In this document: piece after piece, positions 1 through 64,000 of the stretch
How the letters are laid out: every line of letters starts with the position of its first letter
Numbering within the stretch: the stretch's first letter is position 1
DNA from: Rubripirellula sp.
Lineage (GTDB): Bacteria > Planctomycetota > Planctomycetia > Pirellulales > Pirellulaceae
Direction of reading: 5' to 3'
Assembly (NCBI GenBank): GCA_965216875.1
Contig: OZ244207.1
Location: forward strand, 4,480,001 to 4,544,000
DNA length: 64,000 bases
The notes under the pieces: generated by a model
The model's database searches: none
Told to the model about the DNA's origin: nothing
What the model saw: only the letters and a program-made list of their open reading frames with translations
Translations under genes and position numbers: made by a program

Positions 1-273
1 TTGGTCAGGCGCAACATCGATTGCCAACCAATCGGGAAACCATTCGGCAAGCGTCTCGAAGGTCGCTTGAAGTAAATCGACGCATCGCCAATGCACCGCG
101 CCGGGTGGCATCGGTCGTACCTGATCAAGCTTGCGCACCGCATCGATCAATTCGCCACCGCCCACAATGATGAGGTTCACAGCGGGCGGCTGTTCCTCAA
201 TCCACTGCGGCAACACGTCCGCCAAGTCGGCTCGTGTTAACGTACTCCCGCCAACCTTTACAACTCTGAGCAT
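1..273 (-). CDS. Amino-acid-kinase-family protein (uridylate/aspartate kinase-like; possibly MfnE/Orf21-like C1-cofactor kinase), runs off the window start
   Basis: Not in the ORF track. Manual translation from ATG at 273 gives MLRVVKVGGSTL...NLIIVGGGELIDAVRKLD, which has the KxGGS and GGG motifs of this family. Confidence 0.75.
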   Translation of the reverse strand, partial: MLRVVKVGGSTLTRADLADVLPQWIEEQPPAVNLIIVGGGELIDAVRKLDQVRPMPPGAVHWRCVDLLQATFETLAEWFPDWLAIDVAPDQ

Positions 274-384
274 GGATCAATCTTGCGACCGTTGTTGACC
301 GTCCTGCTGTTCGCAACCTCGCCTTGAAGGCAATGGGGCCCCGCCATTAAGCCAAAGAGGCCTCGCCACTAAGCCGAAGCGACT

Positions 385-614
385 GAAGACTCCGGCTCAA
401 GCTTGGCACTACAAACGAGCGACTCACCAAGATTCACAACCTATCTCGAGACCCTACTTCGAGCAATGTCCTAGTGCTACGGCTTCCACCAGCAGAAATC
501 CTCGCCAAAATCCACACACCTGAGCCGAGATTGCGTTAGCGGCCGGGCCTTAATCGCCCTCACCCGAGCTGCGCGTCGGCAAGGGCCCGAGGCCTCACGG
601 CCAGCGGCTCACGG
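385..614. repeat. REP-like palindromic elements (degenerate ...ACTACAAACG copy plus a TGAGCCG...CGGCTCACGG element)
   Basis: Similar to copies at 5812-5864, 11738-11808, 12851-13023 and 17747-17825. Confidence 0.6.
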
Positions 615-673
615 ACACTGCCCAAACTGCTCAAGACGTTGCGCTGTTGGCACCGAGATTGCGATCCACAGCA

Positions 674-2083
674 CTAGCGCCGCATACGTCGATTGGTATT
701 CGGACGCAATTCGTCGCGAGTCAAATCGCCGTCACCATTGGAATCGAGCCGCCGAAGGCGCGTTGGAGCTTGCTCTAATTCTTCAGCCGACAACGTGCCG
801 TCACCGTCGAAGTCGAGCGTCATCATCACCGGCATTCGTCGCATCATCTCAGACATTGAAAAGCCGGGGCCGGCACCAGGTCGCGAACCGGGCCTAGATC
901 CTGGGCGGGCGTCGGGCCTAGATCCTGGGCGGGCGTTGGGCCTTGATCCAGGTCGAGCTCCGCCACCCATTGCGCGTCGACTGCCGCCATCGGGATCGCG
1001 ATCGAACGAAACCAAATACTGCTGCGTGACGGGAACGCAAAAGGTCTCGGCATCGTCACATGCAAAATACTTCACGGTGAGCTCGAGAGGTTTACTGGAC
1101 CGTCCACTCACCTCAACCAAAAACTCGCGTGGGTCGGCATCCGCATCAACATCCACCTTGGGCCCCTGCAAGTCTGGTTGATTGACCGAGATCCCCTCGG
1201 GCGTCTTGATCGAAACCTTGATGGCAGGTGCCTTGTTGTTCCAATGAACCTTGTGGAGTGGATCCAAGAAGAAGCCCAAGTAAATCTTGCCGCTGCCCGA
1301 CTCGGCGCGAAGTTTGACGTAATGCGGTGTCTTCGATTCGAGTGGCGTGATCTTGAGTGGCGACATCCGCCCAGGCAGTTGGACGCGCTCGACAACTCCT
1401 TTCCTAGCTGTCTCTCGTTTGGGTTGTGCTGGCATGTCGAGGTCGGCGACGCGCGTTGGTTGATCAACGGCGCCAACGAGCCCTGCCAGATCATCACGCA
1501 ATGCGTCCGGATCACTCCAGGAACGAGACACCACCAACTTGCCTTCGGGATCGATCACGAATTCGGAATTCGGTCGATCGCCAAGCGCATGCTTCAAGTC
1601 GTTGTCCATCGTGTCGCAAATCCACTCGATCTTAGTCCCGAGTGTTCGGCGCGCTTCATCGATGTGCATCAGCCGCTCTTTTAAATTGAACGGAGCGACG
1701 TAACCGTTGTTCTCTGGATGAGCGAGCGACTTGTAGACGTAATAGAACTTGACGCCCTTCGCCGAATAATCTTGATACACCGCCTCCAAACTGGGGACGT
1801 TTCGCAAGAAGGGCGGTCAGGTCAAGCAGCCAAAAACAAGTACCGTGTAGCTGCCCTTGAGTGACGCGGTCGAAAACCGTTCGCCTTGTTGATCAAAGGC
1901 CGACACGGTCGGAAGCTCCGTCCCTACGGCCGGCGTTTGCTGACCTCCACGTTGCTGCCCCGGTCGCTGCTGCGAGTTTGGTTGCTGCTGCGAAGTTGGT
2001 CGCTGGGCAGGGACGATCGTCGGAGAGATCGACAGGACTGCTAATAGCGAAGCGAGGGTGGTGAAGAGCGGTTTTTGAAGCAT
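674..2083 (-). CDS. Exported iodothyronine-deiodinase-like (thioredoxin-fold) selenoprotein, 469 aa, Sec at codon 89; C-terminal DsbD-N-like and EF-hand-like regions
   Basis: ORFs 1817-2083 and 674-1807 are in the same frame, separated by TGA CCG CCC TTC. Read-through gives VLVFGCLT-U-PPFLRNV...SLAHPENNGY...ICDTMDN. There is an N-terminal signal peptide. Confidence 0.85.
873..958 (-). repeat. Intragenic tandem repeat encoding (A)RPGSRP units
   Basis: Repeated gggcctagatcctgggcgggcg-type units; protein ARPGSRPNARPGSRPDARPGSRPGSRPG. Confidence 0.8.
1770..1816 (-). promoter_or_regulatory. Putative bacterial SECIS hairpin immediately 3' of the in-frame UGA
   Basis: mRNA UGA-ccgcccu-UCUUG-cgaaa-CGUCCCCA-GUU-UGGAGGCG-guguau-CAAGA: an upper stem with a GUU loop starting 26 nt after the UGA, and a lower UCUUG/CAAGA stem. 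Confidence 0.6.
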
Positions 2084-2309
2084 GGCAACAAGCTCTCGAA
2101 AAGAAAGAAAAGGTGCTGCAGTCTTTGAACCACTCCATCCGTGCCAAGTTCCGGGCGTTTTCGTACGAAAAACGAGATGGAGACGTCACTGTCGCTTGAA
2201 AAACACCTCCGAGCGCCTCGACCCAGATATACTAAGCGATACGATCCCACCTACCGGCTCTCGCAGCCATCTCACTCGCCAATACCCCCTCGCCCAGAAT
2301 CGAGAGTGA

Positions 2310-3338
2310 TTGCCGATGCCCGCATCACCAACTCGCCCGCGTCTGCTGTCGTCACCTGCCTCACGAGCTGTGATCCTCATGGGGCTGTCGGTCCTGATCA
2401 CATCGGTCGCCATTGCCTGCCAAGTTCCGGTGTTTCGCTATGCGCTCGAACGTTGGCCAGCAGACCAATACGAATTGATCGTGCTTCATGACAAGCCGCT
2501 CTCGGCTGGCGACAACGATCGCATCAAGCAACTTCGCGCCTCGAGCGAGACGACTGGAAACGGATTCGCGAACTTCACCGTCACGACTTCCAAGATCGGC
2601 GCAGAACAAGACATCGTCCTGAAGCAGTTGTGGGAGCAGCGCACATCGAAAGACGAGCCGCTGCTGGTGTCGCTCTATCCGCGTAACGCCCAGGAAGTCC
2701 CCGACCGAATTGCATCGGTAGCCCCACTTCGCAAATCTTCGACCGAACACATCGCAACCTCGCCCGTGCGTCAACGCATCGTCGACCACATCGCCGATGG
2801 CGATTCAGCCGTTTGGATCTTCGTGCCCAGCGGCAACAAAGCCGAAGACGCAAAAGCACTCGCAACCTTGAAACAAGAAGTGGCTCGAAACGAAAAGGAA
2901 CTCGAACTTCCACCACAGGAGGAAATCGAAGCCGACGAGTTCTTCAGCGAAGAGACCAAGATTGAGCTTAGACTTTCGTTTTCGATTGTCACACTCGATC
3001 GCGATGACCCGAAAGAACAGTTCTTGCTCGATCTACTGCTTGAAAGCGAGCCGGATTTGCGCCAGCTCGACCAGCCGATGGCTTTTCCCGTTCTTGGTCG
3101 CGGACGTATCCTCTATGCCCTCGTTGGCCCCGGAATCTCGCGTGAAACGATCGCGATCGCCTCGACCTTTATCGTCGGCCCCTGCTCGTGCCAGGTGAAG
3201 GAACAGAACCCAGGATTCGACTTGCTGCTCTCAGCCGACTGGGACGAGCGGGTAGGAACCAAAGCAATCTCCAAACCGATCGAGCCGCGATCGACCGAGC
3301 CCGTATTGCTGACCATCCCGCCGGGCCGCAAGAAGTGA
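2310..3338 (+). CDS. Exported hypothetical protein with conserved-looking Cys motifs
   Basis: Signal-like hydrophobic stretch followed by ACQVPVFRYALERW; GPCSCQVKEQNPGFDLL near the C-terminus. Confidence 0.75.
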   Translation: MPMPASPTRPRLLSSPASRAVILMGLSVLITSVAIACQVPVFRYALERWPADQYELIVLHDKPLSAGDNDRIKQLRASSETTGNGFANFTVTTSKIGAEQDIVLKQLWEQRTSKDEPLLVSLYPRNAQEVPDRIASVAPLRKSSTEHIATSPVRQRIVDHIADGDSAVWIFVPSGNKAEDAKALATLKQEVARNEKELELPPQEEIEADEFFSEETKIELRLSFSIVTLDRDDPKEQFLLDLLLESEPDLRQLDQPMAFPVLGRGRILYALVGPGISRETIAIASTFIVGPCSCQVKEQNPGFDLLLSADWDERVGTKAISKPIEPRSTEPVLLTIPPGRKK

Positions 3339-3471
3339 TTTCGGTCGATTTGCGTGGGGTTCAGAGCTTGCCACTTCGCTGATACGATTTTGTCTCGAAA
3401 CAGCGGTCTCGCTCGGGTCGATCTCGAGCGATTCTATTGGCCTCACGTCGCTTTGAATCGACAGGAATCGC

Positions 3472-5691
3472 ATGTCAGCGAAGATCATCTACACGCACAC
3501 CGACGAAGCTCCCGCCCTCGCGACCGCGTCGCTCCTTCCGATCATCCAAGCGTTCACGCAGGGATCGGGGATCGAAATCGAAACCAAAGACATTTCGCTT
3601 TCGGGTCGAATCCTGGCCAACCTTTCCGCCTACCTGCCCGAAGACCAGCAGACGCCCGACGCGCTCGCCGAGCTTGGTGCGTTGGCCAAGACTCCTGATG
3701 CCAACCTCATCAAGCTGCCCAACATCAGTGCCTCGATTCCTCAGTTGACTGCCGCGATCGAAGAACTGCAAAAGAACGGCTTCGCAGTCCCCGACTTCCC
3801 AGAAGACCCGCAAACGGACGAAGAAAAAGAAATCCGGGCATGCTACGCCAAAGTGCTCGGCAGCGCCGTCAACCCAGTCCTTCGAGAAGGCAACTCCGAT
3901 CGCCGCGTCGCCGCCCCGGTCAAAGAATACGCGCAAAAGAATCCACACTCGATGGGCGCGTGGTCGTCCGATTCAAAGTCACACGTCGCTTCGATGAGTG
4001 AAGGCGACTTCTTTGGCAGCGAACAGTCGCATGTGATGGCTGATGCCGGCGATGTGTCGATCGAGCTTGTCGGTGCCGATGGCCAAACCACCCAATTGCG
4101 TCCCCCCGTTGCACTTCAAAAAGACGAGATCATCGATTCGTCTTTGATGAGCCGTGAAGCACTGCGAGGTTTCCTTGCTCGCGAAATCGAAGACGCAAAA
4201 GAGCAAGGCGTCCTGCTGTCGTTGCACATGAAGGCGACGATGATGAAGGTCTCCGATCCAATCATTTTCGGCCACTGCGTTGCCGTCTACTATCAAGAGG
4301 TATTTGACAAATACGGCGATCTGTTTGATGAACTTGGTGTCGCAACGAAGAACGGGATCGGCGACGTCTACGCAAAGATTGAATCGCTTCCCGAAGACAA
4401 ACAGGCCGAAATCAAAGCGGCACTCGACGCGGTCTACCAATCGCGTCCGAAACTGGCGATGGTCGATTCGGATCGCGGCATCACCAACCTACATGTTCCA
4501 AGTGACATCATCATCGATGCGTCGATGCCAGCCGCGATTCGAAGCTCGGGCAAGATGTGGGGGCCGGACGGGCAACTGCACGACACCAAAGCGATCATTC
4601 CAGACCGCTGCTACTCGGGCATCTACCAAGCGACCATCGACTTCTGCAAACAGAACGGTGCGTTCGACGTCACGACGATGGGCAACGTGTCCAACGTCGG
4701 CTTGATGGCACAAAAGGCGGAAGAGTACGGAAGCCACGACAAGACCTTTGAAATCCCTCACGCCGGTACCGTTCGCGTCGTTGATCAAAACGGCACCGTC
4801 TTGATGCAGCACGAAGTTGCCGCCGGGGACATCTGGCGGATGTGCCAAACGAAAGACGTCGCCGTTCGCGACTGGGTCCGCTTGGCGGTCAGCCGGGCGC
4901 GTGCAACAGGTTCGCCCGCCATCTTCTGGCTCAACAAGGATCGTGCTCACGACGCAAACCTGATTGAAAAGGTAGGCGTCTACCTGAAAGATCACGATAC
5001 CGACGGACTCGAAATTGACATCCTCGCTCCGGTCGACGCGGCCAATCACGCGTGCCAACGCGCCGCCGATGGTAAAGACACCATTTCGGTCACCGGAAAC
5101 GTGTTGCGAGATTACCTGACCGACCTGTTTCCGATCCTCGAACTAGGCACGAGCGCCAAGATGCTCTCGATCGTGCCGTTGCTTGCCGGCGGCGGCCTGT
5201 TCGAAACCGGCGCAGGCGGTTCGGCGCCGAAGCACGTGCAACAATTCGTCGAAGAAAACCACTTGCGTTGGGATTCTCTCGGCGAGTTCCTTGCGATCGC
5301 CGTTTCACTCGAAGACTTGGCGTCCAAGACCGACAATTCCCAGACCGCCATCTTGGCTAAAACGCTCAACGATGCCGTCGGCCAAATCCTGGACAACAAC
5401 AAGTCGCCCAGTCGAAAAGTCAACGAACTCGACAATCGCGGCAGCCATTTCTACTTGGCCATGTACTGGGCTCAAGCACTTGCCAGCCAAACCGATTCGA
5501 CGGAACTATCGGAGCGGTTCGCAGGCGTCGCCGCAAAGTTGGCTGAGAGTGAACAAGAGATCGTCGATGAGCTCAATGCGGCTCAGGGGATCGCCGTCGA
5601 CATTGCCGGTTACTACCAACCCAATGCCGCGAAAGTCTCAGCCGCAATGCGCCCAAGTGCCACCTTCAACGAGATCCTCGGATCCCTGTGA
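3472..5691 (+). CDS. icd: Monomeric NADP-dependent isocitrate dehydrogenase
   Basis: 739 aa; [65 protein letters not shown]. Confidence 0.97.
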
Positions 5692-5700
5692 TTTTTGAAG

Positions 5701-5864
5701 TGTCGCCTTTCGCTCCCCCCTCGTGACCACGCTCTGCGTGGTCACGGATTCTTGGACGCTCCGCGTCCCTAGCTCATGAACCAAACGCTCTACCGTCCTC
5801 CCGCGTGAGCCGCTTCTAGGCGGACCGCATGAAGATTCCGGCTAAAGCTCGGTACTACAAACGG
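5701..5864. repeat. Cluster of REP-like palindromes between convergent genes
   Basis: TGTCGCCTTTCGCTCC fragment, hairpin CGTGACCACG-CTCTG-CGTGGTCACG, and a GATTCCGGCTAAAGCTCGGTACTACAAACG copy. Confidence 0.65.
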
Positions 5865-5880
5865 GTCATGCGCAGGGTGC

Positions 5881-7665
5881 CTACTTGGCGCTCAGCACAA
5901 CTTGGTGTGCGCCGCCGATCACTTTGTCACCTTCGACAATCGATGCCTTGAGCGAAAACTCGCCGGCGGGAAATCTGACGGTCACTCGATGCCCGGCGCG
6001 ACGGCCAGCCATTAGCGGAACGGTCTCTGTCTTCGTGCCAAAGTCCAATCGTGCACTGCGACCTTCGGTTTCGGCGTCAGGCAAAATCACTTCCACCTCA
6101 AACTCTCGCTCGGCGGCATTCTCGAGCAACCAAAAACCGGTCGAGTCCTTTGCCCACGGCCGACCACTGACGTGCCGCCAATCCTGACGCGTCAGCACGG
6201 TGGTTGGCTCGTGCGTCGTACCAACCACGATGTTCGGCGGGGCGTAGTTGTTGGGCCGTGTCGACGAAACATCCGCAAACCAATCTTCATAGGCCTTTGC
6301 AAGTCGCGCGACCACTTCTGGGTGTGCGGCCGCAAGGTCCTTGCGTTGTTGCGGGTCGGCCTTCAGATCGTAAAGTTCAAGCTTTGCCGCCCCCTCGAAT
6401 CGTTCTTTTCCGAAGCCGCTCGGGTGAACGAGTTTCCAAGGCCCTTCATGCAACGCGAAATGATGAAACGGCTGCGGCTGGTTCCCTCGATGGGACTGAA
6501 AGACAAGCTGGCGTGTAGGCCAATCCGCCTTGGCTTCGGTAAGCAGCGGCAAAAAACTGCGACCATCGATTTTGTTTTCGCCACTTGCGTCGACACCACA
6601 TGCTTCAAGCAGGGTCGGCAACAAATCGAGATGCGCACACATTTCACTGGATGTTGCGTTCGCTTTCACCTTCGCTGGCCAATGGAACACCAACGGGGAC
6701 CGAATGCCGCCATCATCCATATGCGTTTTCATGCCACGCATGTTCCCGACATACCGCATCGTGTTGGGCCCGTTGTCATTCAGGTAAATCACAATCGTGT
6801 TGTCTGCGATGCCCAACTGATTGAGTTTGTCCATGAGTTTGCCGACGTTGTCATCAATGTTGGTGATCATCGCGGCGATTCGTGCAAGTCTGTCCTGCTC
6901 GGCTTCAAGTTGTTTGGGCCGGCGATTACCAACAACGATCGGCTTAAAATCGACTTGCTTGTATTCTTCGTACAACTCGGTCGGAACGTCATGAAATGGT
7001 CCATGTGGTGCGTTCGTCGCGATGTAGGCAAAGAAAGGTTCGTCTTTCGAAACCGATCCGGATACGAAATCGATCGCCGCGTCGAAAAACAGATCGGTGC
7101 AATAGCCCTGCATCTGCACTTGCTGGCCATTGCGAAACAGGATGGGATCGGTGTAATTGCCTTCGGCGCCGATCGGATCGGACGGTTGACCAATGCCGCC
7201 GCCTCGATGAATCAGGCTCACTTGAAACCCTTGGTCCATCGGCCGCATCGGATAGTTGTCACCAAGGTGCCATTTCCCAAAAATGCCGGTTTGATAGCCG
7301 CCATCACCCAGGTACTCGGCCAGTGTCACTTCGTCGGGATCCATCATCGCGCGGCCAACGTAGGTATCGATACAGCGCGTTCGATAGTTGTAGCGTCCCG
7401 TCATCAAACTGGCTCGCGTCGGAGCACACACGTTGCTGACGTAGAAGTTACTCAAGTAACCGCTCTTGGCATGCAACGCATCCAAGGATGGAGTGCGAAT
7501 GATGTCGTTTCCCATGAATCCATAGTCGCCGACTCCCTGGTCGTCACTCATGATGACAATCACATTGGGGCGGTCCGCAGAAAGCCGACTCGGGAAAGAA
7601 CAATGGATCACTGCGAACACGATCGCAGCGCAAAAGGAAAAGGAAAACATTCGAAAACGCATCAA
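5881..7665 (-). CDS. Arylsulfatase (formylglycine-dependent, S1)
   Basis: Signal peptide, PNVIVIMSDDQG, CAPTRASLMTGR, GKWHLG. Confidence 0.93.
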   Translation of the reverse strand: MMRFRMFSFSFCAAIVFAVIHCSFPSRLSADRPNVIVIMSDDQGVGDYGFMGNDIIRTPSLDALHAKSGYLSNFYVSNVCAPTRASLMTGRYNYRTRCIDTYVGRAMMDPDEVTLAEYLGDGGYQTGIFGKWHLGDNYPMRPMDQGFQVSLIHRGGGIGQPSDPIGAEGNYTDPILFRNGQQVQMQGYCTDLFFDAAIDFVSGSVSKDEPFFAYIATNAPHGPFHDVPTELYEEYKQVDFKPIVVGNRRPKQLEAEQDRLARIAAMITNIDDNVGKLMDKLNQLGIADNTIVIYLNDNGPNTMRYVGNMRGMKTHMDDGGIRSPLVFHWPAKVKANATSSEMCAHLDLLPTLLEACGVDASGENKIDGRSFLPLLTEAKADWPTRQLVFQSHRGNQPQPFHHFALHEGPWKLVHPSGFGKERFEGAAKLELYDLKADPQQRKDLAAAHPEVVARLAKAYEDWFADVSSTRPNNYAPPNIVVGTTHEPTTVLTRQDWRHVSGRPWAKDSTGFWLLENAAEREFEVEVILPDAETEGRSARLDFGTKTETVPLMAGRRAGHRVTVRFPAGEFSLKASIVEGDKVIGGAHQVVLSAK

Positions 7666-7872
7666 GTGAGCCTGTGGTGGGAAAGGGCAGGGTAGGAGGG
7701 GAGCAAAGAGTATAGCTACACGTAGCCCTCAGTTCGAAGCATCGCATTTTGTGGGCGATCGCATGTGAACTCCGCCCAATGGCAGCACAGCCAACCTTCT
7801 TGGCAAGCGTAGCGACGGACTGGAGCGGCCGTCATAATTGCTCTCTCCAATCCCACCTCCAAAGCCCACACC

Positions 7873-9282
7873 ATGATTCACCGAAACACAACGCCCCAAC
7901 CAGCCAAATCGCTGCCACGTGTTTTTGCTCGATTGGTCGCAACCTGGTTGGGTCTCGCACTGCTCACCCCAAACCTGATTGCCGATTCACCGAAGGATGA
8001 CGCTCGCCCGAATATCGTTTTCATCTTGGCCGACGATCTTGGTTACGGCGATCTCGGTTGCTACGGACATCCTGATGCCAAGACACCGCGGATTGATCAA
8101 CTCGCCGCGGAGGGTGTTCGCTTTACTCAGCATTATTCCAATGGCCCCGAATGCAGCCCAACGCGGACCGCTTTCTTGACGGGACGATATCAACAGAGCC
8201 TGCTCGGACTCGAATGTGCCATCGGCACCGGCAACGTGGGTCGCTACGACGACGCGATCAAACTCGCCAATGAACGGAATCTAGGCTTGGCCGCAGAAGC
8301 GACCGTCATCCCTGGACAATTAAAAAAGTCGGGATACGCCTGTGGCATCTTTGGAAAATGGCACCTCGGTTACGAACCACACTTCAATCCGATGATACAC
8401 GGCTGGGATTCGTTCTTCGGATACCTCGGCGGCAACGTCCACTACTTCAATCATCGGGAAACGAGTGACCTGCACGTTTTGTTCGATGGTGTGCTGCCGG
8501 TTCATCGCGAAGGCTACATGACCAAGCTGATCACAGACGCTTCGATCGAGTTCATTGAAAACGAAAGCGGTCCTTTCTTTCTTTATGTTGCCCACGAATG
8601 CCCCCACTTCCCGTACCAGGGTCCAGACGACGAGAACAAAGTGGTCAACGCCGACAACTGGATGGAAGTTGATCAGCGAGCCTACGTTGCCATGCTTGAA
8701 AACCTCGATTCGGAAGTTGGCCGCATCCTCGATTGCCTCGACCAAAAAGGCCTTTCGAAAAACACAATCGTTGTCTTTGCCTCCGACAACGGCGGCTTTG
8801 CCGGAGCCGCAAACATGAAACCGCTCTCGGGGGCCAAGGGCACAACCATGGAAGGCGGGATTCGAGTACCGCTGGTCGTCCGCTGGCCTGGGCAGATCTC
8901 TCCGAGCGTCAGTGATCAGGTTTCGCTGACTTTTGATTTGACCAAGTCATTCCTGAACCTTGCTGGCGCCGACACGAACACGCTGGCCCTCGATGGCATC
9001 GACATCCTCTCACACGTGGCAAACCGAGACCAAGATGTTGACCGCACTCTCTTTTGGCGCGGCAAGCGAGGCACGAAAGTGTGGTCCGCCGCGCGGGATG
9101 GCGACATGAAACTGGTGCGAAAACTTCAAAACGGCAAGCGAGAAGAGTCGCTCTTTGATCTGTCCACCGACATCAGCGAATCAAACAACCTGATCGACTC
9201 CAGCGCCAACACCGCCGCCAAACTCCGTGCCAGCCTTGACCAATGGGAATCCGACATGGCGGAACGCAGTAAGGCTCTATAA
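7873..9282 (+). CDS. Sulfatase (S1)
   Basis: PNIVFILADDLGYGD, CSPTRTAFLTGR, GKWHLG, SDNGG. Confidence 0.93.
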   Translation: MIHRNTTPQPAKSLPRVFARLVATWLGLALLTPNLIADSPKDDARPNIVFILADDLGYGDLGCYGHPDAKTPRIDQLAAEGVRFTQHYSNGPECSPTRTAFLTGRYQQSLLGLECAIGTGNVGRYDDAIKLANERNLGLAAEATVIPGQLKKSGYACGIFGKWHLGYEPHFNPMIHGWDSFFGYLGGNVHYFNHRETSDLHVLFDGVLPVHREGYMTKLITDASIEFIENESGPFFLYVAHECPHFPYQGPDDENKVVNADNWMEVDQRAYVAMLENLDSEVGRILDCLDQKGLSKNTIVVFASDNGGFAGAANMKPLSGAKGTTMEGGIRVPLVVRWPGQISPSVSDQVSLTFDLTKSFLNLAGADTNTLALDGIDILSHVANRDQDVDRTLFWRGKRGTKVWSAARDGDMKLVRKLQNGKREESLFDLSTDISESNNLIDSSANTAAKLRASLDQWESDMAERSKAL

Positions 9283-9419
9283 ATCCCGTCAAGGTTTCGC
9301 CAGCAGGCCTTGAGTTTGCCGCGAGCAAATGGCGATCCGTGGTTCACTCTTCGTCGCAACGTTGTTGGATCGAGAGCAAACCACGGATTGATTGAATCGC
9401 ACGAATAAGATTGCGCCTC

Positions 9420-10229
9420 CTAGCTTCGTTTGAAGGCGATGCCGCTTGACGCCGCTCCGTCGAGCTTGAAGGTGAACTGGTTGGCTGCACCCGTCCAGCT
9501 TCCGGCCATCTTTTGAAGATCGTTCGAACGCACCAATGTCAATTGACCGCCAGCGAGTCGAAATTGTCCTTGGAACATGCTCGACTTTCCCGCTCGATTG
9601 GCGGTCCACACAAAGCTGCCGTCCGCATTCAATTGCAGTTGAACGGACTGGTTGCCCGGCAGCGATGCCGTCCAGCGACCGACGTGATCGGCAGCCAGCT
9701 GCTGTTGAGATGCACTGACCTGTGCGCCCTGAGCGTTTGCTTGAATGCTTGGCGTTTGAGGGGCGGCCGCGTTGCTTTGTGAACTCTGACCACCCGACAT
9801 CGAAACGAGCAGTTGCAAAGCCGATGTCTCTGCGTTCGAAGCACTCACGGTTGACGGCTGAGCTGCCGGTGCTGGCGAAGGCGATTGCAATTTCTTTGGC
9901 GTTGAAACGGTTGCTGACGATTGACCGATTTGCCCAGCATTCGGTACGCCACCGGGTACTGGCATTCCAATTTGGCCGTGCACAGGTGCGACGCCATTGA
10001 TGGGCGGGGCGACAACGGGAGCGATCGCAGGTGGTTCATTGCAAATGGGCCTTTGCGGTGCGATGTAGACCGGTTGTCTCGCAACCGGATAGTGGCCGCG
10101 ACTCACCGAAACGAAAGACCGTCCACCGCGACCTCCGCACGCCGTCGCAGGGACGGTACAAGAAACACTGACTGCGATCGAGGCGGCGGCGAAAAACAAC
10201 TGTTTGATGCGACGTTTCATGGTTCTCAT
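9420..10229 (-). CDS. Secreted hypothetical protein: Pro/Ser/Gln-rich linker plus C-terminal beta-rich domain
   Basis: Signal peptide; C-terminus VGRWTASLPGNQSVQLQLNADGSFVW resembles the C-terminus of 11823-12710. Confidence 0.8.
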   Translation of the reverse strand: MRTMKRRIKQLFFAAASIAVSVSCTVPATACGGRGGRSFVSVSRGHYPVARQPVYIAPQRPICNEPPAIAPVVAPPINGVAPVHGQIGMPVPGGVPNAGQIGQSSATVSTPKKLQSPSPAPAAQPSTVSASNAETSALQLLVSMSGGQSSQSNAAAPQTPSIQANAQGAQVSASQQQLAADHVGRWTASLPGNQSVQLQLNADGSFVWTANRAGKSSMFQGQFRLAGGQLTLVRSNDLQKMAGSWTGAANQFTFKLDGAASSGIAFKRS

Positions 10230-10308
10230 TCCTGATCATTGGGATGCGATGGAAGGGTCTGTTTCGTGATGCGATCGTCTCGAGTTGTTGACGCCGCTCT
10301 CTGAATCA

Positions 10309-10336
10309 CCAAGCGAAACGAAATTCGCTTCGTTAC
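10309..10336 (-). promoter_or_regulatory. ECF-type promoter motif GTAAC-N16-CGCTTGG (copy 1)
   Basis: Minus strand GTAAC gaagcgaatttcgttt CGCTTGG, upstream of 9420-10229. Confidence 0.75.
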
Positions 10337-10369
10337 ACATAAATCCGACAATTTGAAACATGTCGGGCA

Positions 10370-11572
10370 TCAATCAGCCAACCAAGCAGCCAACGTATCG
10401 GTCGACGACTGCGTTTCCTTTTTCGGATTCAACTCTTTGCTCATGGCGCCGGCGATGCGGGCGACGTAGTCGATGGTCCCTTTGAGTGCTTCGTCGGGGG
10501 CAGTCGCGTCGAGCTTGGCAACATAGATGACCATGTGCTCGCCGCTTGACGTCTTTTCGATCGCCCAACCACCAATCTTGGTCGCTGCACTTTGGCGAAG
10601 GAGGCGATTCATCAGCTCGACTTTCGGAGCCTCCTTGCTGACCAAGACGAGCGACCAGATCTTGCGAACATCGGCTCGCTGGAAGTATTCGGTGTCTTTG
10701 GCAACAAAGACCGACTGTGTGCGGCCACCCGAGAGCGACTGCTTGATTTCGTAGTGTCCCGTGTCGTGCGTCTCGTGCTCGATTTCGGCGTTGTCCAAGA
10801 GTTCCTTGGTTGGCAGCGGCGCGGGCTTCCACGAGCTCGCCAAGAACGCTTTGATTTCTGCGATATCGACGCAGTAGCTTACGAGGGCACTTTGCGGAGA
10901 AAACGACTGAGCGATCGCAATCAATTCACCTTCTGCGTTGACGACGGGCCCGCCGCTGTCACCAGGTTTGATCGGGCTCTGAGTCTCGACGACGCGGAAA
11001 TCATATTCACCGTGGTTTGATTTGAACTTTTTGTCGTAAACCGAACGGACGCGACCCGATGTGTAGACCCAAAGCACGTCGCTGCCGCCCGGGTTTCCAA
11101 TCAAATCGACTTTCGATCCAGGTTTGGTACTCGAATCGGCCAGCTCAATTGCCTTGCCGTTCTTGGGCGACTTTGGCAGCTGGATGAGCGCCAGGTCACG
11201 TTTGCGATCGATCGCCACGACCTTTCCAGGTTGGGCCAGTTTGACCACGTTCGACAAATAGTGCTTTCGCTTGACCGCTGCCGTCCCGTCGGTCACGTCG
11301 GGGAAGAATACGACGGCCGAACGGCTATCACCGACGACGTGGGCGTTGGTGAGCACCAGACGTTTTTCGCCGTCGACGTAGACGCCCGTTCCGGTCGACG
11401 TTTTGTCGTCAGCGTCACTCGTGATGATCCATGCCGTTGATGCCAACGTCTCGGAGTAGTTGTCGGCATCAGCGTGGGCCGATTGAGCCGACAACGTCAG
11501 CAGTGCTGCGGCCGAGAAAGCAAAGAATACCGACTTCAATTTCGCGATCATGCTGGTACCAGAAAGGGACAT
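10370..11572 (-). CDS. Secreted trypsin-like serine protease with C-terminal YbjN/T3SS-chaperone-like domain
   Basis: Signal AHA-DA; triad motifs LTNAHVV, DLALI, PGDSGGP. The YbjN-like call for the C-terminal domain is inferred. Confidence 0.88.
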   Translation of the reverse strand: MSLSGTSMIAKLKSVFFAFSAAALLTLSAQSAHADADNYSETLASTAWIITSDADDKTSTGTGVYVDGEKRLVLTNAHVVGDSRSAVVFFPDVTDGTAAVKRKHYLSNVVKLAQPGKVVAIDRKRDLALIQLPKSPKNGKAIELADSSTKPGSKVDLIGNPGGSDVLWVYTSGRVRSVYDKKFKSNHGEYDFRVVETQSPIKPGDSGGPVVNAEGELIAIAQSFSPQSALVSYCVDIAEIKAFLASSWKPAPLPTKELLDNAEIEHETHDTGHYEIKQSLSGGRTQSVFVAKDTEYFQRADVRKIWSLVLVSKEAPKVELMNRLLRQSAATKIGGWAIEKTSSGEHMVIYVAKLDATAPDEALKGTIDYVARIAGAMSKELNPKKETQSSTDTLAAWLAD

Positions 11573-11636
11573 GGTTCACCTCGTTTTCGGCGCGGCCGGT
11601 GTCGGTCCGCATGGGAATGGGTTTGGCTCTAAGTCA

Positions 11637-11664
11637 CCAAGCGGGAAGCTGCCCAGGTTGTTAC
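11637..11664 (-). promoter_or_regulatory. ECF-type promoter motif GTAAC-N16-CGCTTGG (copy 2)
   Basis: Minus strand GTAAC aacctgggcagcttcc CGCTTGG, upstream of the protease. Confidence 0.75.
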
Positions 11665-11737
11665 AGATCGCCTGAGCTTTTTTTTGAGAGCATTGGGAGA
11701 TGGGCTGTGAGCTAAGAACACATAAGCGGCCGCGCCG

Positions 11738-11808
11738 CGTTTGTAGTCCCGAGCTTTTGCCGGAATCTTGAGGCTCTTCCGCCTAAAGGCGGTACTACGA
11801 ACGGTGCG
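11738..11808. repeat. GTAG-type REP-like element, inverted relative to 12851-13023
   Basis: CGTTTGTAGTCCCGAGCTTTTGCCGGAATCTT...CCGCCTAAAGGCGGTACTACGAACGGTGCG. Confidence 0.8.
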
Positions 11809-11822
11809 TGCAGAGCCCAATC

Positions 11823-12710
11823 TCAGCCAGCTTTCTTGAAGTTGAGCGTCATTGCGGTGCCGCCCTGAGCGTTCTTGATCTGCAGCTCGAAGGCGTCCTC
11901 TGGCGACTGATCGAATGTGCAGTCGAGAGTCACGTCGCCGTCACCAACGAGTTTCAATTGGTTGCCTGAGCGAACGACTCTCCCCTTCGAAACGGTCGAC
12001 TTGCCAGCTTTCACGTGGACCAATTGAAACCGAGCGTCGGCGGCGATCTGAATCGCGAAGGCTTCGTTGTTGGCCAACGACGCCGACCAACGTCCTGACA
12101 GCGAAGCGATGCTGGTCGAACGAGCGTTTGCCGCGGGCGACGCGGACCACAGATTGGCCTGTTTTTCAGCAAGCTGGGCCATGGCGTGCAGTTCGCTTTT
12201 CAGCCCGCTCGCGGTGACGGAACGATTCGAGATCGACGCGCGCACTTGCAGTGTTTTTGCGTTGGGATCATAGGCGAACGACCGCCCCTGATGATCGCCC
12301 GCAGCGAGGAGTTGAAGCAACGTTTGATTGCTCAATTGCGTGTCGCCGTCAATCTTGGCGAGTGTTAATCGACAGTCGAGCCGATCACGGTCGACGTCCA
12401 CGGCAATCGATGCGGGAAATTTCCAACTTGAGTGGGCCAGCGTGAGGGTGGCGTGATGATCCGAATCCTTCGCCTCCAAATTGGCCGTATTCAAGGTTTC
12501 GACAAGCGACGGAACGCTGGTGACGCGATCGACCGAGCCTGACACGTTTTTCGAAGCAACCGGGCTCACGTCGTCTGATTCTGACTCAGTAGTCGCATTC
12601 GACGCTTGAAAAACCGACTCCATCGCCACTTCGGAAAACAGCTCGTCTGCCTTCACTGGGGCCACGGACGCGAAGCTGATGAGCACAGTAAGAAGGGCTG
12701 AATGACGCAC
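11823..12710 (-). CDS. Secreted hypothetical protein with YbjN-like domain and C-terminal beta-rich domain
   Basis: Signal VKA-DE; LSGRWSASLANNEAFAIQIAADARF resembles the C-terminus of 9420-10229. Confidence 0.8.
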   Translation of the reverse strand: MRHSALLTVLISFASVAPVKADELFSEVAMESVFQASNATTESESDDVSPVASKNVSGSVDRVTSVPSLVETLNTANLEAKDSDHHATLTLAHSSWKFPASIAVDVDRDRLDCRLTLAKIDGDTQLSNQTLLQLLAAGDHQGRSFAYDPNAKTLQVRASISNRSVTASGLKSELHAMAQLAEKQANLWSASPAANARSTSIASLSGRWSASLANNEAFAIQIAADARFQLVHVKAGKSTVSKGRVVRSGNQLKLVGDGDVTLDCTFDQSPEDAFELQIKNAQGGTAMTLNFKKAG

Positions 12711-12766
12711 GATTTGGCTCCGATTTGGGTGTGCAATCGACGGAAAGGGTCTGTTTGAGTGCTATT

Positions 12767-12794
12767 CCAAGCGGAGCTCGGGTGAGAACGTTAC
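12767..12794 (-). promoter_or_regulatory. ECF-type promoter motif GTAAC-N16-CGCTTGG (copy 3)
   Basis: Minus strand GTAAC gttctcacccgagctc CGCTTGG. Confidence 0.75.
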
Positions 12795-12850
12795 AGGTTG
12801 TGTGCGTTTTTTTTCGCCCGTGAGCTGTCAGGCCTTGGGCCACACGCTTG

Positions 12851-13023
12851 CGCACCTTTCGCAGTAAAGCCTTTAGGCGGCGGGCAAAAAGATTCCGGCT
12901 AAAGCTCGGGACTACAAACGGCGGCCGGTCGCGCTCACGCATTCACGGCTCACGCACCGTTCGTAATAAAGCCTTTAGGCGGCGGGCAAGAAGATTCCAG
13001 CTAAAGCTCGGGACTACAAACGG
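12851..13023. repeat. Two direct copies (about 70 bp) of a GTAG-type REP-like element
   Basis: 12851-12921 and 12953-13023 share TAAAGCCTTTAGGCGGCGGGCAA...GATTCC.GCTAAAGCTCGGGACTACAAACGG. Confidence 0.85.
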
Positions 13024-13052
13024 GCAACAGAAAAATTGTTTTTGCAATTCTC

Positions 13053-13080
13053 GTAACAAACTCCGCGGGCTCTCGCTTGG
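13053..13080 (+). promoter_or_regulatory. ECF-type promoter motif GTAAC-N16-CGCTTGG (copy 4)
   Basis: GTAAC aaactccgcgggctct CGCTTGG, upstream of 13171. Confidence 0.75.
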
Positions 13081-13170
13081 CTACTCAGTCACGAAACGAA
13101 CGGGAACGACGAGACGCGGCAACTCACGCTTCCTTCCACTTTCAAACTGCCGTCTTTGGAGAACGAAACG

Positions 13171-13575
13171 ATGTTGAAGAAGATCCTTTTTGCAGTCGCA
13201 CCGATGATGTTGATCGCAAGCTCCGCCATGGCTGACGACAACCTGTTGGCAGCCGTCGCCAAGATGGACCTCGACTCGGCAAACGGTGCTTCGGTCGCAA
13301 CGATCGATGACGATGACTTGGGGCAAGCGGATGTCGATGCCTTGCTGGGCAACGACGAAGTGAGCGAAGAGGAAGCGATTGCAGCTTGCTTCCGTCGCGT
13401 CGGTTACGGCTACCGATATCGCGGCTGGGGTTACAGCAGCTACCGTTCATGCTACCGGTCGTACAGTTGCTTTCCTTCCTACAACTACTGCTACCGTCCA
13501 GTGAGCTACAGCTACTGCACGCCGACCTACACCCGCTACGCCCCAATCTACACCGGCTACTGGGGTTGCTGGTAA
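13171..13575 (+). CDS. Secreted pre-pro-peptide with acidic pro-region and Tyr/Cys/Arg-rich C-terminal core
   Basis: GGAGA RBS, signal AMA-DD, acidic segment, ACFRR, then 58 aa with 16 Tyr and 5 Cys. Confidence 0.85.
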   Translation: MLKKILFAVAPMMLIASSAMADDNLLAAVAKMDLDSANGASVATIDDDDLGQADVDALLGNDEVSEEEAIAACFRRVGYGYRYRGWGYSSYRSCYRSYSCFPSYNYCYRPVSYSYCTPTYTRYAPIYTGYWGCW

Positions 13576-13761
13576 GTCGCTGATGCGAATCGTTGCGGGC
13601 ACTCGAGAGCCCAACCTCTCAAGTGCCCAACCTCTCAAGTATCCGGCACCGACACAACTCGATGCTCTATCGCCCAACGCCCGGCTCCACGTTTGATCGT
13701 GGTCGCCGGGCTTTTTTTCGACACTCCCAAACCAATTGAAATCCAAGAAAAAGGTCCTCCG

Positions 13762-14550
13762 ATGAACCGCACCCGTCTCATGCAATGTTTGCTTGCCACA
13801 GGTTTCGTGATTTCTGCGAGCCTGAACGTCCCCGCTCAGCAGATTAGCCCCGCACAGCAGATTAGCACCTCTGAAGTCCTGCACCGTACGAATCGATGCG
13901 ATCACGTGATTGCGTTGATCCACCGACACGGCGTCAACAACAGCGTCAACCGAGCTGTTGGCAACGCAATGATTCACCATGCTGCTTTCGGCGGCATCGT
14001 TGTTGATGAATCCGACGTTGGTGACTTGCAACTCGCGGGAGTCAACCAGATCGTCGACCAAGACTCGACATGCGGGCCCAAGTTTGCCGTCCTGATTCGC
14101 AACCAAAGCAACCGAGTGGTCAGCAACTTTCGCCTCTCCGCCGTCGGCACCCTCGGTCGCATCTCGCCCTTTTCGCCAAGCACAACGATCACGGTGGGAG
14201 CCATCGGCGCTGGCGAAACGTTGCAGGTCGAGATCACTCTGCCGCTCGAAGCACTGGCGATGGGTAACCGTAATGGCCAGATCATCGGTCTGCAGCGATT
14301 GGTGATTGCCATCGACAGTTTCGACGAATTGGCGGAAACGAACGAAGCGAATAACCTGCATGCGTTCAACCTTGCACAGATCCCAACGCTGACGCTTCCC
14401 GTCGAAACAACGTCGGTATCAACGACTGAAGTGCAAGTCGATGCACCGACAACGCAGGTACCGGCGACGGAGCCGACCACTCAAACCGACCGACTGCGTT
14501 CCGCCATCGAGAAACTCGCCGTCGAGCAAACGGGCGGGGCGGTGAATTGA
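13762..14550 (+). CDS. Secreted protein with CARDB-like Ig domain
   Basis: Signal peptide; IGAGETLQV...IDSFDELAETNEANN is a CARDB-like ending. Confidence 0.75.
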   Translation: MNRTRLMQCLLATGFVISASLNVPAQQISPAQQISTSEVLHRTNRCDHVIALIHRHGVNNSVNRAVGNAMIHHAAFGGIVVDESDVGDLQLAGVNQIVDQDSTCGPKFAVLIRNQSNRVVSNFRLSAVGTLGRISPFSPSTTITVGAIGAGETLQVEITLPLEALAMGNRNGQIIGLQRLVIAIDSFDELAETNEANNLHAFNLAQIPTLTLPVETTSVSTTEVQVDAPTTQVPATEPTTQTDRLRSAIEKLAVEQTGGAVN

Positions 14551-14600
14551 GAAGGTCGAAAAGCTCAAGTACGATTTGTGCCGCCTTCGGGCGGCGGGAT

Positions 14601-16862
14601 CTATTCGCTTTCGACGGGAACGTCTGATCCGCGTGTCGACAAGACTTCAGCCATTCGATCCCATCGATGAGTGATCTGCAAGAATGCCAAGAACGACGCG
14701 ATCAACCCGACCACTCCCGCCGCAATCGCGGTCAGCATGAACCCGCGGGCTTGGCTTTGACTGGAAATGATCAAAGCGGCGCCGAGCTGCGGAATGATCG
14801 CGGCAAACAGCAAGTAGACTTGGCTGCGGCGAAACATTTTTCGACGGCGTTTGTCAAAGTCATCGTCCTGCATCGAACCACCGACCAAGTGGGGGTAGTA
14901 GACCAACGTTGAAACCAGGGCGAGACCAAAGAATGGATAGATCATCGCGACACTGCCGCAGATCAACAGCGAAATGAAGAAGTGCGCGGCCTGAGCAGCG
15001 GTAAAGTCGGGATACATCGTCCAGAGAGCGAGTGGATAGATCAATCCAGCGGCCATCCAAAACGAACCCCCGATCACCGCCGCGCGATGCCCCAAGTTGA
15101 GCGTATCGTCGATGTTTTGACTCGAGACACGTTCACCGCGATTGGCCAATCGTATGCCGCGCACCATCCCCGAAGCGAACCACACCATGACGGGAATCGC
15201 CAACGGATAGGCCACCAAGTTGACGCAAATTGCGATCTTGTTCAGGCCATCGCGCATCTCACTGTCGAGAATCTCTTGATGGTTGTAGTCATAGTTGAAG
15301 ACGCCGCCAGCGATGTTCGGCAGTAGGATTGCCGCAACTGCGACAAGCCATGGCGACACCTTGGCCAAACGGGCGACCATCGAGTCTTCGGCCGGATCAA
15401 ACAGCTCGGCTGCCTCGGGATGCAACGCGAGACTCAGCCGCGCCGCCATTTGTGCGCCACTTTGCGGCCGATCTTCAACGGAGACCGACAATGCACCGCG
15501 AAGCGTTTTTTCCAACACGCGTTCCGACGCCGTGCCAGTTCGAACCGGCTCCAATAGCGGCAACTCTCTTGCCGCCAGTTGGCCTTGCACCGCATCGCCC
15601 CAAGAATCGACACCTTGCCGACACGCAAAGGGCCGTTGCCCCTGCCACAACTCCCAAAGCAAAACGGCAAGGGAATACAAGTCCGCGGCTTCGGCGACTT
15701 CGGCGGGTTGTTCAAGCCATTGGGCGCTGATCGCGCGCAAGTGTTCGGGGGCCATGTAGCCAATGGAACCACCAAACGAGGTCGCCGCGCCTGCCCTGCC
15801 TGCCGCCCCAGCAAAACTGACATTGAAGTCGGCAAGCTTCGGAGTCCCTTCTGCAGTCAACAAGACGTTTGCTGGTTTGACATCGCGATGCAGAACACCT
15901 TGGTCATGAGCAGCGTCCAAAGCGCGCGCCAATTGCATTCCGATCCACGCGACAACCGTCGGCCAGCCTGCCATTGCAATCCAATCGCGAATCGGCGAGC
16001 GGTCCGGGACGGCCTGGGCAGTGCCAAGCAAATTGCGATCGATGGTATCAAGTAAAACGTCACGCGGTGTTCCCGAGGGATGTTGGCGTAAGCTTTTGAC
16101 GACATCCGCCAACGTACCTCCAGGATGGAATTGCATGTAAAGCAAATGCAACGGCGGCTCTTCAATCGCCCGTTGGTCAAACACCCGCACGATGTTTGGA
16201 TGGTCAAACTGAGCCAGTGCGCGCGGTTCGTCACCGCTGCCCAAGGACACTTTCAATGCCACCAATCGATGCATTGATACTTGGCGAGCCAAATAGACGT
16301 GAGCAAACGCGCCCTGGCCAAGTTTTTGGATGATCAAAAAATCGTCGCATTGACTTCCGACGACCAACTCGGGCGGAGCACCGCGTTGCTCGACAGCCGC
16401 AGTCGCCTCGGCTGTTCCGATCAATTGTGCGAACATCCCTTCGAACTGAGGGAAACGGTCGCAATACTCCTCGCGCTTCGGCAGGTCACCCGATTCTTTC
16501 CGAAGCTGAATCTCTTCCATCACCAAATCGATCGGAATGGCGTCTTTTGACAACCACTCTGGCAACGCGTCGACGTAGCGTTCAATCCGATGTTGTTTGC
16601 CCGCCTCGGCCGACATCGCCAAGTCCATCTTGATCAGCTCGACCAACACGTACCGAGCGTCCGAGGGCTCGATCGGAGGCAGTATTTCACCGAGCTGGCG
16701 CGGGTCGTCAGTCGGTCCACACTCAATCAAACGTTCGAGACACTCAGCGATAACGTCATCGACGTCAACGTTGGCGATGTCCTCTGCAGCATCGGCTTCG
16801 TTTTGCTCGCGCTGCGGGCGATCCCACGAGTCGTCGTCTCGATCAAGCGGCGTGGGCGACAT
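14601..16862 (-). CDS. Membrane-bound Hanks-type Ser/Thr protein kinase
   Basis: LGQGAFAHVY, VALK, HRDVKPAN, KLADFN, GYMAPE; several C-terminal TM helices. Confidence 0.93.
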   Translation of the reverse strand: MSPTPLDRDDDSWDRPQREQNEADAAEDIANVDVDDVIAECLERLIECGPTDDPRQLGEILPPIEPSDARYVLVELIKMDLAMSAEAGKQHRIERYVDALPEWLSKDAIPIDLVMEEIQLRKESGDLPKREEYCDRFPQFEGMFAQLIGTAEATAAVEQRGAPPELVVGSQCDDFLIIQKLGQGAFAHVYLARQVSMHRLVALKVSLGSGDEPRALAQFDHPNIVRVFDQRAIEEPPLHLLYMQFHPGGTLADVVKSLRQHPSGTPRDVLLDTIDRNLLGTAQAVPDRSPIRDWIAMAGWPTVVAWIGMQLARALDAAHDQGVLHRDVKPANVLLTAEGTPKLADFNVSFAGAAGRAGAATSFGGSIGYMAPEHLRAISAQWLEQPAEVAEAADLYSLAVLLWELWQGQRPFACRQGVDSWGDAVQGQLAARELPLLEPVRTGTASERVLEKTLRGALSVSVEDRPQSGAQMAARLSLALHPEAAELFDPAEDSMVARLAKVSPWLVAVAAILLPNIAGGVFNYDYNHQEILDSEMRDGLNKIAICVNLVAYPLAIPVMVWFASGMVRGIRLANRGERVSSQNIDDTLNLGHRAAVIGGSFWMAAGLIYPLALWTMYPDFTAAQAAHFFISLLICGSVAMIYPFFGLALVSTLVYYPHLVGGSMQDDDFDKRRRKMFRRSQVYLLFAAIIPQLGAALIISSQSQARGFMLTAIAAGVVGLIASFLAFLQITHRWDRMAEVLSTRGSDVPVESE

Positions 16863-17030
16863 GCAGTGAACTTAGAAGACGACGTACAAAGGGTCTTCGA
16901 TTGCGAAGCAAAACCTGCCCCGATCGCGCAAACCTTGTCCTGATCGAAACGACCCTGCGAACCAACAGCGTTTACTGTAGATTGGAGGGCTGTCTCCGAC
17001 TACCTCGCTCTCTCAACGCGCAGCAGTACG

Positions 17031-17654
17031 ATGATGGATGAAAACGATGATTCGGATCGGGTTCTGCAGATCAAAGAGCGGGATTCGCAAGCGTTGGCCG
17101 CCTACATCCAAGACAACCGGTCTCAGCTCGAGCGGTTTCTCAGGTCGATTACGGGTGAACACTTGCTTGCGGTGGTCGAAGTGGACGATCTGATCCAAGA
17201 AATCTCGACAGCAGCTCTAACCGGTCTGCCCACCGCGCCGCTCGATCAGTACGAGCCGATGCAATGGTTGCAGCAGATTGCCAGGCGCCGCGTGGTCGAT
17301 GCGCACCGTTTTCACTTTGATGCCAAGCGGCGCGATGTGGGCCGGCAAAAATCGTTGAACGCCGCGGCCAGTCCCGACGCTTCCATGATGGGTCTCGAAC
17401 AGCTTTTGGCGGCGAGTATGACGTCACCAAGCGCTGTGGTCAGCCAGGACATTCGAATGTGCCGGATCCAGCAAGTGATCGAAGAGCTGCCCGATGAACA
17501 GAAGCAGGCAATCCGAATGCGCTACGTCGACGGTTTGCCGACCAAACAGATTGCCGAGGAACTTGGCAAAACCGATGTCGCCATCCGCGTGCTCCTTTCT
17601 CGCAGCATGCGTCAACTCGAAAAGCAGCTCGAAGACGTCCGACCAACACGCTGA
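17031..17654 (+). CDS. ECF RNA polymerase sigma factor (planctomycete kinase-associated type)
   Basis: DDLIQE, WLQQIARRRVVD, linker TSPS, sigma4 LPDEQKQAIRMRYVDGLPTKQIAEELG. Confidence 0.92.
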   Translation: MMDENDDSDRVLQIKERDSQALAAYIQDNRSQLERFLRSITGEHLLAVVEVDDLIQEISTAALTGLPTAPLDQYEPMQWLQQIARRRVVDAHRFHFDAKRRDVGRQKSLNAAASPDASMMGLEQLLAASMTSPSAVVSQDIRMCRIQQVIEELPDEQKQAIRMRYVDGLPTKQIAEELGKTDVAIRVLLSRSMRQLEKQLEDVRPTR

Positions 17655-17669
17655 CAGTCGCGGAACAAT

Positions 17670-17946
17670 CACCCTCCCGCTTGCGGGAGGGTCGGACGCA
17701 AACTCCGGGGAGGGAATGATTTCCATAGAACAAACCCTCTCTGGGCCCGTGAGCCGTACGCGCTAGCGTCGGGCCCTGGGAAATTCACACGAGTGCAAGG
17801 CCCGACGCTAGCGCGCTGGGCTCACCATTTGTAGCTACCTTCGCCAGAAGGTAGTTCCCATTGGCAGGCCGGCTTCCACGATCACCACGCTCTGGCGAGC
17901 GTAGCTACCAAGCGTGGTAAGGCCCGACGCTAGCGCGCTGGGCTTA
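17670..17946. repeat. Mosaic of REP-like palindromic elements
   Basis: CCCTCCCGCTTGCGGGAGGG; CCGTGAGCCGTACGCGCTAGCGTCGGGCC...GGCCCGACGCTAGCGCGCTGGGCTCAC, whose right arm is repeated at 17920-17946; GTAGCTAC...GTAGCTAC at 17831-17908. Confidence 0.8.
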
Positions 17947-17977
17947 CAAAAAAGTTACGTCCTCTCGGAAAAAAACG

Positions 17978-18005
17978 GTAACACTCGGCCCTCCACTCCG
18001 CTTGG
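17978..18005 (+). promoter_or_regulatory. ECF-type promoter motif GTAAC-N16-CGCTTGG (copy 5)
   Basis: GTAAC actcggccctccactc CGCTTGG, upstream of 18064. Confidence 0.75.
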
Positions 18006-18063
18006 CAAATAGAAACGGCAACTCACCCGCCGCAGAACACGTCTCAAATCGCCACAGGACAGA

Positions 18064-18588
18064 ATGATGAGCCGCTCCAAAACCACGCAAATCCTGCTTT
18101 TTTCCGCCGCCTGTTCCGTTCTGCTGCTCAGCGCCCCCACCGCCGAAGCCGGCAATGGTTGGGGTTGGAAAAAACCGATGAATCAGAAAATGGGAGCGTT
18201 CTACACCGGCAACAAAAAACTGCGACGCTCGTCCACATCGAGCTCGAGCCACTCCTCGCGTTACCGCCACTCGACTCATTCGACCTACCGAACGGTGACA
18301 CCCCGTACCTATCATTCCGCTCCGGTCGTCGTGAAGACCGTGCCCCAAACCGTGATGCCCATCCAACCGGCTCCCGTCACCCACGCGCCCTCCGCAACGG
18401 TACCGCCCCCAACACAGACTGCTCCGATCACAACGGCATTGCCCGAGCAGCCCCTGGCCGTTTCTGCCGCTCAACCCAAACCGGCGACTGCAAAGCCAGT
18501 GCAGGTCCCAACCCAGAAAGCGGAACAAGCCCCACCGACCGCAGAACAACAAGCCCTCGAGCTCCTTGGTCCTTGGCTCGCAAAGTGA
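18064..18588 (+). CDS. Secreted low-complexity hypothetical protein
   Basis: Signal AEA-GN; basic Ser/His/Tyr-rich segment followed by a Pro/Thr/Ala-rich tail. Confidence 0.75.
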   Translation: MMSRSKTTQILLFSAACSVLLLSAPTAEAGNGWGWKKPMNQKMGAFYTGNKKLRRSSTSSSSHSSRYRHSTHSTYRTVTPRTYHSAPVVVKTVPQTVMPIQPAPVTHAPSATVPPPTQTAPITTALPEQPLAVSAAQPKPATAKPVQVPTQKAEQAPPTAEQQALELLGPWLAK

Positions 18589-18829
18589 GCAAAGGACATT
18601 GGACAGAAAGATGAGGGACAAAAAATGGTCGGTCACCCAACCTGATCATCAAGCCACGCGCCATCATCTTTCTGTCCCCCATCTTTCTGTCGACCACTCT
18701 TCAACCACTTACGAAGCCCCTCCGTCTTCGTTTTTCTGCCAACTCTTTTCTCCATTTCTGTCACAGGCCACTTTCTTCCGTGTCCAAGTAAGAAACCCCC
18801 CGCTTCTTGGCACAAAAAAGGTCTGTGAA

Positions 18830-19237
18830 ATGAAATACTGTCACGAGTTCATCGAAATCGATTGTCCTGTCGACGACGCCATGGCATTGTTTGGCGACCC
18901 ATTGCGTCTGCCCGAATGGGCGATTGAATACTGTCAAACGATCGCGAAAACCGATAGTGGCTATGTTGCCGAGACGGTCGAAGGCTCACGTTGCTTCAAC
19001 ACTCGCGTCGATCGTGCGATGGGAGTGGTTGACGCTTGTTCGGGTTCCAACCACGACCAATTGAATGACATCCTGCATATTCGTTTGGTGCCCGCGGCAG
19101 ACGACAAAACGCTTGCGAGCTTCATCTACTCTCCACCAGGACAGGTCCCGCCGGAAGTGCTTCAACTGATGCAAACGGGACTCAACAAAGAGGTCCAACA
19201 CGCCAAAGCGATGCTTGAATCCGCCGTGCTCCAATAG
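18830..19237 (+). CDS. SRPBCC/polyketide-cyclase-like protein
   Basis: IEIDCPVDDAMALFGDPLRLPEWA is a START/SRPBCC-like N-terminus; ATG 18830 chosen as start. Confidence 0.65.
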   Translation: MKYCHEFIEIDCPVDDAMALFGDPLRLPEWAIEYCQTIAKTDSGYVAETVEGSRCFNTRVDRAMGVVDACSGSNHDQLNDILHIRLVPAADDKTLASFIYSPPGQVPPEVLQLMQTGLNKEVQHAKAMLESAVLQ

Positions 19238-19294
19238 CGATTCCACGTGCGATGAGTCCAACCCCGCTTCGAGTTCGCTAGCCACCGAGTTGTC

Positions 19295-20188
19295 ATGGTT
19301 TCTGAATTGACCAACCCCTTCCAGGAAGATCCTCATATCGATGTGACCGACCAACAGTTGGTTGCCCAGGCGTTGGAGGGCAGTGGAGATGCGTTAGAGA
19401 AACTCGTTGCGGGTCATCAAGCTTGGCTATTCAACATCGCCGTGCGCATGGTCTGGAATGCGACGGATGCCGAAGACGTGGTTCAAGAAGTGATGATCAA
19501 GGCGGTCACAAAACTCTCCACCTTCCGAGGCGAGAGTTCGTTTCGCACTTGGTTGTACCGCATCGCTTGCAATCACGTCTTGAATATGAAACGTCGCACC
19601 TCGGAAGAACAGTTAGTGAGTTTTTCGCAATTCAGCGACGATCTCGACCGAATCCCCGATCGCGAATTGCCCGATCCCGAATCAGTGCCCGTTGACCTTC
19701 CGGTCCTCGTCGAGGAAGCGAAACTCGGTTGCCTCTCTGCAATGCTCCTCGGCCTCGATCGCCGCCAGCGGCTCGCCTACACGCTTGTCGAATTGCTGGG
19801 AGCGAGTTCACAGACGGCTGCCGAGTTGATGGAGATCACACCGGCCAACCTGCGCCAAATCGTCCATCGAGCGCGCCAGGAACTTTATCAGTTCATGAAT
19901 GGCAACTGCGGTTTGGTGAACAAAGACAACCGCTGTCGGTGTGCGGCCAAAACGCCATCGTTCATCGACGCTGGTTACGTTGAACCGGCGAACATTCGCT
20001 TTGCAGATGCATCCGCTCCAAGACTTGACACTAACGCCAAGTCACTTGAAGTGCTCGAATCGAGGGTCGACCAACTGCATCGCGAACAACAGCAGCAAGC
20101 GCGATTCATGACGCCGCCCGATGCAAAGAACTCGCTGATGCGATTTTTGAGTGATCCAGCCGTCCGTGAAACACTTTGCCTCGACTAA
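19295..20188 (+). CDS. ECF sigma factor with Cys-rich C-terminal extension
   Basis: DAEDVVQE, FRGESSFRTWLYRIACN, then CGLVNKDNRCRC after sigma4. Confidence 0.9.
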   Translation: MVSELTNPFQEDPHIDVTDQQLVAQALEGSGDALEKLVAGHQAWLFNIAVRMVWNATDAEDVVQEVMIKAVTKLSTFRGESSFRTWLYRIACNHVLNMKRRTSEEQLVSFSQFSDDLDRIPDRELPDPESVPVDLPVLVEEAKLGCLSAMLLGLDRRQRLAYTLVELLGASSQTAAELMEITPANLRQIVHRARQELYQFMNGNCGLVNKDNRCRCAAKTPSFIDAGYVEPANIRFADASAPRLDTNAKSLEVLESRVDQLHREQQQQARFMTPPDAKNSLMRFLSDPAVRETLCLD

Positions 20189-20214
20189 GCCGCGGGGCCA
20201 GATCCCCGAGCTGT

Positions 20215-20712
20215 TCAGCCGATACTGATCACGCTAGGCATTCCCAATTCGCGGCGAATCTGGCTCAGCTGTCCCGTATGCAATGACAGATGCGTCGTCA
20301 TCAGATGGCCAAGCAAATCGCCGATGGTTGGTAATTCTTCGACCAAGAAGGGCGTCGGGTTTGGCTGATCCAAATGCTCGTCAGTGACTTGCTGGAACGC
20401 CGCAGCCAATTTGTCGCCTGACTCTTTCAGATGGGCGACAAGTGATTGTTGTGTTCGGCCGTCATCGCCGATCTTTCCGCCGGGGCTGTTCGGACCGTAC
20501 GTGGGCATCATGTCCTGAATGGACGCCTGCGGCTGGCCAAGCAGATTGAGCCCAAAATCCATGCCCAGTGCAAGATGACCTGTAATCCATTTTGGACTGT
20601 TCGATCCCCCGCGAGGCTCGTCAAACGCTTCTGGCGACAGTCCACTCGCTGCCTCTGCCGCCATCATTCGCATCAACTCAAACAAACGTAACATCGTTGG
20701 CGCTTGTGCCAT
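20215..20712 (-). CDS. DinB-family protein
   Basis: NSPKWITGHLA and HLSLHTGQL motifs. Confidence 0.82.
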   Translation of the reverse strand: MAQAPTMLRLFELMRMMAAEAASGLSPEAFDEPRGGSNSPKWITGHLALGMDFGLNLLGQPQASIQDMMPTYGPNSPGGKIGDDGRTQQSLVAHLKESGDKLAAAFQQVTDEHLDQPNPTPFLVEELPTIGDLLGHLMTTHLSLHTGQLSQIRRELGMPSVISIG

Positions 20713-20808
20713 CGGTGGGACTCCTTACAAAACATCATCGAACGAAGTGGAACGCGAACGAAACTACCGCCAACCATCCGTTTCATCAACGTGGCATTGA
20801 GGGCTAAG

Positions 20809-23800
20809 TCACTCAGTTGCCGAAGGTTCGTCGGTTTGCACTTTCCTTTTGACGCCAACGTTCCGAGCGTACGTCTGGTAGCGAACATTGGCGTGAATCT
20901 TTGGTTCGAGCTTGCTGTCCTCGAGAGCGCGAACGGTCGCCCGATACCGACCGACTTCCGCCTCTTCCAAGAGCGCGGGAATGACTTCGGTGCCCATGCG
21001 ACCGTCAATCATCCAATTCACTTCAATCGGTTTCCCTTCCTTTTCGAGCAGCTCCGCCCACACGTCGAGACTTTGTGATTGAAATGAATTGGCGTCTTCA
21101 ACGTTGTCAGAGTCGTCGCCATTCTCAGCGTCGGTGACACCCGTTTCGTCGTCCGCTTTGAAGACCAACGTGAATTCCGGCATCGTATCGTAGATTGGCA
21201 AACGATCTTTCCATGCCAGCTTGCTTGGCAAGTCAGGACCGACCCAAATCCCCATTTCATTGTCGTATTCAAAGGCAATCGAATCGGCTGTCGCAAAGGC
21301 TCGGGCCGTATCGAATAAGCGCTGCGCTGGCTTCGCCTTTTGATCAATGACTTCGATCACAAGCGTGCTGGTTGGCCTCGCAAACCGACTCTTCTGCTCC
21401 TCGGGGATCTCTTGCGTATCGATTTGCTGACTCGTGTAGGTGAACAGCAACACATCACCGTCGCCCGATCTGGCAACCCAACACTGCCAATCGTCATTCA
21501 TTGAGTTGAGCTCCGAAACAGCCACATCGCTCCACATCTTGCCAAGCCCCGCTTTCAAACGTGACTCATCGAATGTCTCAGCATCCGACAAGACAAGATC
21601 ACCCGTTTCGATTGGCTGGATTTCTCCCATCACCAACGGACAAACCGCGAGCAACTCGGATGGAACGTCAGCATCTGTTTCCAACAGCGCGAAATCGTCG
21701 ATGGCAGATTCGATGAGTGACGAATCGACTTCCTCTGTTGCTTTTGCAAACGCTTCGGCATCGTGGTCGAGGAACGCCTGAATGGCTTCGGACGAGAGTT
21801 GGTGCTTGTACTCCACCATTTCGGAGCGGACCTTTAGCATTTCATCGATACGACCAGCACGCCGAAGCAAGCGAGCAAGCTGGCGTTGACGTGAGTAATG
21901 AGGGTAGTGCTCGCGTTCGCTCAATTCTTCGGCCGATCTTGCAGAGTCGATCGCACCATCGAGATCACCATCGCTGGCAAGAAACTGCGCAACGTTTTCT
22001 TCGCATTCCGCTTTCGCTTCCTTGTCGATCTCTACCAACGATACCCAGGCCGCTCCCTGCTCGACCATCTTCGGGTCGTGCAAACGAGTGGCTTCGTCAA
22101 TAAATGCGACCAGAAATTGGCCGCGATAATCGAGGTGCTGGCTGTCAAAACCGAACGCCGGCGGATCGAGTTGAACGAATCGATTCCTTGCAGCCATGGC
22201 GGCACGCTGACGAACCAACTGCCGAAGGCGGTATTCTGTTTCTTCACCGCCCAAGCAAAAACTGAACGCCTTCCGATGCATCTCATCCGCCTTGGCGTAA
22301 TCACCTTCTCGGGCATGCTTCTGAGCGAGCAGGCGGTGTTTTTGAGCCTGAAGTGTCCGTGCAGCGTTTGCCCGGGTATCGGCAACAAACAAAGACGACA
22401 TCTGCGGATCATTCTGGTTGACCAAAAAGTCGCCAATCTGAAAATGCCGCGCTTCGTCGTCAGGAAAATAGCTCGCCGCATCAGTAAATCGTTTGTCCGC
22501 AAGCAACGACTCAACCATGTAGTAGTTGATCGAATCGGAAACCCACTCTTCGTCTTCAGTCAACAATTCGGGCAGACGTTTCAGCTCTTGTTTCAAATCT
22601 TCCCACACGTCGACCGCTTTGGCGTGTTCTTCGTTTTCGTAGGCGCACCAACCGATCAATCCCTTGCCCCAAAAGTTCTTTGACGCTTTGTCGTGCGTTT
22701 GCAGAGCATCGGCGAGCTTTTCGATGTCGCCATAAAAATCGTCATCGATCGCCTCCATGAAGGTGTCTTTCAGCAGTTCATCGAGATCATCGACTTCGTC
22801 AAAAAGCGTTTGAAACTGACCATTCTCATAACGCAAATCTCGCAAGAACTCGATCGCAAGACCGTGCATGATGCCATCCGGAATAGCCTTTTCGCGCGCA
22901 GCAATGAAGCGTTCAGCCGCCTTTTCGACATCTTCGTCTTCGTCGCTGCTACGGCCCTCAAAAACCTCAACGCCACCCTCTGGAACATCCGATCGTTGTT
23001 TCATCTCCGCGACAACGGCGGCAAGCCACTCGGGGCTCATGTAGCTTTGGTACGCGAGGTTTCGCCAAAGGTAATCCTCTTCGCATGCGACAATCGAATC
23101 GATCAGTTCTGGGACATCTTCGACTCGCTCTTGATTCATCACGTGCGAAATGGAACTTGAATCGTCTGGCAGTATTCTCAAGAGCTTGATCGCCGCATCT
23201 GCCGCTTGCGCGTCGTTGGCCAAGCCGTCATAAGCTCGGTTGAAGACCCATTGCACGTTTGGGTGATCAGGCGAGATCTTTGCCGCCTCTTTGGCGGCGT
23301 GCAGCGCGCGTTGGTAGTCACCCTGGTTGATGTAGCAACTCCCAAGTGATGTCCAAACGCCCCAGAGTCGATCGCGTCGTTTGATGGTTTCCAAGACGCG
23401 TGCGGCTTCGTCATAGCGATTCATCGCCATCCAGTTGTATGCAAAGTGGAGCTTTGCCACGGGCGCATCGAACTTGAGCATCGGAATGCGTTCGGCCGAA
23501 CGCATCAGGCGTTCACCTCGTTCGGCTTCACCTTCCTGCCAAGTTTCGTATCCGCGCGCCGCCCGATTGAGGGCAGTGTCAAATCCTTCGGCTTGCGGCG
23601 ACACCCCGGTCATAAAGCTGGCGTACTCGTCAGAGACACGACGTCCCTCTTCGAACAACAACCAATCGTAGAGCTTCCAGCCCTCTTCCTTTTTGACGAA
23701 GTAAAACCGGTAGCTATCGGTCAAACTGTCGGTCGAGTAGAGCAACACATCCATCGAAGCCAACTTGCCGTCTGGATCTTCATACACGGCAAGGATGCGA

Positions 23801-24276
23801 TCCTTGTCATGTGTCCAATTCAATTCAGGATGCGCTGCCGCGATCGACGCTTGAACCATCAGACGATGACGCCGTCCAATCTGTCCGTTGCCATACTTGC
23901 TTGCCGCGACCGCTTCCAAAAACATCGGAAAATCGAACTGAGCCACCGTCCCATTGCGGTAGTCCTCGAGCATCTGTTTGGCCGTCGAGACAAGTTCGGG
24001 CGAACCACAGGGTTTCACACACGGATTCTTCAGAGCCTGATTGAACTCAAATTGGGCCGTGGGCAATTCGTCGCCGCGCAGCTCGAGTGCCACTTCCGCT
24101 TCGCCGGTCACGCTGTTGACGGCGACAAGCATCAAGACGCCAACGCCTCCGCAACAGAAAAAGCAAAGGGCGCCAACAATCACAAACGCCATCAATATCG
24201 GATGACCGGTCGTTTTCTGGGGTTCTTCCCTGCCATGGACATCAAAGTTGGCAGACAGTGGGTCGTCTGAAGACAC
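20809..24276 (-). CDS. Large membrane-anchored TPR-containing protein
   Basis: 1155 aa; N-terminal TM with CFFCCGG; TPR-like WTSLGSCYINQGDYQRALHAAKEAAKISPDH. Confidence 0.8.
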   Translation of the reverse strand: MSSDDPLSANFDVHGREEPQKTTGHPILMAFVIVGALCFFCCGGVGVLMLVAVNSVTGEAEVALELRGDELPTAQFEFNQALKNPCVKPCGSPELVSTAKQMLEDYRNGTVAQFDFPMFLEAVAASKYGNGQIGRRHRLMVQASIAAAHPELNWTHDKDRILAVYEDPDGKLASMDVLLYSTDSLTDSYRFYFVKKEEGWKLYDWLLFEEGRRVSDEYASFMTGVSPQAEGFDTALNRAARGYETWQEGEAERGERLMRSAERIPMLKFDAPVAKLHFAYNWMAMNRYDEAARVLETIKRRDRLWGVWTSLGSCYINQGDYQRALHAAKEAAKISPDHPNVQWVFNRAYDGLANDAQAADAAIKLLRILPDDSSSISHVMNQERVEDVPELIDSIVACEEDYLWRNLAYQSYMSPEWLAAVVAEMKQRSDVPEGGVEVFEGRSSDEDEDVEKAAERFIAAREKAIPDGIMHGLAIEFLRDLRYENGQFQTLFDEVDDLDELLKDTFMEAIDDDFYGDIEKLADALQTHDKASKNFWGKGLIGWCAYENEEHAKAVDVWEDLKQELKRLPELLTEDEEWVSDSINYYMVESLLADKRFTDAASYFPDDEARHFQIGDFLVNQNDPQMSSLFVADTRANAARTLQAQKHRLLAQKHAREGDYAKADEMHRKAFSFCLGGEETEYRLRQLVRQRAAMAARNRFVQLDPPAFGFDSQHLDYRGQFLVAFIDEATRLHDPKMVEQGAAWVSLVEIDKEAKAECEENVAQFLASDGDLDGAIDSARSAEELSEREHYPHYSRQRQLARLLRRAGRIDEMLKVRSEMVEYKHQLSSEAIQAFLDHDAEAFAKATEEVDSSLIESAIDDFALLETDADVPSELLAVCPLVMGEIQPIETGDLVLSDAETFDESRLKAGLGKMWSDVAVSELNSMNDDWQCWVARSGDGDVLLFTYTSQQIDTQEIPEEQKSRFARPTSTLVIEVIDQKAKPAQRLFDTARAFATADSIAFEYDNEMGIWVGPDLPSKLAWKDRLPIYDTMPEFTLVFKADDETGVTDAENGDDSDNVEDANSFQSQSLDVWAELLEKEGKPIEVNWMIDGRMGTEVIPALLEEAEVGRYRATVRALEDSKLEPKIHANVRYQTYARNVGVKRKVQTDEPSATE

Positions 24277-24431
24277 GTCGCGTGCTCGCTAAATAAGTTC
24301 TTGCCGAAATAATTAGAGCCCCCCAATCATAATGTCCCTCGTCGCCCGCTGCGGGGTACCAAACAGGGTGAAGGAGGATGCTGGGGACCGTTGGAAGGAT
24401 CGGAGATGCGATAGCGGGCCACATCGATCCT

Positions 24432-25376
24432 TTATTCGATACTCGACAGCACGGTTTCGCGAAACGCGAGCTGATACTCAGGTTCCCGCCGATGCTGGCG
24501 TCTGAGAATGACAATTTCCTCGTGCCCAAACAGTTTTGACACATCACGAAAACCAAGGGTTCGTATGTCACCGTATGGCGAGTCCTTCTTGGCACGGTAG
24601 CGCGGACTGATCGGGACAATCGCTATGCCAAAACCGATTTGAAGGTACTGCAAGAGCAAGTCTTTCGTGCTCGTTTCACAACTGACGTGCAAATCATCCA
24701 GTAAACCTGCTTTTGAAAACACCTCGTCGACTCGAGTGCGAGAATTCGTCCCAACGCTCGACATCACCAAGGGAAACCGCGCGAGCGTCTTGGGTGTCAA
24801 GCGTTTGATCGACATCACCGGATGCTCTGCAGGCGCAACGAGCATGAACGGAAACGTCGTGATCGAATCGGAAACGAGCGTGCTCGGAAGATCGCTTGCG
24901 AGCTGTCCAACCACGGCGAGATCGACTTCGCCCGCTTCCAACAATTGTTTCGCCTGGTTGGACGGAACATCAATCAGATTCAACTCGACTTCATCGTGAC
25001 CCTTGCGGTACTGAAGAATCGGCGTCGGCAACTCGTTGACCAGGATGTTCGATGGCGATGCGATCACCAATCGCTTGGGGATCGACTTGGATTCTTGCGA
25101 AAACCGCTCGACGATTGCGTCAAAGCCCTCAACAACAGGAGCGGCCAACTGAACCAACAGCCGACCATGCTCGGTCAAACTGACTTGCTGGCCGTTGACC
25201 TCGACCAGGGTCACCCCAAATTCATCTTCGAGCGCTCTGACCTGTTGCCATACCGATGGCGTCGCCAAATCGAGTGCCGCGGCGGCCGCAGCGAACCCTT
25301 TCCCGCGCGAGAGTTCCATCATCGCGCGAAACTGGGCAATTCGAACCTGTTTGAAATATCGACGACGATTCATCAC
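24432..25376 (-). CDS. LysR-family transcriptional regulator
   Basis: HTH GFAAAAAALDLATPSVWQQVRALEDEFGVTL; about 314 aa. Confidence 0.93.
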   Translation of the reverse strand: MMNRRRYFKQVRIAQFRAMMELSRGKGFAAAAAALDLATPSVWQQVRALEDEFGVTLVEVNGQQVSLTEHGRLLVQLAAPVVEGFDAIVERFSQESKSIPKRLVIASPSNILVNELPTPILQYRKGHDEVELNLIDVPSNQAKQLLEAGEVDLAVVGQLASDLPSTLVSDSITTFPFMLVAPAEHPVMSIKRLTPKTLARFPLVMSSVGTNSRTRVDEVFSKAGLLDDLHVSCETSTKDLLLQYLQIGFGIAIVPISPRYRAKKDSPYGDIRTLGFRDVSKLFGHEEIVILRRQHRREPEYQLAFRETVLSSIE

Positions 25377-25449
25377 AGAAACCGGCTTTGGGGATCTTTA
25401 GAAGAGGTGTCTGATTGGCCGCAAACAGAATTTGTCACTGCCTAACGCA

Positions 25450-25478
25450 AATAACGAACGATTATGAATAACGAACGA
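25450..25478. promoter_or_regulatory. Putative LysR operator (T-N11-A palindrome within a 12-bp direct repeat)
   Basis: ATAA-CGAACGA-TTAT at 25451-25465; AATAACGAACGA at 25450-25461 and 25467-25478, in the divergent LysR/MFS intergenic region. Confidence 0.6.
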
Positions 25479-25681
25479 CCAATGGGCAACGTCCTCGCCA
25501 TCGTTTGACACGGCCAAACCAACGTAAAGCTCGACCAAACGGTCACCGCGGGTTTGGCAAAAAACCAGCGATCAACGCGATCCCAAACGGCATTGCGGCC
25601 TGTACGAATCGTCGTGATCGCGTACACTCGCTGCATCTCCATCCGAGCCCTCTTCTCTGATCCCTTTCTGGGCGTTGCTGA

Positions 25682-27175
25682 ATGAACGACTCAATCGCGA
25701 CCCGTCAACGATATTGGTTGGTGTTCCTGTTGTTCTTGCACACAGTGAACACTTACATGGACCGAGTCGCGATCTCGTCCGCGAAAGGCCAAATGCAAAA
25801 CGACATCACTGGCCTTGATGATCAGATGATGGGTTACGTTTTCGGAATCTTCGCGATCGGGTATGCGTTGTTTCAGATTCCGGCGGGATGGTTCAGCGAT
25901 CGTGCAGGTCCGCGCCACGCTTTGACCATCGTCGTGATCATCTGGAGCGTGTTCACCGCGATGACGGGCGCCGTCTATACCGCGATCAGCCTGTTGGTGG
26001 TTCGCTTTTTGTTTGGTGTTGGCGAAGCGGGAGCCTACCCAGGAGCAACCCGCGCACTTTACAGTTGGCTTCCAGCCAAAGAGCGCGGGTTGGGGCAGGG
26101 TATTTTTCACTCGGGCGCCCGCGTCGGCGCGGCGTTATCGTTGGTCTTGATGCCCATCGTGATTGATGCGATTGGTTGGCGCATGACCTTTGTCGCCAAT
26201 GCTGCCTTGGGACTGATCTGGGGCGTTGTCTGGTGGGTTTGGTACCGCAACGATCCGTCGGAACACAGCAAAGTCAATCAAGCCGAAGTGGAGCTGATTG
26301 GGAAAGGGATCGCAGCCGAGGCGACTGAAAAGGAAGGCGTTCCCTACTTCCAGATCGTGACATCGGCAAACGTCCTGCTGGCGATGTTCCAGTACGCTGC
26401 CAGCAACATCACCTTTTTTATCAGTATCACCTGGCTGCAGTCACACATCGGGGATACTTGGGGCGACGAATACAAATACCTGGCCGCGGTTCCGCTCCTT
26501 TGCGGCGCTGTGGCGTTGTGGGTGTCGGGCTACGCTGTCACCTTCCTGCATAGCCGTGGCATGCCGGTGATTTCGCGACGCTTGCCCGCGATGTGCGGGT
26601 ATGCACTCGGAGCGGTGGGCCTGCTGCTCTGCACGCAAACGTCTGATTCAGAAAGCGTTTGGCCATTCATTGCGTGCTTCTCACTCGCCATCTTTGGTGT
26701 CGAAATGACACTCAGCCCGAGTTGGTCGTTCTGCATGGATATTGGCGGGACGCGATCGGGTGCGGTGTCCGCCGCGATGAACATGGTTGGCAACATGGGG
26801 GCTGCGGTGAGTGCGGTCGCGTTTCCCTTTTTCCGAGATCACATCACGATTCCCGGAATCGCTGATGTGCCCGGCACTGCCAATTCATTCTTCATCTTTG
26901 CGGCAACCATGAATGTGCTCGCCGTTTGTGCTTGGATGTTCATGAACCCGCTGCGACCGCTGAAAGAGATCTCGCAAAAAGCACTCAAGGCACGGATCGC
27001 GATTTTCGGTCTGATGATCGTTGTGGTCATCACAGCACTCATCTATACAAAGTTCATCTATCGTGACGAAAAACCCGACAAAGACCCCGCTGACAAACTC
27101 GAACAAGTCGAGCAACTCGAGCAACTCGAGCAGCCCAACGACACGTCGCCCGATACTGGGTTGCGTAGCCGATGA
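25682..27175 (+). CDS. MFS transporter, sugar-acid (ACS-like) family
   Basis: NTYMDRVAIS, GWFSDRAGPR, RFLFGVGEAGAYP, WLPAKERG. Confidence 0.92.
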   Translation: MNDSIATRQRYWLVFLLFLHTVNTYMDRVAISSAKGQMQNDITGLDDQMMGYVFGIFAIGYALFQIPAGWFSDRAGPRHALTIVVIIWSVFTAMTGAVYTAISLLVVRFLFGVGEAGAYPGATRALYSWLPAKERGLGQGIFHSGARVGAALSLVLMPIVIDAIGWRMTFVANAALGLIWGVVWWVWYRNDPSEHSKVNQAEVELIGKGIAAEATEKEGVPYFQIVTSANVLLAMFQYAASNITFFISITWLQSHIGDTWGDEYKYLAAVPLLCGAVALWVSGYAVTFLHSRGMPVISRRLPAMCGYALGAVGLLLCTQTSDSESVWPFIACFSLAIFGVEMTLSPSWSFCMDIGGTRSGAVSAAMNMVGNMGAAVSAVAFPFFRDHITIPGIADVPGTANSFFIFAATMNVLAVCAWMFMNPLRPLKEISQKALKARIAIFGLMIVVVITALIYTKFIYRDEKPDKDPADKLEQVEQLEQLEQPNDTSPDTGLRSR

Positions 27176-28421
27176 TGTCACCGGTGCCACCGACCTTGCG
27201 ATCAACTTGGTCGGCGGTGGGATGCGCGTCGTTCAGGTGTTGGGCGTTCCAACGGCGGAAAGTTTGGAAGCGTGCCGTGACTGCGATGCCATCGTGGTCG
27301 CACTCAAGTCGCGTTCGATCCCAGCCGGCGACGCGATCACGCTGTCGCTCCGCTCTCTGGCCGCACTAAAAGAGCTGGGGATCGAGCGGTTTTACTTCAA
27401 GTATTGCTCGACGTTCGATTCCACCCCCAAAGGCAATATCGGTCAGGTTGCCGAGGCCATGCTGGATGAGCTTGGGTCCGAACAAACGATTTTCTGTCCC
27501 GCGTTCCCTGGCGCCGGACGCACGGTCTATCAGGGCCACCTGTTCGTTGGCGATCAATTGCTTAGCGAATCTGGCATGCAACACCATCCGCTCAATCCGA
27601 TGACCGATGCGAATCTCGTTCGTGTTCTCGCCGAACAAACGAGCCGCGGCGTCGGGCTGCTCGCCCACAACGATATCCTTTCGGGCAACGTGCAAGGCAG
27701 GCTTGCTGAGCTAAGAGAAAACGACACGCCGCTTGTCATCGTTGACGCTTGTGACGACCAACACCTTCAGCTTGTCGCAAACGGTGTTGCCGACATGCCG
27801 CTGCTAACTGGCGGATCGGGGCTCCCAAAGTTCTTGGCATCGGCATACCGCGAACGCGGCATCATGACATCGTCGGCTTACACACCCCAGCTACCCAATG
27901 TTCAAGGACGCAGTCTTGTCGTGGCGGGCAGCTGCTCAAAAGCAACGAACGCGCAGGTGGCACGCGCTGAAAAGAAATATCCGGTTTGGCGCGTCGACGT
28001 GCCAAGTATGATTGCCAGCTCGAGTGAAATGCTTGACGCGCTGCGAAACTGGGCGGGCGATCAATCGGTCGACCAACCGCTCGTCATTGCCTCGACGTCG
28101 ACTCCCGATTCGGTCGCGAAAGTCCAACAAGCGTTCGGGGGCGAAAAGGCTGCCGAGGCGATCGAGCAATTCCTGTCGGCCGCAACACGAATGCTGGTCG
28201 AAGATCTCGACGTCAGCCGACTCGTCTTGGCGGGGGGCGAAACGTCAGGAGCGATCACTGCCGCTCTTGACGTGACCACCATGGAAATTGGCAAGGAAAT
28301 CTGCCCAGGTGTTCCCTGGACGGAAACGACCGTCGGTGATCGGCGACTCGCTTTGGCGCTCAAGTCGGGCAACTTCGGTGGTGAAGACTTTTTTGAACAA
28401 GCTTTGGAAATGTTGCCATGA
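27138..28421 (+). CDS. otnK: 3-oxo-tetronate kinase (four-carbon acid sugar kinase, DUF1537); start codon uncertain
   Basis: LGCVADDVTGATD, YFKYCSTFDST..GNIG, AGGETSG, LALKSGNFG. Confidence 0.88.
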   Translation, partial: TTRRPILGCVADDVTGATDLAINLVGGGMRVVQVLGVPTAESLEACRDCDAIVVALKSRSIPAGDAITLSLRSLAALKELGIERFYFKYCSTFDSTPKGNIGQVAEAMLDELGSEQTIFCPAFPGAGRTVYQGHLFVGDQLLSESGMQHHPLNPMTDANLVRVLAEQTSRGVGLLAHNDILSGNVQGRLAELRENDTPLVIVDACDDQHLQLVANGVADMPLLTGGSGLPKFLASAYRERGIMTSSAYTPQLPNVQGRSLVVAGSCSKATNAQVARAEKKYPVWRVDVPSMIASSSEMLDALRNWAGDQSVDQPLVIASTSTPDSVAKVQQAFGGEKAAEAIEQFLSAATRMLVEDLDVSRLVLAGGETSGAITAALDVTTMEIGKEICPGVPWTETTVGDRRLALALKSGNFGGEDFFEQALEMLP

Positions 28422-29050
28422 GCGAACAAGAACTTCGCGAACGCATCGCGTTGCACGGCAAGTCGATTTTCGACCGAGGGTTAACGGCAGGAAGCTCGGG
28501 GAACATTTCGGTTCGCATCGGCCAAGAGATGTTGATCACGCCGACCAACAGCTGCCTTGGTCGCCTTGATCCCGATCGCATTACCAAGATCGATGCTCTT
28601 GGAAATGTGGTTTCGGGCGATCAGCCGTCCAAGGAAGCATTCCTGCATCATTCGATGTACCGATCACGTCCCGACGAACAATCGATCGTCCACCTCCACT
28701 CGACGCACTCGGTCGCCGTCTCGTGCCTTGATGGGATTGATCCCGAAAACGTTTTGCCGCCGATCACCGCTTACTACGTCATGCGAGTCGGCATGCTGCC
28801 GCTTGTGCCATACTTTGCTCCCGGCGACCAAACGCTCGCCGCGGCGGTTGAGCAGGCATCCAAAAACGCTCATGCCGTGCTTCTTTCAAACCATGGCCCT
28901 GTTGTGGCCGGCAAGAACCTCGAAGCGGCAGTCAACGCAACGGAAGAGCTCGAAGAGACCGCGAAACTTTTCTTGATGCTTCGCAACGAAAAGATTCGCG
29001 CACTCACGCCCGATCAAGTCGCCGATCTTCGCGCCAAGTTCTCGAACTAA
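28418..29050 (+). CDS. otnC: 3-oxo-tetronate 4-phosphate decarboxylase (class II aldolase family)
   Basis: GSSGNIS, PSKEAFLH, VHLHSTH, LLSNHGPVV, ATEELEETAKL; ATGA overlap with otnK. Confidence 0.88.
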   Translation: MSEQELRERIALHGKSIFDRGLTAGSSGNISVRIGQEMLITPTNSCLGRLDPDRITKIDALGNVVSGDQPSKEAFLHHSMYRSRPDEQSIVHLHSTHSVAVSCLDGIDPENVLPPITAYYVMRVGMLPLVPYFAPGDQTLAAAVEQASKNAHAVLLSNHGPVVAGKNLEAAVNATEELEETAKLFLMLRNEKIRALTPDQVADLRAKFSN

Positions 29051-29478
29051 CGTGATGCAAACGCAGTGATGATGTTGTGCCAGCCTGCGGCGGCCGGACT
29101 GCTGCAACGATTGCCCATGAAGGCATCCAGGACCTCGCGAGCACACGTACTTAGGTGCTGGTGATCCGAGCGATGCATCGACGACTGCATCAAGCCTTGA
29201 CGTTCACCAGGCGCTGTTCTCGCGATCGCTACAAGTCGCTCAAACTCCTGAATCGTCATTCCTTGATCATCAAGTTGCGCCGGTGGACGCGACTCCGTCT
29301 CGACAACCTCTTCGCCAAAAAAAGAAACGGGCGAATCAAACTCGTGCACGCCTTCTTCGCCAACGCGAAAGGGCGCAGCCGTTCGGTCGCACACCTTCTT
29401 AAAGGCGGATCCTTGATAGACGAACACGTCGCCCATTCGAAGATGAGCGAATTCTCGTTCAGTTGGTTCTGACATCAT
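29047..29478 (-). CDS. Hypothetical protein
   Basis: Open frame filling the gap; ATG ATG start chosen; no recognised family. Confidence 0.55.
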   Translation of the reverse strand: MMSEPTEREFAHLRMGDVFVYQGSAFKKVCDRTAAPFRVGEEGVHEFDSPVSFFGEEVVETESRPPAQLDDQGMTIQEFERLVAIARTAPGERQGLMQSSMHRSDHQHLSTCAREVLDAFMGNRCSSPAAAGWHNIITAFASR

Positions 29479-29741
29479 GGGGCAAGTCAACCATTTTCGA
29501 TCGGCGCGATCGAACCGAATGTCTGGGGCGAACCTGCCATTTGGGGATCGATGCGCACTCAGTGTGGTGGCCAATACCTAAACCGGGTGATTCGGTTTAG
29601 ACGACGCGCGCTCGGTCGTATTCATCGACCAACTCATCAAATGGGATTAGCAAAACCGGGTCCCACAACGGCCGCGAACATCTCACCCACCGAGTGGGGA
29701 CCCTCCCCAGCCAGCCACAAGAACTGGTTCGAAAACTCGAA

Positions 29742-31943
29742 TCACCGGTCCGCGTACACGGGTGGCTTCCACCCCTTTGGCAAACGTCCTTGCGGCCGAA
29801 CCCCCAACGCATCGTCGGGAATCGGATGATCAGACATCTTCTGTAGCGGCTCGTCATCGGGAAGATGTTTGATGTCGATGTCTTTGAATTGCACCATCAT
29901 CTTCGGACCGACATGAACCTGAAAGGCGAGCACGCCTTCGAGCGCACGACCGGTTTCGTCAAAATCGACGAGGTCCGCGGTTTGATGACCATCGATCCAG
30001 TGCTGGTGATGATTCCCAACGACCTTCACGCGATAGTCGTGCCAACGATCTGCAGCAAACTTCTTGACCGGTAGTTTGCCAACGATCCAACTGCGTCCTT
30101 GAGGATCAATCACAACACGCTCGCCGGTATGTGCCAGGATGCGTCGCCCCTTTTCTTCATACAGCATGCCGTCGTAGTTCGGGTTACTCGACACGACATC
30201 GCATTGATAGCCGGTCACGACATCAAGTCCGAGATCAGGCCGTGACGTACCGCGGTACTGAATGCCGCTGTTACCGCCCGAGCTGAGCTTCACTTTGACT
30301 CGTAGATCAAAGTTGCGCACCGTCGATCCCTTCCAAGTGATGAATCGATTCATCTTGAGCGTTCCGTCGGTGACTCCGGTCAAAGCCCCCTCTTTGACCG
30401 ACCAGTACTTTCGATCGCCGGTCCAATTCCGAAGTGTCTTGCCATCAAAGAGCCGCACGAAACCATCGCGTCCTCTTCCCAAACTGACCGCCGCCGAAGC
30501 GACTGGGTGGGGGTCGGTCGATTTGGCGAACGTCCCTTTCAACGGTTCGAGCGAGCCACCAAGCTGATCCACTCGAGCATCCGTCCGCTTTCGCATCGCT
30601 TGAAGAACCTCTTGGTGTTTTGGATCGCCAACGAGATTCACCAGTTCGTCGGGATCGTTTTTTAGGTCATGCAGGAACTCGTGGTCATGGTCAAAGTAGC
30701 GAACGTACTTGTATTGTTCGTTGCGAATGCCCTCGAAGGCGGGAATGCGACTGCGGACCGCAAAGTGCTCGTGAAAGGATTCGGTTCGCCAGTCTTGAGG
30801 CGTACGACCGTCAACGATCGGCTGGAGACTGCGGCCTTGGTAACGTTCGGGAACATCAACGCCAGCCCATTGCAGGAATGTTGCTGGCAGATCGAGGTTC
30901 AACGCGATCGCATCGCTCACCTTGCCTTGCTCACTCTTCGCAGCGCGGGGGTCCATCACGACCATTGGCACGCGCAATGATTCTTCGTAGTGTGACCATT
31001 TGCCCGCCAAACCGCGGTTGCCCATGTAGTACCCATTGTCAGCCGAGTAAACGATGATCGTGTTGTCAGCCAATCCCGCTTCATCGAGAGCTTTGATGAA
31101 GCGACCGATCGCGCCGTCGATCCCGCTGACCATTCGATAGTACGACCGCATGTTCGTGTCATACTTTTGCGGTGTGTTCCAGCGCCAAAAGAACCTCTCT
31201 CGTCCGATGCTGGTGCGCAAGAAATCGGGCAATGCATCAAAGATCTTGACGTCACCCAATCGTGGTTCCGTGATCACGGCATCTTCGTACATCCCATCGA
31301 CTGCCTTGGGCCAGGGAAATTGCCCGATGCCTGGACGGCGGTCACCGTCTTCGGCATGACAAGCGTTGAACCACATGTTCAAGGCAAACGGCTTGCCCTT
31401 CGGATTCGATTGTATGAATTCGATTCCGCGATCAACAATCAACTCGGTCTCGTGCCGAAGCGACCCATCAGACTGAGGTTTGTAGAAAGGGTTGCGTCCA
31501 ATCGCCTCGAACTCGTCAAAATGAGCTTCGCGTTTGTAGCCCTTGGGCATCTTGGCGTGCCACTTGCCAAAGTAGCCTGTACGATACCCTGCGTCCCGAA
31601 GCAGATCGCTGTAGAGTTCGTTGACGGCATCGGGGCGTGCCAACTCAGGATTGCCCGGCGTTCCATACGAACGCCCCGTCAGTCCCGAAAGAATGGTCGT
31701 GCGACTGACCCAACAAATCGAGTGGCTGACAAACGCATTGGAAAATCGCGTTCCACGTCGAGCCAAACTGTCGATGTTTGGCGTTTGCACCACCTCGTTT
31801 CCGTAACAACCGATCGTGCTTGTCGTTTGGTCATCGGTAAAGAAGAAAACGATGTTCGGCTGTTCGGCACCGAAAACCGAGGGTTGTCTGTGCGCTAGCG
31901 AGAAAGCGGCAACGAGGCAAAGAAAGTAGCGAAGTCGAAACAT
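29742..31943 (-). CDS. Sulfatase fused to C-terminal DUF1080 domain
   Basis: PNIVFFFTDDQ, SICWVSRTTILSG, GKWH; C-terminal LFDGKTL..W, GGNSGIQYR, GVLAFQVH. Confidence 0.9.
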   Translation of the reverse strand: MFRLRYFLCLVAAFSLAHRQPSVFGAEQPNIVFFFTDDQTTSTIGCYGNEVVQTPNIDSLARRGTRFSNAFVSHSICWVSRTTILSGLTGRSYGTPGNPELARPDAVNELYSDLLRDAGYRTGYFGKWHAKMPKGYKREAHFDEFEAIGRNPFYKPQSDGSLRHETELIVDRGIEFIQSNPKGKPFALNMWFNACHAEDGDRRPGIGQFPWPKAVDGMYEDAVITEPRLGDVKIFDALPDFLRTSIGRERFFWRWNTPQKYDTNMRSYYRMVSGIDGAIGRFIKALDEAGLADNTIIVYSADNGYYMGNRGLAGKWSHYEESLRVPMVVMDPRAAKSEQGKVSDAIALNLDLPATFLQWAGVDVPERYQGRSLQPIVDGRTPQDWRTESFHEHFAVRSRIPAFEGIRNEQYKYVRYFDHDHEFLHDLKNDPDELVNLVGDPKHQEVLQAMRKRTDARVDQLGGSLEPLKGTFAKSTDPHPVASAAVSLGRGRDGFVRLFDGKTLRNWTGDRKYWSVKEGALTGVTDGTLKMNRFITWKGSTVRNFDLRVKVKLSSGGNSGIQYRGTSRPDLGLDVVTGYQCDVVSSNPNYDGMLYEEKGRRILAHTGERVVIDPQGRSWIVGKLPVKKFAADRWHDYRVKVVGNHHQHWIDGHQTADLVDFDETGRALEGVLAFQVHVGPKMMVQFKDIDIKHLPDDEPLQKMSDHPIPDDALGVRPQGRLPKGWKPPVYADR

Positions 31944-32110
31944 TGTGGTGGGCTCGTGTTTTTGCTGAAACCGGAGACGCGGCCAAATTCAATCGATCGA
32001 TTTGATCAGGCCGTCAAGAAGCGAAGGAATCGCAAGGGAAGGGATGAGGCGAGTCGGGGAGGGATGACTGGTATTGTACTCGGCTCGCACCCTGCCGGGG
32101 TGGCAAGAAA

Positions 32111-32133
32111 GTAGGGTGTGTGCTTGCACGCAC
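32111..32133 (+). repeat. 23-bp GTAG REP-like repeat, copy 1
   Basis: GTAGGGTGTGTGCTTGCACGCAC, identical to 32985-33007. Confidence 0.85.
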
Positions 32134-32183
32134 AACCCCTGACATCACGCTTTCCCCATTACATTCCACTAAAAAATAGACCA

Positions 32184-32480
32184 ATGTTTGAATGCCACTT
32201 CACTGGGTCGATATGGAAACACGACGGGGACGCTGCGTGGTGGTTCATCACGCTTCCCCACGAAGATTCCGCCGACATCCAACAGTGGGCCGCAGACAAA
32301 AAGAGTGCTTGGGGCAGCATCAAGGTCACAGCGACGATTGGAACAACAAGTTGGCAAACGTCTCTCTTTCCCGATTCCAAGGTGGGAGGCTACCTGTTGC
32401 CGGTGAAAGCAGCCGTCCGCAAAAAAGAGCAGCTCGAAGCCAACCGGGACGCGATCGAAGTCCACCTTCAGATTGGATAG
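32184..32480 (+). CDS. DUF1905 domain protein
   Basis: WWFITLP...WGSIKVTATIGTTSWQTSLFP...YLLPVKAAVRKKE. Confidence 0.85.
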   Translation: MFECHFTGSIWKHDGDAAWWFITLPHEDSADIQQWAADKKSAWGSIKVTATIGTTSWQTSLFPDSKVGGYLLPVKAAVRKKEQLEANRDAIEVHLQIG

Positions 32481-32636
32481 CCGAGGTCGTCGCGATCGCT
32501 CGACAAAGTTTGTGTTCTTGTGTTCTTGATTCAGCTTTTTCTGCGCAGTCAACCACAGCCCGCGGGCTCTTCCCGTGATGCGTTGTTCCAATGTCCTTCG
32601 ACCCATAGGCTTCCTACAAACTACGGGGCTCTAACC

Positions 32637-32942
32637 ATGAATCACCTTCACCTGCTTTGTGCGCTGTTTGTCTCGCCGGTCCTTTTTGCTGGATGCTCAT
32701 CACCCAGCGTCCCGGGTTCTCCCGGCGTCCCCGAACCTATCTGCGTGCTTGAAGACCCCGACAACGGCCAACGCGTCCGTCTCTACAAGGAGATTCCGTT
32801 CAAAGTGCCCGCCGACTACGACGAGGAAAAACACATCGCCGAGTGGACGGCCAAACAAAACGCCCACGGCTACACGAAAGAGATCTCACCCGAAGACGAC
32901 CGCGAACAGCTCGCAGAGCTACGTGCCGCCAACAAGAAGTAG
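32637..32942 (+). CDS. Small putative lipoprotein
   Basis: Lipobox-like LFAGC after a hydrophobic signal. Confidence 0.7.
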   Translation: MNHLHLLCALFVSPVLFAGCSSPSVPGSPGVPEPICVLEDPDNGQRVRLYKEIPFKVPADYDEEKHIAEWTAKQNAHGYTKEISPEDDREQLAELRAANKK

Positions 32943-32984
32943 CCACGTTCTCACACGATTTAGCAGAAAACGGATGATCAGAGC

Positions 32985-33007
32985 GTAGGGTGTGTGCTTG
33001 CACGCAC
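32985..33007 (+). repeat. 23-bp GTAG REP-like repeat, copy 2
   Basis: Identical to 32111-32133. Confidence 0.85.
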
Positions 33008-33028
33008 CAGATTCAATGCATTGAGCAA

Positions 33029-33366
33029 ACCGCGATGAATTCTGTTAGACGCAGATAGGACATCAAAACCTGCAATCATGTTTCATCCACCGACCAGCTC
33101 AAACATCGTCCTACTATCTGCGTTCACTTGAGTTCATCTGCGGTCTCCTCCTTGCAGACCTTCAAACAAAAACGAAGGGCAGCTATTTGCGCGATTCACA
33201 GTCCTGGCAGATCGACAAATCAAGAATAAGTGACCGCAGATGAATTCGGATACACCCAGATAGGGACATCAGAATCTGCAATCATGCTTCAGCCGCCAAC
33301 GAGCTCAAACATCGACCTTTTATTTGAGTTCATCTGCGGTTTCTCCTCCGCGCAGATCCTCGAACA
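33029..33366. repeat. Two diverged copies of an approximately 135-bp element with ACCGCAGATGAA/TTCATCTGCGGT inverted ends
   Basis: 33029-33168 and 33233-33366 share ACATCA.AA.CTGCAATCATG, AGCTCAAACATCG and TTGAGTTCATCTGCGGT. Confidence 0.8.
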
Positions 33367-33437
33367 GCTACTCAAGGCGTACCGGAACGCCCCCGATTCG
33401 AGCGTGACATGTGCGAGCACACACCGCGAATTCGTCA

Positions 33438-34931
33438 TCACTTGCGCAGAAAATCGAATTCGGGAGCCGGGGCCTTCCCTTTGGCTCCTCGATAGACGAG
33501 CTCCAATGACTCCTTGCTTTCTGGAAAGCGTCCTTGGTCGCCCGTCTTCTTTTCCCAAGCATTCAAGAGTTTGCGATGCTCATTCAGAGCCGAAGCGTAC
33601 TTGGGATCGTCAGCCAGGTTCTTCAATTGATGCGGGTCATCGGCAAGCAGGTAGAGCTCCTCGGCGGGACGGGCAGCCGTGTCGTGATAACTCGCTTGGA
33701 GCGATGACAGCTTGCCGTCCTCGAGCAACTCGCCGAGCGTCTTGAAGGTGGCGTAGTTGTCTCGATAGTTCGATTGATAGAGTGCTCGATCGGTCATGTA
33801 ATTGCGGATGTACCGAAACTTGTTTGTCCGAATTGAGCGAATGCGATCCACCGCGATTCCATTTCGATCGCGAGCGCCGATGACGTGAGACTGCGGCTTG
33901 TGACCGGCAGCAAATAGATCGACACCTTCCATCCACTTTGGAACTTCGATCCCCGCAATCGCAAGGGAAGTGGTCGTGATATCGATCCCATTGGCAAGGT
34001 CAGTACGTGTCGATCCCTCCTCGCCGACTTGATGCAAGTTCTTGGGCGCACGAACGATCAGCGGCACCTTTAGTCCGTCCTCGTAGAGAAACTGTTTCGC
34101 ACGCGGCAGCGGACAACCATGATCGGTAAAGAAGAAAACCACCGTGTTGTCCCAAAGATCGAACTCTTTGAGCGCTTCGACGATTGCACCGACTTGTTCA
34201 TCAGTCTGTGCAATCTGTTCGTGGTGGCGTGCGATCGCGTTACGAATCACGGGATGATCAGGATACTGGGGCGGTACGACCACGTCGGCTGGATCAAAGC
34301 GGCTTTCGGCAGGAAACTTCGATCCCGTCTCGCCGCCGATCTTGCCACCCTTGAGCTGGATCTGACCAAAAAACGCTCTGCCTTTGAGTTGACCGAGCCA
34401 TGAGAAGTCGGTTCCCACAACGTGCCCTTTGGCTTTGGGGCGTTTGAAATCGGGCGTATACATCAAACTGCGATCACGCGTGAAGTTGTAGTCTTCCTTG
34501 GCCTCATTGAAAGTGACGTAGCCGGCGTCACGAAAGAGTTCGGGAACCGTTCGAATCGATTCTGGAAGCGGCTCCTTGATCATCGTTCGGTGGTGATGCA
34601 GACCGTGCGTGGTTTGCATCGTTCCTGTGATCAATGCTGAACGCGTGGTGGAACAAACAGGCGCAGGCATGAAGGCGTTCTCGAATCGCACGCCCTTTGA
34701 CGCCAGCGCGTCGATCGCGGGTGTCTGCGCGATCGGATCGCCGTAGCAGCCGAGCCAGTCACTCATATCGTCCACATAGATCCAAAGCACGTTTGGACGT
34801 GAAGGGCTTTGCTGCGCCACGGCCGAAGAGGCTACCGCAAAGAAGGCTAGTAGTAGCAGCAGGAATCGAGTGGTCGCGGGCATCGAAGGATCCATCGGTG
34901 GCTGGGCGGGTGGTGTGGTGGCTGAACTCAA
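33438..34931 (-). CDS. Sulfatase (sulfamidase-like S1)
   Basis: PNVLWIYVDDM, APVCSTTRSALITG, FTDHG, RAKQFLYEDG. Confidence 0.9.
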   Translation of the reverse strand: MSSATTPPAQPPMDPSMPATTRFLLLLLAFFAVASSAVAQQSPSRPNVLWIYVDDMSDWLGCYGDPIAQTPAIDALASKGVRFENAFMPAPVCSTTRSALITGTMQTTHGLHHHRTMIKEPLPESIRTVPELFRDAGYVTFNEAKEDYNFTRDRSLMYTPDFKRPKAKGHVVGTDFSWLGQLKGRAFFGQIQLKGGKIGGETGSKFPAESRFDPADVVVPPQYPDHPVIRNAIARHHEQIAQTDEQVGAIVEALKEFDLWDNTVVFFFTDHGCPLPRAKQFLYEDGLKVPLIVRAPKNLHQVGEEGSTRTDLANGIDITTTSLAIAGIEVPKWMEGVDLFAAGHKPQSHVIGARDRNGIAVDRIRSIRTNKFRYIRNYMTDRALYQSNYRDNYATFKTLGELLEDGKLSSLQASYHDTAARPAEELYLLADDPHQLKNLADDPKYASALNEHRKLLNAWEKKTGDQGRFPESKESLELVYRGAKGKAPAPEFDFLRK

Positions 34932-35003
34932 AGACTACTCGGCACAATTTCGCCCACAAGGTGCCGTCGATCAACGGACGCCACGATCGCGCGTCGATGC
35001 CCG

Positions 35004-37286
35004 CTATTTCGAACGAATGAGGGTCAATCCTTGCTCGCGACCACTTCGCACGTAAGTCAACCGATCCGAAGTTCTCGGATAACTGACAGAGATTCCGTTG
35101 CCGGTCGCAGCGATCTTGGGAAGCGTTTCCCCGTCGTGATGCGGAAACAGAACGACTCGAAATTCGGCCGCAACGTCATTGATGGTTGCGACCAAACGCT
35201 GAGCCATGATCGGTTCACCCGTCCGCCGGTCCTTGGTCAATTCGTAGCGTTCAAGTTTGACGTCCGTTACAGGCTGGTTGCCGCAGAAACGAATGAGCAA
35301 TCGACGCTGCGCCAGTGAGTCATCTTCAAGCTGCTCGCCGAGCACGACCGATTGGCCCGACTGAGAGACGACATCGACGTCCAACGGCAGTGGCAACATC
35401 CAAGTGTATTGGTGCTCCTCGCCGTCTTTTGCGAAGTCATCGATAATCACTGCATAGGGATGTTCACCGCGGACGAGTGCGGCGGTGCGTAAAGCACGCG
35501 CGACCGGATTGTGGGATTTGCGCCAAAGGTTGCAGCCCATGAAGTTGTACTTGGGAACGGCGCGATCATCGTGCCCGAAAAGCGCCTCGGGTTGGCCGGG
35601 TCGTTTCCATGGCCACCCGATTTCGTCAAAGGATCTTGTCTCTGGTTCCCAGCCCTCGCCGGGTTTGTCCCAACTGTGCGCCCACAACCAGTTGTAGGCG
35701 TTGCTGAGGTCCACGACGGCTTGACTGAGAAGCCCATCGTCGCTGTCGCCTTGCTTGATCAAATTCGCGTTTGGGGCCTTGCCCCTTGCGCCCGAAACTT
35801 TCGCTTCAACTTGCCCGACACCGTCGATGTGAACCAAGCTGTGATCGTCGCTGCGTTGTGCCGTTCCCCATGGTCGGTCAATCACCCAGCGGCGCCCGTC
35901 CGCCGCAAACACAAACCGGCCGCGATCGACGTTTTCGTGTCGGTCATACCATGCATCGTGACGAGCAAGAACGTTCAGGTAGGCCGCATCGTCGGACCAG
36001 TCGCTGCGAGTGATGAACAAACCTTGCATCGGAAAGACATGCGTGATGGGCAAACCCAACTTCCCCATCTCGAGCGGCAACGCCTCGCTATCTTCGTAGT
36101 TCATACACAGCAACGTCGACCAATTCGCGTATTGCCAACGATTCTGGAGTTGGTAGTCCTTGCCCTTGTAGCGGCGCAAGTAAAAGTTGACCAGTTTGTC
36201 ACCGGGCATCGCCCACCTTGCCACCACCGGTGCACTCTCATAGGGCGCAACACGGCTTGATGAATACCCAACGGTGTCACCCGAGTCTTCGCCAGGGACA
36301 AGCGACAGAACGGCCCATTTGAAATAGTTGTGAAAGTGCGGACGCGCATAATAGTTTTCGCCACGACGAGCCATCGCGATCAACGTGAACTGGCCTTCGC
36401 GCAGCGAAGTGTTGATTGAGTACCCATCTTCGTTCGATCCGCCCGATTCGTAAAAGTGAACCTCAGCCCAATCGCGGATCATCTGACGAAACGAATGCCA
36501 TTGCTGTTCGTGAAAGCCCTCTTCACCTTCGATGGCGAGCAGCATCGGGCCAAGCTCGCCGTGATAGCCGTACCAATTGCTGATGCCGCGGCCACGCGGA
36601 AAGTTCATGCCCCAACAGATCAAGTCTTTCGTGGCGACCGAGAGTGCGCGACGACAAACGTCTCGTTGCGACGGCGACATCTCGTTGTAGAGGAAGTCGT
36701 AAGCGAGCGCAAAGTCGGCACCGCCACGGCACCAAAGTTCTCCCAGGCCGGTCCGGATGCCGGTGTTGCCATCGATGCCACCAATGTTCTTTTCGATCTT
36801 TCCCCAAGCGGGCTCATGATCACGTCTGGCCATCACCACGCGAGCGAAGTTGGCGATGGCTCGGCAAGTTTTCTTGGTTCGCTCGGCGTCCTGGTGATAC
36901 ATCACGTCCATCGCCGCGTACAGCAATTCGTGATTCGTCCCCGGTCCAACTTCGGGATACGCTTTGCACAGCGTTTGTGGTGAAAGTTCGGGATCAAGGC
37001 CTGCAAGAACGTCGATCACGCGTGGGGAGCGATAGGGTTTTGCAAAGAACGTTTTGCCCCGGTAGGTCTTTCCAACGCGCTCGCGCCAGGCCGGTATGTC
37101 TTCGGGACTCATGATCACGCGAGGGTGAATGCCGACCGGAGGCACTTTCGAAAAGAGACGCACGCCATTCTCATCGACAGCGTCATAGGCATCTTGTGCG
37201 CGGGTAGACGAACAAAACGCAACGACACCAATGAAGGTAAGTGCGCGCATCCGGGTCAATGGTGAAGTCATACCGAGGGTTTCCAT
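35004..37286 (-). CDS. Secreted heparinase II/III-like (oligo-lyase-fold) protein
   Basis: HPRVIMS start, ALAYDFLY, SNWYG, ITRSDWSDDA, HENVDRGRF, HSLVHIDGVGQ pattern. Confidence 0.65.
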   Translation of the reverse strand: METLGMTSPLTRMRALTFIGVVAFCSSTRAQDAYDAVDENGVRLFSKVPPVGIHPRVIMSPEDIPAWRERVGKTYRGKTFFAKPYRSPRVIDVLAGLDPELSPQTLCKAYPEVGPGTNHELLYAAMDVMYHQDAERTKKTCRAIANFARVVMARRDHEPAWGKIEKNIGGIDGNTGIRTGLGELWCRGGADFALAYDFLYNEMSPSQRDVCRRALSVATKDLICWGMNFPRGRGISNWYGYHGELGPMLLAIEGEEGFHEQQWHSFRQMIRDWAEVHFYESGGSNEDGYSINTSLREGQFTLIAMARRGENYYARPHFHNYFKWAVLSLVPGEDSGDTVGYSSSRVAPYESAPVVARWAMPGDKLVNFYLRRYKGKDYQLQNRWQYANWSTLLCMNYEDSEALPLEMGKLGLPITHVFPMQGLFITRSDWSDDAAYLNVLARHDAWYDRHENVDRGRFVFAADGRRWVIDRPWGTAQRSDDHSLVHIDGVGQVEAKVSGARGKAPNANLIKQGDSDDGLLSQAVVDLSNAYNWLWAHSWDKPGEGWEPETRSFDEIGWPWKRPGQPEALFGHDDRAVPKYNFMGCNLWRKSHNPVARALRTAALVRGEHPYAVIIDDFAKDGEEHQYTWMLPLPLDVDVVSQSGQSVVLGEQLEDDSLAQRRLLIRFCGNQPVTDVKLERYELTKDRRTGEPIMAQRLVATINDVAAEFRVVLFPHHDGETLPKIAATGNGISVSYPRTSDRLTYVRSGREQGLTLIRSK

Positions 37287-37416
37287 TTCGAACTGCGAAC
37301 AACGCCTCGGTGGTCGAGGCGTTGTCTAGTTTAGATGCTCGAAGCCGCGACACCGAATTCACGAGCGCCCCTCACAAACGACGTTGCACCCTTTGGACCA
37401 AGGTTTGGCCGTTGGA

Positions 37417-39009
37417 CTAAAGGTTGGCTTGCGTCCACGCTCCGTCGACCAATCGCCACGTTTCACCCGTTGGGTTTTGGTCGGAAAGGAGTACCGGCAA
37501 GCGTTGGGCGCGGACGTTGTCAAAGCTCGTCAATTTGGCGAAACGCAGCAATGATCCGGGAACGCCAACGGCGGTAAAACCGGGATGCCCCGTCGCGGGA
37601 TAGGGGCCCCCATGATTCATTGCCGAGCTGACGGCAACGCCCGTTGGCATTTTATCGTTGAGCAAACGACCGACTTTCGGAGCCATATGAAAGGTGACGC
37701 GATCAGCGGTTTCATCCTCACTGCCATCGGTCGCGGAGTAGAGGCAACCGGTCAAGTTTCCTTCGAGGCTATCGATGATCGCACACAATTGGTCGACGTC
37801 ATCGGCAATCACCATCAAGGATGCATTTCCAAAGGCTTCGGTTTGGAAGCCTTCGGGATTGCTCAAGAATTGGCTGCCGCTTGCACGCAGCAGGGTGTTG
37901 GCCACTGCGCATCGGCCGGCCTCAGGCTCTCCGCCGCCCGTCACAAGCTCGGCACCAAAACCGACCAAGGCCTGCACGTTCGCTGACAAACTTTTTGCGA
38001 CACCGGGTGACAACAACGTTCCCGAGGCGGCACCGGCGTACTTTTCTTTGATCGCATCGACAAAGGAATCGCTTGCGGCGTCTTTGACAAGCAACACCAA
38101 ACCTGGGTTGGTACAAAACTGCCCAGCGCCCATCAATGCACTGGTCACAAACTCGCCGACCAAATCTTCGCCGCGTTCGACGAGCGCGCCAGGTGTGATG
38201 ACGACAGGATTCACGCTCGACAATTCCAAGTAAATGGGTTTGCCCGCCCCATCGGCAGCCGCCTTGAGCGCGAGTCCGGCCGATCGACTGCCCGTGTAAC
38301 CGGTCGCGCCAACACGAGGATCGGCGACGAGCCGTTCGCCATCTTCGTGGCTGGTTCGATAGATCAGTTGAACCGTTGCCGCGGGCAGCCCCGTTTCTTT
38401 CAGCGCTGCGGCCGCTTCAACGGCAAACAAACGCGTCGTCTCTGGATGCGAGCTGTTTGCTTTGGCAATGACAGGATTGCCGGCAGCGATGGCCGCAGCA
38501 AAGTCGCCGCCCGAAACACTTCCGAAAGCGAACGGAAAGTTGTTTGGACCAAAGACACAAACGGGGCCGAGCGACTGGTAGCACGAACGAATCCCCGTCG
38601 CCGTGTCGATCGTCGGTAGGGCCCAACTGCCGCTTCGACAAGCTGCCGCAGCGGCGCGCAATTGGTTGCTCGTTCTCGGGAGTTCGACATCGCCCAGGCG
38701 CGGACTGGCGGGCAGTGCGGTTTCGGAGGTCGCGGCCGCAACAAGCGCGTCCTTGGCTGCCTCGATTCGATCAGCATAACACTCGAGAAACGCGGCAATC
38801 TTTTCCGCTGGCAATTGACGCAGCTCCACAAACGCCTCGGCCGCAGCATCCAGTGCTGCGTCACAGTCACTCCAGTCGCTCACAGGAAACTCGGCTGGCA
38901 AAACCGTGTTGGAGGTCGGGTCGGTCGCTTGAAACGTTTTGCTGTGAGACGCGTCGCGCCATTGGCCAGCGACAAGGACTTGGCGAGCGGCGTTGGTGGC
39001 AATCGACAT
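37417..39009 (-). CDS. NADP-dependent aldehyde dehydrogenase (2-ketoglutarate semialdehyde dehydrogenase-like)
   Basis: VFGPNNFPFAF, GGDFAAAIAAGNPV, ELSSVNP, GQFCTNPG, MNHGGPYPAT. Confidence 0.9.
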   Translation of the reverse strand: MSIATNAARQVLVAGQWRDASHSKTFQATDPTSNTVLPAEFPVSDWSDCDAALDAAAEAFVELRQLPAEKIAAFLECYADRIEAAKDALVAAATSETALPASPRLGDVELPRTSNQLRAAAAACRSGSWALPTIDTATGIRSCYQSLGPVCVFGPNNFPFAFGSVSGGDFAAAIAAGNPVIAKANSSHPETTRLFAVEAAAALKETGLPAATVQLIYRTSHEDGERLVADPRVGATGYTGSRSAGLALKAAADGAGKPIYLELSSVNPVVITPGALVERGEDLVGEFVTSALMGAGQFCTNPGLVLLVKDAASDSFVDAIKEKYAGAASGTLLSPGVAKSLSANVQALVGFGAELVTGGGEPEAGRCAVANTLLRASGSQFLSNPEGFQTEAFGNASLMVIADDVDQLCAIIDSLEGNLTGCLYSATDGSEDETADRVTFHMAPKVGRLLNDKMPTGVAVSSAMNHGGPYPATGHPGFTAVGVPGSLLRFAKLTSFDNVRAQRLPVLLSDQNPTGETWRLVDGAWTQANL

Positions 39010-39116
39010 CGAAGGAGCATCCTGGTGGAAGGAAGTGTCTGGGTAAGTGGTGGGTGCGCCCCGGGGAGCGACTCTTGGTTTCTCTGTTGCAACGACGGCT
39101 TGCTCGGCAAACCGAT

Positions 39117-39968
39117 TTAGTTTTGAACGATCGGGTTGGTCAGTGTGCCGATACCGCTGATCGAAATATTGACTTCGTCACCAGGCAGCAGAGTGAAGTC
39201 GGTCGTCGGGACAATCCCCGTGCCTGTCATGAGGAAGGCACCGTTGGGAAAAGAATTGTCGCGTCCGAGCCAGCCAACCAGGTTTTCGAAGGAACGTGCC
39301 ATCTGGGCGGCCGAGGTTTGCTGATCAAACACGACCTGACCATCACGATGGATTTTGAGGTCGATCTCAATCTCTTCGACGGGTGGAAGTTCGTCGTAGA
39401 GCGTGATCCAGGGACCGAGGCCCGCGCAATCGTCGTAGCACTTGGCTTGGGGGAGGTAGAGTGGGTTTTCGCCTTCGATATCGCGCGAACTCATATCGTT
39501 TCCGACGGTGAGCCCAATGATCCGCAGGTTTGGATTCAAAACGAGCGTGACTTCGGGTTCGGGCACGTTCCAGGTCGCGTCGCCGCGAATCCGCAGCGGT
39601 TGGCCTTGCCCGGCGACTCGATGGGGCGTCGCTTTGAAGAACAATTCGGGCCGATCAGCCTTATAGACCCTGTCGTAACAGGATGCAGCCGCTTCCGATT
39701 CCTCCATCCGAGCCGTTTGACTTCGCTTGTAGGTCACCCCCGCTGCCCAGACCTCCTGGTTATCAATGGGCGGCAGTAACTGCACCGAATCGAGCGGGAT
39801 GGCTGGGTCGGTCGCCAACGCCTCGATCGCCTGGATAGGATTCTCGGCGACAAGAAGATCGGCCAGGCACGTGAACTCCGTTCCCAGCTGGATCGGAAGC
39901 AAACGGTCGCCTTCGACGCGGGCAACGCGTACGGAGTCGGACGAATCGCGATATTTTGTTACGTTCAT
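39117..39968 (-). CDS. Fumarylacetoacetate-hydrolase-family protein (2-keto-3-deoxy-pentonate dehydratase-like)
   Basis: EVWAAGVTYKRS, RPELFFKA, VPEPE, GNDMSSRDIEGENPLYLPQAK. Confidence 0.88.
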   Translation of the reverse strand: MNVTKYRDSSDSVRVARVEGDRLLPIQLGTEFTCLADLLVAENPIQAIEALATDPAIPLDSVQLLPPIDNQEVWAAGVTYKRSQTARMEESEAAASCYDRVYKADRPELFFKATPHRVAGQGQPLRIRGDATWNVPEPEVTLVLNPNLRIIGLTVGNDMSSRDIEGENPLYLPQAKCYDDCAGLGPWITLYDELPPVEEIEIDLKIHRDGQVVFDQQTSAAQMARSFENLVGWLGRDNSFPNGAFLMTGTGIVPTTDFTLLPGDEVNISISGIGTLTNPIVQN

Positions 39969-40010
39969 AGCGGCAAGGATATCCAAAAGTCACGCAGTCG
40001 GGGAGCATCG

Positions 40011-43000
40011 ATGAACCAACCAGAAACCACTCCCAAGCCTTCAAGCGGATCGGGCGGCAAAATCGGGCTGCTGATGTTCCTGGCCGTTCTCGTTGGCGGC
40101 GGCGTGATTGCGTGGATGTCAGGCAAGGGTGGAGGAAATGGGGCGGGACCTGGTGGCGGCGAAGTTGGGGAAAGCCCCATGTTGCTGAAGACGCGTGTCG
40201 CACTTGCCGCCACAGAGAATCTAGCAACTGACGAGGCAAATGACACCTGGAACGAATTGTTTCTGCTCGCGCCTAACGACGATTCGGTGGCGCTTAATCG
40301 CGCGCTCAACCGCGTCCTGCGAGTTGACCAATTGGCTGAGCAAGCCAAAGACGGCTCGGCGACCGAACAAAAACGCAAAGAAGCGAGGATGCTGCTTCCC
40401 GACGCGATCGAGGCGGCCCGAAGTGGAGTCGGTGACTACGCCAAGATGAGCGACGATCCAGTGATCCCGCTCTGGCTCAATAGCCGCGTCGATTTGCACT
40501 ATGCGTCACTCTTGCCGCGGGCGATGACCAAGCCGCGACAAGTCGAAGTCTACAACAAACTTGTCGAAGCGGTGGGAGGTGATGTCGGCAAGTCGGCAAC
40601 ATCGATCATGCTCGCCGGCCCGCTGACCGACGTGCTCTTGCAGCTCGAAGATCCAAACGACGGACTGCCCAAAAATTTGCTGGGATCGGCCGTCAAAACC
40701 CTAACAACACTTTCGGACCAAAACCCCGACAACCTTTTCCTTGCGATTCATGCCGCGCGATTGAACATCGCCAGTGAAAACGCGGCCGCCAAACGACTTG
40801 TTCTGCGCACCCAAGAACTTGCTCAATCGATCGAACCCTCGCTCAGTCGAAAGACCGCACCGATCGGCGTCACCGCTGATGAGCTTGTCAAGAACATCAC
40901 CGATGCCATTGATGCCGGCCAATGGAACGATGCCGTCACCAACATGCAGTATTGGTTCAACGTCTTGAATCCGACCGAACTGGTGAAGACCGATCGCCGA
41001 CGCGCATCCCCCCATCCGCTCGATCGTTTGAGTTTCGAATCGCTGCGCAGACTTTCGGCGGCTGCCGAAAAGGCAACCCCAATCAACAAAGGCAGCAAGA
41101 ACATTTCCTTTGACGCTGTCCCCATCGCAGCAGCAACCGACGTTGCCTTGATTGCGGCGGCTGATTTCGACATCGACCTTGATGACGACTTACTAGGTGT
41201 CAGCGGCAAGCAGCTCACGCTCTGGCGCAATGATGGCGAACATGGCTGGGGCAAAGAATCAGAAACCGAACTCGCCGTGACGCCGAAAGGCATGCTCGTC
41301 GTTGACCTGTTTCGCGTCGGTGAAACGCATCCGGAGTTGATCAAACAAGAAAGCAACATCGAACTCGACGCCGATGGACAACCGGTCAGCCTTGACGGCA
41401 TCTACCGTCACGAAGTCTTTCCGAGCGTGGTCGCATTCGGTGACGATGGCGTTCAAATCATCGGCATCGACGGTCGCCCCTCGACCGCTGCGGAAAAGCG
41501 GTTCCGTCCAGAAACAGGGGAAACGGGGCTCGAAGACGTGAAGGGCGTCTTGGCAGCTTCCGCAGGCGATTTGGAAGGCGACGGAGACCTTGACCTCGTC
41601 TTTGCGACCAAAGAGAACGGGCTACGTCTTTTCGTCAATCGTGATAGCCGAACGTTCTTTGAAGTGACGCATCACGACGGCGGCTTTGATTCCGACGATC
41701 CCGCGACGGCCATCGCGCTGGTGGACATCGACCGCGACCTCGACCTTGATGTGATAACCCTGCACGCGAAAAGCGGGCAAGTCGGTCAGTTGGAAAACCT
41801 GCTGCACCTGCAATTCCGCGGTCGAATGATCAAAGACATCGATCCCATCGCCGGTGCGCACTCGATCGCGATCGCCGATGTCGACAGCAATGTCTCTTGG
41901 GATCTTGTGATCGCGGGCCAGTCAGAGGTGGCGATCGTCTATTCACAGACCGCTGACGCCGGTGTTTGGACCGTCGAACGAACAGAGCGGAGCGAACAAA
42001 CGAGCATGGGACTGTTGTCGGCAGACTTCGACAACGACTCGTGGAACGAACTTGTCGTCACCGGTCAACCAACGCGAGCCAACCGCGTCGGGCCATGGAA
42101 CTTTGACACGTGGCAAACGATCGAAGCCGCCGCGGTTTCGTCAGCCGTTCTGGCCGACATCAACGGCGACGGAAAAGTGGACCTGCTGTCCGTTCAAGGT
42201 GGCAATGCAGTTGCCATGACAAACACCACCGATACCGACGGCAATCACATGATCGTTCGGTTCAAAGGGATCGCGGACAACGCTGCCAATTCGGGACGCG
42301 TCAACCACTATGCGATCGGCAGCGTTCTGGAACTGAGATTTGGACCGCACTACCGCGCTCGCGTGATCGATTCGCCCGCAACTCACTTCGGGCTCGGCGA
42401 CTTTGATCAAGCGACGAGTATTCGCGTGATCCTTCCCAATGGCCTTACGCAAACGATTCGTGATCCCAACGTCAATGCACTGGTTGAAGAAGAACAACGA
42501 CTCAAGGGATCGTGCCCCTACCTTTATGCCTGGGATGGCGAGAAGTTTGTCTTCATGACCGATTGCCTTTGGGCAGCCCCTCTCGGGCTTCAAGTTGCAT
42601 CAGGAGTTGTGGCAAAAGACCGACCATGGGAATACCTGAAGGTCGACGGCCAACACGTCAAACCACGTGACGGCAAATACGAGTTCCGCATCACCGAGGA
42701 ACTTTGGGAGATCGCTTACATCGACAAGCTGGAAATGATCGCGGTGGACCGACCGGCCGACGTCGAGGTTTGGACCAACGAAAAGGTTGGACCTGGTTCG
42801 ATCGCCGAACCAACAATCTTTGCCTTTCGGCCTGACGATTTGCGCCAAGTCGCCAGCGCCAGCGATACCCATGGGCGGGACGTGACCAAGACGCTCGCAA
42901 GCCAAGACAAAGACTTTGTCCAAGGTTTTGATCGCAGGATCCGCCAAGGACTTTGCAAACCACACTGGATCGATGTCGACTTTGGCGATTCACCTGTCGA

Positions 43001-43856
43001 CCCGAAAGAGAACAAGGTCTATCTGGTTTTGACCGGCTGGATCTTGCCGACGGACACATCACTGAACATCCAGATCGACCAAAACCCTGAACTGCCACCG
43101 ATCGAATTTCCTTCGGTTTGGGTTCCCGATGCGAATGCCGAGGATGGTTGGCGCAAAGCGATTCCCTACATGGGCTTCCCGGGCGGTAAAACCAAAACGA
43201 TTGTCGTTGACGTGACGGATGTGGTCGTCGCCGATGACCCGAGATTCCGCATTCGCACCTCGGCCCAGATCTACTGGGACAGCGCCAAACTTGCGGTGCA
43301 AAACGAGCCACCCGCGATCAACACCCACGCACTCGAACTGTTATCGGCAGATGTCGACTACCACGGTTACTCGCGGCGAATCGAAGGCGAGCGTCGCCAG
43401 CCCGAATCGTACGACTACGCCCAACCGGGGCTCGACCCAATCTGGCCGCCACTTCGCGGTCCGTTGACCGACTTTGGCCCCTGCTTGCCACAACTGTCTG
43501 AGTGGGACGATTCGATGATCGTCTTCGGGGCGGGTGATGAGGTTCGATTCAGCGTCTCGCTGCCCGAAACACCGGTGCCCGAAGGCTGGAAACGCGATTT
43601 CATCCTGCACTGCGTTGGCTGGGACAAGGACGCCGACCTGAACACGCTGACGGGTCAAACCACCGGGCCGATGCCGTTTCGAGCGATGGATGAATACCCG
43701 CCGACGGCGGCACAATCGGAATTATCGACTGCAGCCGAACAGCAAAACGCGATACATCGCCGCAGACACCAAGCATTCCGTGCCTTTTGGAGACGAGATC
43801 AAGAATCATCTATGGATCGGTTTCATGACGCAGCCAAACGCGGTTTAGTCCAGTAG
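40011..43856 (+). CDS. Large CRTAC1-like protein (FG-GAP/VCBS repeats, ASPIC/UnbV domain, conserved C-terminal domain)
   Basis: N-terminal TM; GDLEGDGDLDL, DIDRDLDLDV, ADINGDGKVDLL; NHYAIGS..THFGLG; GSCPYLYAWDG. Confidence 0.85.
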   Translation: MNQPETTPKPSSGSGGKIGLLMFLAVLVGGGVIAWMSGKGGGNGAGPGGGEVGESPMLLKTRVALAATENLATDEANDTWNELFLLAPNDDSVALNRALNRVLRVDQLAEQAKDGSATEQKRKEARMLLPDAIEAARSGVGDYAKMSDDPVIPLWLNSRVDLHYASLLPRAMTKPRQVEVYNKLVEAVGGDVGKSATSIMLAGPLTDVLLQLEDPNDGLPKNLLGSAVKTLTTLSDQNPDNLFLAIHAARLNIASENAAAKRLVLRTQELAQSIEPSLSRKTAPIGVTADELVKNITDAIDAGQWNDAVTNMQYWFNVLNPTELVKTDRRRASPHPLDRLSFESLRRLSAAAEKATPINKGSKNISFDAVPIAAATDVALIAAADFDIDLDDDLLGVSGKQLTLWRNDGEHGWGKESETELAVTPKGMLVVDLFRVGETHPELIKQESNIELDADGQPVSLDGIYRHEVFPSVVAFGDDGVQIIGIDGRPSTAAEKRFRPETGETGLEDVKGVLAASAGDLEGDGDLDLVFATKENGLRLFVNRDSRTFFEVTHHDGGFDSDDPATAIALVDIDRDLDLDVITLHAKSGQVGQLENLLHLQFRGRMIKDIDPIAGAHSIAIADVDSNVSWDLVIAGQSEVAIVYSQTADAGVWTVERTERSEQTSMGLLSADFDNDSWNELVVTGQPTRANRVGPWNFDTWQTIEAAAVSSAVLADINGDGKVDLLSVQGGNAVAMTNTTDTDGNHMIVRFKGIADNAANSGRVNHYAIGSVLELRFGPHYRARVIDSPATHFGLGDFDQATSIRVILPNGLTQTIRDPNVNALVEEEQRLKGSCPYLYAWDGEKFVFMTDCLWAAPLGLQVASGVVAKDRPWEYLKVDGQHVKPRDGKYEFRITEELWEIAYIDKLEMIAVDRPADVEVWTNEKVGPGSIAEPTIFAFRPDDLRQVASASDTHGRDVTKTLASQDKDFVQGFDRRIRQGLCKPHWIDVDFGDSPVDPKENKVYLVLTGWILPTDTSLNIQIDQNPELPPIEFPSVWVPDANAEDGWRKAIPYMGFPGGKTKTIVVDVTDVVVADDPRFRIRTSAQIYWDSAKLAVQNEPPAINTHALELLSADVDYHGYSRRIEGERRQPESYDYAQPGLDPIWPPLRGPLTDFGPCLPQLSEWDDSMIVFGAGDEVRFSVSLPETPVPEGWKRDFILHCVGWDKDADLNTLTGQTTGPMPFRAMDEYPPTAAQSELSTAAEQQNAIHRRRHQAFRAFWRRDQESSMDRFHDAAKRGLVQ

Positions 43857-44032
43857 CTTGCCGCTGAGTGAATGGGTTGGTCGGCCCGACGACTCGGGAC
43901 CACGACGAAACCACCCCGAAGCAGGGAAGAAGAATTCTGCTTTGCGGGTCGGTTTCGGCTCGATTCGACCAAACAAAACCAAAGCGGGCTGCGTCTTAAC
44001 TGGATCATCATCCATTCATTGATTCCCTGTCC

Positions 44033-46897
44033 ATGTCTTCTCCTGAACCTGCAGCTGGTGGTGAAGGTACGCCGCCGGTCAAGAAAAAACCTCCCATCCG
44101 CCCCGTCACACCACGTCTGCGCGTCGTCCTTTACGTCGTGCTGATCCTCTTTGGTGCGCTTGCGGCCAATGGTCTTTACCTCACGTCGATCACTTGGCTC
44201 CAGTACTTCTCGGGCCAAATCTACGAAGATCACTTCTATCAATTGATGTTCCTTGGCCACCTCGGCCTGGGACTGCTCTTGATCGTCCCGACCGTTTTGT
44301 TTGGCTTCGTACATATGTGGCGAGCCAAGAATCGGCGCAACCGCCGCGCCGTCAAGATTGGCTACGGGCTACTCGCGATCGCAATTGCGATTTTGATCAG
44401 CGGTCTGCTGTTGATGCGAGTTGGCTCACTCAACATCGTCAATCCAGGGACACGGAGTGTCGTCTATTGGATGCACATCCTTTCGCCGCTGCTTGCGATC
44501 TGGTTGTACTGGCTTCACCGCCTTGTCGGTCCACGCATCAAATGGCACATCGGTCGCCGAGTTGGCTTGGCAACCGCCGGCTTTGTTGCCGTGATGGTTG
44601 CATTCCAAGCTTCCGACCCAAGGCGTAGCCACGAAAAGGCTCCCGACGGCTACTTCCAACCGTCGCTGGCACAAACGGCAACGGGCGACTTCTTGGCCGT
44701 CGAAACGATCATGAATGACGAATACTGTTTGAAGTGTCACCAAGACATTCACAACAGTTGGTTCCACAGCGCTCACAAGATGAGCAGCTTCAACAACCCA
44801 GCCTACAGGGCGTCTGTCCGAGAGACTCGCAAAGTCGCAAACGACCGCGCCGGCAATGTGCAAGCTTCACGCTGGTGCGCCGGGTGCCACGACCCCGTAC
44901 CATTCTTCACGGGCAAGTTCGACGATCCAAACTATGACGACGTCGGTGACGAAACCGCTCATGCCGGTATCACTTGCACGGCCTGCCATGCGATTCAATC
45001 GGTCGACTCGCACATCGGCAACGCCGATTACACGATTGACGAGCCGCAACATTACCCGTTTGCCTACAGCAAGAACCGATTGCTCCAATCGCTGAACGAA
45101 TTGATGGTGAAAGCAAAACCATCCTTCCACAAACACGAGATGCTCAAGCCGTTCCACAAGACCGCCGAGTTTTGTGGGACATGCCACAAGGTCAGTCTGC
45201 CGGGCGAAGTGACGGCGTACAAAGATTGGTTGCGTGGACAAAACCACTACGACAGCTACCTGCTCAGTGGTGTTTCGGGCCACGGTGCAAGCAGTTTCTA
45301 TTATCCGCCGCACGCCCAAGGAAACTGCAACGAGTGCCACATGCCCGCACTCGCGACCGACGAATTCGGAGCAAAGTACAACGAAGAGATTGGCGGCCTC
45401 GCCGTCCACGACCATCGTTTTCCAAGTGCAAACTCAGCCATCAGCTATTGGCTTGGCGACAAGGAAGGCATCGAGCGGCACCGCAAGTTCTTGAAAAACA
45501 ACTTGCGTGTCGATCTGTTCGGGCTTCGCGAGGACGCTGCGTTTGACGGCGAATTGACTGCCCCGCTCGGTGACCATGCCCAGGTCGAACCTGGCAAGAG
45601 CTACTTGGTCGAGACTGTTTTGCGAACGATGACCTTGGGCCATCACTTCACTCAAGGCACCACCGACTCGAATGAGATTTGGGTCGAGATGACGGCCAAA
45701 GTTGGCGACAAAGTGATTGGCAAGAGCGGTCACCGCGACGAACAGGAGGCGGTCGACCCGTGGTCGCATTTCGTTAATACGTTCATGCTCGATCGCGAGG
45801 GTAACCGCATCAATCGGCGTAATGCCCAGAACATTTTCACGCCACTTTACAGTCACCAAATCCCACCTGGTGCAGGACAGACGATTCATTACCGATTGGA
45901 TGTCCCCGAAGACTTAGACCAACCGATCGAAATCACCGCACGTCTGTTGTATCGAAAGTTTGACACCGAATACCTCGACTACATTCGTCGCGACCGCGAT
46001 CCTGCAGTCGAGAAGATTGACGTTGGCAAACCGGGCGACCCCAACGATTTGCCCATCATCGAAATCTCGAGCGACACACTCACCCTTTCGACCACCGCGC
46101 CGACCGAAGAGCAAATGGGATCCGAAATCCCCGAGTGGCAACGTTGGAACGACTACGGGATCGGTTTGCTGCTGAAAGGAAAAGCGGAACTCAAACAAGC
46201 CGCTGCGGCGTTTGCCAAAGTGGAGCAACTCGGTCGTTTTGACGGGCCGATCAACCTTGCTCGTGTTCAATTCACCGAGGGCAACTTGAGCGCGGCGACT
46301 CAAGCGCTTGCACGCGCAAAAGAGATGGACCCGCCACCGCCCACATGGACACACGGCTGGCTCAGCGGCATGGTCAATCGCCAACAAGGCAACCTCAAGG
46401 AAGCGGCTGAATCGCTTCGCGGTGTGCTGGGAACCAAAGTCCCCAGTCGCGGCTTCGATTTCTCGCTCGACTACCGCGTCCGCAACCTGCTCGGATCGAC
46501 GCTGATCGACTTGGCCGAACAGGCCGAAGTGATGGGTGACGAACCCAAGTCGAAAGAGCTTCTCGACGATGCTCAGGCACAGTTTGAAGAAGTGTTGACA
46601 GTCGATTCAGAAAACCTGAAAGCCCACAACAACTTGGCGATCATTTTCGGAATGCGTGGCGACAAAGAACGCGAAACGCATCACCGGGAATTGCACGCCA
46701 AGTACAAACCGGACAACAACGCTGCCGAACTCGCCATCCCCGAGGCTCGACGGCGTTACCCGGCGGCCAATCATGCTGCCGAAAAACTGGTGATCTACGA
46801 TTTGCATCGCCAGCAACGCGAATCGGAAACCACCGCAAAATCCGATTCCGAATCCAATTCTGCACCCGACGACCGCCAAGCCAACTTGCGACCATGA
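44033..46897 (+). CDS. Membrane-anchored pentaheme c-type cytochrome with TPR domain
   Basis: About 5 TM helices; CLKCH, CAGCH, CTACH, CGTCH, CNECH; C-terminal TPR-like helices. Confidence 0.9.
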   Translation: MSSPEPAAGGEGTPPVKKKPPIRPVTPRLRVVLYVVLILFGALAANGLYLTSITWLQYFSGQIYEDHFYQLMFLGHLGLGLLLIVPTVLFGFVHMWRAKNRRNRRAVKIGYGLLAIAIAILISGLLLMRVGSLNIVNPGTRSVVYWMHILSPLLAIWLYWLHRLVGPRIKWHIGRRVGLATAGFVAVMVAFQASDPRRSHEKAPDGYFQPSLAQTATGDFLAVETIMNDEYCLKCHQDIHNSWFHSAHKMSSFNNPAYRASVRETRKVANDRAGNVQASRWCAGCHDPVPFFTGKFDDPNYDDVGDETAHAGITCTACHAIQSVDSHIGNADYTIDEPQHYPFAYSKNRLLQSLNELMVKAKPSFHKHEMLKPFHKTAEFCGTCHKVSLPGEVTAYKDWLRGQNHYDSYLLSGVSGHGASSFYYPPHAQGNCNECHMPALATDEFGAKYNEEIGGLAVHDHRFPSANSAISYWLGDKEGIERHRKFLKNNLRVDLFGLREDAAFDGELTAPLGDHAQVEPGKSYLVETVLRTMTLGHHFTQGTTDSNEIWVEMTAKVGDKVIGKSGHRDEQEAVDPWSHFVNTFMLDREGNRINRRNAQNIFTPLYSHQIPPGAGQTIHYRLDVPEDLDQPIEITARLLYRKFDTEYLDYIRRDRDPAVEKIDVGKPGDPNDLPIIEISSDTLTLSTTAPTEEQMGSEIPEWQRWNDYGIGLLLKGKAELKQAAAAFAKVEQLGRFDGPINLARVQFTEGNLSAATQALARAKEMDPPPPTWTHGWLSGMVNRQQGNLKEAAESLRGVLGTKVPSRGFDFSLDYRVRNLLGSTLIDLAEQAEVMGDEPKSKELLDDAQAQFEEVLTVDSENLKAHNNLAIIFGMRGDKERETHHRELHAKYKPDNNAAELAIPEARRRYPAANHAAEKLVIYDLHRQQRESETTAKSDSESNSAPDDRQANLRP

Positions 46898-48741
46898 CCG
46901 AAACGCCTTCACCCGAGCATCACGATTCGGAAGATGTCGAAAATGATGCCGTGATCGGAAAGGCCTTTCGGGCTTCGCTGATCGTCTTTGTCCTTGGCGC
47001 CATCCCCGTCATCGGCATCTTGATCTACTTGAACGCGACCAAGGAAGAAGAAAAATCAACCGAGGTCGAGCAAGTCACGATCCCGATGGATCGCGAGGTA
47101 GACGAAACTCCCGACCTGCCCATGGCCGATGTGACCGAACCATCGGGCATCGAATTTATTCACGAGACGGGTCGCTATGGAGACAAGTTGCTTCCCGAGA
47201 CGATGGGCGGCGGCGTCGCGGTGTTTGATTACAACGGCGATGGTCACCAAGACATCTTGTTCGTCAACTCAAGCCGTTGGCCTTGGGATACCGACAACGC
47301 TGGCGAATCTCCCTGCAAACTCTTCAAAGGGGACGGCAAGCTTGGCTTCACCGACGTCTCGGAAGAAGCGGGAATCGACATCACGCTCTACGGAATGGGA
47401 ATCGCCGTTGGTGACTTTGACAACGACGGTGATTGCGATCTGTTTCTTTCCGCCGTTGGCAAGAACCGTCTGCTTCGCAACGACGAAGGCAAGTTTGTTG
47501 ACATCACCGACACCTCGGGTGCCGGGGGAAGCGACGAAGACTGGAGCACAAGTTGCGGGTTCCTCGATTACGACAACGATGGGTTGCTTGACCTGTTCGT
47601 TTGCAACTACGTGACGTGGAGCAAAGAGGAAGACCTCTCGCAGTTCCACACGCTCGATGGCGAAAATCGAGCCTACGGTCCGCCGATTGCCTTTGGCGGA
47701 TCCTATTCTCAGCTCTTGCACAACGAAGGTGACGGAACCTTCAAGGATGTGTCAGAGACGGCTGGTATTCAAATTCGAAACGAAGCGACCGACGTTCCAC
47801 TCGGCAAGGGCATGGGGCTGGCGCCCGTTGACGTCGATGGCGACGGATGGATCGACTTGATCGTGGCCAACGACACCGTTCGCAATTTCCTGTTCCACAA
47901 CAACCAAGACGGAACGTTCAGCGAAATTGGCCGGGTGTCGGGGATCGCATTTGACCGCGAAAGTGGCAACGCGCGTGGTGCCATGGGCATCGACGCTTCC
48001 GTCTTTCGAGATGATGGCACACTTGCGATCGGCATTGGCAACTTTGCAAACGAATCGAGCGCGCTGTACATGGCCAAACCGGGACGCACTCAATTCATCG
48101 ACGCAGCGATGTATACCGGCTTTGGGCCGCCGACGCGTCAAGGTTTGACCTTCGGCCTCTTCTTTTTCGATGTCGATCTCGACAGCCGCCTTGATGTCTT
48201 TGGAGCCAACGGGCATCTCGAAGAAGAGATTTCGAAAACGCAAAGCAGTCAACGATACGCTCAACCACCACAACTGTTCTGGAACGCGGGACGCGGCGCC
48301 GCGAGCGAACTGGTTCAAGTTGGCGAAGACAAAACCGGCTCTGAGTTTGTTCAACCGATCGTCGGTCGCGGTGCTGCCCACGGCGACTTTGACGGTGACG
48401 GTGACCAAGATATCGTCGTTGCCGTCAGCGGTGGTCAGCCAAAGGTCTTTCGCAATGACCAAGCGGTGGGTCATCATTGGTTGCGTGTTCGCCTGGTTGG
48501 CAAATCTTCCAACCGGGACGCGATCGGCGCCATCGTCGAACTCCAGCACGGCGACCGAGTTCTGAAACGAATGGTGATGCCGACAAGCAGCTACCTGAGC
48601 CAGAGCGAACGAGAAGTCACCTTCGGACTCGGCGAAACTGCCGAAGTCTCTGAAGTCACCGTGACTTGGCCAGGCGGCGAAAAGGAAGTCTTTCAAGTCG
48701 ACGGAATCGACCAAACGATCGAGCTGACTCAAAGCAAGTAG
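46894..48741 (+). CDS. CRTAC1-family protein (FG-GAP plus ASPIC/UnbV)
   Basis: LPETMGGGVAVFDYNGDG, GDFDNDGD, GRGAAHGDFDGDGDQD, NRDAIGA, SYLSQS..FGLG. Confidence 0.92.
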   Translation: MTETPSPEHHDSEDVENDAVIGKAFRASLIVFVLGAIPVIGILIYLNATKEEEKSTEVEQVTIPMDREVDETPDLPMADVTEPSGIEFIHETGRYGDKLLPETMGGGVAVFDYNGDGHQDILFVNSSRWPWDTDNAGESPCKLFKGDGKLGFTDVSEEAGIDITLYGMGIAVGDFDNDGDCDLFLSAVGKNRLLRNDEGKFVDITDTSGAGGSDEDWSTSCGFLDYDNDGLLDLFVCNYVTWSKEEDLSQFHTLDGENRAYGPPIAFGGSYSQLLHNEGDGTFKDVSETAGIQIRNEATDVPLGKGMGLAPVDVDGDGWIDLIVANDTVRNFLFHNNQDGTFSEIGRVSGIAFDRESGNARGAMGIDASVFRDDGTLAIGIGNFANESSALYMAKPGRTQFIDAAMYTGFGPPTRQGLTFGLFFFDVDLDSRLDVFGANGHLEEEISKTQSSQRYAQPPQLFWNAGRGAASELVQVGEDKTGSEFVQPIVGRGAAHGDFDGDGDQDIVVAVSGGQPKVFRNDQAVGHHWLRVRLVGKSSNRDAIGAIVELQHGDRVLKRMVMPTSSYLSQSEREVTFGLGETAEVSEVTVTWPGGEKEVFQVDGIDQTIELTQSK

Positions 48742-48783
48742 CGAGCGTTCAACGCACGCGGACGTCTGCCAAACGAGAAACCG

Positions 48784-50097
48784 CTACGCAAGAAACTCGG
48801 TATTGGACACCGAGGGCTTTGCGTAACTGAGATGTGCTTTGGCGCTCAGACGATAGCTCCCGCGTTGGACGAGCAGTAGTCCACCATCGTCCTCCCCTTC
48901 GGGCGACAACGTGCTGACCACCTGCGAGAACGACTGAACGAATTTGAGCCTCACGGTCTGCAACACTTCTTGTGCGGACTCGATCTGATCTTGCCTTGCC
49001 GCGGTATTGTCCACCACTGGCGGTTTCACTTCCACAACATTGTCTTCAGGCTGTGCTGCTGACTCTGCCGTCGGCTGCGTCGATGCAGTTGCCTCGACAT
49101 CGTCGTCGTCATCACCATCGACTTCGTCAGCATCATCGACATCGTCCGTTTCGACTTCCGCGACTTCGGCTTGAGCCACAGGGACAACAGGCTCCAGTTG
49201 GATCTCGACGGGCTCCGCTTGGTCTTCAGCCGACGCATCTGGAGTCGGCAAACCGAACACTTCGCCAGCGCCGTTGTCTTCTGTGCCGTTGTCCTCTGCA
49301 ATGGGTTCAACGTCGATCGCGACTGGCACCACTTCCACATCGTCTGACGGAACTGGAGTTGGCAGGCCAAACACCTCACCCGCGCCATCGCTTACTGGCA
49401 AGGGGTTCGGTAAAGCATCAACGACGTTTTGATCGGGTGTTGGGAGTCCAAACACTTGCTGTCCCGACGCAGAGTCGTCACCGCCAAAGGCGTCGAGCAA
49501 CGAATTGAATCCTTCGAGCACTGTGTTGATCAGGGTGTCGGCATCGACAGTCCCATCATCTGTAAAATCGGCAACCACACCTTCGACGACATTCAAGAAT
49601 GCGTCGAGCGGATTGGCTTGATCGTCTCCCAGGTTTTCGGTCAACGACGAAAGCCCGCCGGCAACATCCTCTTGCAGCAATTTGAACTGCAGCTTGACTT
49701 TGGTTTTGACCGCGATGTCACCATTTTCGTCTTGGACGATCGATTGTTTGATGCGTGCGCGGGCTTTCAACTGAAGACGCTGGCCGTCTGCGGTTTCCAG
49801 TTCGTACTTGAAATTCAACCGCGTCTTGCTGACCGCACGCGTCGAACCGTCTTCGTTGACGCGAACGCGTGTTTTGTTGCGCACCTTTAACGACAGGTTT
49901 GCCGCCGACGAAATCTGCAATGAATCACCATCGTCAACTCCGTCGCGCCGTGACAGTTCGGCGCTGCGATGACGTAGTGAGAGCGATAACGACTCACGTC
50001 GCCGGTGAGTCGCCTGTGAGTCGTGACCTTGATCGATGCGACCGAAATGGCCCTTCGCAAGGTTTTGAAACGAATTGGCAAGAATTCTGCTGACCAT
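48784..50097 (-). CDS. Acidic low-complexity hypothetical protein with VFGLPTP repeats
   Basis: Long open frame; three VFGLPTP motifs; start uncertain. Confidence 0.75.
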   Translation of the reverse strand: MVSRILANSFQNLAKGHFGRIDQGHDSQATHRRRESLSLSLRHRSAELSRRDGVDDGDSLQISSAANLSLKVRNKTRVRVNEDGSTRAVSKTRLNFKYELETADGQRLQLKARARIKQSIVQDENGDIAVKTKVKLQFKLLQEDVAGGLSSLTENLGDDQANPLDAFLNVVEGVVADFTDDGTVDADTLINTVLEGFNSLLDAFGGDDSASGQQVFGLPTPDQNVVDALPNPLPVSDGAGEVFGLPTPVPSDDVEVVPVAIDVEPIAEDNGTEDNGAGEVFGLPTPDASAEDQAEPVEIQLEPVVPVAQAEVAEVETDDVDDADEVDGDDDDDVEATASTQPTAESAAQPEDNVVEVKPPVVDNTAARQDQIESAQEVLQTVRLKFVQSFSQVVSTLSPEGEDDGGLLLVQRGSYRLSAKAHLSYAKPSVSNTEFLA

Positions 50098-50291
50098 CAC
50101 CCAGTGCCCCCAGGAAAGGTGAAAGGTGTGGTAGCGTCCCAACTTAACTGCGCTGTTTCACACCTGAACCGAGAGGATCGCCCCTCTGTGAGAGGATCGA
50201 ATCTTCAGTACACAGAATTCTTGGCAAACGTCCGAAACTGCGGCGAATCATCACCGCGTGGTCCGAACAGTCAACGCACGCGTCATAACCG

Positions 50292-50801
50292 TCACGGTTT
50301 ATCAACCAGTTTGGTCGTGAGTGCTATGGCCTCGGCGAGCTTGATCGGCGTTGTGTCGAGATTCCCATCCTCTTTCAACGTGTACCAGGTCACCATTGAA
50401 TCCTCATCAATTGGCCTCAAGGCGCACTGAAACGAAAACTGGTAGTGGCCCTGGGTCCTGGTGAGAAACGCCAGGTATTTGCCTTCCTTGATCGGACGAA
50501 ACGCTGCCGACGTGCGTGGCAATGTCGAGCCGACGATCGCAATTCGACGGCCCTCAGTGACGGGTGTGTAGTCAGACTTCACCGTCTTTTTCACGACCGC
50601 TTCGGCGATCTGAATGCGAACCACATGCTCGGGATCGGTCGGAGCCTCCGTTTGCGTCACCTTCGTGACCTCCACGACGGCGATCAGTCCCGAACGTTCT
50701 TCGAGATCTTCGAGGGAGAGCAAGATCATTTGCCCCGCCCATGCCTTTGCTCCCATCGTCGCGAACAAACCACATAGTCCTGCAACCAACAAACCACGCA
50801 T
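50292..50801 (-). CDS. Secreted hypothetical protein
   Basis: GGAG RBS, signal MRGLLVAGLCGLFATMGAKAWA, then LSLEDLEERSGLIAVVEV. Confidence 0.7.
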   Translation of the reverse strand: MRGLLVAGLCGLFATMGAKAWAGQMILLSLEDLEERSGLIAVVEVTKVTQTEAPTDPEHVVRIQIAEAVVKKTVKSDYTPVTEGRRIAIVGSTLPRTSAAFRPIKEGKYLAFLTRTQGHYQFSFQCALRPIDEDSMVTWYTLKEDGNLDTTPIKLAEAIALTTKLVDKP

Positions 50802-50944
50802 GTCTTGTTCTCCTCGTCCGTCTCGCGTTTCAAACGTACCTGATCGTGGAATCGGGCTTGGCCGAAATCTGCTGCATTCAGGATCACACGTTATGATGTC
50901 TTTCTCACAACGCCAACGAGCCTGACCGCAGGTTATTAGGATTG

Positions 50945-52069
50945 ATGATCGAGTTTCCTGGAAAAGCGAGCGACTTCCTGAAGATTGGCGTCGCCGCTGC
51001 AGCCAAAGGGGACGTCGACGCGGTCCGTGAAATCTTAAAAGCTCGACCGAAGTGGCTCCATCGCGTCGGGTCGCATGGCCGAACAATGCTCTGGGAGGCG
51101 AGTCACCGTGGGCGGTTGCCGATGGTCAAATACCTTGTCCGTCGCAAAGCCAATATCGATGCCTGTGGCACTCACTACACGCCCTACTTTGTCGAAATCA
51201 GTTGCTACTGCATCGCACGTTTCAAAAAGCACCAACAGGTCGCCGACTATCTGCTCGATCGGGGCGCGAGCGTCGACATCCATACGCATGCTTTCCTGGG
51301 TGATCTTGATGGAGTGAAAGCGGAACTCAAACAACGTCGCAAACGACTTGATAATGGGCATCCTCAATATGCGATGCCTCCTAAAGACTCAGGCCCCGAC
51401 TTTGTCCTCGAACCCGCATCCTGGGCCACACCGCTGTGTTATGCGCTGCGGGGTGGAAGCGTAGAAACCGTCGAGTACCTGATCCGGCGTGGCGCCCAGG
51501 TCAAAGGAATCGAACAAGCACTCTTTATCGCCGCCGACAAGAACCTGCCGATGGTCCGCGCGTTGCTTGAAGCGGGTGCCGACGCTCGTCATGCCCCGGA
51601 CGTTTATCCAGACGAAGGCGAACTCTACGAGCTTGTTTCAAGCTACGGGGCCACCACCAGCAACACACAGGCAAGCGAGGAGCTTGTCTATCTTTGCCGA
51701 GGCGATCGAGGCGGCAACTGTGCTGAAGCAGAACGCTTGCTCGCCGTTGGTGCCGATGTGAATCACCAAGATCACAAAGGAAAGACAGCACTTCATCGTG
51801 CAGCACGATCTGGTTTCGTCGACACCATGAAGATACTGATCGCCAAGGGTGCCACGGTGGACCGAACCGATCCGTCTGGAGAAACCCCACTCTTTGACGC
51901 CGTGCGTTCAACCATCAAAGCAACCGACAAGCGGGTTGCCGCCATCACCCTGCTGCTTCAGTCGGGCGCCAACCCCAATCACACCAACGGCAAAGGCGAA
52001 TCGATTGCCGACCTACTCAAGGATCCAAAACGTCCTCAACCGAAAGCAATCAAACGTCTCTTCACGTAG
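50945..52069 (+). CDS. Ankyrin repeat protein
   Basis: GRTMLWEA, ATPLCYA, GKTALHRAA, GETPLFDA repeats. Confidence 0.9.
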   Translation: MIEFPGKASDFLKIGVAAAAKGDVDAVREILKARPKWLHRVGSHGRTMLWEASHRGRLPMVKYLVRRKANIDACGTHYTPYFVEISCYCIARFKKHQQVADYLLDRGASVDIHTHAFLGDLDGVKAELKQRRKRLDNGHPQYAMPPKDSGPDFVLEPASWATPLCYALRGGSVETVEYLIRRGAQVKGIEQALFIAADKNLPMVRALLEAGADARHAPDVYPDEGELYELVSSYGATTSNTQASEELVYLCRGDRGGNCAEAERLLAVGADVNHQDHKGKTALHRAARSGFVDTMKILIAKGATVDRTDPSGETPLFDAVRSTIKATDKRVAAITLLLQSGANPNHTNGKGESIADLLKDPKRPQPKAIKRLFT

Positions 52070-52190
52070 GTCATGCTCCGCATGACAGGGGCACTCTCGT
52101 AGGTCATGCTCCGCATGACAGGGGCACTCTCGTAGGTCATGCTCCGCATGACAGGGGCACTCTCGTAGGTCATGCTCCGCATGACAGGGG
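52065..52190 (+). repeat. Perfect tandem array of a 33-bp GTAG REP-like unit (3.8 copies)
   Basis: CGTAGGTCATGCTCCGCATGACAGGGGCACTCT at 52065, 52098 and 52131, partial at 52164; internal hairpin GTCATGC-TCC-GCATGAC. Confidence 0.92.
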
Positions 52191-52216
52191 AGGCGACGGA
52201 AATCGAACTTGAAAAG

Positions 52217-52280
52217 AGTCGCCTCTTGCTCCGCAAAAGTTGCGTTTGCGGACGCTACTTTCGCGGAGCGAAAGGCGACA
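52217..52280. repeat. Palindromic element GTCGCCT...CTCCGCAAAAG / CTTTCGCGGAGCGAAAGGCGACA
   Basis: Imperfect inverted repeat; the same family fragment occurs at 5701-5716. Confidence 0.7.
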
Positions 52281-52312
52281 TTCACAACCTAGGGGCAATC
52301 CGAGCGCAAGCC

Positions 52313-53596
52313 CTACCCGAATTTCAATTGTCCGCCGACGTAGGTTTGCGTGACTTGGCCGGTCAGCGTGTGACCTTGTAACGGGTTGCTAACGCAGCGC
52401 GAGCGGAACTTCGTTGGATCGACTTCCCATTGGGCATCAGGATCGATGACGGCGATGTCGGCGTTGTGACCGACCGCAAGCGTTCCACCATCGATGCCCG
52501 CGATCCTTGCCGGCGACACCGACATTCGCTGGATCACTTGCGACCAATCGAGAACACCCGAGCTGACGAGGTGTTTGACCACAATCCCAAGTGACGTTTC
52601 CAGCATCGCACCGCCGAATGGCGCGAGGTCCAAGTCGTTCATCTTCTTTTCGCGACTGCGTGGCATGTGACCACTTTGGATCGCATCGATCGTTCCGTCA
52701 GCAACGGCCGCTTGTAGGATTTCGATGTGGCGCGGACTACGCAGCGGCGGATGGACTTTGAACCGCGAATCGAACGATCGCAGTTCGTTATCGCTGAGAC
52801 AAAGGTTCTGCGGGCAAACCGAGGCGGTGACCGCGATCCCACGTGATTTCACTCGGCGAATCATATCGACAGCGCCCATCGTGCTTACGGGGCCGACATG
52901 CAAGCGTCCCGAAGTCGCTTCCGCCAATCGCACGTCACGGGCGACGGCAAGGTCTTCGGCCTCTGTCGGCAACCCTTTCAAGCCCAGCACCAGTGAAACC
53001 TGGCCATCATGCATCACGCCCGCTTCGGACAACTCGGGAACGCCGGGTCGATCAAAGATCGGTAGGTCAAACATCCGGCAATAATCGAGGGCGCGTTTGA
53101 GCAGGGCGTTATTAGGCATCGGTCGCGGCGAATCGCTAAAGGCGACCGCCCCGGCTTCGGCCAACAATCCAAGCTCCGCCATCTGTTCGGCTTCGCGACC
53201 TTTACTCAAACATCCGATGACGTGGATCCGTGCCCCGTTCGCTTTGGCCGCTTTTTGGCGCACAAACTCGACCGCACCCGGCGAATCGATCACCGGATTG
53301 GTGTTGGCACAGCAAAGGACTGACGTGAAACCACCGGCGAGTGCAGCGTCACTTCCCGATTGGATCGTTTCGTCTTCTTCTTTGCCTGGTTCACGAAACT
53401 CGGCTCCGAGGTCGACGAAACCAGGTGCAACGATTTTTCCCTGAGCGTCCACGCGAGCAACATCGGGAAGGTCGCTATCGGCGGGGTCAATTGCCGCGAC
53501 CTTGCCGTCAACCACGAGCAAGCGGGCTACCCGGTCGATCCCTTGGCTTGGATCGACCAAACGTCCACCTTCGATAAGGAGCGAATTCTCAGACAT
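52313..53596 (-). CDS. pyrC: Dihydroorotase-family protein (PyrC/PyrC'-like)
   Basis: APGFVDL..FREPG, GGFTSV, NTNPVID, FKVHPPLR; adjacent to pyrB. Confidence 0.9.
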   Translation of the reverse strand: MSENSLLIEGGRLVDPSQGIDRVARLLVVDGKVAAIDPADSDLPDVARVDAQGKIVAPGFVDLGAEFREPGKEEDETIQSGSDAALAGGFTSVLCCANTNPVIDSPGAVEFVRQKAAKANGARIHVIGCLSKGREAEQMAELGLLAEAGAVAFSDSPRPMPNNALLKRALDYCRMFDLPIFDRPGVPELSEAGVMHDGQVSLVLGLKGLPTEAEDLAVARDVRLAEATSGRLHVGPVSTMGAVDMIRRVKSRGIAVTASVCPQNLCLSDNELRSFDSRFKVHPPLRSPRHIEILQAAVADGTIDAIQSGHMPRSREKKMNDLDLAPFGGAMLETSLGIVVKHLVSSGVLDWSQVIQRMSVSPARIAGIDGGTLAVGHNADIAVIDPDAQWEVDPTKFRSRCVSNPLQGHTLTGQVTQTYVGGQLKFG

Positions 53597-53648
53597 CAAG
53601 TTTCGTTGGAGTTCATGGTTCATCATTCGATCGTGCTGGCGAGCGGAT

Positions 53649-54617
53649 CTACAATCCGCGGTCGCTCGCGCCCGCAAGTAACCATAGGGCTGCCATGCGA
53701 ACGGCAATCCCATTGTTGACCTGTTCCAAAATGACTGAGTGTGGGCCGTCGGCGACTTCCGGAGTGATCTCGACACCGCGGTTAATCGGACCGGGTGCCA
53801 TGATCAAAATGTCTTCTTTGGCGCGTTGCATGCGTGTCGCATTCATCGCGTACAGCGCCGCGTATTCGTGAACACTTGGAAAAGGTCGCGCACGTTGACG
53901 CTCGAATTGAATGCGGAGCAGGTTCAAAACATCACATCGAGGCAAGATGTCATCCAAACTGTGCGCCACTTCAAAGCCGAGTTCTGTCCAACGCGAGCTG
54001 ACCAACGTCGGCGGACCACACACAATGACGTGCGCCCCAAGTTTGCTGAGCCCCCAAAGGTTGGCTCGCGCCGTACGGCTGTGTTCGATGTCACCGACCA
54101 ATGCGACGGTCAGGCCGGCGATGTTTCCTCGGTGCTGACGAATTGTCAGCATGTCGAGCAGACCTTGGGTCGGGTGGTCATGCGGGCCATCACCCGCATT
54201 GAGAACGCTGCAATCCAATTCACGAGCGAGCAAATGCGGTGTGCCGGGTGTGCCGTGTCGGGTCACGACCCAATCAACACCCATTGCTTCGATCGTTTTG
54301 GCGGTGTCGACGAATGTCTCGCCTTTGGCCACGCTGCTGCCGCTGCTGCTGAATTCGACCGTGTCGGCGCCCAAGCGTTTGGCGGCGAGTGAGAAACTAT
54401 TTCGTGTTCGTGTGCTGTTTTCGAAAAAGAGATTGGCACACGTCTTGCCAGCCAGCAACGAAATCTTTTTGCGACAATTGTTGGTCGCTTCCTTGAGCTG
54501 TTGGGCGACATCAAGGATCGTCGATATTTCTTCAGCCTGCAGGCTTTCCAGATCGAGCAGGTGACGTCGTTTCCAGGTCGACGGGAACTCCGGACCTGCT
54601 TCCACCGTGTCGGACAT
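53649..54617 (-). CDS. pyrB: Aspartate carbamoyltransferase catalytic subunit
   Basis: [45 protein letters not shown]. Confidence 0.97.
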
Positions 54618-54713
54618 GTCGCAATCAACGTGACGGGGGATTCTTTCGTGAACGACGACCAAAATACGAGATTTCTTGATCGGCGGCGAGATGGGGGAAG
54701 CCGCCCCGCTTGG

Positions 54714-55121
54714 TCACGCTCGTTTGAATCCACAAAGAAACAGGCACACCCAAGCGGCAATCAAACAAGAACCGCCAATCGGTGCGACGGCACCAAACTT
54801 TGTGATTCCCGTAACCACCAGTGCATACAGGCTGCCGCTGAAGAAAACGATCCCTGCCACAAATAGCCACAGGGCTATTTTGCGCAACCGGTCGGTACCA
54901 ACCGGCAATGCCGCCAAACCGAGCAGGGCCAGCGTGTGATAGAGGTGGTATTTGACGCCCGTATCAAACTGATCGAGTCGCTTGGTGACCAGCTCGGCGT
55001 CGGCCCCGCTGGACTCGAGAAAGTGATCGAGTCCGTGTGCGCCAAAGGATCCGAGCATGACGGCCAGAGCACCGGAGATCCCGGCCACCATCACGATTCG
55101 TCGGGTGAGATTTTCGTTCAC
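54714..55121 (-). CDS. DUF423 membrane protein
   Basis: LGSFGAHGL, TGVKYHLYH, FSGSLY, APIGG. Confidence 0.9.
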   Translation of the reverse strand: MNENLTRRIVMVAGISGALAVMLGSFGAHGLDHFLESSGADAELVTKRLDQFDTGVKYHLYHTLALLGLAALPVGTDRLRKIALWLFVAGIVFFSGSLYALVVTGITKFGAVAPIGGSCLIAAWVCLFLCGFKRA

Positions 55122-55570
55122 GAAGTGAGCAATTTCGAAACGGCGTCAATCAAGCGATCCATCGCAAAGGGTTTGCGAATGTAGTCACTCACGCCAAGCA
55201 ATTCGGCGTACGCTTTGTGCCGACTTCCTTCGTTTCCTGTGATCATGATGACCGGTACTGGTTCATCGCGAACACGACGGAGCTTTTCGAGGACCAAAAA
55301 GCCGCTTCGCTTGGGCATCATCATGTCGAGAATGACAAGGTCCGGGTTCTCGCGTTCGAACAGGGCAAGACCCTGGTTGCCATCGCGAGCAATGACGACT
55401 TCATGCCCCTCACCTTCCATCGCGTAACGAACCGATTCGATGATTTCAAAATCATCATCGACGACCAAGATTTTCTTGCCGCTCGATTCCTTCACCCGTT
55501 TGGTGGCAGCCTTTTCGTCCTGTTTGGATTCGGGACCGTTGGATTCGTCGTCCGTCATTGTCACTCGCAC
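55118..55570 (-). CDS. Single-domain response regulator (receiver)
   Basis: ILVVDDD, LVILDMMMPKRSG, VIMITG, YIRKPF. Confidence 0.92.
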   Translation of the reverse strand: MRVTMTDDESNGPESKQDEKAATKRVKESSGKKILVVDDDFEIIESVRYAMEGEGHEVVIARDGNQGLALFERENPDLVILDMMMPKRSGFLVLEKLRRVRDEPVPVIMITGNEGSRHKAYAELLGVSDYIRKPFAMDRLIDAVSKLLTS

Positions 55571-55703
55571 TTACTGCGTGAAATTCCTGCGTGAGGGCAG
55601 CAGCCAGTTGTGGATCCCAGCTACTGCGTTTCAGTGTAACGCAGTGACGACTCGGCGTCCGCCCGAGAACGCGAAAAAGACTTCGAGCGTGTGAGACGCC
55701 CCT

Positions 55704-55811
55704 CGTGAGCAGCCCGTCGTGAGTCCTCGGGCGTTGCCCCTCGTGCGCGAGCGTTAGCCCGAGGACATTATCGCTGAAGGCCCGTCCGCTTACGCGATCA
55801 CGGCTCAAGGG
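55704..55811. repeat. REP-like palindromic element (CGTGAG...CGGCTCA family)
   Basis: GTCCTCGGGC/GCCCGAGGAC inverted repeat; ends resemble 520-614 and 17747-17825. Confidence 0.55.
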
Positions 55812-55833
55812 CCTGCAAAAAAAAAGCGAGTGT

Positions 55834-56730
55834 TTAGTTTGCCGAATAGGCGGTTGGACTCGAAGCCCAGCGTTCGGCAGCGACGCTCGATTGATTCGAG
55901 ACAACGTGTCGCATGATCCACTCGTTAACGTCCCTAAGAACGACGGTGTCCATCTCGTCATCAGCGGGGTACTGCCGAACCTCGACGCGCGCCTTGATCA
56001 TCATCGCTTGACGCAAATCTTCGTTCAGCGCGTCGTGGCGAAATCGTGGATTGTCCGTTCCCCAGGACCACAACATTCGCAGTGGGTTGGCACGCAAGTG
56101 GGACAGCTGGCCAAACACACTTCGCCCTCGCGGCAGCCGTGCGCCGAGAGCGACCACACCCGCAAAACGCTCGGGTTGGCGCATTGCGATGCGCAGTGCC
56201 ATCGATCCGCCGCTGCCATAACCGGCAAGCACGATTCTCTGGGAGTGAATCGAAAACTGCTCGACCGCCTCGTCGATCGTTTCGATGACGGCATGATGAG
56301 CCGCTTGGATCGCTGCGGGGCTGGTCGGCCAATCAAACCGATGGCCCGCCGAATCGGCTGCGCGCACGCCGCGAATGCCTGCGGCAACGTAGTTTCGAAC
56401 GCTGATGTGCGGCATCACATGATCGACCTGGTTCTCGTTGAACCCGTCGCTGTGCAACCAAACGACCAACGGATAGTTGTAATTTGGCTCGTAGTGAAGC
56501 GGCAGAAAATAGTTTCGGTGTGGCGAAAGTTGGGACCACTCCGACGACGTCGCATCGTCGGGTTGCCAGGGCTGATCAACGTCATCGCCGCTGTAGTCGC
56601 TGGCAATGTCGCCTAACCAGGAGGAAGCAAAATCATCTTCCGATGATGATTCTGATTCACATTGAGATGAATCAGAGGAAGGATTGTTTGAGGGCTCATT
56701 CCATGACATCGACGAGTGAAAACGACTCAT
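55834..56730 (-). CDS. Alpha/beta-hydrolase-fold (phospholipase/carboxylesterase-like) protein, probably inactive
   Basis: YPLVVWLHSDG, RIVLAGYGSGG, PERFAGVVAL; start uncertain. Confidence 0.8.
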   Translation of the reverse strand: MSRFHSSMSWNEPSNNPSSDSSQCESESSSEDDFASSWLGDIASDYSGDDVDQPWQPDDATSSEWSQLSPHRNYFLPLHYEPNYNYPLVVWLHSDGFNENQVDHVMPHISVRNYVAAGIRGVRAADSAGHRFDWPTSPAAIQAAHHAVIETIDEAVEQFSIHSQRIVLAGYGSGGSMALRIAMRQPERFAGVVALGARLPRGRSVFGQLSHLRANPLRMLWSWGTDNPRFRHDALNEDLRQAMMIKARVEVRQYPADDEMDTVVLRDVNEWIMRHVVSNQSSVAAERWASSPTAYSAN

Positions 56731-57030
56731 GGCTCTCGGTATTGCGGGGAAGGATAAGGGTCTGGCCCGATGAATCCACCAGGCTGTCAGTCCCTGCCGC
56801 CACAGGAACATGAACGAATCAACGCTGAAAAACGTACGTCCGGCTGTGGACCGGTGTCAACGCTGAAGTCACTTTTCCAACGTCGGTTTTGGGAATTCGC
56901 ATCCAGTCGGCGGGTAGCCGAAGTGCACCCCAGTGAGCCACCAGCGCGCCGGTTAGGCTCACAAAACACAAGCTCTTAGGTTGCGAGCGATTGCCAGCAA
57001 CCGTTTGTCCTCCCGCCTTTCGGCGGACGA

Positions 57031-58050
<1,020 letters not shown>

Positions 58051-58185
58051 TCAGGCAAATATGCCGCCTCGAAAAAGACCTTTCCGATTCGTTAGCCGGA
58101 TATCGTCTCGGATCACGCGCGTCGGTCAAGTGGACGCGACAGGGGATCTTGGCGTGCCCGGCCGTCGATGCGTCAAAACGTCGCC

Positions 58186-59520
58186 CTAGCTGGGCAGCTG
58201 GACGTTTTCGGCTTCCGACTCACGGCGTTTTTTGCGGATCTCATCGTCGCGCCTCGCCTCATTTCGGTTCCAGGCCCAAATCGCAAGGATCGCGACCAAG
58301 ACGGCCAGCGCCGCGACCCAACCAATCACGTTCACACCGGCCGGGTCTTTCTCGGTTGATTCGAGATTCGAAAAACGCGATGCAACCAGCAGTGGGCCAA
58401 ACTGTTCGCCGCCGCCATGTTGCCGCATGAAATCTGTGGAATAGCTCCAGAGTCGATAGAAAAAACCGTCGATGCTGATTTGCATCCGCACTTCCGAGAC
58501 CATCGCATCACCACCTTCTTTGCGACGGATCTCGTCGCTCAAAAACGCCGGCAATTCGGCACAGACAAGCGAAACAGGAAATCGATTAACAAACTTCGCC
58601 GGCTCGCCGTCCTCCGAGGCAGGTTCAATTTGGACGATCAGGTCGCCGAGATCACCAAACGCGTCGATCTGGTAATAGTGGTCGTTGCCGATGACTTTCT
58701 GGCGTTCAGGATCGGTCACCGCAACGCGTGTCACTTGGGCCGTTTCCAAAGACAATTGAACCCATCGACCGGCGTAGGCATCGGCTTCTTTCAAAAGCGT
58801 TACCGGCTCGATCGACTTGGGCGGCGCAAGATCACTTTGGCCCGCGAGGTTCTTTGCCGCGGCAATCATGCCGTAAAACGCGTCACCATCGGCCGCAACG
58901 AGTGGCATCTTGCTGCGGCTTGCAATGGTCGACAACAAGCTGACATCGACTCCTTGTTGACTGAGCATTTGCCAGCCAACACTCGGAGCCATCTGGGGAA
59001 ACCAAGACACACTTCCCGCGGCAAGAACGGTTTGCTTGATTCCAGCGGACGCATCGGCAGGCTGCACCAACATCGCCGTCGCGTTGACGCGGTCACCCAC
59101 CTTCGCCTGCAGCGGCAAATCGGTTGTGATGATTCGCACTGCAGTTTCATCATGCGTCAGATCAATCACCTGCATGCGATTCATGTCCAAGAATTCGATC
59201 AGTCGAGGCGGCACACTGAGATTGGCGACCGCCGTCACTTCCCCGCCTAATTCCACAACTTCGCCAACCGCCGGAGCAGGCCACGGACCGACAGCTTGTT
59301 TCAGCAGTCGTCGATCGACTTGCCGCAGCTTGAAAACAAGTTTCGACAGATCCTCGACTGCTTCGGTTGTTCGCGGCGGATAAACCGATTGCACTCGAGC
59401 TTCATCAAACCCCGTCATCAAGGGCAATGCAGAATCGGCAGCTCCAAACGTCGACGTCACCACCAGGCACAACACCACCGCCCCAAGACGGCTCGCCCAT
59501 AACTTGCCTTGCAACATCAC
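58186..59520 (-). CDS. Exported hypothetical protein with C-terminal membrane anchor
   Basis: Signal peptide; C-terminal TM helix plus basic tail. Confidence 0.8.
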   Translation of the reverse strand: MMLQGKLWASRLGAVVLCLVVTSTFGAADSALPLMTGFDEARVQSVYPPRTTEAVEDLSKLVFKLRQVDRRLLKQAVGPWPAPAVGEVVELGGEVTAVANLSVPPRLIEFLDMNRMQVIDLTHDETAVRIITTDLPLQAKVGDRVNATAMLVQPADASAGIKQTVLAAGSVSWFPQMAPSVGWQMLSQQGVDVSLLSTIASRSKMPLVAADGDAFYGMIAAAKNLAGQSDLAPPKSIEPVTLLKEADAYAGRWVQLSLETAQVTRVAVTDPERQKVIGNDHYYQIDAFGDLGDLIVQIEPASEDGEPAKFVNRFPVSLVCAELPAFLSDEIRRKEGGDAMVSEVRMQISIDGFFYRLWSYSTDFMRQHGGGEQFGPLLVASRFSNLESTEKDPAGVNVIGWVAALAVLVAILAIWAWNRNEARRDDEIRKKRRESEAENVQLPS

Positions 59521-59559
59521 TCTGTTTGATCTCCGAATCTCATTCGTTGCAAAAATGTG

Positions 59560-60861
59560 TCAGTCACTCGCAGCATCGCTGTCGGAAGATGCATCGAGCG
59601 TTTGCAAAAACTCAGTCGGCGTTTGGCGATGCGCCGAACGCAGTAGCCGAGTCCGCTTGGCCATCACAGAAGTACGCCACATCGCAACCGCGGCGATCGC
59701 GACACCCAAGATGGTCGCGATCAACATCAGCAGTGCAAGCCGTGACGATTGCCCATCGGAGGCACTCGCTTGTTGCAATTGCTCAGCACTCACTGGGACG
59801 AGTATCAACCGGCCGACCACCACCGGCGCGAGGTCGGCACCCACCTCATTGCGAAAGGCCAGTCGCTTGAGGAACCGGCCCACCAAGGTGATTTGCGGCC
59901 CCTCGTCGAGCGAGGAATCCTCACCAACCTCGGCAACGATTTCAGGCACATCCGGGACGATCGCAAGGATCGGGCGCTGCGCGCCCTCGTCAGGTCTCAA
60001 CCACAGGTGCCAGTACTGCTGGATGCCGAACGCGTTGTCCCGAGCCTCGATACGCTCTGCTCTAGCGACCGATCCGGCCAACGTCACCATGCGCGTCCGG
60101 TAAACATCGGGCTGCTGCAGCAAAGGCACGACGGCGGAAGCGGCAACGTTGTCGGCGGAAAGGAAGGGGGCCTGATCAAGGTATCGGTACATCGACGCGG
60201 CATCGCCGGAACGCCAAACGGTTCCGTCAACAACCTCCGCTGCTGACAAACGGTCCAATTCCGCAAGCCAAGCTTTGGCCGCCGCAAGCAACGCCGCGTC
60301 AGGTTCGGGCATCTCGTTGTCCAACACCGCTTTGCTGATCGCATCCAAGAGCTCAATCCAGACTTGGCGTCTTGGCGATCCGATTTCGGCGAGTTGGGTA
60401 TCGTCACCGAGAACCTGTGTGATCTCGTCAACTGTGGATGGGATTTCTTGAACGCGACGGCCAGTGGTCCATCGCGCCAGCACCACCACCCAAAGCCTGC
60501 GGTCCGAAGGCAGCAGCGATTCCGTAACGGCTGCGGCGACTTTGCGGTCTTCGGGGTCGTGCACATCGGCATCAAGATCTTTCTGATGCACCCTTCCGAA
60601 TGCGATTTGCGAATTGGGATCGCTCGACTGGCCCTGCATCCCCCCCGCCACCAACTGGGTGGATGGCACTTTTTGAGAGTTTGAGGGGCTAAAAAAAGTT
60701 TGATAGATCGCGGGGTTGGACGCCTGCTTCATCACCACGAACACCAGCGCCAAACCGAGCACAAGACGCAAGAGCCGCCGATTCGTCTCGAGCGTCTCAC
60801 CGCGTTTTGGGCGGCGTCCATACAGGTTATCGTCGTTAAATTGTGATGGAATGCGCATCAT
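59560..60861 (-). CDS. Membrane protein with N- and C-terminal TM helices, partly similar to 58186-59520
   Basis: LLQQPDVYRTRMVTL versus LLKEADAYAGRWVQL; both end in a TM helix plus basic tail. Confidence 0.8.
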   Translation of the reverse strand: MMRIPSQFNDDNLYGRRPKRGETLETNRRLLRLVLGLALVFVVMKQASNPAIYQTFFSPSNSQKVPSTQLVAGGMQGQSSDPNSQIAFGRVHQKDLDADVHDPEDRKVAAAVTESLLPSDRRLWVVVLARWTTGRRVQEIPSTVDEITQVLGDDTQLAEIGSPRRQVWIELLDAISKAVLDNEMPEPDAALLAAAKAWLAELDRLSAAEVVDGTVWRSGDAASMYRYLDQAPFLSADNVAASAVVPLLQQPDVYRTRMVTLAGSVARAERIEARDNAFGIQQYWHLWLRPDEGAQRPILAIVPDVPEIVAEVGEDSSLDEGPQITLVGRFLKRLAFRNEVGADLAPVVVGRLILVPVSAEQLQQASASDGQSSRLALLMLIATILGVAIAAVAMWRTSVMAKRTRLLRSAHRQTPTEFLQTLDASSDSDAASD

Positions 60862-61046
60862 GCAGGCCAAAGGCTTTGCTTTGACAAAACAAGGGTTGTC
60901 ACTTTACTCTAGAGTTGGTGGTCAAACTCCAGAGATGGTGGCCAGGTGTCCGCAAAGAGCCGATAAGATGGCTCTCCCCCTCCCAGTGTAATGCAACGGG
61001 CACTAAAACCGACGCGCCACTCTTTTCCCATCCTCGGAAGACAACG

Positions 61047-64000
61047 ATGCCGTCATTGAAACGATTCCGGCAAATGATCTTTTTGCCGGTTGCTTTGGTC
61101 GCGTTCTCGCCGTCCGTCACGGCTCATGCTCAAGGCGAACCCGCTGCCGATTTCCTCAAGCGGCTCCGAGCAGCGGGCTACTACGACATCGCGATCACCT
61201 ATCTCGACCGTCTCGGCGAATACCCGGGCGTCGATCCCGAGTTGAAATCGGCGTCGTCTCTTGAAAAGGCGCGGACCTATATCGACGCGGCTGTCGATAC
61301 GCGCACATCGAGCAAACGTGATGACTTCTTTGTCAAAGCCGAAGCGGCACTCAAAGACTTCCTCAAGCAATCATCGCACCCACGACTTTCCGAAGCTCGC
61401 TTGCAGCTGGGTCGAATCCAGATGGTTCGCGGCGCTCAACTGACCAGCGGTGATCCTTCGCCCACCAAGAGCGAAATGGCTCGCGAATCGTACGTCGCGG
61501 CCTCCAAGACCTTCGCAACGATCCTTGCAGAACTCCGCGGCAAACTTCAGGAAATGAAGGGGGCCAAGATCGACGCTGCGAAGGAACCTGAGAAAGCAAA
61601 ACTTCGCGATCAATATCGTGGTCAGTTCCTGCAAGCCAAAGTGAGTGCCGCCGAAGCGCTTCGTCTCGCGGCGTCGACTTACAACGATCCCGCAAAAGAT
61701 GGCAAGGAACTGCTTGAATCGGCGTTGAAAGAGTTTGTCGAGCTGAGTGAAAACTACGGTGGCTACGTCCAAGGCGCCGAGGCGATGCTCAATCGTGGGC
61801 TTGTCCAAGAGACGCTGGGCAAAAAAGAAGAGGCACTCGACAGTTTCGTTCGCATGCTCGAACAACCCGATGCGGATCCACTGCGCGCGGCGAAGTATCA
61901 AGCGGCCAGCGGCGTGATCCGGTTGCGTTTGAAAGAATCGCCTCCCGGTTACCAGTCTGCGATCGAGCGAGGCCAACCTCTGGTCGACGGTTTGCGTCCC
62001 AATGAAAAACGGTTGCCCTTCGTTCAAGAACTGCGAGTGGAACTTGCCAGCGCTTACCTGGCAAAATCGAAAGACGAAAAACAAAAACAGACCGATCGCA
62101 AACGAGCCGAATCGTCTGGTCGTCAATTGCTGATCGCAGCAAGCAAGATTCCAACCGAATTCGCGGATCGCGCCAAAGACCTCCTCGGCGAGCTTGGTGT
62201 CAGCCAAGAGGAAACGATCGCCGAACTACCAACGGCAGAACCACCGGCCGATTTGGCCGACGCTTTGGAAAAGGCCAACGAATTGCTATCCGCCGGCGAG
62301 AACATCGCCGAGTCGCTCAAATTGCTGGAAGGACAAAAAGACAAAACGCCCGAGATTGCCAAGCAGATCGAGTCACTCAAAGGCGAACTTGGCAACACCC
62401 GCGTGATCGCCATCCAAATCCTGCGACAGGGCTTGGCGATGATCAATAGCGACGTTGATAACGACTTGCTGAATCAAGCCAGACAGTTCCTCGCTTACTT
62501 GCTTTACGAAGAACAAAACTATCGCGACGCGACCGTCGTGGGCGTGTTCCTTTCCAAGAACGCCCCGGGCACCGAGCTTGGCTTGCGTGGCGGCGTGATC
62601 GCTCTCAACTCGATGCGCAAAGTTCTCGAAGAGATCCCGGCAGGCGAAAACCGAAGCATGCTGATGGAGTTGGCGGACCTAGGCCAATACATGGCATCCA
62701 CCTGGCCGGACGATCCAAACGCGGCTGCAGCAAAGGGCGTGATGATCACGCTTGCGTTGGAAGACGAGCGTTGGGAGGACGCGGAAAAACTGATTGATGA
62801 AATGCCGGACGCTCCAGCCAAATGGAGCTTCCACCGATTGGTCGGACAACTGAAATGGAACGAATGGATTAAGAACCACGATAGTGGGGACGAGGCCCTG
62901 CTTGATCGTTTGCTCAAAGAGGCTCGTGGCAAACTGCAATCGGGTCTCGACGGCATCAAAATCAACGTGGTCGAACCCGAAGCCATCAAGGCCGCGTTGG
63001 TGCTTGCAAAGGTCCACTTGAAGCTTGATCAACCCGAGAAAGCAATCGCCATATTGGACCACGAGAAATATGGCCCGCTGAAACAAGCAGGACTCCACCC
63101 ACAACTGGGTAACAAGTTCACGTCCGATATGTTTGGCACGGAACTGCAAGTCGTCGTCCGGCTGATGAGCACCGAGGACGATCCCTCGGCAATGCTCAAT
63201 CGTGCAACCCAAGCGATGGACAATCTGCGTGATGCGGTCCAAGGCCCCGACGCCGAAAAACGACTCACCGGTATTTACCTTGGAATGGCTCGCGACATTC
63301 GCGAACAGATCGACAAGGCATCGCCAGCGAAAAAAGCCAAACTGATCGAGGCGTTCCGAGTCTTCCTCGAACGCGTCGCGCAAACCACCAATGAATCCTC
63401 AACACTCACATGGGTTGGTCAAACCCTTTTGGAACTTGGTCAGGCTGCGATGCGTCCCGGCCAGATCAAAGCGGAAGGCCAAGCAGCTCAGTTGATCGGA
63501 ACGGCGGGGACCACCTTTGAAACGCTACGAGCCAAAGGGGGCGACGTGCCGCTGACGGTGAACTTCCAACTCGGCAAAGCCTATCGTTTGGTCGGTCAAT
63601 ACAAACAAGCGATCGATCGCCAGGAAGAAGTGCTCAAACAAAAGCCGATGATGCTAGACGCCCAGGTCGAAGCGGCACTCGCCTACGAGCAATGGGCTGC
63701 CGTTGTGCCACCCAAATTTGCCGGCAAGGCCTATCAATCGGCGCTCAACGGCGCTCGCCCAAATCCGAACTCCAAGTCACGCGACAAAGACACGATTTGG
63801 GGATGGGGTGTGATCAGCCAACGCACTAACGGAAACCCTGCGTTTCGCGACCAGTTTTTCCTTTCGCGTTATCACGTCGCGCTGTGCCGATACAAGTGGG
63901 GCAAGGCCGACAATGATGCCAAGCTCAAAGAAAAAGCGATTTCGGACATCATGATGGTTCACGGCCTGAACCCCGATCTGGGCGGTGCCGAATCGCGAAC
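61047..64000 (+). CDS. Very large secreted helical-repeat (TPR-like) protein, truncated by window end
   Basis: Absent from the ORF track, consistent with no stop inside the window. Manual translation MPSLKRFRQMIFLPVALVAFSPSVTAHA-QGEPAADFLKRLRAAGYYDIAITYLDR. Confidence 0.85.
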   Translation, partial: MPSLKRFRQMIFLPVALVAFSPSVTAHAQGEPAADFLKRLRAAGYYDIAITYLDRLGEYPGVDPELKSASSLEKARTYIDAAVDTRTSSKRDDFFVKAEAALKDFLKQSSHPRLSEARLQLGRIQMVRGAQLTSGDPSPTKSEMARESYVAASKTFATILAELRGKLQEMKGAKIDAAKEPEKAKLRDQYRGQFLQAKVSAAEALRLAASTYNDPAKDGKELLESALKEFVELSENYGGYVQGAEAMLNRGLVQETLGKKEEALDSFVRMLEQPDADPLRAAKYQAASGVIRLRLKESPPGYQSAIERGQPLVDGLRPNEKRLPFVQELRVELASAYLAKSKDEKQKQTDRKRAESSGRQLLIAASKIPTEFADRAKDLLGELGVSQEETIAELPTAEPPADLADALEKANELLSAGENIAESLKLLEGQKDKTPEIAKQIESLKGELGNTRVIAIQILRQGLAMINSDVDNDLLNQARQFLAYLLYEEQNYRDATVVGVFLSKNAPGTELGLRGGVIALNSMRKVLEEIPAGENRSMLMELADLGQYMASTWPDDPNAAAAKGVMITLALEDERWEDAEKLIDEMPDAPAKWSFHRLVGQLKWNEWIKNHDSGDEALLDRLLKEARGKLQSGLDGIKINVVEPEAIKAALVLAKVHLKLDQPEKAIAILDHEKYGPLKQAGLHPQLGNKFTSDMFGTELQVVVRLMSTEDDPSAMLNRATQAMDNLRDAVQGPDAEKRLTGIYLGMARDIREQIDKASPAKKAKLIEAFRVFLERVAQTTNESSTLTWVGQTLLELGQAAMRPGQIKAEGQAAQLIGTAGTTFETLRAKGGDVPLTVNFQLGKAYRLVGQYKQAIDRQEEVLKQKPMMLDAQVEAALAYEQWAAVVPPKFAGKAYQSALNGARPNPNSKSRDKDTIWGWGVISQRTNGNPAFRDQFFLSRYHVALCRYKWGKADNDAKLKEKAISDIMMVHGLNPDLGGAESR

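What the first reader, a model, noticed from the sequence alone, without database searches (positions are those of the whole stretch)
674..2083. Hidden exported selenoprotein of the iodothyronine-deiodinase-like family (CxxU)
Seen: the 88-aa ORF ending ...VLVFGCLT and the 377-aa ORF downstream are in one frame, separated only by TGA-CCG-CCC-TTC. Joined, they give GCLT-U-PPFLRNV, then YVYKSLAHPENNGY, ERL, ICDTMDN and PNSEFVIDPEGKLV. Established: animal iodothyronine deiodinases have FGSCT-U-PPF, EAHPSDGW and DTMDN-like motifs. Inference: this is one 469-aa secreted selenoenzyme with CxxU instead of SxxU. It could be a periplasmic thiol oxidoreductase or a reductive dehalogenase for halogenated aromatics. 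Standard annotation would split it into two genes.
Basis: partly seen in the sequence, partly recalled or inferred. Interest (0 to 1): 0.85.

Follow-up and report, generated by a model that had tools for sequence, protein, structure and literature searches.

The report
Selenium redox enzyme with built-in relay
Two apparent genes are one reading frame broken by a single UGA that very likely encodes selenocysteine, giving a predicted exported redox enzyme folded like thyroid-hormone deiodinases that likely recharges its selenium through an attached cysteine-pair domain; it lacks key deiodinase residues, so removing halogens is the less likely job and its substrate is untested.

Summary
One TGA at codon 89 joins the 88- and 377-aa ORFs into a 469-aa frame. 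Selenocysteine is very likely:
- TGA sits at this position in 50 of 50 related loci covering it.
- A covarying SECIS-type hairpin follows it.
- The genome has selA, selB, selD and tRNA-Sec.
- Cys versions exist, and 0 of 11 Cys-only genomes gave a tRNA-Sec match.

Domain 1 folds closest to mouse Dio3 (Z 19.7). But Dio's Glu200 is Leu, Ser167 is Cys and His219 falls in a gap, so it fails deiodinase membership.

Best reading: an exported selenol reductase with an internal dithiol relay, likely fed by DsbD. Dehalogenation is about 12% likely.

Bacterial deiodinase-like selenoproteins and their EF-hand fusion are in print. I did not find this CxxU plus DsbD-alpha form in the inventories checked. 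This scan already noted the family in three other genomes.

The parts
674..2083 (-). Full gene, 469 codons plus TAG stop, with one in-frame TGA
2006..2083 (-). Predicted signal peptide, residues ~1-26 (judged by hydrophobicity and eye; no SignalP run)
   Evidence: most hydrophobic 15-mer of the protein starts at residue 10; similar N-termini in most homologues
1934..2005 (-). Gln/Pro/Gly-rich linker, residues 27-50
   Evidence: sequence
1463..1933 (-). Domain 1: deiodinase/TlpA-like thioredoxin fold, residues ~51-207, active site C86-L-T-U89
   Evidence: Pfam AhpC-TSA above cut-off, T4_deiodinase below; model pLDDT 92.8; best VIA match Dio3 4tr4, Z 19.7, rmsd 2.0, 153 aligned
1817..1819 (-). 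TGA codon 89, predicted selenocysteine
1782..1798 (-). SECIS-type hairpin beginning 18 nt after the UGA, A-GUU-U apical loop, inside codons 96-101
   Evidence: synonymous freeze; covariation; core present in 82 of 82 TGA rows vs 3 of 15 Cys rows
1715..1735 (-). Y117-K-S-L120-A-H122-P123, counterpart of the Dio Tyr197/Glu200/His202 motif with Leu for Glu
998..1366 (-). Domain 2: DsbD-alpha-like immunoglobulin sandwich, residues ~240-362
   Evidence: model pLDDT 94.5; Foldseek rank 1 DsbD-alpha 1jpe, E 2.4e-3; VIA Z 7.5, tied with generic Ig folds; Pfam DsbD_N in 40 of 78 members
1037..1060 (-). Conserved cysteine pair C342-x6-C349 in the last beta-hairpin of domain 2
   Evidence: invariant in 78 of 78 aligned domains; 99% and 97% weighted over 282 rows
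863..958 (-). Low-complexity RPGS-type repeat linker, residues ~376-407
   Evidence: sequence
710..814 (-). Two EF-hand-like Ca2+-binding loops (424-435, 447-458)
   Evidence: Pfam EF-hand_5 and EF-hand_1 above cut-off; loop pattern

Best explanation
The gene likely encodes one exported selenoenzyme in which Sec89 is predicted to reduce an oxidant in the cell envelope (likely a hydroperoxide or an oxidised protein thiol) and would be recharged by a built-in cysteine-pair domain.
Step 1 (shown by sequence and comparative data; Se incorporation itself inferred): SelB and tRNA-Sec read the UGA with the hairpin 18 nt downstream.
Step 2 (predicted): the signal peptide exports the protein.
Step 3 (inferred): Sec89 lies where Dio Sec170 lies, attacks the substrate, and is resolved by Cys86 into a C86-U89 selenenylsulfide.
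Step 4 (inferred): the C342/C349 dithiol of the DsbD-alpha-like domain reduces that bond within the same chain, as DsbD-alpha reduces CcmG-type thioredoxin folds.
Step 5 (inferred): the C342-C349 disulfide is re-reduced by the genome's DsbD, most simply by its gamma domain.
The EF-hand tail is a variable accessory that probably binds Ca2+.
For: Sec decoding:
- TGA in 50 of 50 loci.
- Pro97 is CCC in 36 of 36 and Ser98 is AGT in 33 of 33, while neighbouring codons vary; amino acids change (PSL, PGL, SRM) but the hairpin stays.
- 88.7% of cells paired vs 30-58% when slid; 6 compensatory cells vs 1.5 in shuffles.
- selA/B/D and tRNA-Sec in the own genome.
- selA match in 45 of 49 TGA-form genomes and tRNA-Sec in the other 4.
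- Among 151 family genomes, 43 of 44 TGA-form genomes match selA and the 44th has tRNA-Sec; 10 of 11 Cys-only genomes lack a selA match and 0 of 11 match tRNA-Sec.
Relay:
- Domain 2 resembles DsbD-alpha, with its Cys pair placed like that of the genome's own DsbD-alpha.
- All four redox residues are 96-99% conserved.
- Of 38 full-length open-frame alignments, 34 keep both centres; 3 of the 4 that lose a domain-1 Cys also lose a domain-2 Cys, and none with intact CxxC loses one.
- Two-domain model pTM 0.87. The top inter-domain couplings (H165-D365, E124-R233, F132-Y356, K135-T252) fall on the loops beside the active site.
- A complete DsbD (alpha-alpha-beta-gamma) is encoded elsewhere in the genome.
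- DsbD-gamma to alpha to substrate flow is described in PMC3322552.
Against: - No substrate, activity or expression evidence.
- The DsbD-alpha likeness is modest: Foldseek E 2.4e-3, TM about 0.5; VIA Z 7.5, not above unrelated Ig folds; Pfam 20.5 bits against a cut-off of 25.
- The coupling analysis has only about 195 effective sequences for 325 columns.
- The co-loss count rests on 4 sequences.
- No conserved DsbD/CcdA or substrate gene lies beside the locus.
- The isolated hairpin is weak (-3.2 kcal/mol for 17 nt, -7.2 for 46 nt, against the model's -7.5), and the region folds no better than shuffles.
- The closest fold is still Dio3, and Tyr117, Thr88 and His122 are kept.
Confidence: 0.55

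Rival explanations
1. Reverse relay: the CxxU domain acts like DsbD-gamma and passes electrons to the DsbD-alpha-like domain, which then reduces client envelope proteins, making a soluble electron hub.
For: In DsbD the thioredoxin-fold gamma domain reduces alpha, and alpha is the output (PMC3322552). Domain 1 matches TlpA/ResA folds at Z about 17. The same conservation and co-loss data fit.
Against: Sec occupies the second position of the motif (the Dio position), not the first, normally attacking, thioredoxin position (thioredoxin mechanism recalled). The deiodinase-type insertion with His122 is conserved, which suggests a substrate site on domain 1.
Confidence: 0.2
2. Sec-dependent reductive dehalogenase for iodinated or brominated aromatics, with domain 2 as its built-in reductant.
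For: Best structural match is Dio3 (Z 19.7 vs 17.3 for the next), and the best profile hits are Dio3 and Dio2. T88, U89, PPF, Y117 and H122 are kept. Many named hosts are marine isolates.
Against: The Glu200 position is Leu in 97%, and Glu-to-Ala inactivates human Dio1-3 (PMC7506546). Ser167 is Cys and His219 falls in a gap. The insertion loop is about 13 residues shorter, and the GGPGP loop of canonical bacterial deiodinase-like proteins is replaced. PMC1088965 itself proposes a redox role for bacterial deiodinase-like proteins.
Confidence: 0.12
3. C342-C349 is a structural disulfide in an exported Ig domain that only binds substrate or partner; the CxxU domain is reduced directly by DsbD.
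For: Exported beta-sandwiches often carry structural disulfides (general knowledge). The fold match is not well separated from generic Ig domains.
Against: Cys spacing and position match the catalytic pair of DsbD-alpha. The pair is lost together with CxxC in 3 of 4 degenerate members.
Confidence: 0.1
4. The UGA is a true stop or is read as Trp/Cys, and the halves are separate or the gene is broken.
For: No direct expression or mass-spectrometry evidence was available.
Against: 50 of 50 TGA; Cys/Sec pairs; hairpin only in TGA forms; TGA form confined to genomes with Sec machinery. The only TCA-anticodon tRNA listed is tRNA-Sec.
Confidence: 0.02

Closest known systems
Bacterial 'deiodinase-like' selenoproteins (PF00837; PMC1088965, PMC2398784; Table 1 of PMC13188914)
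   Same: Thioredoxin fold with deiodinase insertion, G-x-x-T-U-P-P-F, H-P motif, ER and DT-MD motifs, in-ORF bacterial SECIS, Cys homologues
   Different: The sequences I saw in the Sargasso and GOS supplements are FGSYTU...EAHP types, and no GCLT or HWNN string occurs there. The reviews list the motif as UxxC. This family has CxxU, LAHP and a fused DsbD-alpha-like domain.
NCBIfam NF038285 deiodinase_rel
   Same: Related domain, EF-hands and signal peptide; true members lie next to this family in loci L104 and L119
   Different: Scores 54 bits against a cut-off of 250, whereas those neighbours score 324-329. True members have EF-hands before the catalytic domain, keep EAHP and lack domain 2.
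Animal iodothyronine deiodinases Dio2/Dio3 (9H48, 4TR3/4TR4)
   Same: Closest solved fold; Sec position and Thr169, Tyr197, His202 counterparts
   Different: Ser167 is Cys, Glu200 is Leu, His219 is unaligned; extra Ig and EF-hand domains
Fusions reported in PMC9402790: deiodinase-like + EF-hand, and Prx-like (U/CxxC) + Pfam11412
   Same: Each of the two domain pairings found here is in print for marine selenoproteins, with 'additional conserved Cys residues' noted
   Different: They are reported as separate proteins, the PF11412 fusion with Sec in the first position. Figure 2 could not be seen, so I cannot exclude that its deiodinase-like/EF-hand example is this family.
DsbD-alpha (1JPE, 1L6P) with its TlpA/ResA/CcmG partners (1Z5Y)
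   Same: Ig-like domain with a hairpin Cys pair, together with a TlpA-like thioredoxin fold
   Different: Here both are in one soluble chain without the membrane domain, and the thioredoxin fold carries Sec and a deiodinase insertion.

Membership tests
Bacterial selenoprotein (SelB/bSECIS) | In-frame UGA aligned with Cys in homologues | tested here: met
   TGA in 50 of 50 loci; TGC/TGT in all 15 open-frame copies of this family read from fetched regions; Cys in 8 of 8 listed proteins spanning the site
Bacterial selenoprotein (SelB/bSECIS) | Hairpin with loop G, 16-37 nt after UGA (model in PMC13188914) | tested here: met
   Loop about 25 nt downstream with pattern N1-G-U-N-N2; covariation; 82 of 82 vs 3 of 15
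Bacterial selenoprotein (SelB/bSECIS) | SECIS folding energy at or below -7.5 kcal/mol | tested here: inconclusive
   -3.2 (17 nt), -7.2 (46 nt), -23.8 (80 nt, contains the same hairpin); not better than shuffles
Bacterial selenoprotein (SelB/bSECIS) | selA, selB, selD, tRNA-Sec in the genome | tested here: met
   all above curated cut-offs
Bacterial selenoprotein (SelB/bSECIS) | Selenium shown in the protein | not testable with these tools
   needs 75Se labelling or MS
Iodothyronine deiodinase | Thioredoxin/Prx-like fold with deiodinase insertion; Sec in the beta1-alpha1 loop | tested here: met
   VIA Z 19.7, rmsd 2.0, 153 aligned to 4tr4; profile alignment
Iodothyronine deiodinase | Thr169, Tyr197, His202 | tested here: met
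   T88, Y117, H122 at 98-100%
Iodothyronine deiodinase | Glu200 (essential per PMC7506546) | tested here: not met
   Leu120, 97% weighted over 282 rows
Iodothyronine deiodinase | Ser167 (SxxU) | tested here: not met
   Cys86, 99%
Iodothyronine deiodinase | His219 | tested here: not met
   falls in a two-residue gap of the profile alignment with 4tr3; judged by sequence alignment only
Iodothyronine deiodinase | Arg275 substrate clamp | tested here: inconclusive
   the alignment to 4tr3 ends before it; the GGPGP loop of bacterial deiodinase-like proteins is replaced by R-S-W-S
Iodothyronine deiodinase | PF00837 gathering score 27 | tested here: not met
   23.5 bits
Iodothyronine deiodinase | Deiodination activity | not testable with these tools
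   needs assay
NF038285 deiodinase_rel | Curated cut-off 250 bits | tested here: not met
   54.2 bits, covering only profile positions 173-321 of 347
DsbD-alpha (PF11412) | Ig-like fold | tested here: inconclusive
   Ig-like sandwich; Foldseek rank 1 DsbD-alpha at E 2.4e-3; VIA Z 7.5, rmsd 3.5, 99 aligned, tied with other Ig folds
DsbD-alpha (PF11412) | Cys pair in the C-terminal beta-hairpin | tested here: met
   C342/C349 invariant in 78 of 78; same placement as in the genome's DsbD-alpha
DsbD-alpha (PF11412) | Pfam gathering score 25 | tested here: not met
   20.5 bits for the window's domain; 40 of 78 members match at E<=0.05, best 2.3e-7
TlpA/ResA thiol-disulfide oxidoreductase | CxxC-type motif in an extended thioredoxin fold | tested here: met
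   C86xxU89 (CxxC in Cys forms); VIA Z 17.1-17.3 to ResA/SdbA
TlpA/ResA thiol-disulfide oxidoreductase | Conserved cis-proline opposite the motif | tested here: inconclusive
   P171 is 81% conserved; register and cis geometry not checked

The most novel reading that the evidence does not exclude
A self-recharging selenium dehalogenase: an exported bacterial enzyme that strips iodine or bromine from marine halogenated aromatics by deiodinase-type chemistry without the Glu200 network, and carries its own DsbD-alpha-like reductant. It would give a first function for a bacterial deiodinase relative and a model for how deiodinases are recycled.
Probability: 0.12. Interest if true: 0.85.

Novelty: new variant of a known kind. 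Interest (0 to 1): 0.52.

Why it matters
It adds a widespread selenoprotein subfamily that gene callers cut in two. A profile of domain 2 finds 366 clusters at 50% identity, and the family occurs in 56 of 151 genomes of this family searched, plus Acidobacteriota, Verrucomicrobiota and Arenicellaceae. It sits between TlpA-type CxxC oxidoreductases and deiodinases, and it appears to carry its reducing partner in the same chain. Natural Cys versions exist and should be easy to express, so two questions become directly testable: what bacterial deiodinase-like proteins do, and how a deiodinase-fold selenol is recycled. The decoding itself is ordinary.

Tried and rejected
- Paralogues in the own genome: none beyond EF-hand and weak TlpA matches.
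- Gene neighbourhood in 50 TGA loci, 16 fetched regions and the own locus: no conserved DsbD/CcdA, haloperoxidase or substrate gene recognised among the clusters printed. Recurring neighbours are a PQQ-propeller-like protein (14 loci) and sulfatases (14 loci); the largest clusters are antisense shadows of the gene itself.
- Promoter scan: 0 sigma-70-like sites.
- RNA evidence: no RNA holder listed.
- Sequence search of the PDB with the domain-2 profile: 0 hits.
- Single-sequence folding does not single out the SECIS. A loose genome-wide hairpin rule is unspecific: 811 candidates, and 43 of 244 after a coding filter. So the SECIS claim rests on the comparative data.
- The careful tree did not finish. 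The quick tree needs 5-7 Sec/Cys changes and has only a midpoint root, so I claim no direction of change.
- No language-model look-alike search, no cluster-name look-up and no domain-docking prediction could be obtained, so the distance between the two redox centres stays open.
- Literature searches.

Full report
1. Observation. The finding lies on the minus strand. ORFs 1817..2083 (88 aa) and 674..1807 (377 aa) share a frame, and reading TGA as U gives one 469-aa protein with a single odd codon, U89. All quoted motifs are present. Contigs from two runs of one study cross the codon with no differing letter, so it is not an assembly error.

2. The UGA is very likely selenocysteine. A scan of genome contigs gave 51 loci; 50 cover position 89 and all 50 have TGA in GCLT*P. 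They come from Planctomycetota, Acidobacteriota, Verrucomicrobiota and Arenicellaceae. A protein search found 979 hits, of which 120 were listed. Of these, 112 align only from query residue 93 or later, as expected if gene callers cut at the TGA, and the 8 that span the site all have Cys. The own genome encodes tRNA-Sec, selB, selA and selD above curated cut-offs.

The TGA form tracks the Sec machinery. Of 49 genomes holding TGA loci (L067 left out as a second locus of the same genome), 45 match selA and the other 4 have tRNA-Sec. In 151 genomes of the own family, 56 have a match: 44 with a TGA form, 11 with only open-frame forms, and 1 weak distant match that I set aside. For matches not fetched as loci, the TGA position was not checked. 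Of the 44, 43 match selA (one as a partial at a contig edge) and the 44th has tRNA-Sec. Of the 11, 10 lack a selA match, one has a weak 277-bit match, and none matches tRNA-Sec. The open-frame forms have TGC or TGT at the site. Background selA frequency is high (114 of 151) and kin are not independent, so the informative part is the Cys-only group.

3. SECIS. In 48 distinct sequences, synonymous variation collapses at codons 96-100 only: Pro97 is CCC in 36 of 36 and Ser98 is AGT in 33 of 33. The encoded residues vary (PSL, PGL, SRM) while a 7-bp hairpin with a G-led loop is kept. On 38 sequences (the window plus 37 of 50 loci, near-duplicates dropped), 88.7% of cells pair against 30-58% when slid, with 6 compensatory cells against 1.5 in shuffles; one of the seven pairs is usually a mismatch. 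The hairpin core is in 82 of 82 TGA rows (some loci counted twice) and 3 of 15 Cys rows. Position and loop fit the bSECIS model quoted in PMC13188914. Against this, the hairpin alone is energetically weak, and the region folds no better than shuffles.

4. Anatomy. The order is: predicted signal peptide (no dedicated predictor), Gln-rich linker, domain 1, domain 2, an RPGS repeat, and two EF-hands. The model of residues 48-372 was built from 44 sequences (the window plus 43 of 50 loci) and has pLDDT 92.8 and pTM 0.87. Domain 1 matches Dio3 best (Z 19.7, rmsd 2.0, 153 aligned), then SdbA/ResA/DsbE types at Z about 17. Foldseek ranks DipZ and ResA above Dio3 and Dio2. Domain 2, modelled alone from 78 sequences (the window plus 77 of 82 rows), is an Ig-like sandwich. 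Its top Foldseek match is DsbD-alpha (E 2.4e-3), VIA gives Z 7.5 tied with unrelated Ig folds, and DsbD_N is the only Pfam family hit, in 40 of 78 members. C342 and C349 are invariant in that alignment and are placed like the pair in the genome's own DsbD-alpha. Among 150 listed representatives of domain 2, 96 carry all or part of domain 1, 51 are too short to tell, and 3 lack it despite room, so the two domains travel together.

5. It is not a deiodinase by membership. Aligned to Dio3 and Dio2, Thr169, Sec170, Tyr197 and His202 are kept. Ser167 is Cys, Glu200 is Leu (97% weighted over 282 rows) and His219 is in a gap. PMC7506546 reports that Glu-to-Ala inactivates human Dio1-3 and Ser167Ala cuts activity by over 90%. 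PMC12025243 names His219, Glu200 and Ser167 as the proton path. Canonical NF038285 members, found next to this family in L104 and L119, keep EAHP, a longer insertion and a GGPGP loop, and score 324-329 bits against 54 here.

6. Mechanism. I commit to an exported selenol reductase with an internal relay (0.55). Sec89 attacks an envelope oxidant, Cys86 resolves it, C342/C349 reduces the selenenylsulfide, and DsbD restores the dithiol. A complete DsbD with two alpha domains is in the genome, and PMC3322552 describes gamma to alpha to substrate flow. Support for coupling of the two centres is circumstantial. Of 38 full-length open-frame alignments, 34 keep both centres; 3 of the 4 that lose a domain-1 Cys also lose a domain-2 Cys, and none loses only the latter. 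The best inter-domain couplings involve residues 124-135 and 165, beside the active site, but with only about 195 effective sequences. Shown: reading frame, conservation, machinery, predicted folds. Inferred: Se incorporation, export, relay, its direction and the substrate class. Rivals are a reverse relay (0.2), a dehalogenase (0.12), a structural disulfide (0.1) and no read-through (0.02).

7. What is known. Bacterial deiodinase-like selenoproteins date from 2005 (PMC1088965: passages and supplement search) and are listed with motif UxxC in two reviews (PMC9312934: passages; PMC13188914: passages and parts 1-2 of 3 of section 7, including all of Table 1). By names and motifs, no Table 1 entry corresponds to a CxxU deiodinase-like/DsbD-alpha protein; I did not fetch the representative accessions. 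The Sargasso and GOS sequence supplements hold no GCLT or HWNN string (PMC2398784 passages). PMC9402790 (passages, section 10, 12 of 17 supplements) reports a deiodinase-like + EF-hand fusion and a Prx-like U/CxxC + Pfam11412 fusion, each with extra conserved Cys. Its Figure 2 was not visible, so partial prior description is possible. A planctomycete selenoprotein list (PMC4807772: passages and Table S9; files 13-14 not searched) has no deiodinase-like entry but has a 'hypothetical' and two thioredoxin-like entries that I could not identify. PMC12025243, PMC7506546 and PMC3322552 were read as passages only. Nine searches found no paper on this architecture; subscription papers and NCBI annotations beyond NCBIfam 20.0 were not covered. 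Earlier notes of this scan describe the same family in three other genomes. I read them after stating my reading, and they are not independent evidence.

8. Verdict. A real, usually mis-annotated selenoprotein gene with ordinary decoding. It is a new variant of a known kind: the CxxU site and the fused DsbD-alpha-like cysteine pair set it apart from catalogued deiodinase-like proteins. Interest 0.52.

Noticed in passing
window ~556-625: High-copy GC-rich hairpin-forming repeat just downstream of the stop codon: 157 blastn hits in the genome, 120 of them 35 nt or longer, with a depth spike in both runs. Looks like a REP/MITE-type element.
   Followed up: partly
G000:C1:5002400 (-), locus L124: Another likely selenoprotein: TPVY-U-CIASS in a repeat (FG-GAP-like by eye) protein with a C-terminal DsbD_N domain above cut-off, and a perfect 7-bp hairpin with an AGUUU loop. 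A second Sec plus DsbD-alpha fusion in the same genome.
   Followed up: partly
G000:C1:333089 (+), 1772173 (+), 6090558 (-), 3658658 (-): Further in-frame TGA candidates with hairpins: SL-U-HGP near the sel operon, HW-U-PHC redoxin-like, FTGG-U-TKEC peroxiredoxin-like, GL-U-PGC in a large protein. Some appear to match other notes of this scan.
   Followed up: no
L119 (G186) and L104 (G130): L119 holds three adjacent TGA genes: two of this family and one NF038285 member. L104, from a genome with no tRNA-Sec match, has one of each in Cys form.
   Followed up: partly
G000:C1:325171-327417 (-): selD is a 749-codon open frame with a long N-terminal extension, probably the Ndh-SelD fusion type, directly after selB and selA.
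   Followed up: no
G000:C1:591000-632638 (-): Large tRNA arrays, about 48 of the 99 tRNA genes called.
   Followed up: no
G000:C1:3282034-3282109 (-): ARAGORN calls a tRNA with CTA anticodon ('Pyl'), and another with an expanded anticodon loop at 3442059.
   Followed up: no
window 2310-3338 (+): Divergent 342-aa predicted exported protein with CQVPVFRYALERW and CSC motifs and no significant Pfam/NCBIfam hit; also adjacent in L023 and L025.
   Followed up: no
L118 (G120): A distant TGA-containing relative (GGYT-U-PPF, QKEPH) without domain 2, apparently a third deiodinase-like subfamily.
   Followed up: no

Follow-up and report, generated by a model that had tools for sequence, protein, structure and literature searches.

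Identical bipartite motifs before exported-protein genes of Rubripirellula, likely promoters for a neighbouring ECF sigma factor

A 64,000-nucleotide stretch of a Rubripirellula genome (the window; contig OZ244207.1, positions 4,480,001 to 4,544,000) contains a group of genes for predicted exported proteins, most of them preceded by the same bipartite motif, GTAAC-N16-CGCTTGG. Genes for an ECF sigma factor and a Ser/Thr kinase are embedded in the group (Table 1). The locus raises the question of whether these motif copies are promoters and, if so, which sigma factor reads them and what controls that factor.

Table 1. Features of the motif-bearing cassette, in window coordinates, with the predicted transcription start of each site
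Feature	Position	Strand	Predicted start	Description
T1, predicted exported protein, 269 aa	9420..10229	-		ORF; Cys/Arg/Pro/Gln-rich low-complexity region
Site before T1	10309..10336	-	10302	exact GTAAC-N16-CGCTTGG; purine at +7
T2, predicted exported HtrA-like serine protease, 400 aa	10370..11572	-		Trypsin_2, E 3.7e-26
Site before T2	11637..11664	-	11630	exact GTAAC-N16-CGCTTGG
T3, predicted exported protein, 295 aa	11823..12710	-		AF2 model, pLDDT 79
Site before T3	12767..12794	-	12760	exact GTAAC-N16-CGCTTGG
Site before T4	13053..13080	+	13087	exact GTAAC-N16-CGCTTGG
T4, precursor, 134 aa	13171..13575	+		signal peptide, acidic region, conserved EEAIxACFR junction, basic C-terminus
Terminator-like hairpin and U7 tract, T4-T5 gap	13679..13718	+		RNA fold -25.1 kcal/mol
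T5, predicted exported protein, 262 aa	13762..14550	+		sub-threshold CARDB-like stretch; no motif of its own
Ser/Thr kinase, 753 aa	14601..16862	-		Hanks-type domain, Pkinase E 2.9e-29; divergent from sigma
ECF sigma factor, 207 aa	17031..17654	+		Sigma70_r2 and r4_2; TIGR02937 79 bits (cut-off 42.9)
Site before T6	17978..18005	+	18012	exact GTAAC-N16-CGCTTGG; 324 nt past sigma stop codon
T6, predicted exported protein, 174 aa	18064..18588	+		basic, pI 10.5; Pro/Thr/Ala/Ser-rich low-complexity

All five motif copies listed in the first-pass annotation were recovered by exact matching, with their positions and strands. Dinucleotide shuffles of the window (n = 100) gave a mean count of 0.00, against 5 in the real sequence, and the five are the only exact copies in the whole genome (8,264,643 bp), all inside one 7.7-kb stretch. 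Base composition predicts 1.15 such sites per genome, and the probability of five uniformly placed sites sharing 7.7 kb is about 4e-12. With the spacer varied from 12 to 20 nt, the exact motif occurs 0, 1, 1, 0, 5, 0, 2, 0 and 0 times genome-wide. A reversed control pattern is also frequent, with 7 genomic matches, but these are spread over 0.03 to 7.9 Mb; the signal thus resides in the clustering, intergenic position and orientation of the sites, and not in their raw count. A relaxed form of the motif shows no genome-wide excess in this genome (35 matches at N16 versus 22-38 at other spacings), so motif statistics alone cannot bound the size of the regulon.

Each site is intergenic and oriented with the gene that it precedes, at 56-90 nt from motif end to start codon (79 nt for T1, 64 for T2, 56 for T3, 90 for T4 and 58 for T6), where about 55-90 nt had been proposed. 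The spacers of the five sites differ, as expected if they are not copies of a repeat, and the REP-like repeats found nearby are sequences distinct from them. A scan for sigma-70-like promoters found none in the intergenic regions of the sites; the sole match between 9000 and 19500 lies at 14547.

Conservation of the motif before orthologous genes had been set beforehand as a test, and the motif, with its 16-nt spacing, does precede them in other genera and families. In genome G040, which belongs to another family and whose sigma is 38% identical, the gene order is the same (T1, protease T2, T3, Tyr/Cys-rich T4, T5, kinase, sigma), and GTAACA-N15-CGCT stands before each of T1, T2, T3 and T4. 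Genome G023 carries the motif before both T4 paralogs, T2, T1, T3 and a 328-aa gene that occupies the T5 position. Genome G016 (sigma 67% identical) has T4, T3 and a T1-like gene on a contig separate from sigma, and each of the three retains the motif, a pattern repeated in G036 and G230. Gene by gene, G040 and G023 both carry the motif at their T1 and T2 orthologs, and G010 at a T2-like gene; the motif lies upstream of T3 in 6/6 genomes having this gene, and upstream of 7/7 T4 genes in 6 genomes. T3 and T4 co-occur in an identical set of 5 genomes out of 41, all five of which have the sigma. Four genomes (G032, G006, G007 and G273) also have the motif immediately 3' of the sigma gene and on its strand. 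GTAAC-N16-CGCT is absent from the fetched flanks of 10 of the 19 sigma-centred loci of relatives, and family f18 (11 loci) and G248 showed none within 1.5 kb of sigma.

Across those 19 loci (305,788 bp), GTAAC-N-CGCT occurs 19 times at N16, 6 times at N17 (two of these being antisense within the sigma coding sequence) and 0-1 times at N12-15 and N18-20. The 16-nt spacing is strongly preferred around sigma orthologs. Flanking bases were counted in 38 compiled sites, scoring features outside the site-picking criteria: A follows GTAAC in 34 of the 38, the base at +7 is a purine in 34 (A in 25), and G occupies +8 in 23. The conserved purine 7 nt past the heptamer marks the predicted transcription start. 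Motif and spacing conserved before orthologs offer comparative support for the proposal that these are promoters of the ECF type.

The genes behind the motif were said to encode signal peptides, and all five proteins have a signal-peptide-like start according to a heuristic of a basic N-terminus and a Kyte-Doolittle window: the basic N-terminus is followed by a 12-residue hydrophobic window with a mean score of 2.2-2.6. The score is 2.0 for T5 and -0.4 to 0.9 for three cytoplasmic controls. T1 has no Pfam match and a weak TIGR03066 match; its C-terminal barrel-like domain of about 85 aa is common to T3 (BLASTP, 40% identity over 55 aa, E 5e-10). T3 had been described as YbjN-like, a match that belongs to the C-terminus of T2. 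The predicted fold of T3 consists instead of a domain resembling class-I type III secretion chaperones (residues 59-188; Foldseek, ExsC 3kxy at TM 0.65-0.70, also SicP, CesT and SycE) and a lipocalin/NlpE-N-like eight-stranded barrel (residues 206-293; Foldseek, lipocalin-like and NlpE). It has 50 homologs, and all source names giving an organism are planctomycete.

The acidic region of T4 has a pI of 4.1, and its Tyr/Arg/Cys/Gly-rich C-terminus (26% Tyr, 6 Cys, pI 9.3) ends in YWGC[YW]. T4 has no Pfam family, and its Atlas matches are planctomycete hypothetical clusters only. The first-pass annotation had placed a probable CARDB protein downstream of it. The CARDB match of T5 reaches 16.7 bits, under the threshold of 22.7. 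T5 follows T4, with T5 orthologs also behind T4 in G040 and G023; a strong terminator hairpin intervenes (z -4.28; 0/200 shuffles equally stable), and a comparable hairpin with a T-run occupies the same gap in G040. T5 is probably expressed by terminator read-through.

The sigma encoded at 17031 is a canonical ECF factor, and its subfamily is present as a single copy in the genome at E<=1e-20. The intergenic sequence upstream of its gene (16863-17030), when read, has no motif; judged by this sequence, the sigma gene is not autoregulated here. In G036, a motif 44 nt ahead of the sigma gene suggests autoregulation in that genome. The sigma2.2 acidic residues are retained (EVDDLIQE). A linker motif, SMT[ST]PS, has T131 invariant and S129 and S134 at least 90% conserved among 20 orthologs; among the 37 best full-length representatives at 50% identity, 32 have it, falling to 4/28 for the lowest bin. 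This linker is a candidate phosphosite, although its conservation could instead arise from contacts within RNA polymerase. The kinase has an N-terminal helical-repeat domain (residues ~34-159, model pLDDT 83.5) and a C-terminal multi-pass region of about 6-7 hydrophobic segments, as read by eye. It adjoins the sigma orthologs in 13/19 loci, and four have no adjacent kinase (L030, L034, L036 and L037, with ~4-10 kb of flank per side). In G023, a kinase-like gene stays beside T2 and T1 while sigma is elsewhere. Between the genes of the cassette, nothing resembling an anti-sigma gene is evident.

The five sites are likely promoters for the neighbouring ECF sigma, whose activity would be set by the divergent membrane kinase. 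Since the motif reappears in other genomes ahead of the corresponding genes, the sigma/kinase pair likely switches these genes on together. The first-pass annotation had treated the exported-protein genes as one set driven by the embedded sigma and kinase. The occurrence of the motif before orthologs in other genera and families favours such a set, and its enrichment near orthologs of a sigma whose subfamily has one copy in this genome points to that sigma, the link between the two being drawn from gene neighbourhood. RNA polymerase bearing this sigma would bind GTAAC (about -34 to -30) and CGCT (about -13 to -10), and transcription would start at the conserved purine. The kinase would sense a signal via its multi-pass membrane part and activate sigma, most plausibly by phosphorylating the SMT[ST]PS linker. 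T1, T2, T3, T4 and T6 would be induced together, T2 as an HtrA-like protease, T3 as a chaperone-fold protein and T4 as a highly expressed Tyr/Cys-rich precursor, with T5 made at a lower level.

One alternative concerns the kinase. Sigma could read the promoters while its control lies in its own transcription or in an anti-sigma factor that has escaped recognition, the kinase acting on other substrates; we give this reading perhaps one chance in four. The intact acidic sigma2.2 residues, the four loci lacking an adjoining kinase and the apparent autoregulation in G036 would fit it, but a kinase of the same architecture adjoins sigma in most loci and in several families, the cassette shows no anti-sigma-like gene, the kinase-like gene of G023 remains with T2 and T1 while sigma lies elsewhere, and the Ser/Thr linker motif is a subfamily-specific feature.

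It is rather unlikely that the sites are ECF-type promoters of another sigma, the neighbouring pair being a bystander or regulating something else. The genome offers 94 first-look ECF-like candidates, one of which (19295-20188) begins 1.6 kb from sigma and 1.3 kb past the last site, and about half of the sigma-centred loci of relatives have no nearby site. This second sigma, however, lacks a homolog in the neighbourhood of the cassette in G040, G023, G010 and G016, its sole tblastn match being 28% identical at a single unrelated locus, and a search of G001 and G002 did not find it. The sigma/kinase pair, by contrast, co-localises with motif-bearing genes in G000, G040, G010 and G230, and both the motif right behind the sigma gene in four genomes and the sigma ortholog in every genome with T3 and T4 speak for the neighbouring factor. 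That the motif is an operator for an activator or repressor, with transcription from housekeeping promoters, is very improbable: a LysR-type regulator (24432-25376) does lie within the same 16-kb insertion, yet the motif is asymmetric and always gene-oriented, its AAC and CG-type halves and fixed 16-nt spacing are ECF promoter traits, it is followed at a constant distance by a conserved T-A-G resembling a start signature, and the promoter scan gave no sigma-70-like candidate beside the sites.

Promoters read by the neighbouring, kinase-controlled sigma would make the cassette an example of an already known kind of switch. Among its predicted products, T2 resembles HtrA/DegP in a trypsin-like domain with His/Asp/Ser motifs (NAH at 76, DLA at 126, GDSGGP at 204), and the solved structures nearest to it are those of Deg8 (chloroplast Do-like protease 8), HtrA and DegP (protease domains, E 3e-11 to 4e-10), with every NCBIfam HtrA/DegP model far under cut-off. 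Unlike these proteases, it has no detected PDZ domain, and its C-terminal domain is instead weakly YbjN-like (Pfam E 0.13). The first domain of the T3 model resembles class I type III secretion chaperones (ExsC, SicP, CesT, SycE) at target-normalised TM 0.60-0.70 and 12-20% identity, and some homologs of T3 bear the NCBI name 'type III secretion system chaperone'. In contrast to those chaperones, T3 combines an N-terminus like that of a signal peptide with a fused lipocalin-like barrel, and among the cassette genes none for a secretion system was seen. The modelled domain has the class I chaperone fold, yet T3 cannot be named a secretion chaperone.

Classical ECF promoters are exemplified by TGAAAC-N16-CGTA for Bacillus subtilis SigW and GGAACTT-N16-TCAAA for Escherichia coli RpoE. 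The present sites share with the class an AAC-containing -35, a CG-starting -10 and a rigid 16-nt spacer, but their -10 is CGCT, lengthened here to CGCTTGG, and the sigma gene of this genome lacks a motif of its own. ECF43 systems (EcfP-PknT of Vibrio parahaemolyticus, EcfK-PknS of Xanthomonas citri) likewise pair an ECF sigma with an adjacent transmembrane Hanks-type kinase and no anti-sigma gene. ECF43 is described as proteobacterial, with members that lack the acidic DAED motif in sigma2.2 (PMC7826278, PMC8999054); linker Thr/Ser residues of EcfK are phosphorylated besides its sigma2.2 Thr (PMC13147305; PMC8999054), and linker phosphorylation by Hanks kinases is given for both EcfK and Mycobacterium tuberculosis SigH (PMC13147305). 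Because the sigma here keeps its acidic residues where ECF43 lacks DAED, the proven ECF43 mechanism is not applicable, and the linker phosphosite is one that we infer. The kinase also differs from those of ECF43 in its multi-pass C-terminal membrane region and N-terminal helical-repeat domain, and ECF43 systems are known to drive polymyxin resistance and a type VI secretion system rather than an exported-protein set like this one.

Closer in lineage are ECF59, ECF61, ECF62 and ECF217, compared here by their descriptions, which are planctomycete ECF sigmas with an adjoining membrane-bound protein kinase. The kinases of ECF61 and ECF59s1 are described with five or six or more transmembrane helices (PMC7826278, Casas-Pastor et al. 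2021, Supplementary Text S2), and ECF217 comes from Rhodopirellula and Pirellula (PMC7826278). The descriptions of these four groups in that source name no characterised member and give no conserved target promoter (PMC7826278); according to its introduction, target-promoter predictions for ECF groups depend on autoregulation (PMC7826278). In contrast to such autoregulation-based predictions, the motif described here precedes the target genes and not the sigma gene.

The genome of Rubripirellula sp. (G000, a single contig of 8,264,643 bp) contains five exact copies of the motif GTAAC-N16-CGCTTGG, and all five lie in the window, at the positions and on the strands reported by the first-pass annotation, which had called for such a genome-wide scan. 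None of 100 dinucleotide-preserving shuffles of the window gave any copy. Allowing up to two mismatches gave 13 matches in the window, compared with an expectation of 4.3; the eight inexact ones are close to background. With spacers of 12 to 20 nt, the exact motif occurs 0, 1, 1, 0, 5, 0, 2, 0 and 0 times across the genome, respectively, and base composition predicts 1.15 motif sites per genome. The chance of five uniformly placed sites falling within 7.7 kb is approximately 4e-12. The reversed control pattern (read backwards, not complemented) occurs seven times in the genome against about one expected; its matches are dispersed over the chromosome, their flanks share nothing, and the excess probably reflects chance or codon bias. 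The raw count of the motif is, therefore, not what is unusual, but rather its clustering, intergenic position and orientation. All five sites have the organization of an ECF promoter, with an AAC-type -35 element, a CG-type -10 element and a fixed spacer of about 16–17 nt oriented upstream of a gene, and each is followed, 56–90 nt further on, by the start codon of a gene in the same orientation.

The five sites differ in their 16-nt spacers, and the REP-like repeats that lie in these intergenic regions are distinct from the sites in sequence, in agreement with the earlier view that the sites are not copies of a repeat element. The GC-rich element between the sigma gene and the T6 promoter has a 17-nt core that is found 221 times in the genome, which identifies it as a REP-like dispersed repeat. 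The core of the 76-nt repeat in the T3/T4 intergenic region is rare (five copies in the genome).

Features of the cassette and its flanks, with the upstream GTAAC-N16-CGCTTGG site and the predicted transcription start (purine 7 nt after the heptamer)
Feature	Coordinates	Strand	Upstream site	Predicted start	Description
T1	9420-10229	-	10309-10336	10302	Cys/Arg/Pro/Gln-rich low-complexity protein with a C-terminal domain
T2	10370-11572	-	11637-11664	11630	trypsin-like, HtrA-related protease; weak YbjN match in the C-terminal domain
Repeat after T3	11726-11810				inverted partial copy of the 76-nt repeat
T3	11823-12710	-	12767-12794	12760	two-domain protein by AlphaFold model
T3/T4 repeats	12846-13023				two tandem-spaced copies of the 76-nt repeat, 91% identical
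T4	13171-13575	+	13053-13080	13087	precursor-like protein
T5	13762-14550	+			sub-threshold CARDB-like stretch; without a motif of its own
Kinase	14601-16862	-			Hanks-type kinase
Sigma	17031-17654	+			ECF sigma factor
GC-rich elements	17749-17947				three copies (one inverted) of a ~30-nt element
T6	18064-18588	+	17978-18005	18012	basic, Pro/Thr/Ala/Ser-rich protein
135-aa gene	18830-19237	+			without family; precedes the second ECF sigma
Second ECF sigma	19295-20188	+			297 aa; ~90-residue Cys-containing C-terminal extension

No further members of the regulon were seen in this genome, as the relaxed pattern GTAAC-N16-CGCT shows no excess over other spacings genome-wide, and the 49 sites with one mismatch lie nearly all within long open frames. 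An intergenic near-match at genome position 2558925(-) was excluded as a member; the protein encoded downstream does not look exported.

The motif is conserved in relatives. In G040, a member of another family whose sigma is 38% identical, the whole cassette is found in the same order (T1, T2, T3 / T4, T5 / kinase / sigma), and GTAACA-N15-CGCT precedes each of T1, T2, T3 and T4. In G016, whose sigma is the closest at 67% identity, the genes for T3, T4 and a T1-like protein are located on a different contig from the sigma/kinase pair, each with the motif in front, and T3 and T4 likewise carry it in G036 and G230. The motif in G023 precedes T1, T2, T3, two T4 paralogs and, at the T5 position, a gene of 328 aa; T2 and T1 have kept a kinase-like neighbour in this genome, and the sigma is found elsewhere. 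G010 has six sites around its sigma/kinase pair, the clearest five of which stand before a T2-like protease and exported proteins with Cys/Gly/Arg/His/Tyr-rich N-terminal regions. Full-length T3 and full-length T4 occur in the same five of 41 genomes, all of which encode the sigma. Conservation before orthologs, on which the first-pass annotation had made its proposal depend, was thus upheld for T1–T4 in G040 and G023 and for T3 and T4 in other relatives. The TGG extension of the -10 element is identical in all five sites of G000, but varies in G040, G016 and G010. The kinase-like gene of G023 (L047, G023:C10, 11258-13173) is broken across two reading frames, and the first open reading frame of its T3 ortholog (L051, G023:C10) ends after 77 residues; a frameshift or an assembly error may account for each.

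Of the 41 genomes searched, 21 matched the sigma at E<=1e-20, G000 included with its single copy; it was not found in the two genomes of the same genus (84% and 97% complete). A phylum-wide search that scored 10 candidates per genome recovered it in at least 15 of 301 genomes at E<=1e-40. A kinase of the same architecture adjoins the sigma in 13 of 19 sigma-centred loci of relatives. Within these 19 loci (305,788 bp), GTAAC-N-CGCT with a 16-nt spacer occurs at 19 sites in nine loci, against zero or one match at each spacing of 12–15 and 18–20 nt and six at 17 nt. A real 17-nt class was considered and rejected, as none of the six matches resembled the N16 sites. Two of them (L028, 10041(-); L029, 10357(-)) lie antisense inside the sigma coding sequence over the same conserved codons, a coding coincidence that inflates the 17-nt count. 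The remaining 10 loci have no N16 site within the flanks examined. The G016 arrangement, with targets on another contig, indicates that absence near the sigma can mean targets elsewhere, although the absence still limits the argument that connects the sigma to the motif.

A compilation of 38 sites, in which the pattern fixed only GTAAC and CG[CT][CT], revealed preferences at the unfixed positions: T precedes GTAAC in 26 and A follows it in 34, whereas after the heptamer a purine occupies +7 in 34 (A in 25) and G occupies +8 in 23. The +7 bases at the five sites of G000 are A, A, A, A and G. We read this T-A-G signature as the predicted start site, which would put CGCT at roughly -13 to -10 and GTAAC at roughly -34 to -30.

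The genes that follow the sites encode putative exported proteins. In all of T1–T6 the N-terminus is basic and leads into a strongly hydrophobic window of 12 residues, a combination absent from three cytoplasmic neighbours; this signal-peptide-like assignment is a heuristic of charge and hydrophobicity and not the output of a predictor. T1, T3, T4 and T6 match no family from Pfam or NCBIfam, and T1 and T3 have a C-terminal domain in common (40% identity over 55 residues, E 5e-10). T2 contains the protease domain with His/Asp/Ser triad motifs. It departs from the HtrA/DegP definition (a trypsin-like domain, the catalytic triad and at least one PDZ domain) by the missing PDZ, which was not found at E<=0.01, and every NCBIfam HtrA/DegP model scored T2 under its cut-off. 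The AlphaFold model of T3 (pLDDT 79, from a 35-sequence alignment) consists of two domains; according to Foldseek comparisons of the predicted model, domain 1 resembles the class I type III secretion chaperones ExsC, SicP, CesT and SycE (TM 0.60–0.70) and domain 2 resembles lipocalin-like and NlpE N-terminal barrels. T3 would accordingly share the class I fold as modelled, but type III secretion chaperones are cytoplasmic and encoded with their system and effector, whereas the T3 N-terminus is signal-peptide-like; no secretion-system family was detected among 12 neighbouring proteins scanned. T4 begins with a signal peptide, followed by an acidic stretch (pI 4.1) and then a conserved EEAIxACFR junction; its C-terminus, which ends in YWGC[YW], is basic and contains 26% Tyr, 13% Arg and six Cys. 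A protein-atlas search with T4 retrieved planctomycete hypothetical clusters only.

The first-pass annotation had proposed a probable CARDB protein downstream of T4. The gene, T5, is present; its CARDB match is sub-threshold, and between the two genes lies a terminator-like hairpin (-25.1 kcal/mol, z -4.3) with a run of seven U behind it. A comparable hairpin with a T-run is found between T4 and T5 in G040. Expression of T5 by read-through is, therefore, likelier than simple co-transcription.

Planctomycetes encode dozens of ECF sigma factors. The sigma of this locus (207 aa) is a canonical one, with Sigma70_r2, r4_2 and r4 matches and ECF sigmas as its PDB relatives. It scores 79 bits against TIGR02937 (cut-off 42.9), which places it in the ECF superfamily, and 101.2 bits against NCBIfam TIGR02984 (Sig-70_plancto1), under the curated cut-off of 183.75. 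The region upstream of the sigma (16863-17030) contains neither GTAAC nor a motif match at up to two mismatches, so that the sigma does not qualify as autoregulated in G000. Among relatives, this feature is present in G036 only, where GTAAC-N16-CGCTATA stands 44 nt before the sigma ortholog (L046, G036:C451, 3597(-)); the sequence suggests that the sigma is autoregulated in the G036 lineage, unlike in G000. The acidic residues of sigma2.2 are intact (EVDDLIQE), and [DE]xx[DE]xxQ[DE] is retained in most relatives. Inspection by eye revealed no clear pattern of co-variation between residues of the sigma and the bases that follow CGCT.

The Hanks-type kinase (753 aa) lies between the arms of the cassette, 168 nt from the sigma gene and on the opposite strand. 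Its N-terminal domain is helical, and its C-terminal region contains about 6–7 hydrophobic segments, as read by eye from the sequence. The confident model of the N-terminal domain (pLDDT 83.5) is a helical repeat; Foldseek gave no match for it at E<=0.001, and VIA-align returned generic helical-repeat or TPR-like structures only (best Z 7.8, in the common range). These structural searches gave no anti-sigma domain, a result that excludes nothing.

The linker between sigma2 and sigma4 carries the motif LL.AS(M/I/L)T(S/T)(P/A)S. T131 is found in all of 20 orthologs, and S129 and S134 are each kept in at least 90% of them. The sigma profile matches 144 representatives (50% identity) at E<=1e-30; of the full-length ones, the 37 with the best scores carry the motif in 32 cases, and its frequency in the lower score bins is 13 of 20, 4 of 18 and 4 of 28. 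Phosphorylation of linker Thr/Ser by Hanks-type kinases is reported for EcfK and SigH in PMC13147305, and we infer that the SMT[ST]PS linker is a candidate target of the kinase; its conservation could instead come from contacts within RNA polymerase.

In G002, a genome of the same genus, the counterpart of the MFS transporter gene at 25682 comes within ~320 bp after the sulfatase ortholog; in the window the sulfatase gene ends at 9282. This direct junction indicates that ~9.3–25.7 kb (~16.4 kb) was inserted in G000 or deleted in G002. In addition to the cassette, the segment (~9283–25680) carries a DinB-like gene and genes for a LysR regulator, a second ECF sigma and a TPR protein of 1155 aa. 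We recognized no mobility gene in it, and its composition is not anomalous (GC unremarkable). The second ECF sigma was not found in G001 (another relative) or G002 at E<=1e-30.

Taken together, the conservation of the motif before orthologs lends good support to the proposed ECF regulon of exported proteins, and a compact regulon tied to the neighbouring sigma is the probable reading of these sequences. Control of this sigma by the kinase is plausible and somewhat favoured. A more encompassing scheme, in which the cassette forms a self-contained unit within a 16-kb insertion, is unlikely to hold in all its parts jointly. A 7-pass receptor kinase would phosphorylate the SMT[ST]PS linker and so activate the sigma, a second route of phospho-activation independent of the ECF43 charge switch in sigma2.2. 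The sigma would then fire the five near-identical promoters, and the products would build an extracellular material from Tyr/Cys/Arg-rich pro-proteins, T4 with an acidic pro-piece among them. Maturation of these pro-proteins would fall to T2, the co-induced HtrA-like protease, and exported chaperone-fold proteins (T3 and the C-terminus of T2) would escort them; the end product might be an adhesive, cement-like matrix or a defensin-like antimicrobial.

According to Casas-Pastor et al. 2021 (PMC7826278), the planctomycete kinase-linked groups are ECF59, ECF61, ECF62 and ECF217. Their predicted promoter motifs are described there as not conserved, with no more than 'a conserved TC in -35' reported for ECF59; as far as that account goes, none of the four has a characterised member or a published target promoter, and for ECF217 the authors say explicitly that a characterised member is lacking. 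Its introduction states that group promoter predictions depend on autoregulation, which is not a feature of the G000 sigma. Full-text literature searches found no description of the GTAAC-N16-CGCTTGG motif. The locus supplies a conserved target motif, tGTAACa-N15-CGCT(TGG), with predicted start sites and a small, clean regulon, and hence a ready reporter system in which to ask whether and how a Hanks-type kinase governs such a sigma, including the candidate phosphosite. Its practical value lies in serving as a test bed for planctomycete sigma factors under kinase control. The locus also groups five exported, functionally uncharacterized proteins, among them a Tyr/Cys-rich precursor family and secretion-chaperone-fold proteins, into one unit in which they can be studied together.

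With ECF43, the kinase-activated group of EcfP and EcfK, the locus shares an adjacent Hanks-type kinase and the absence of an anti-sigma factor. The sigma differs from that group, in which the acidic DAED is lost and a phosphorylatable Thr is found instead; because EVDDLIQE is kept, the charge-switch mechanism, as presented in PMC8999054 and PMC13147305, does not apply here. The multi-pass membrane kinase beside the sigma, with its segments read by eye, corresponds to the arrangement of ECF59, ECF61 and ECF217 in planctomycetes. The locus is a new, cleanly defined case of a known kind of switch.
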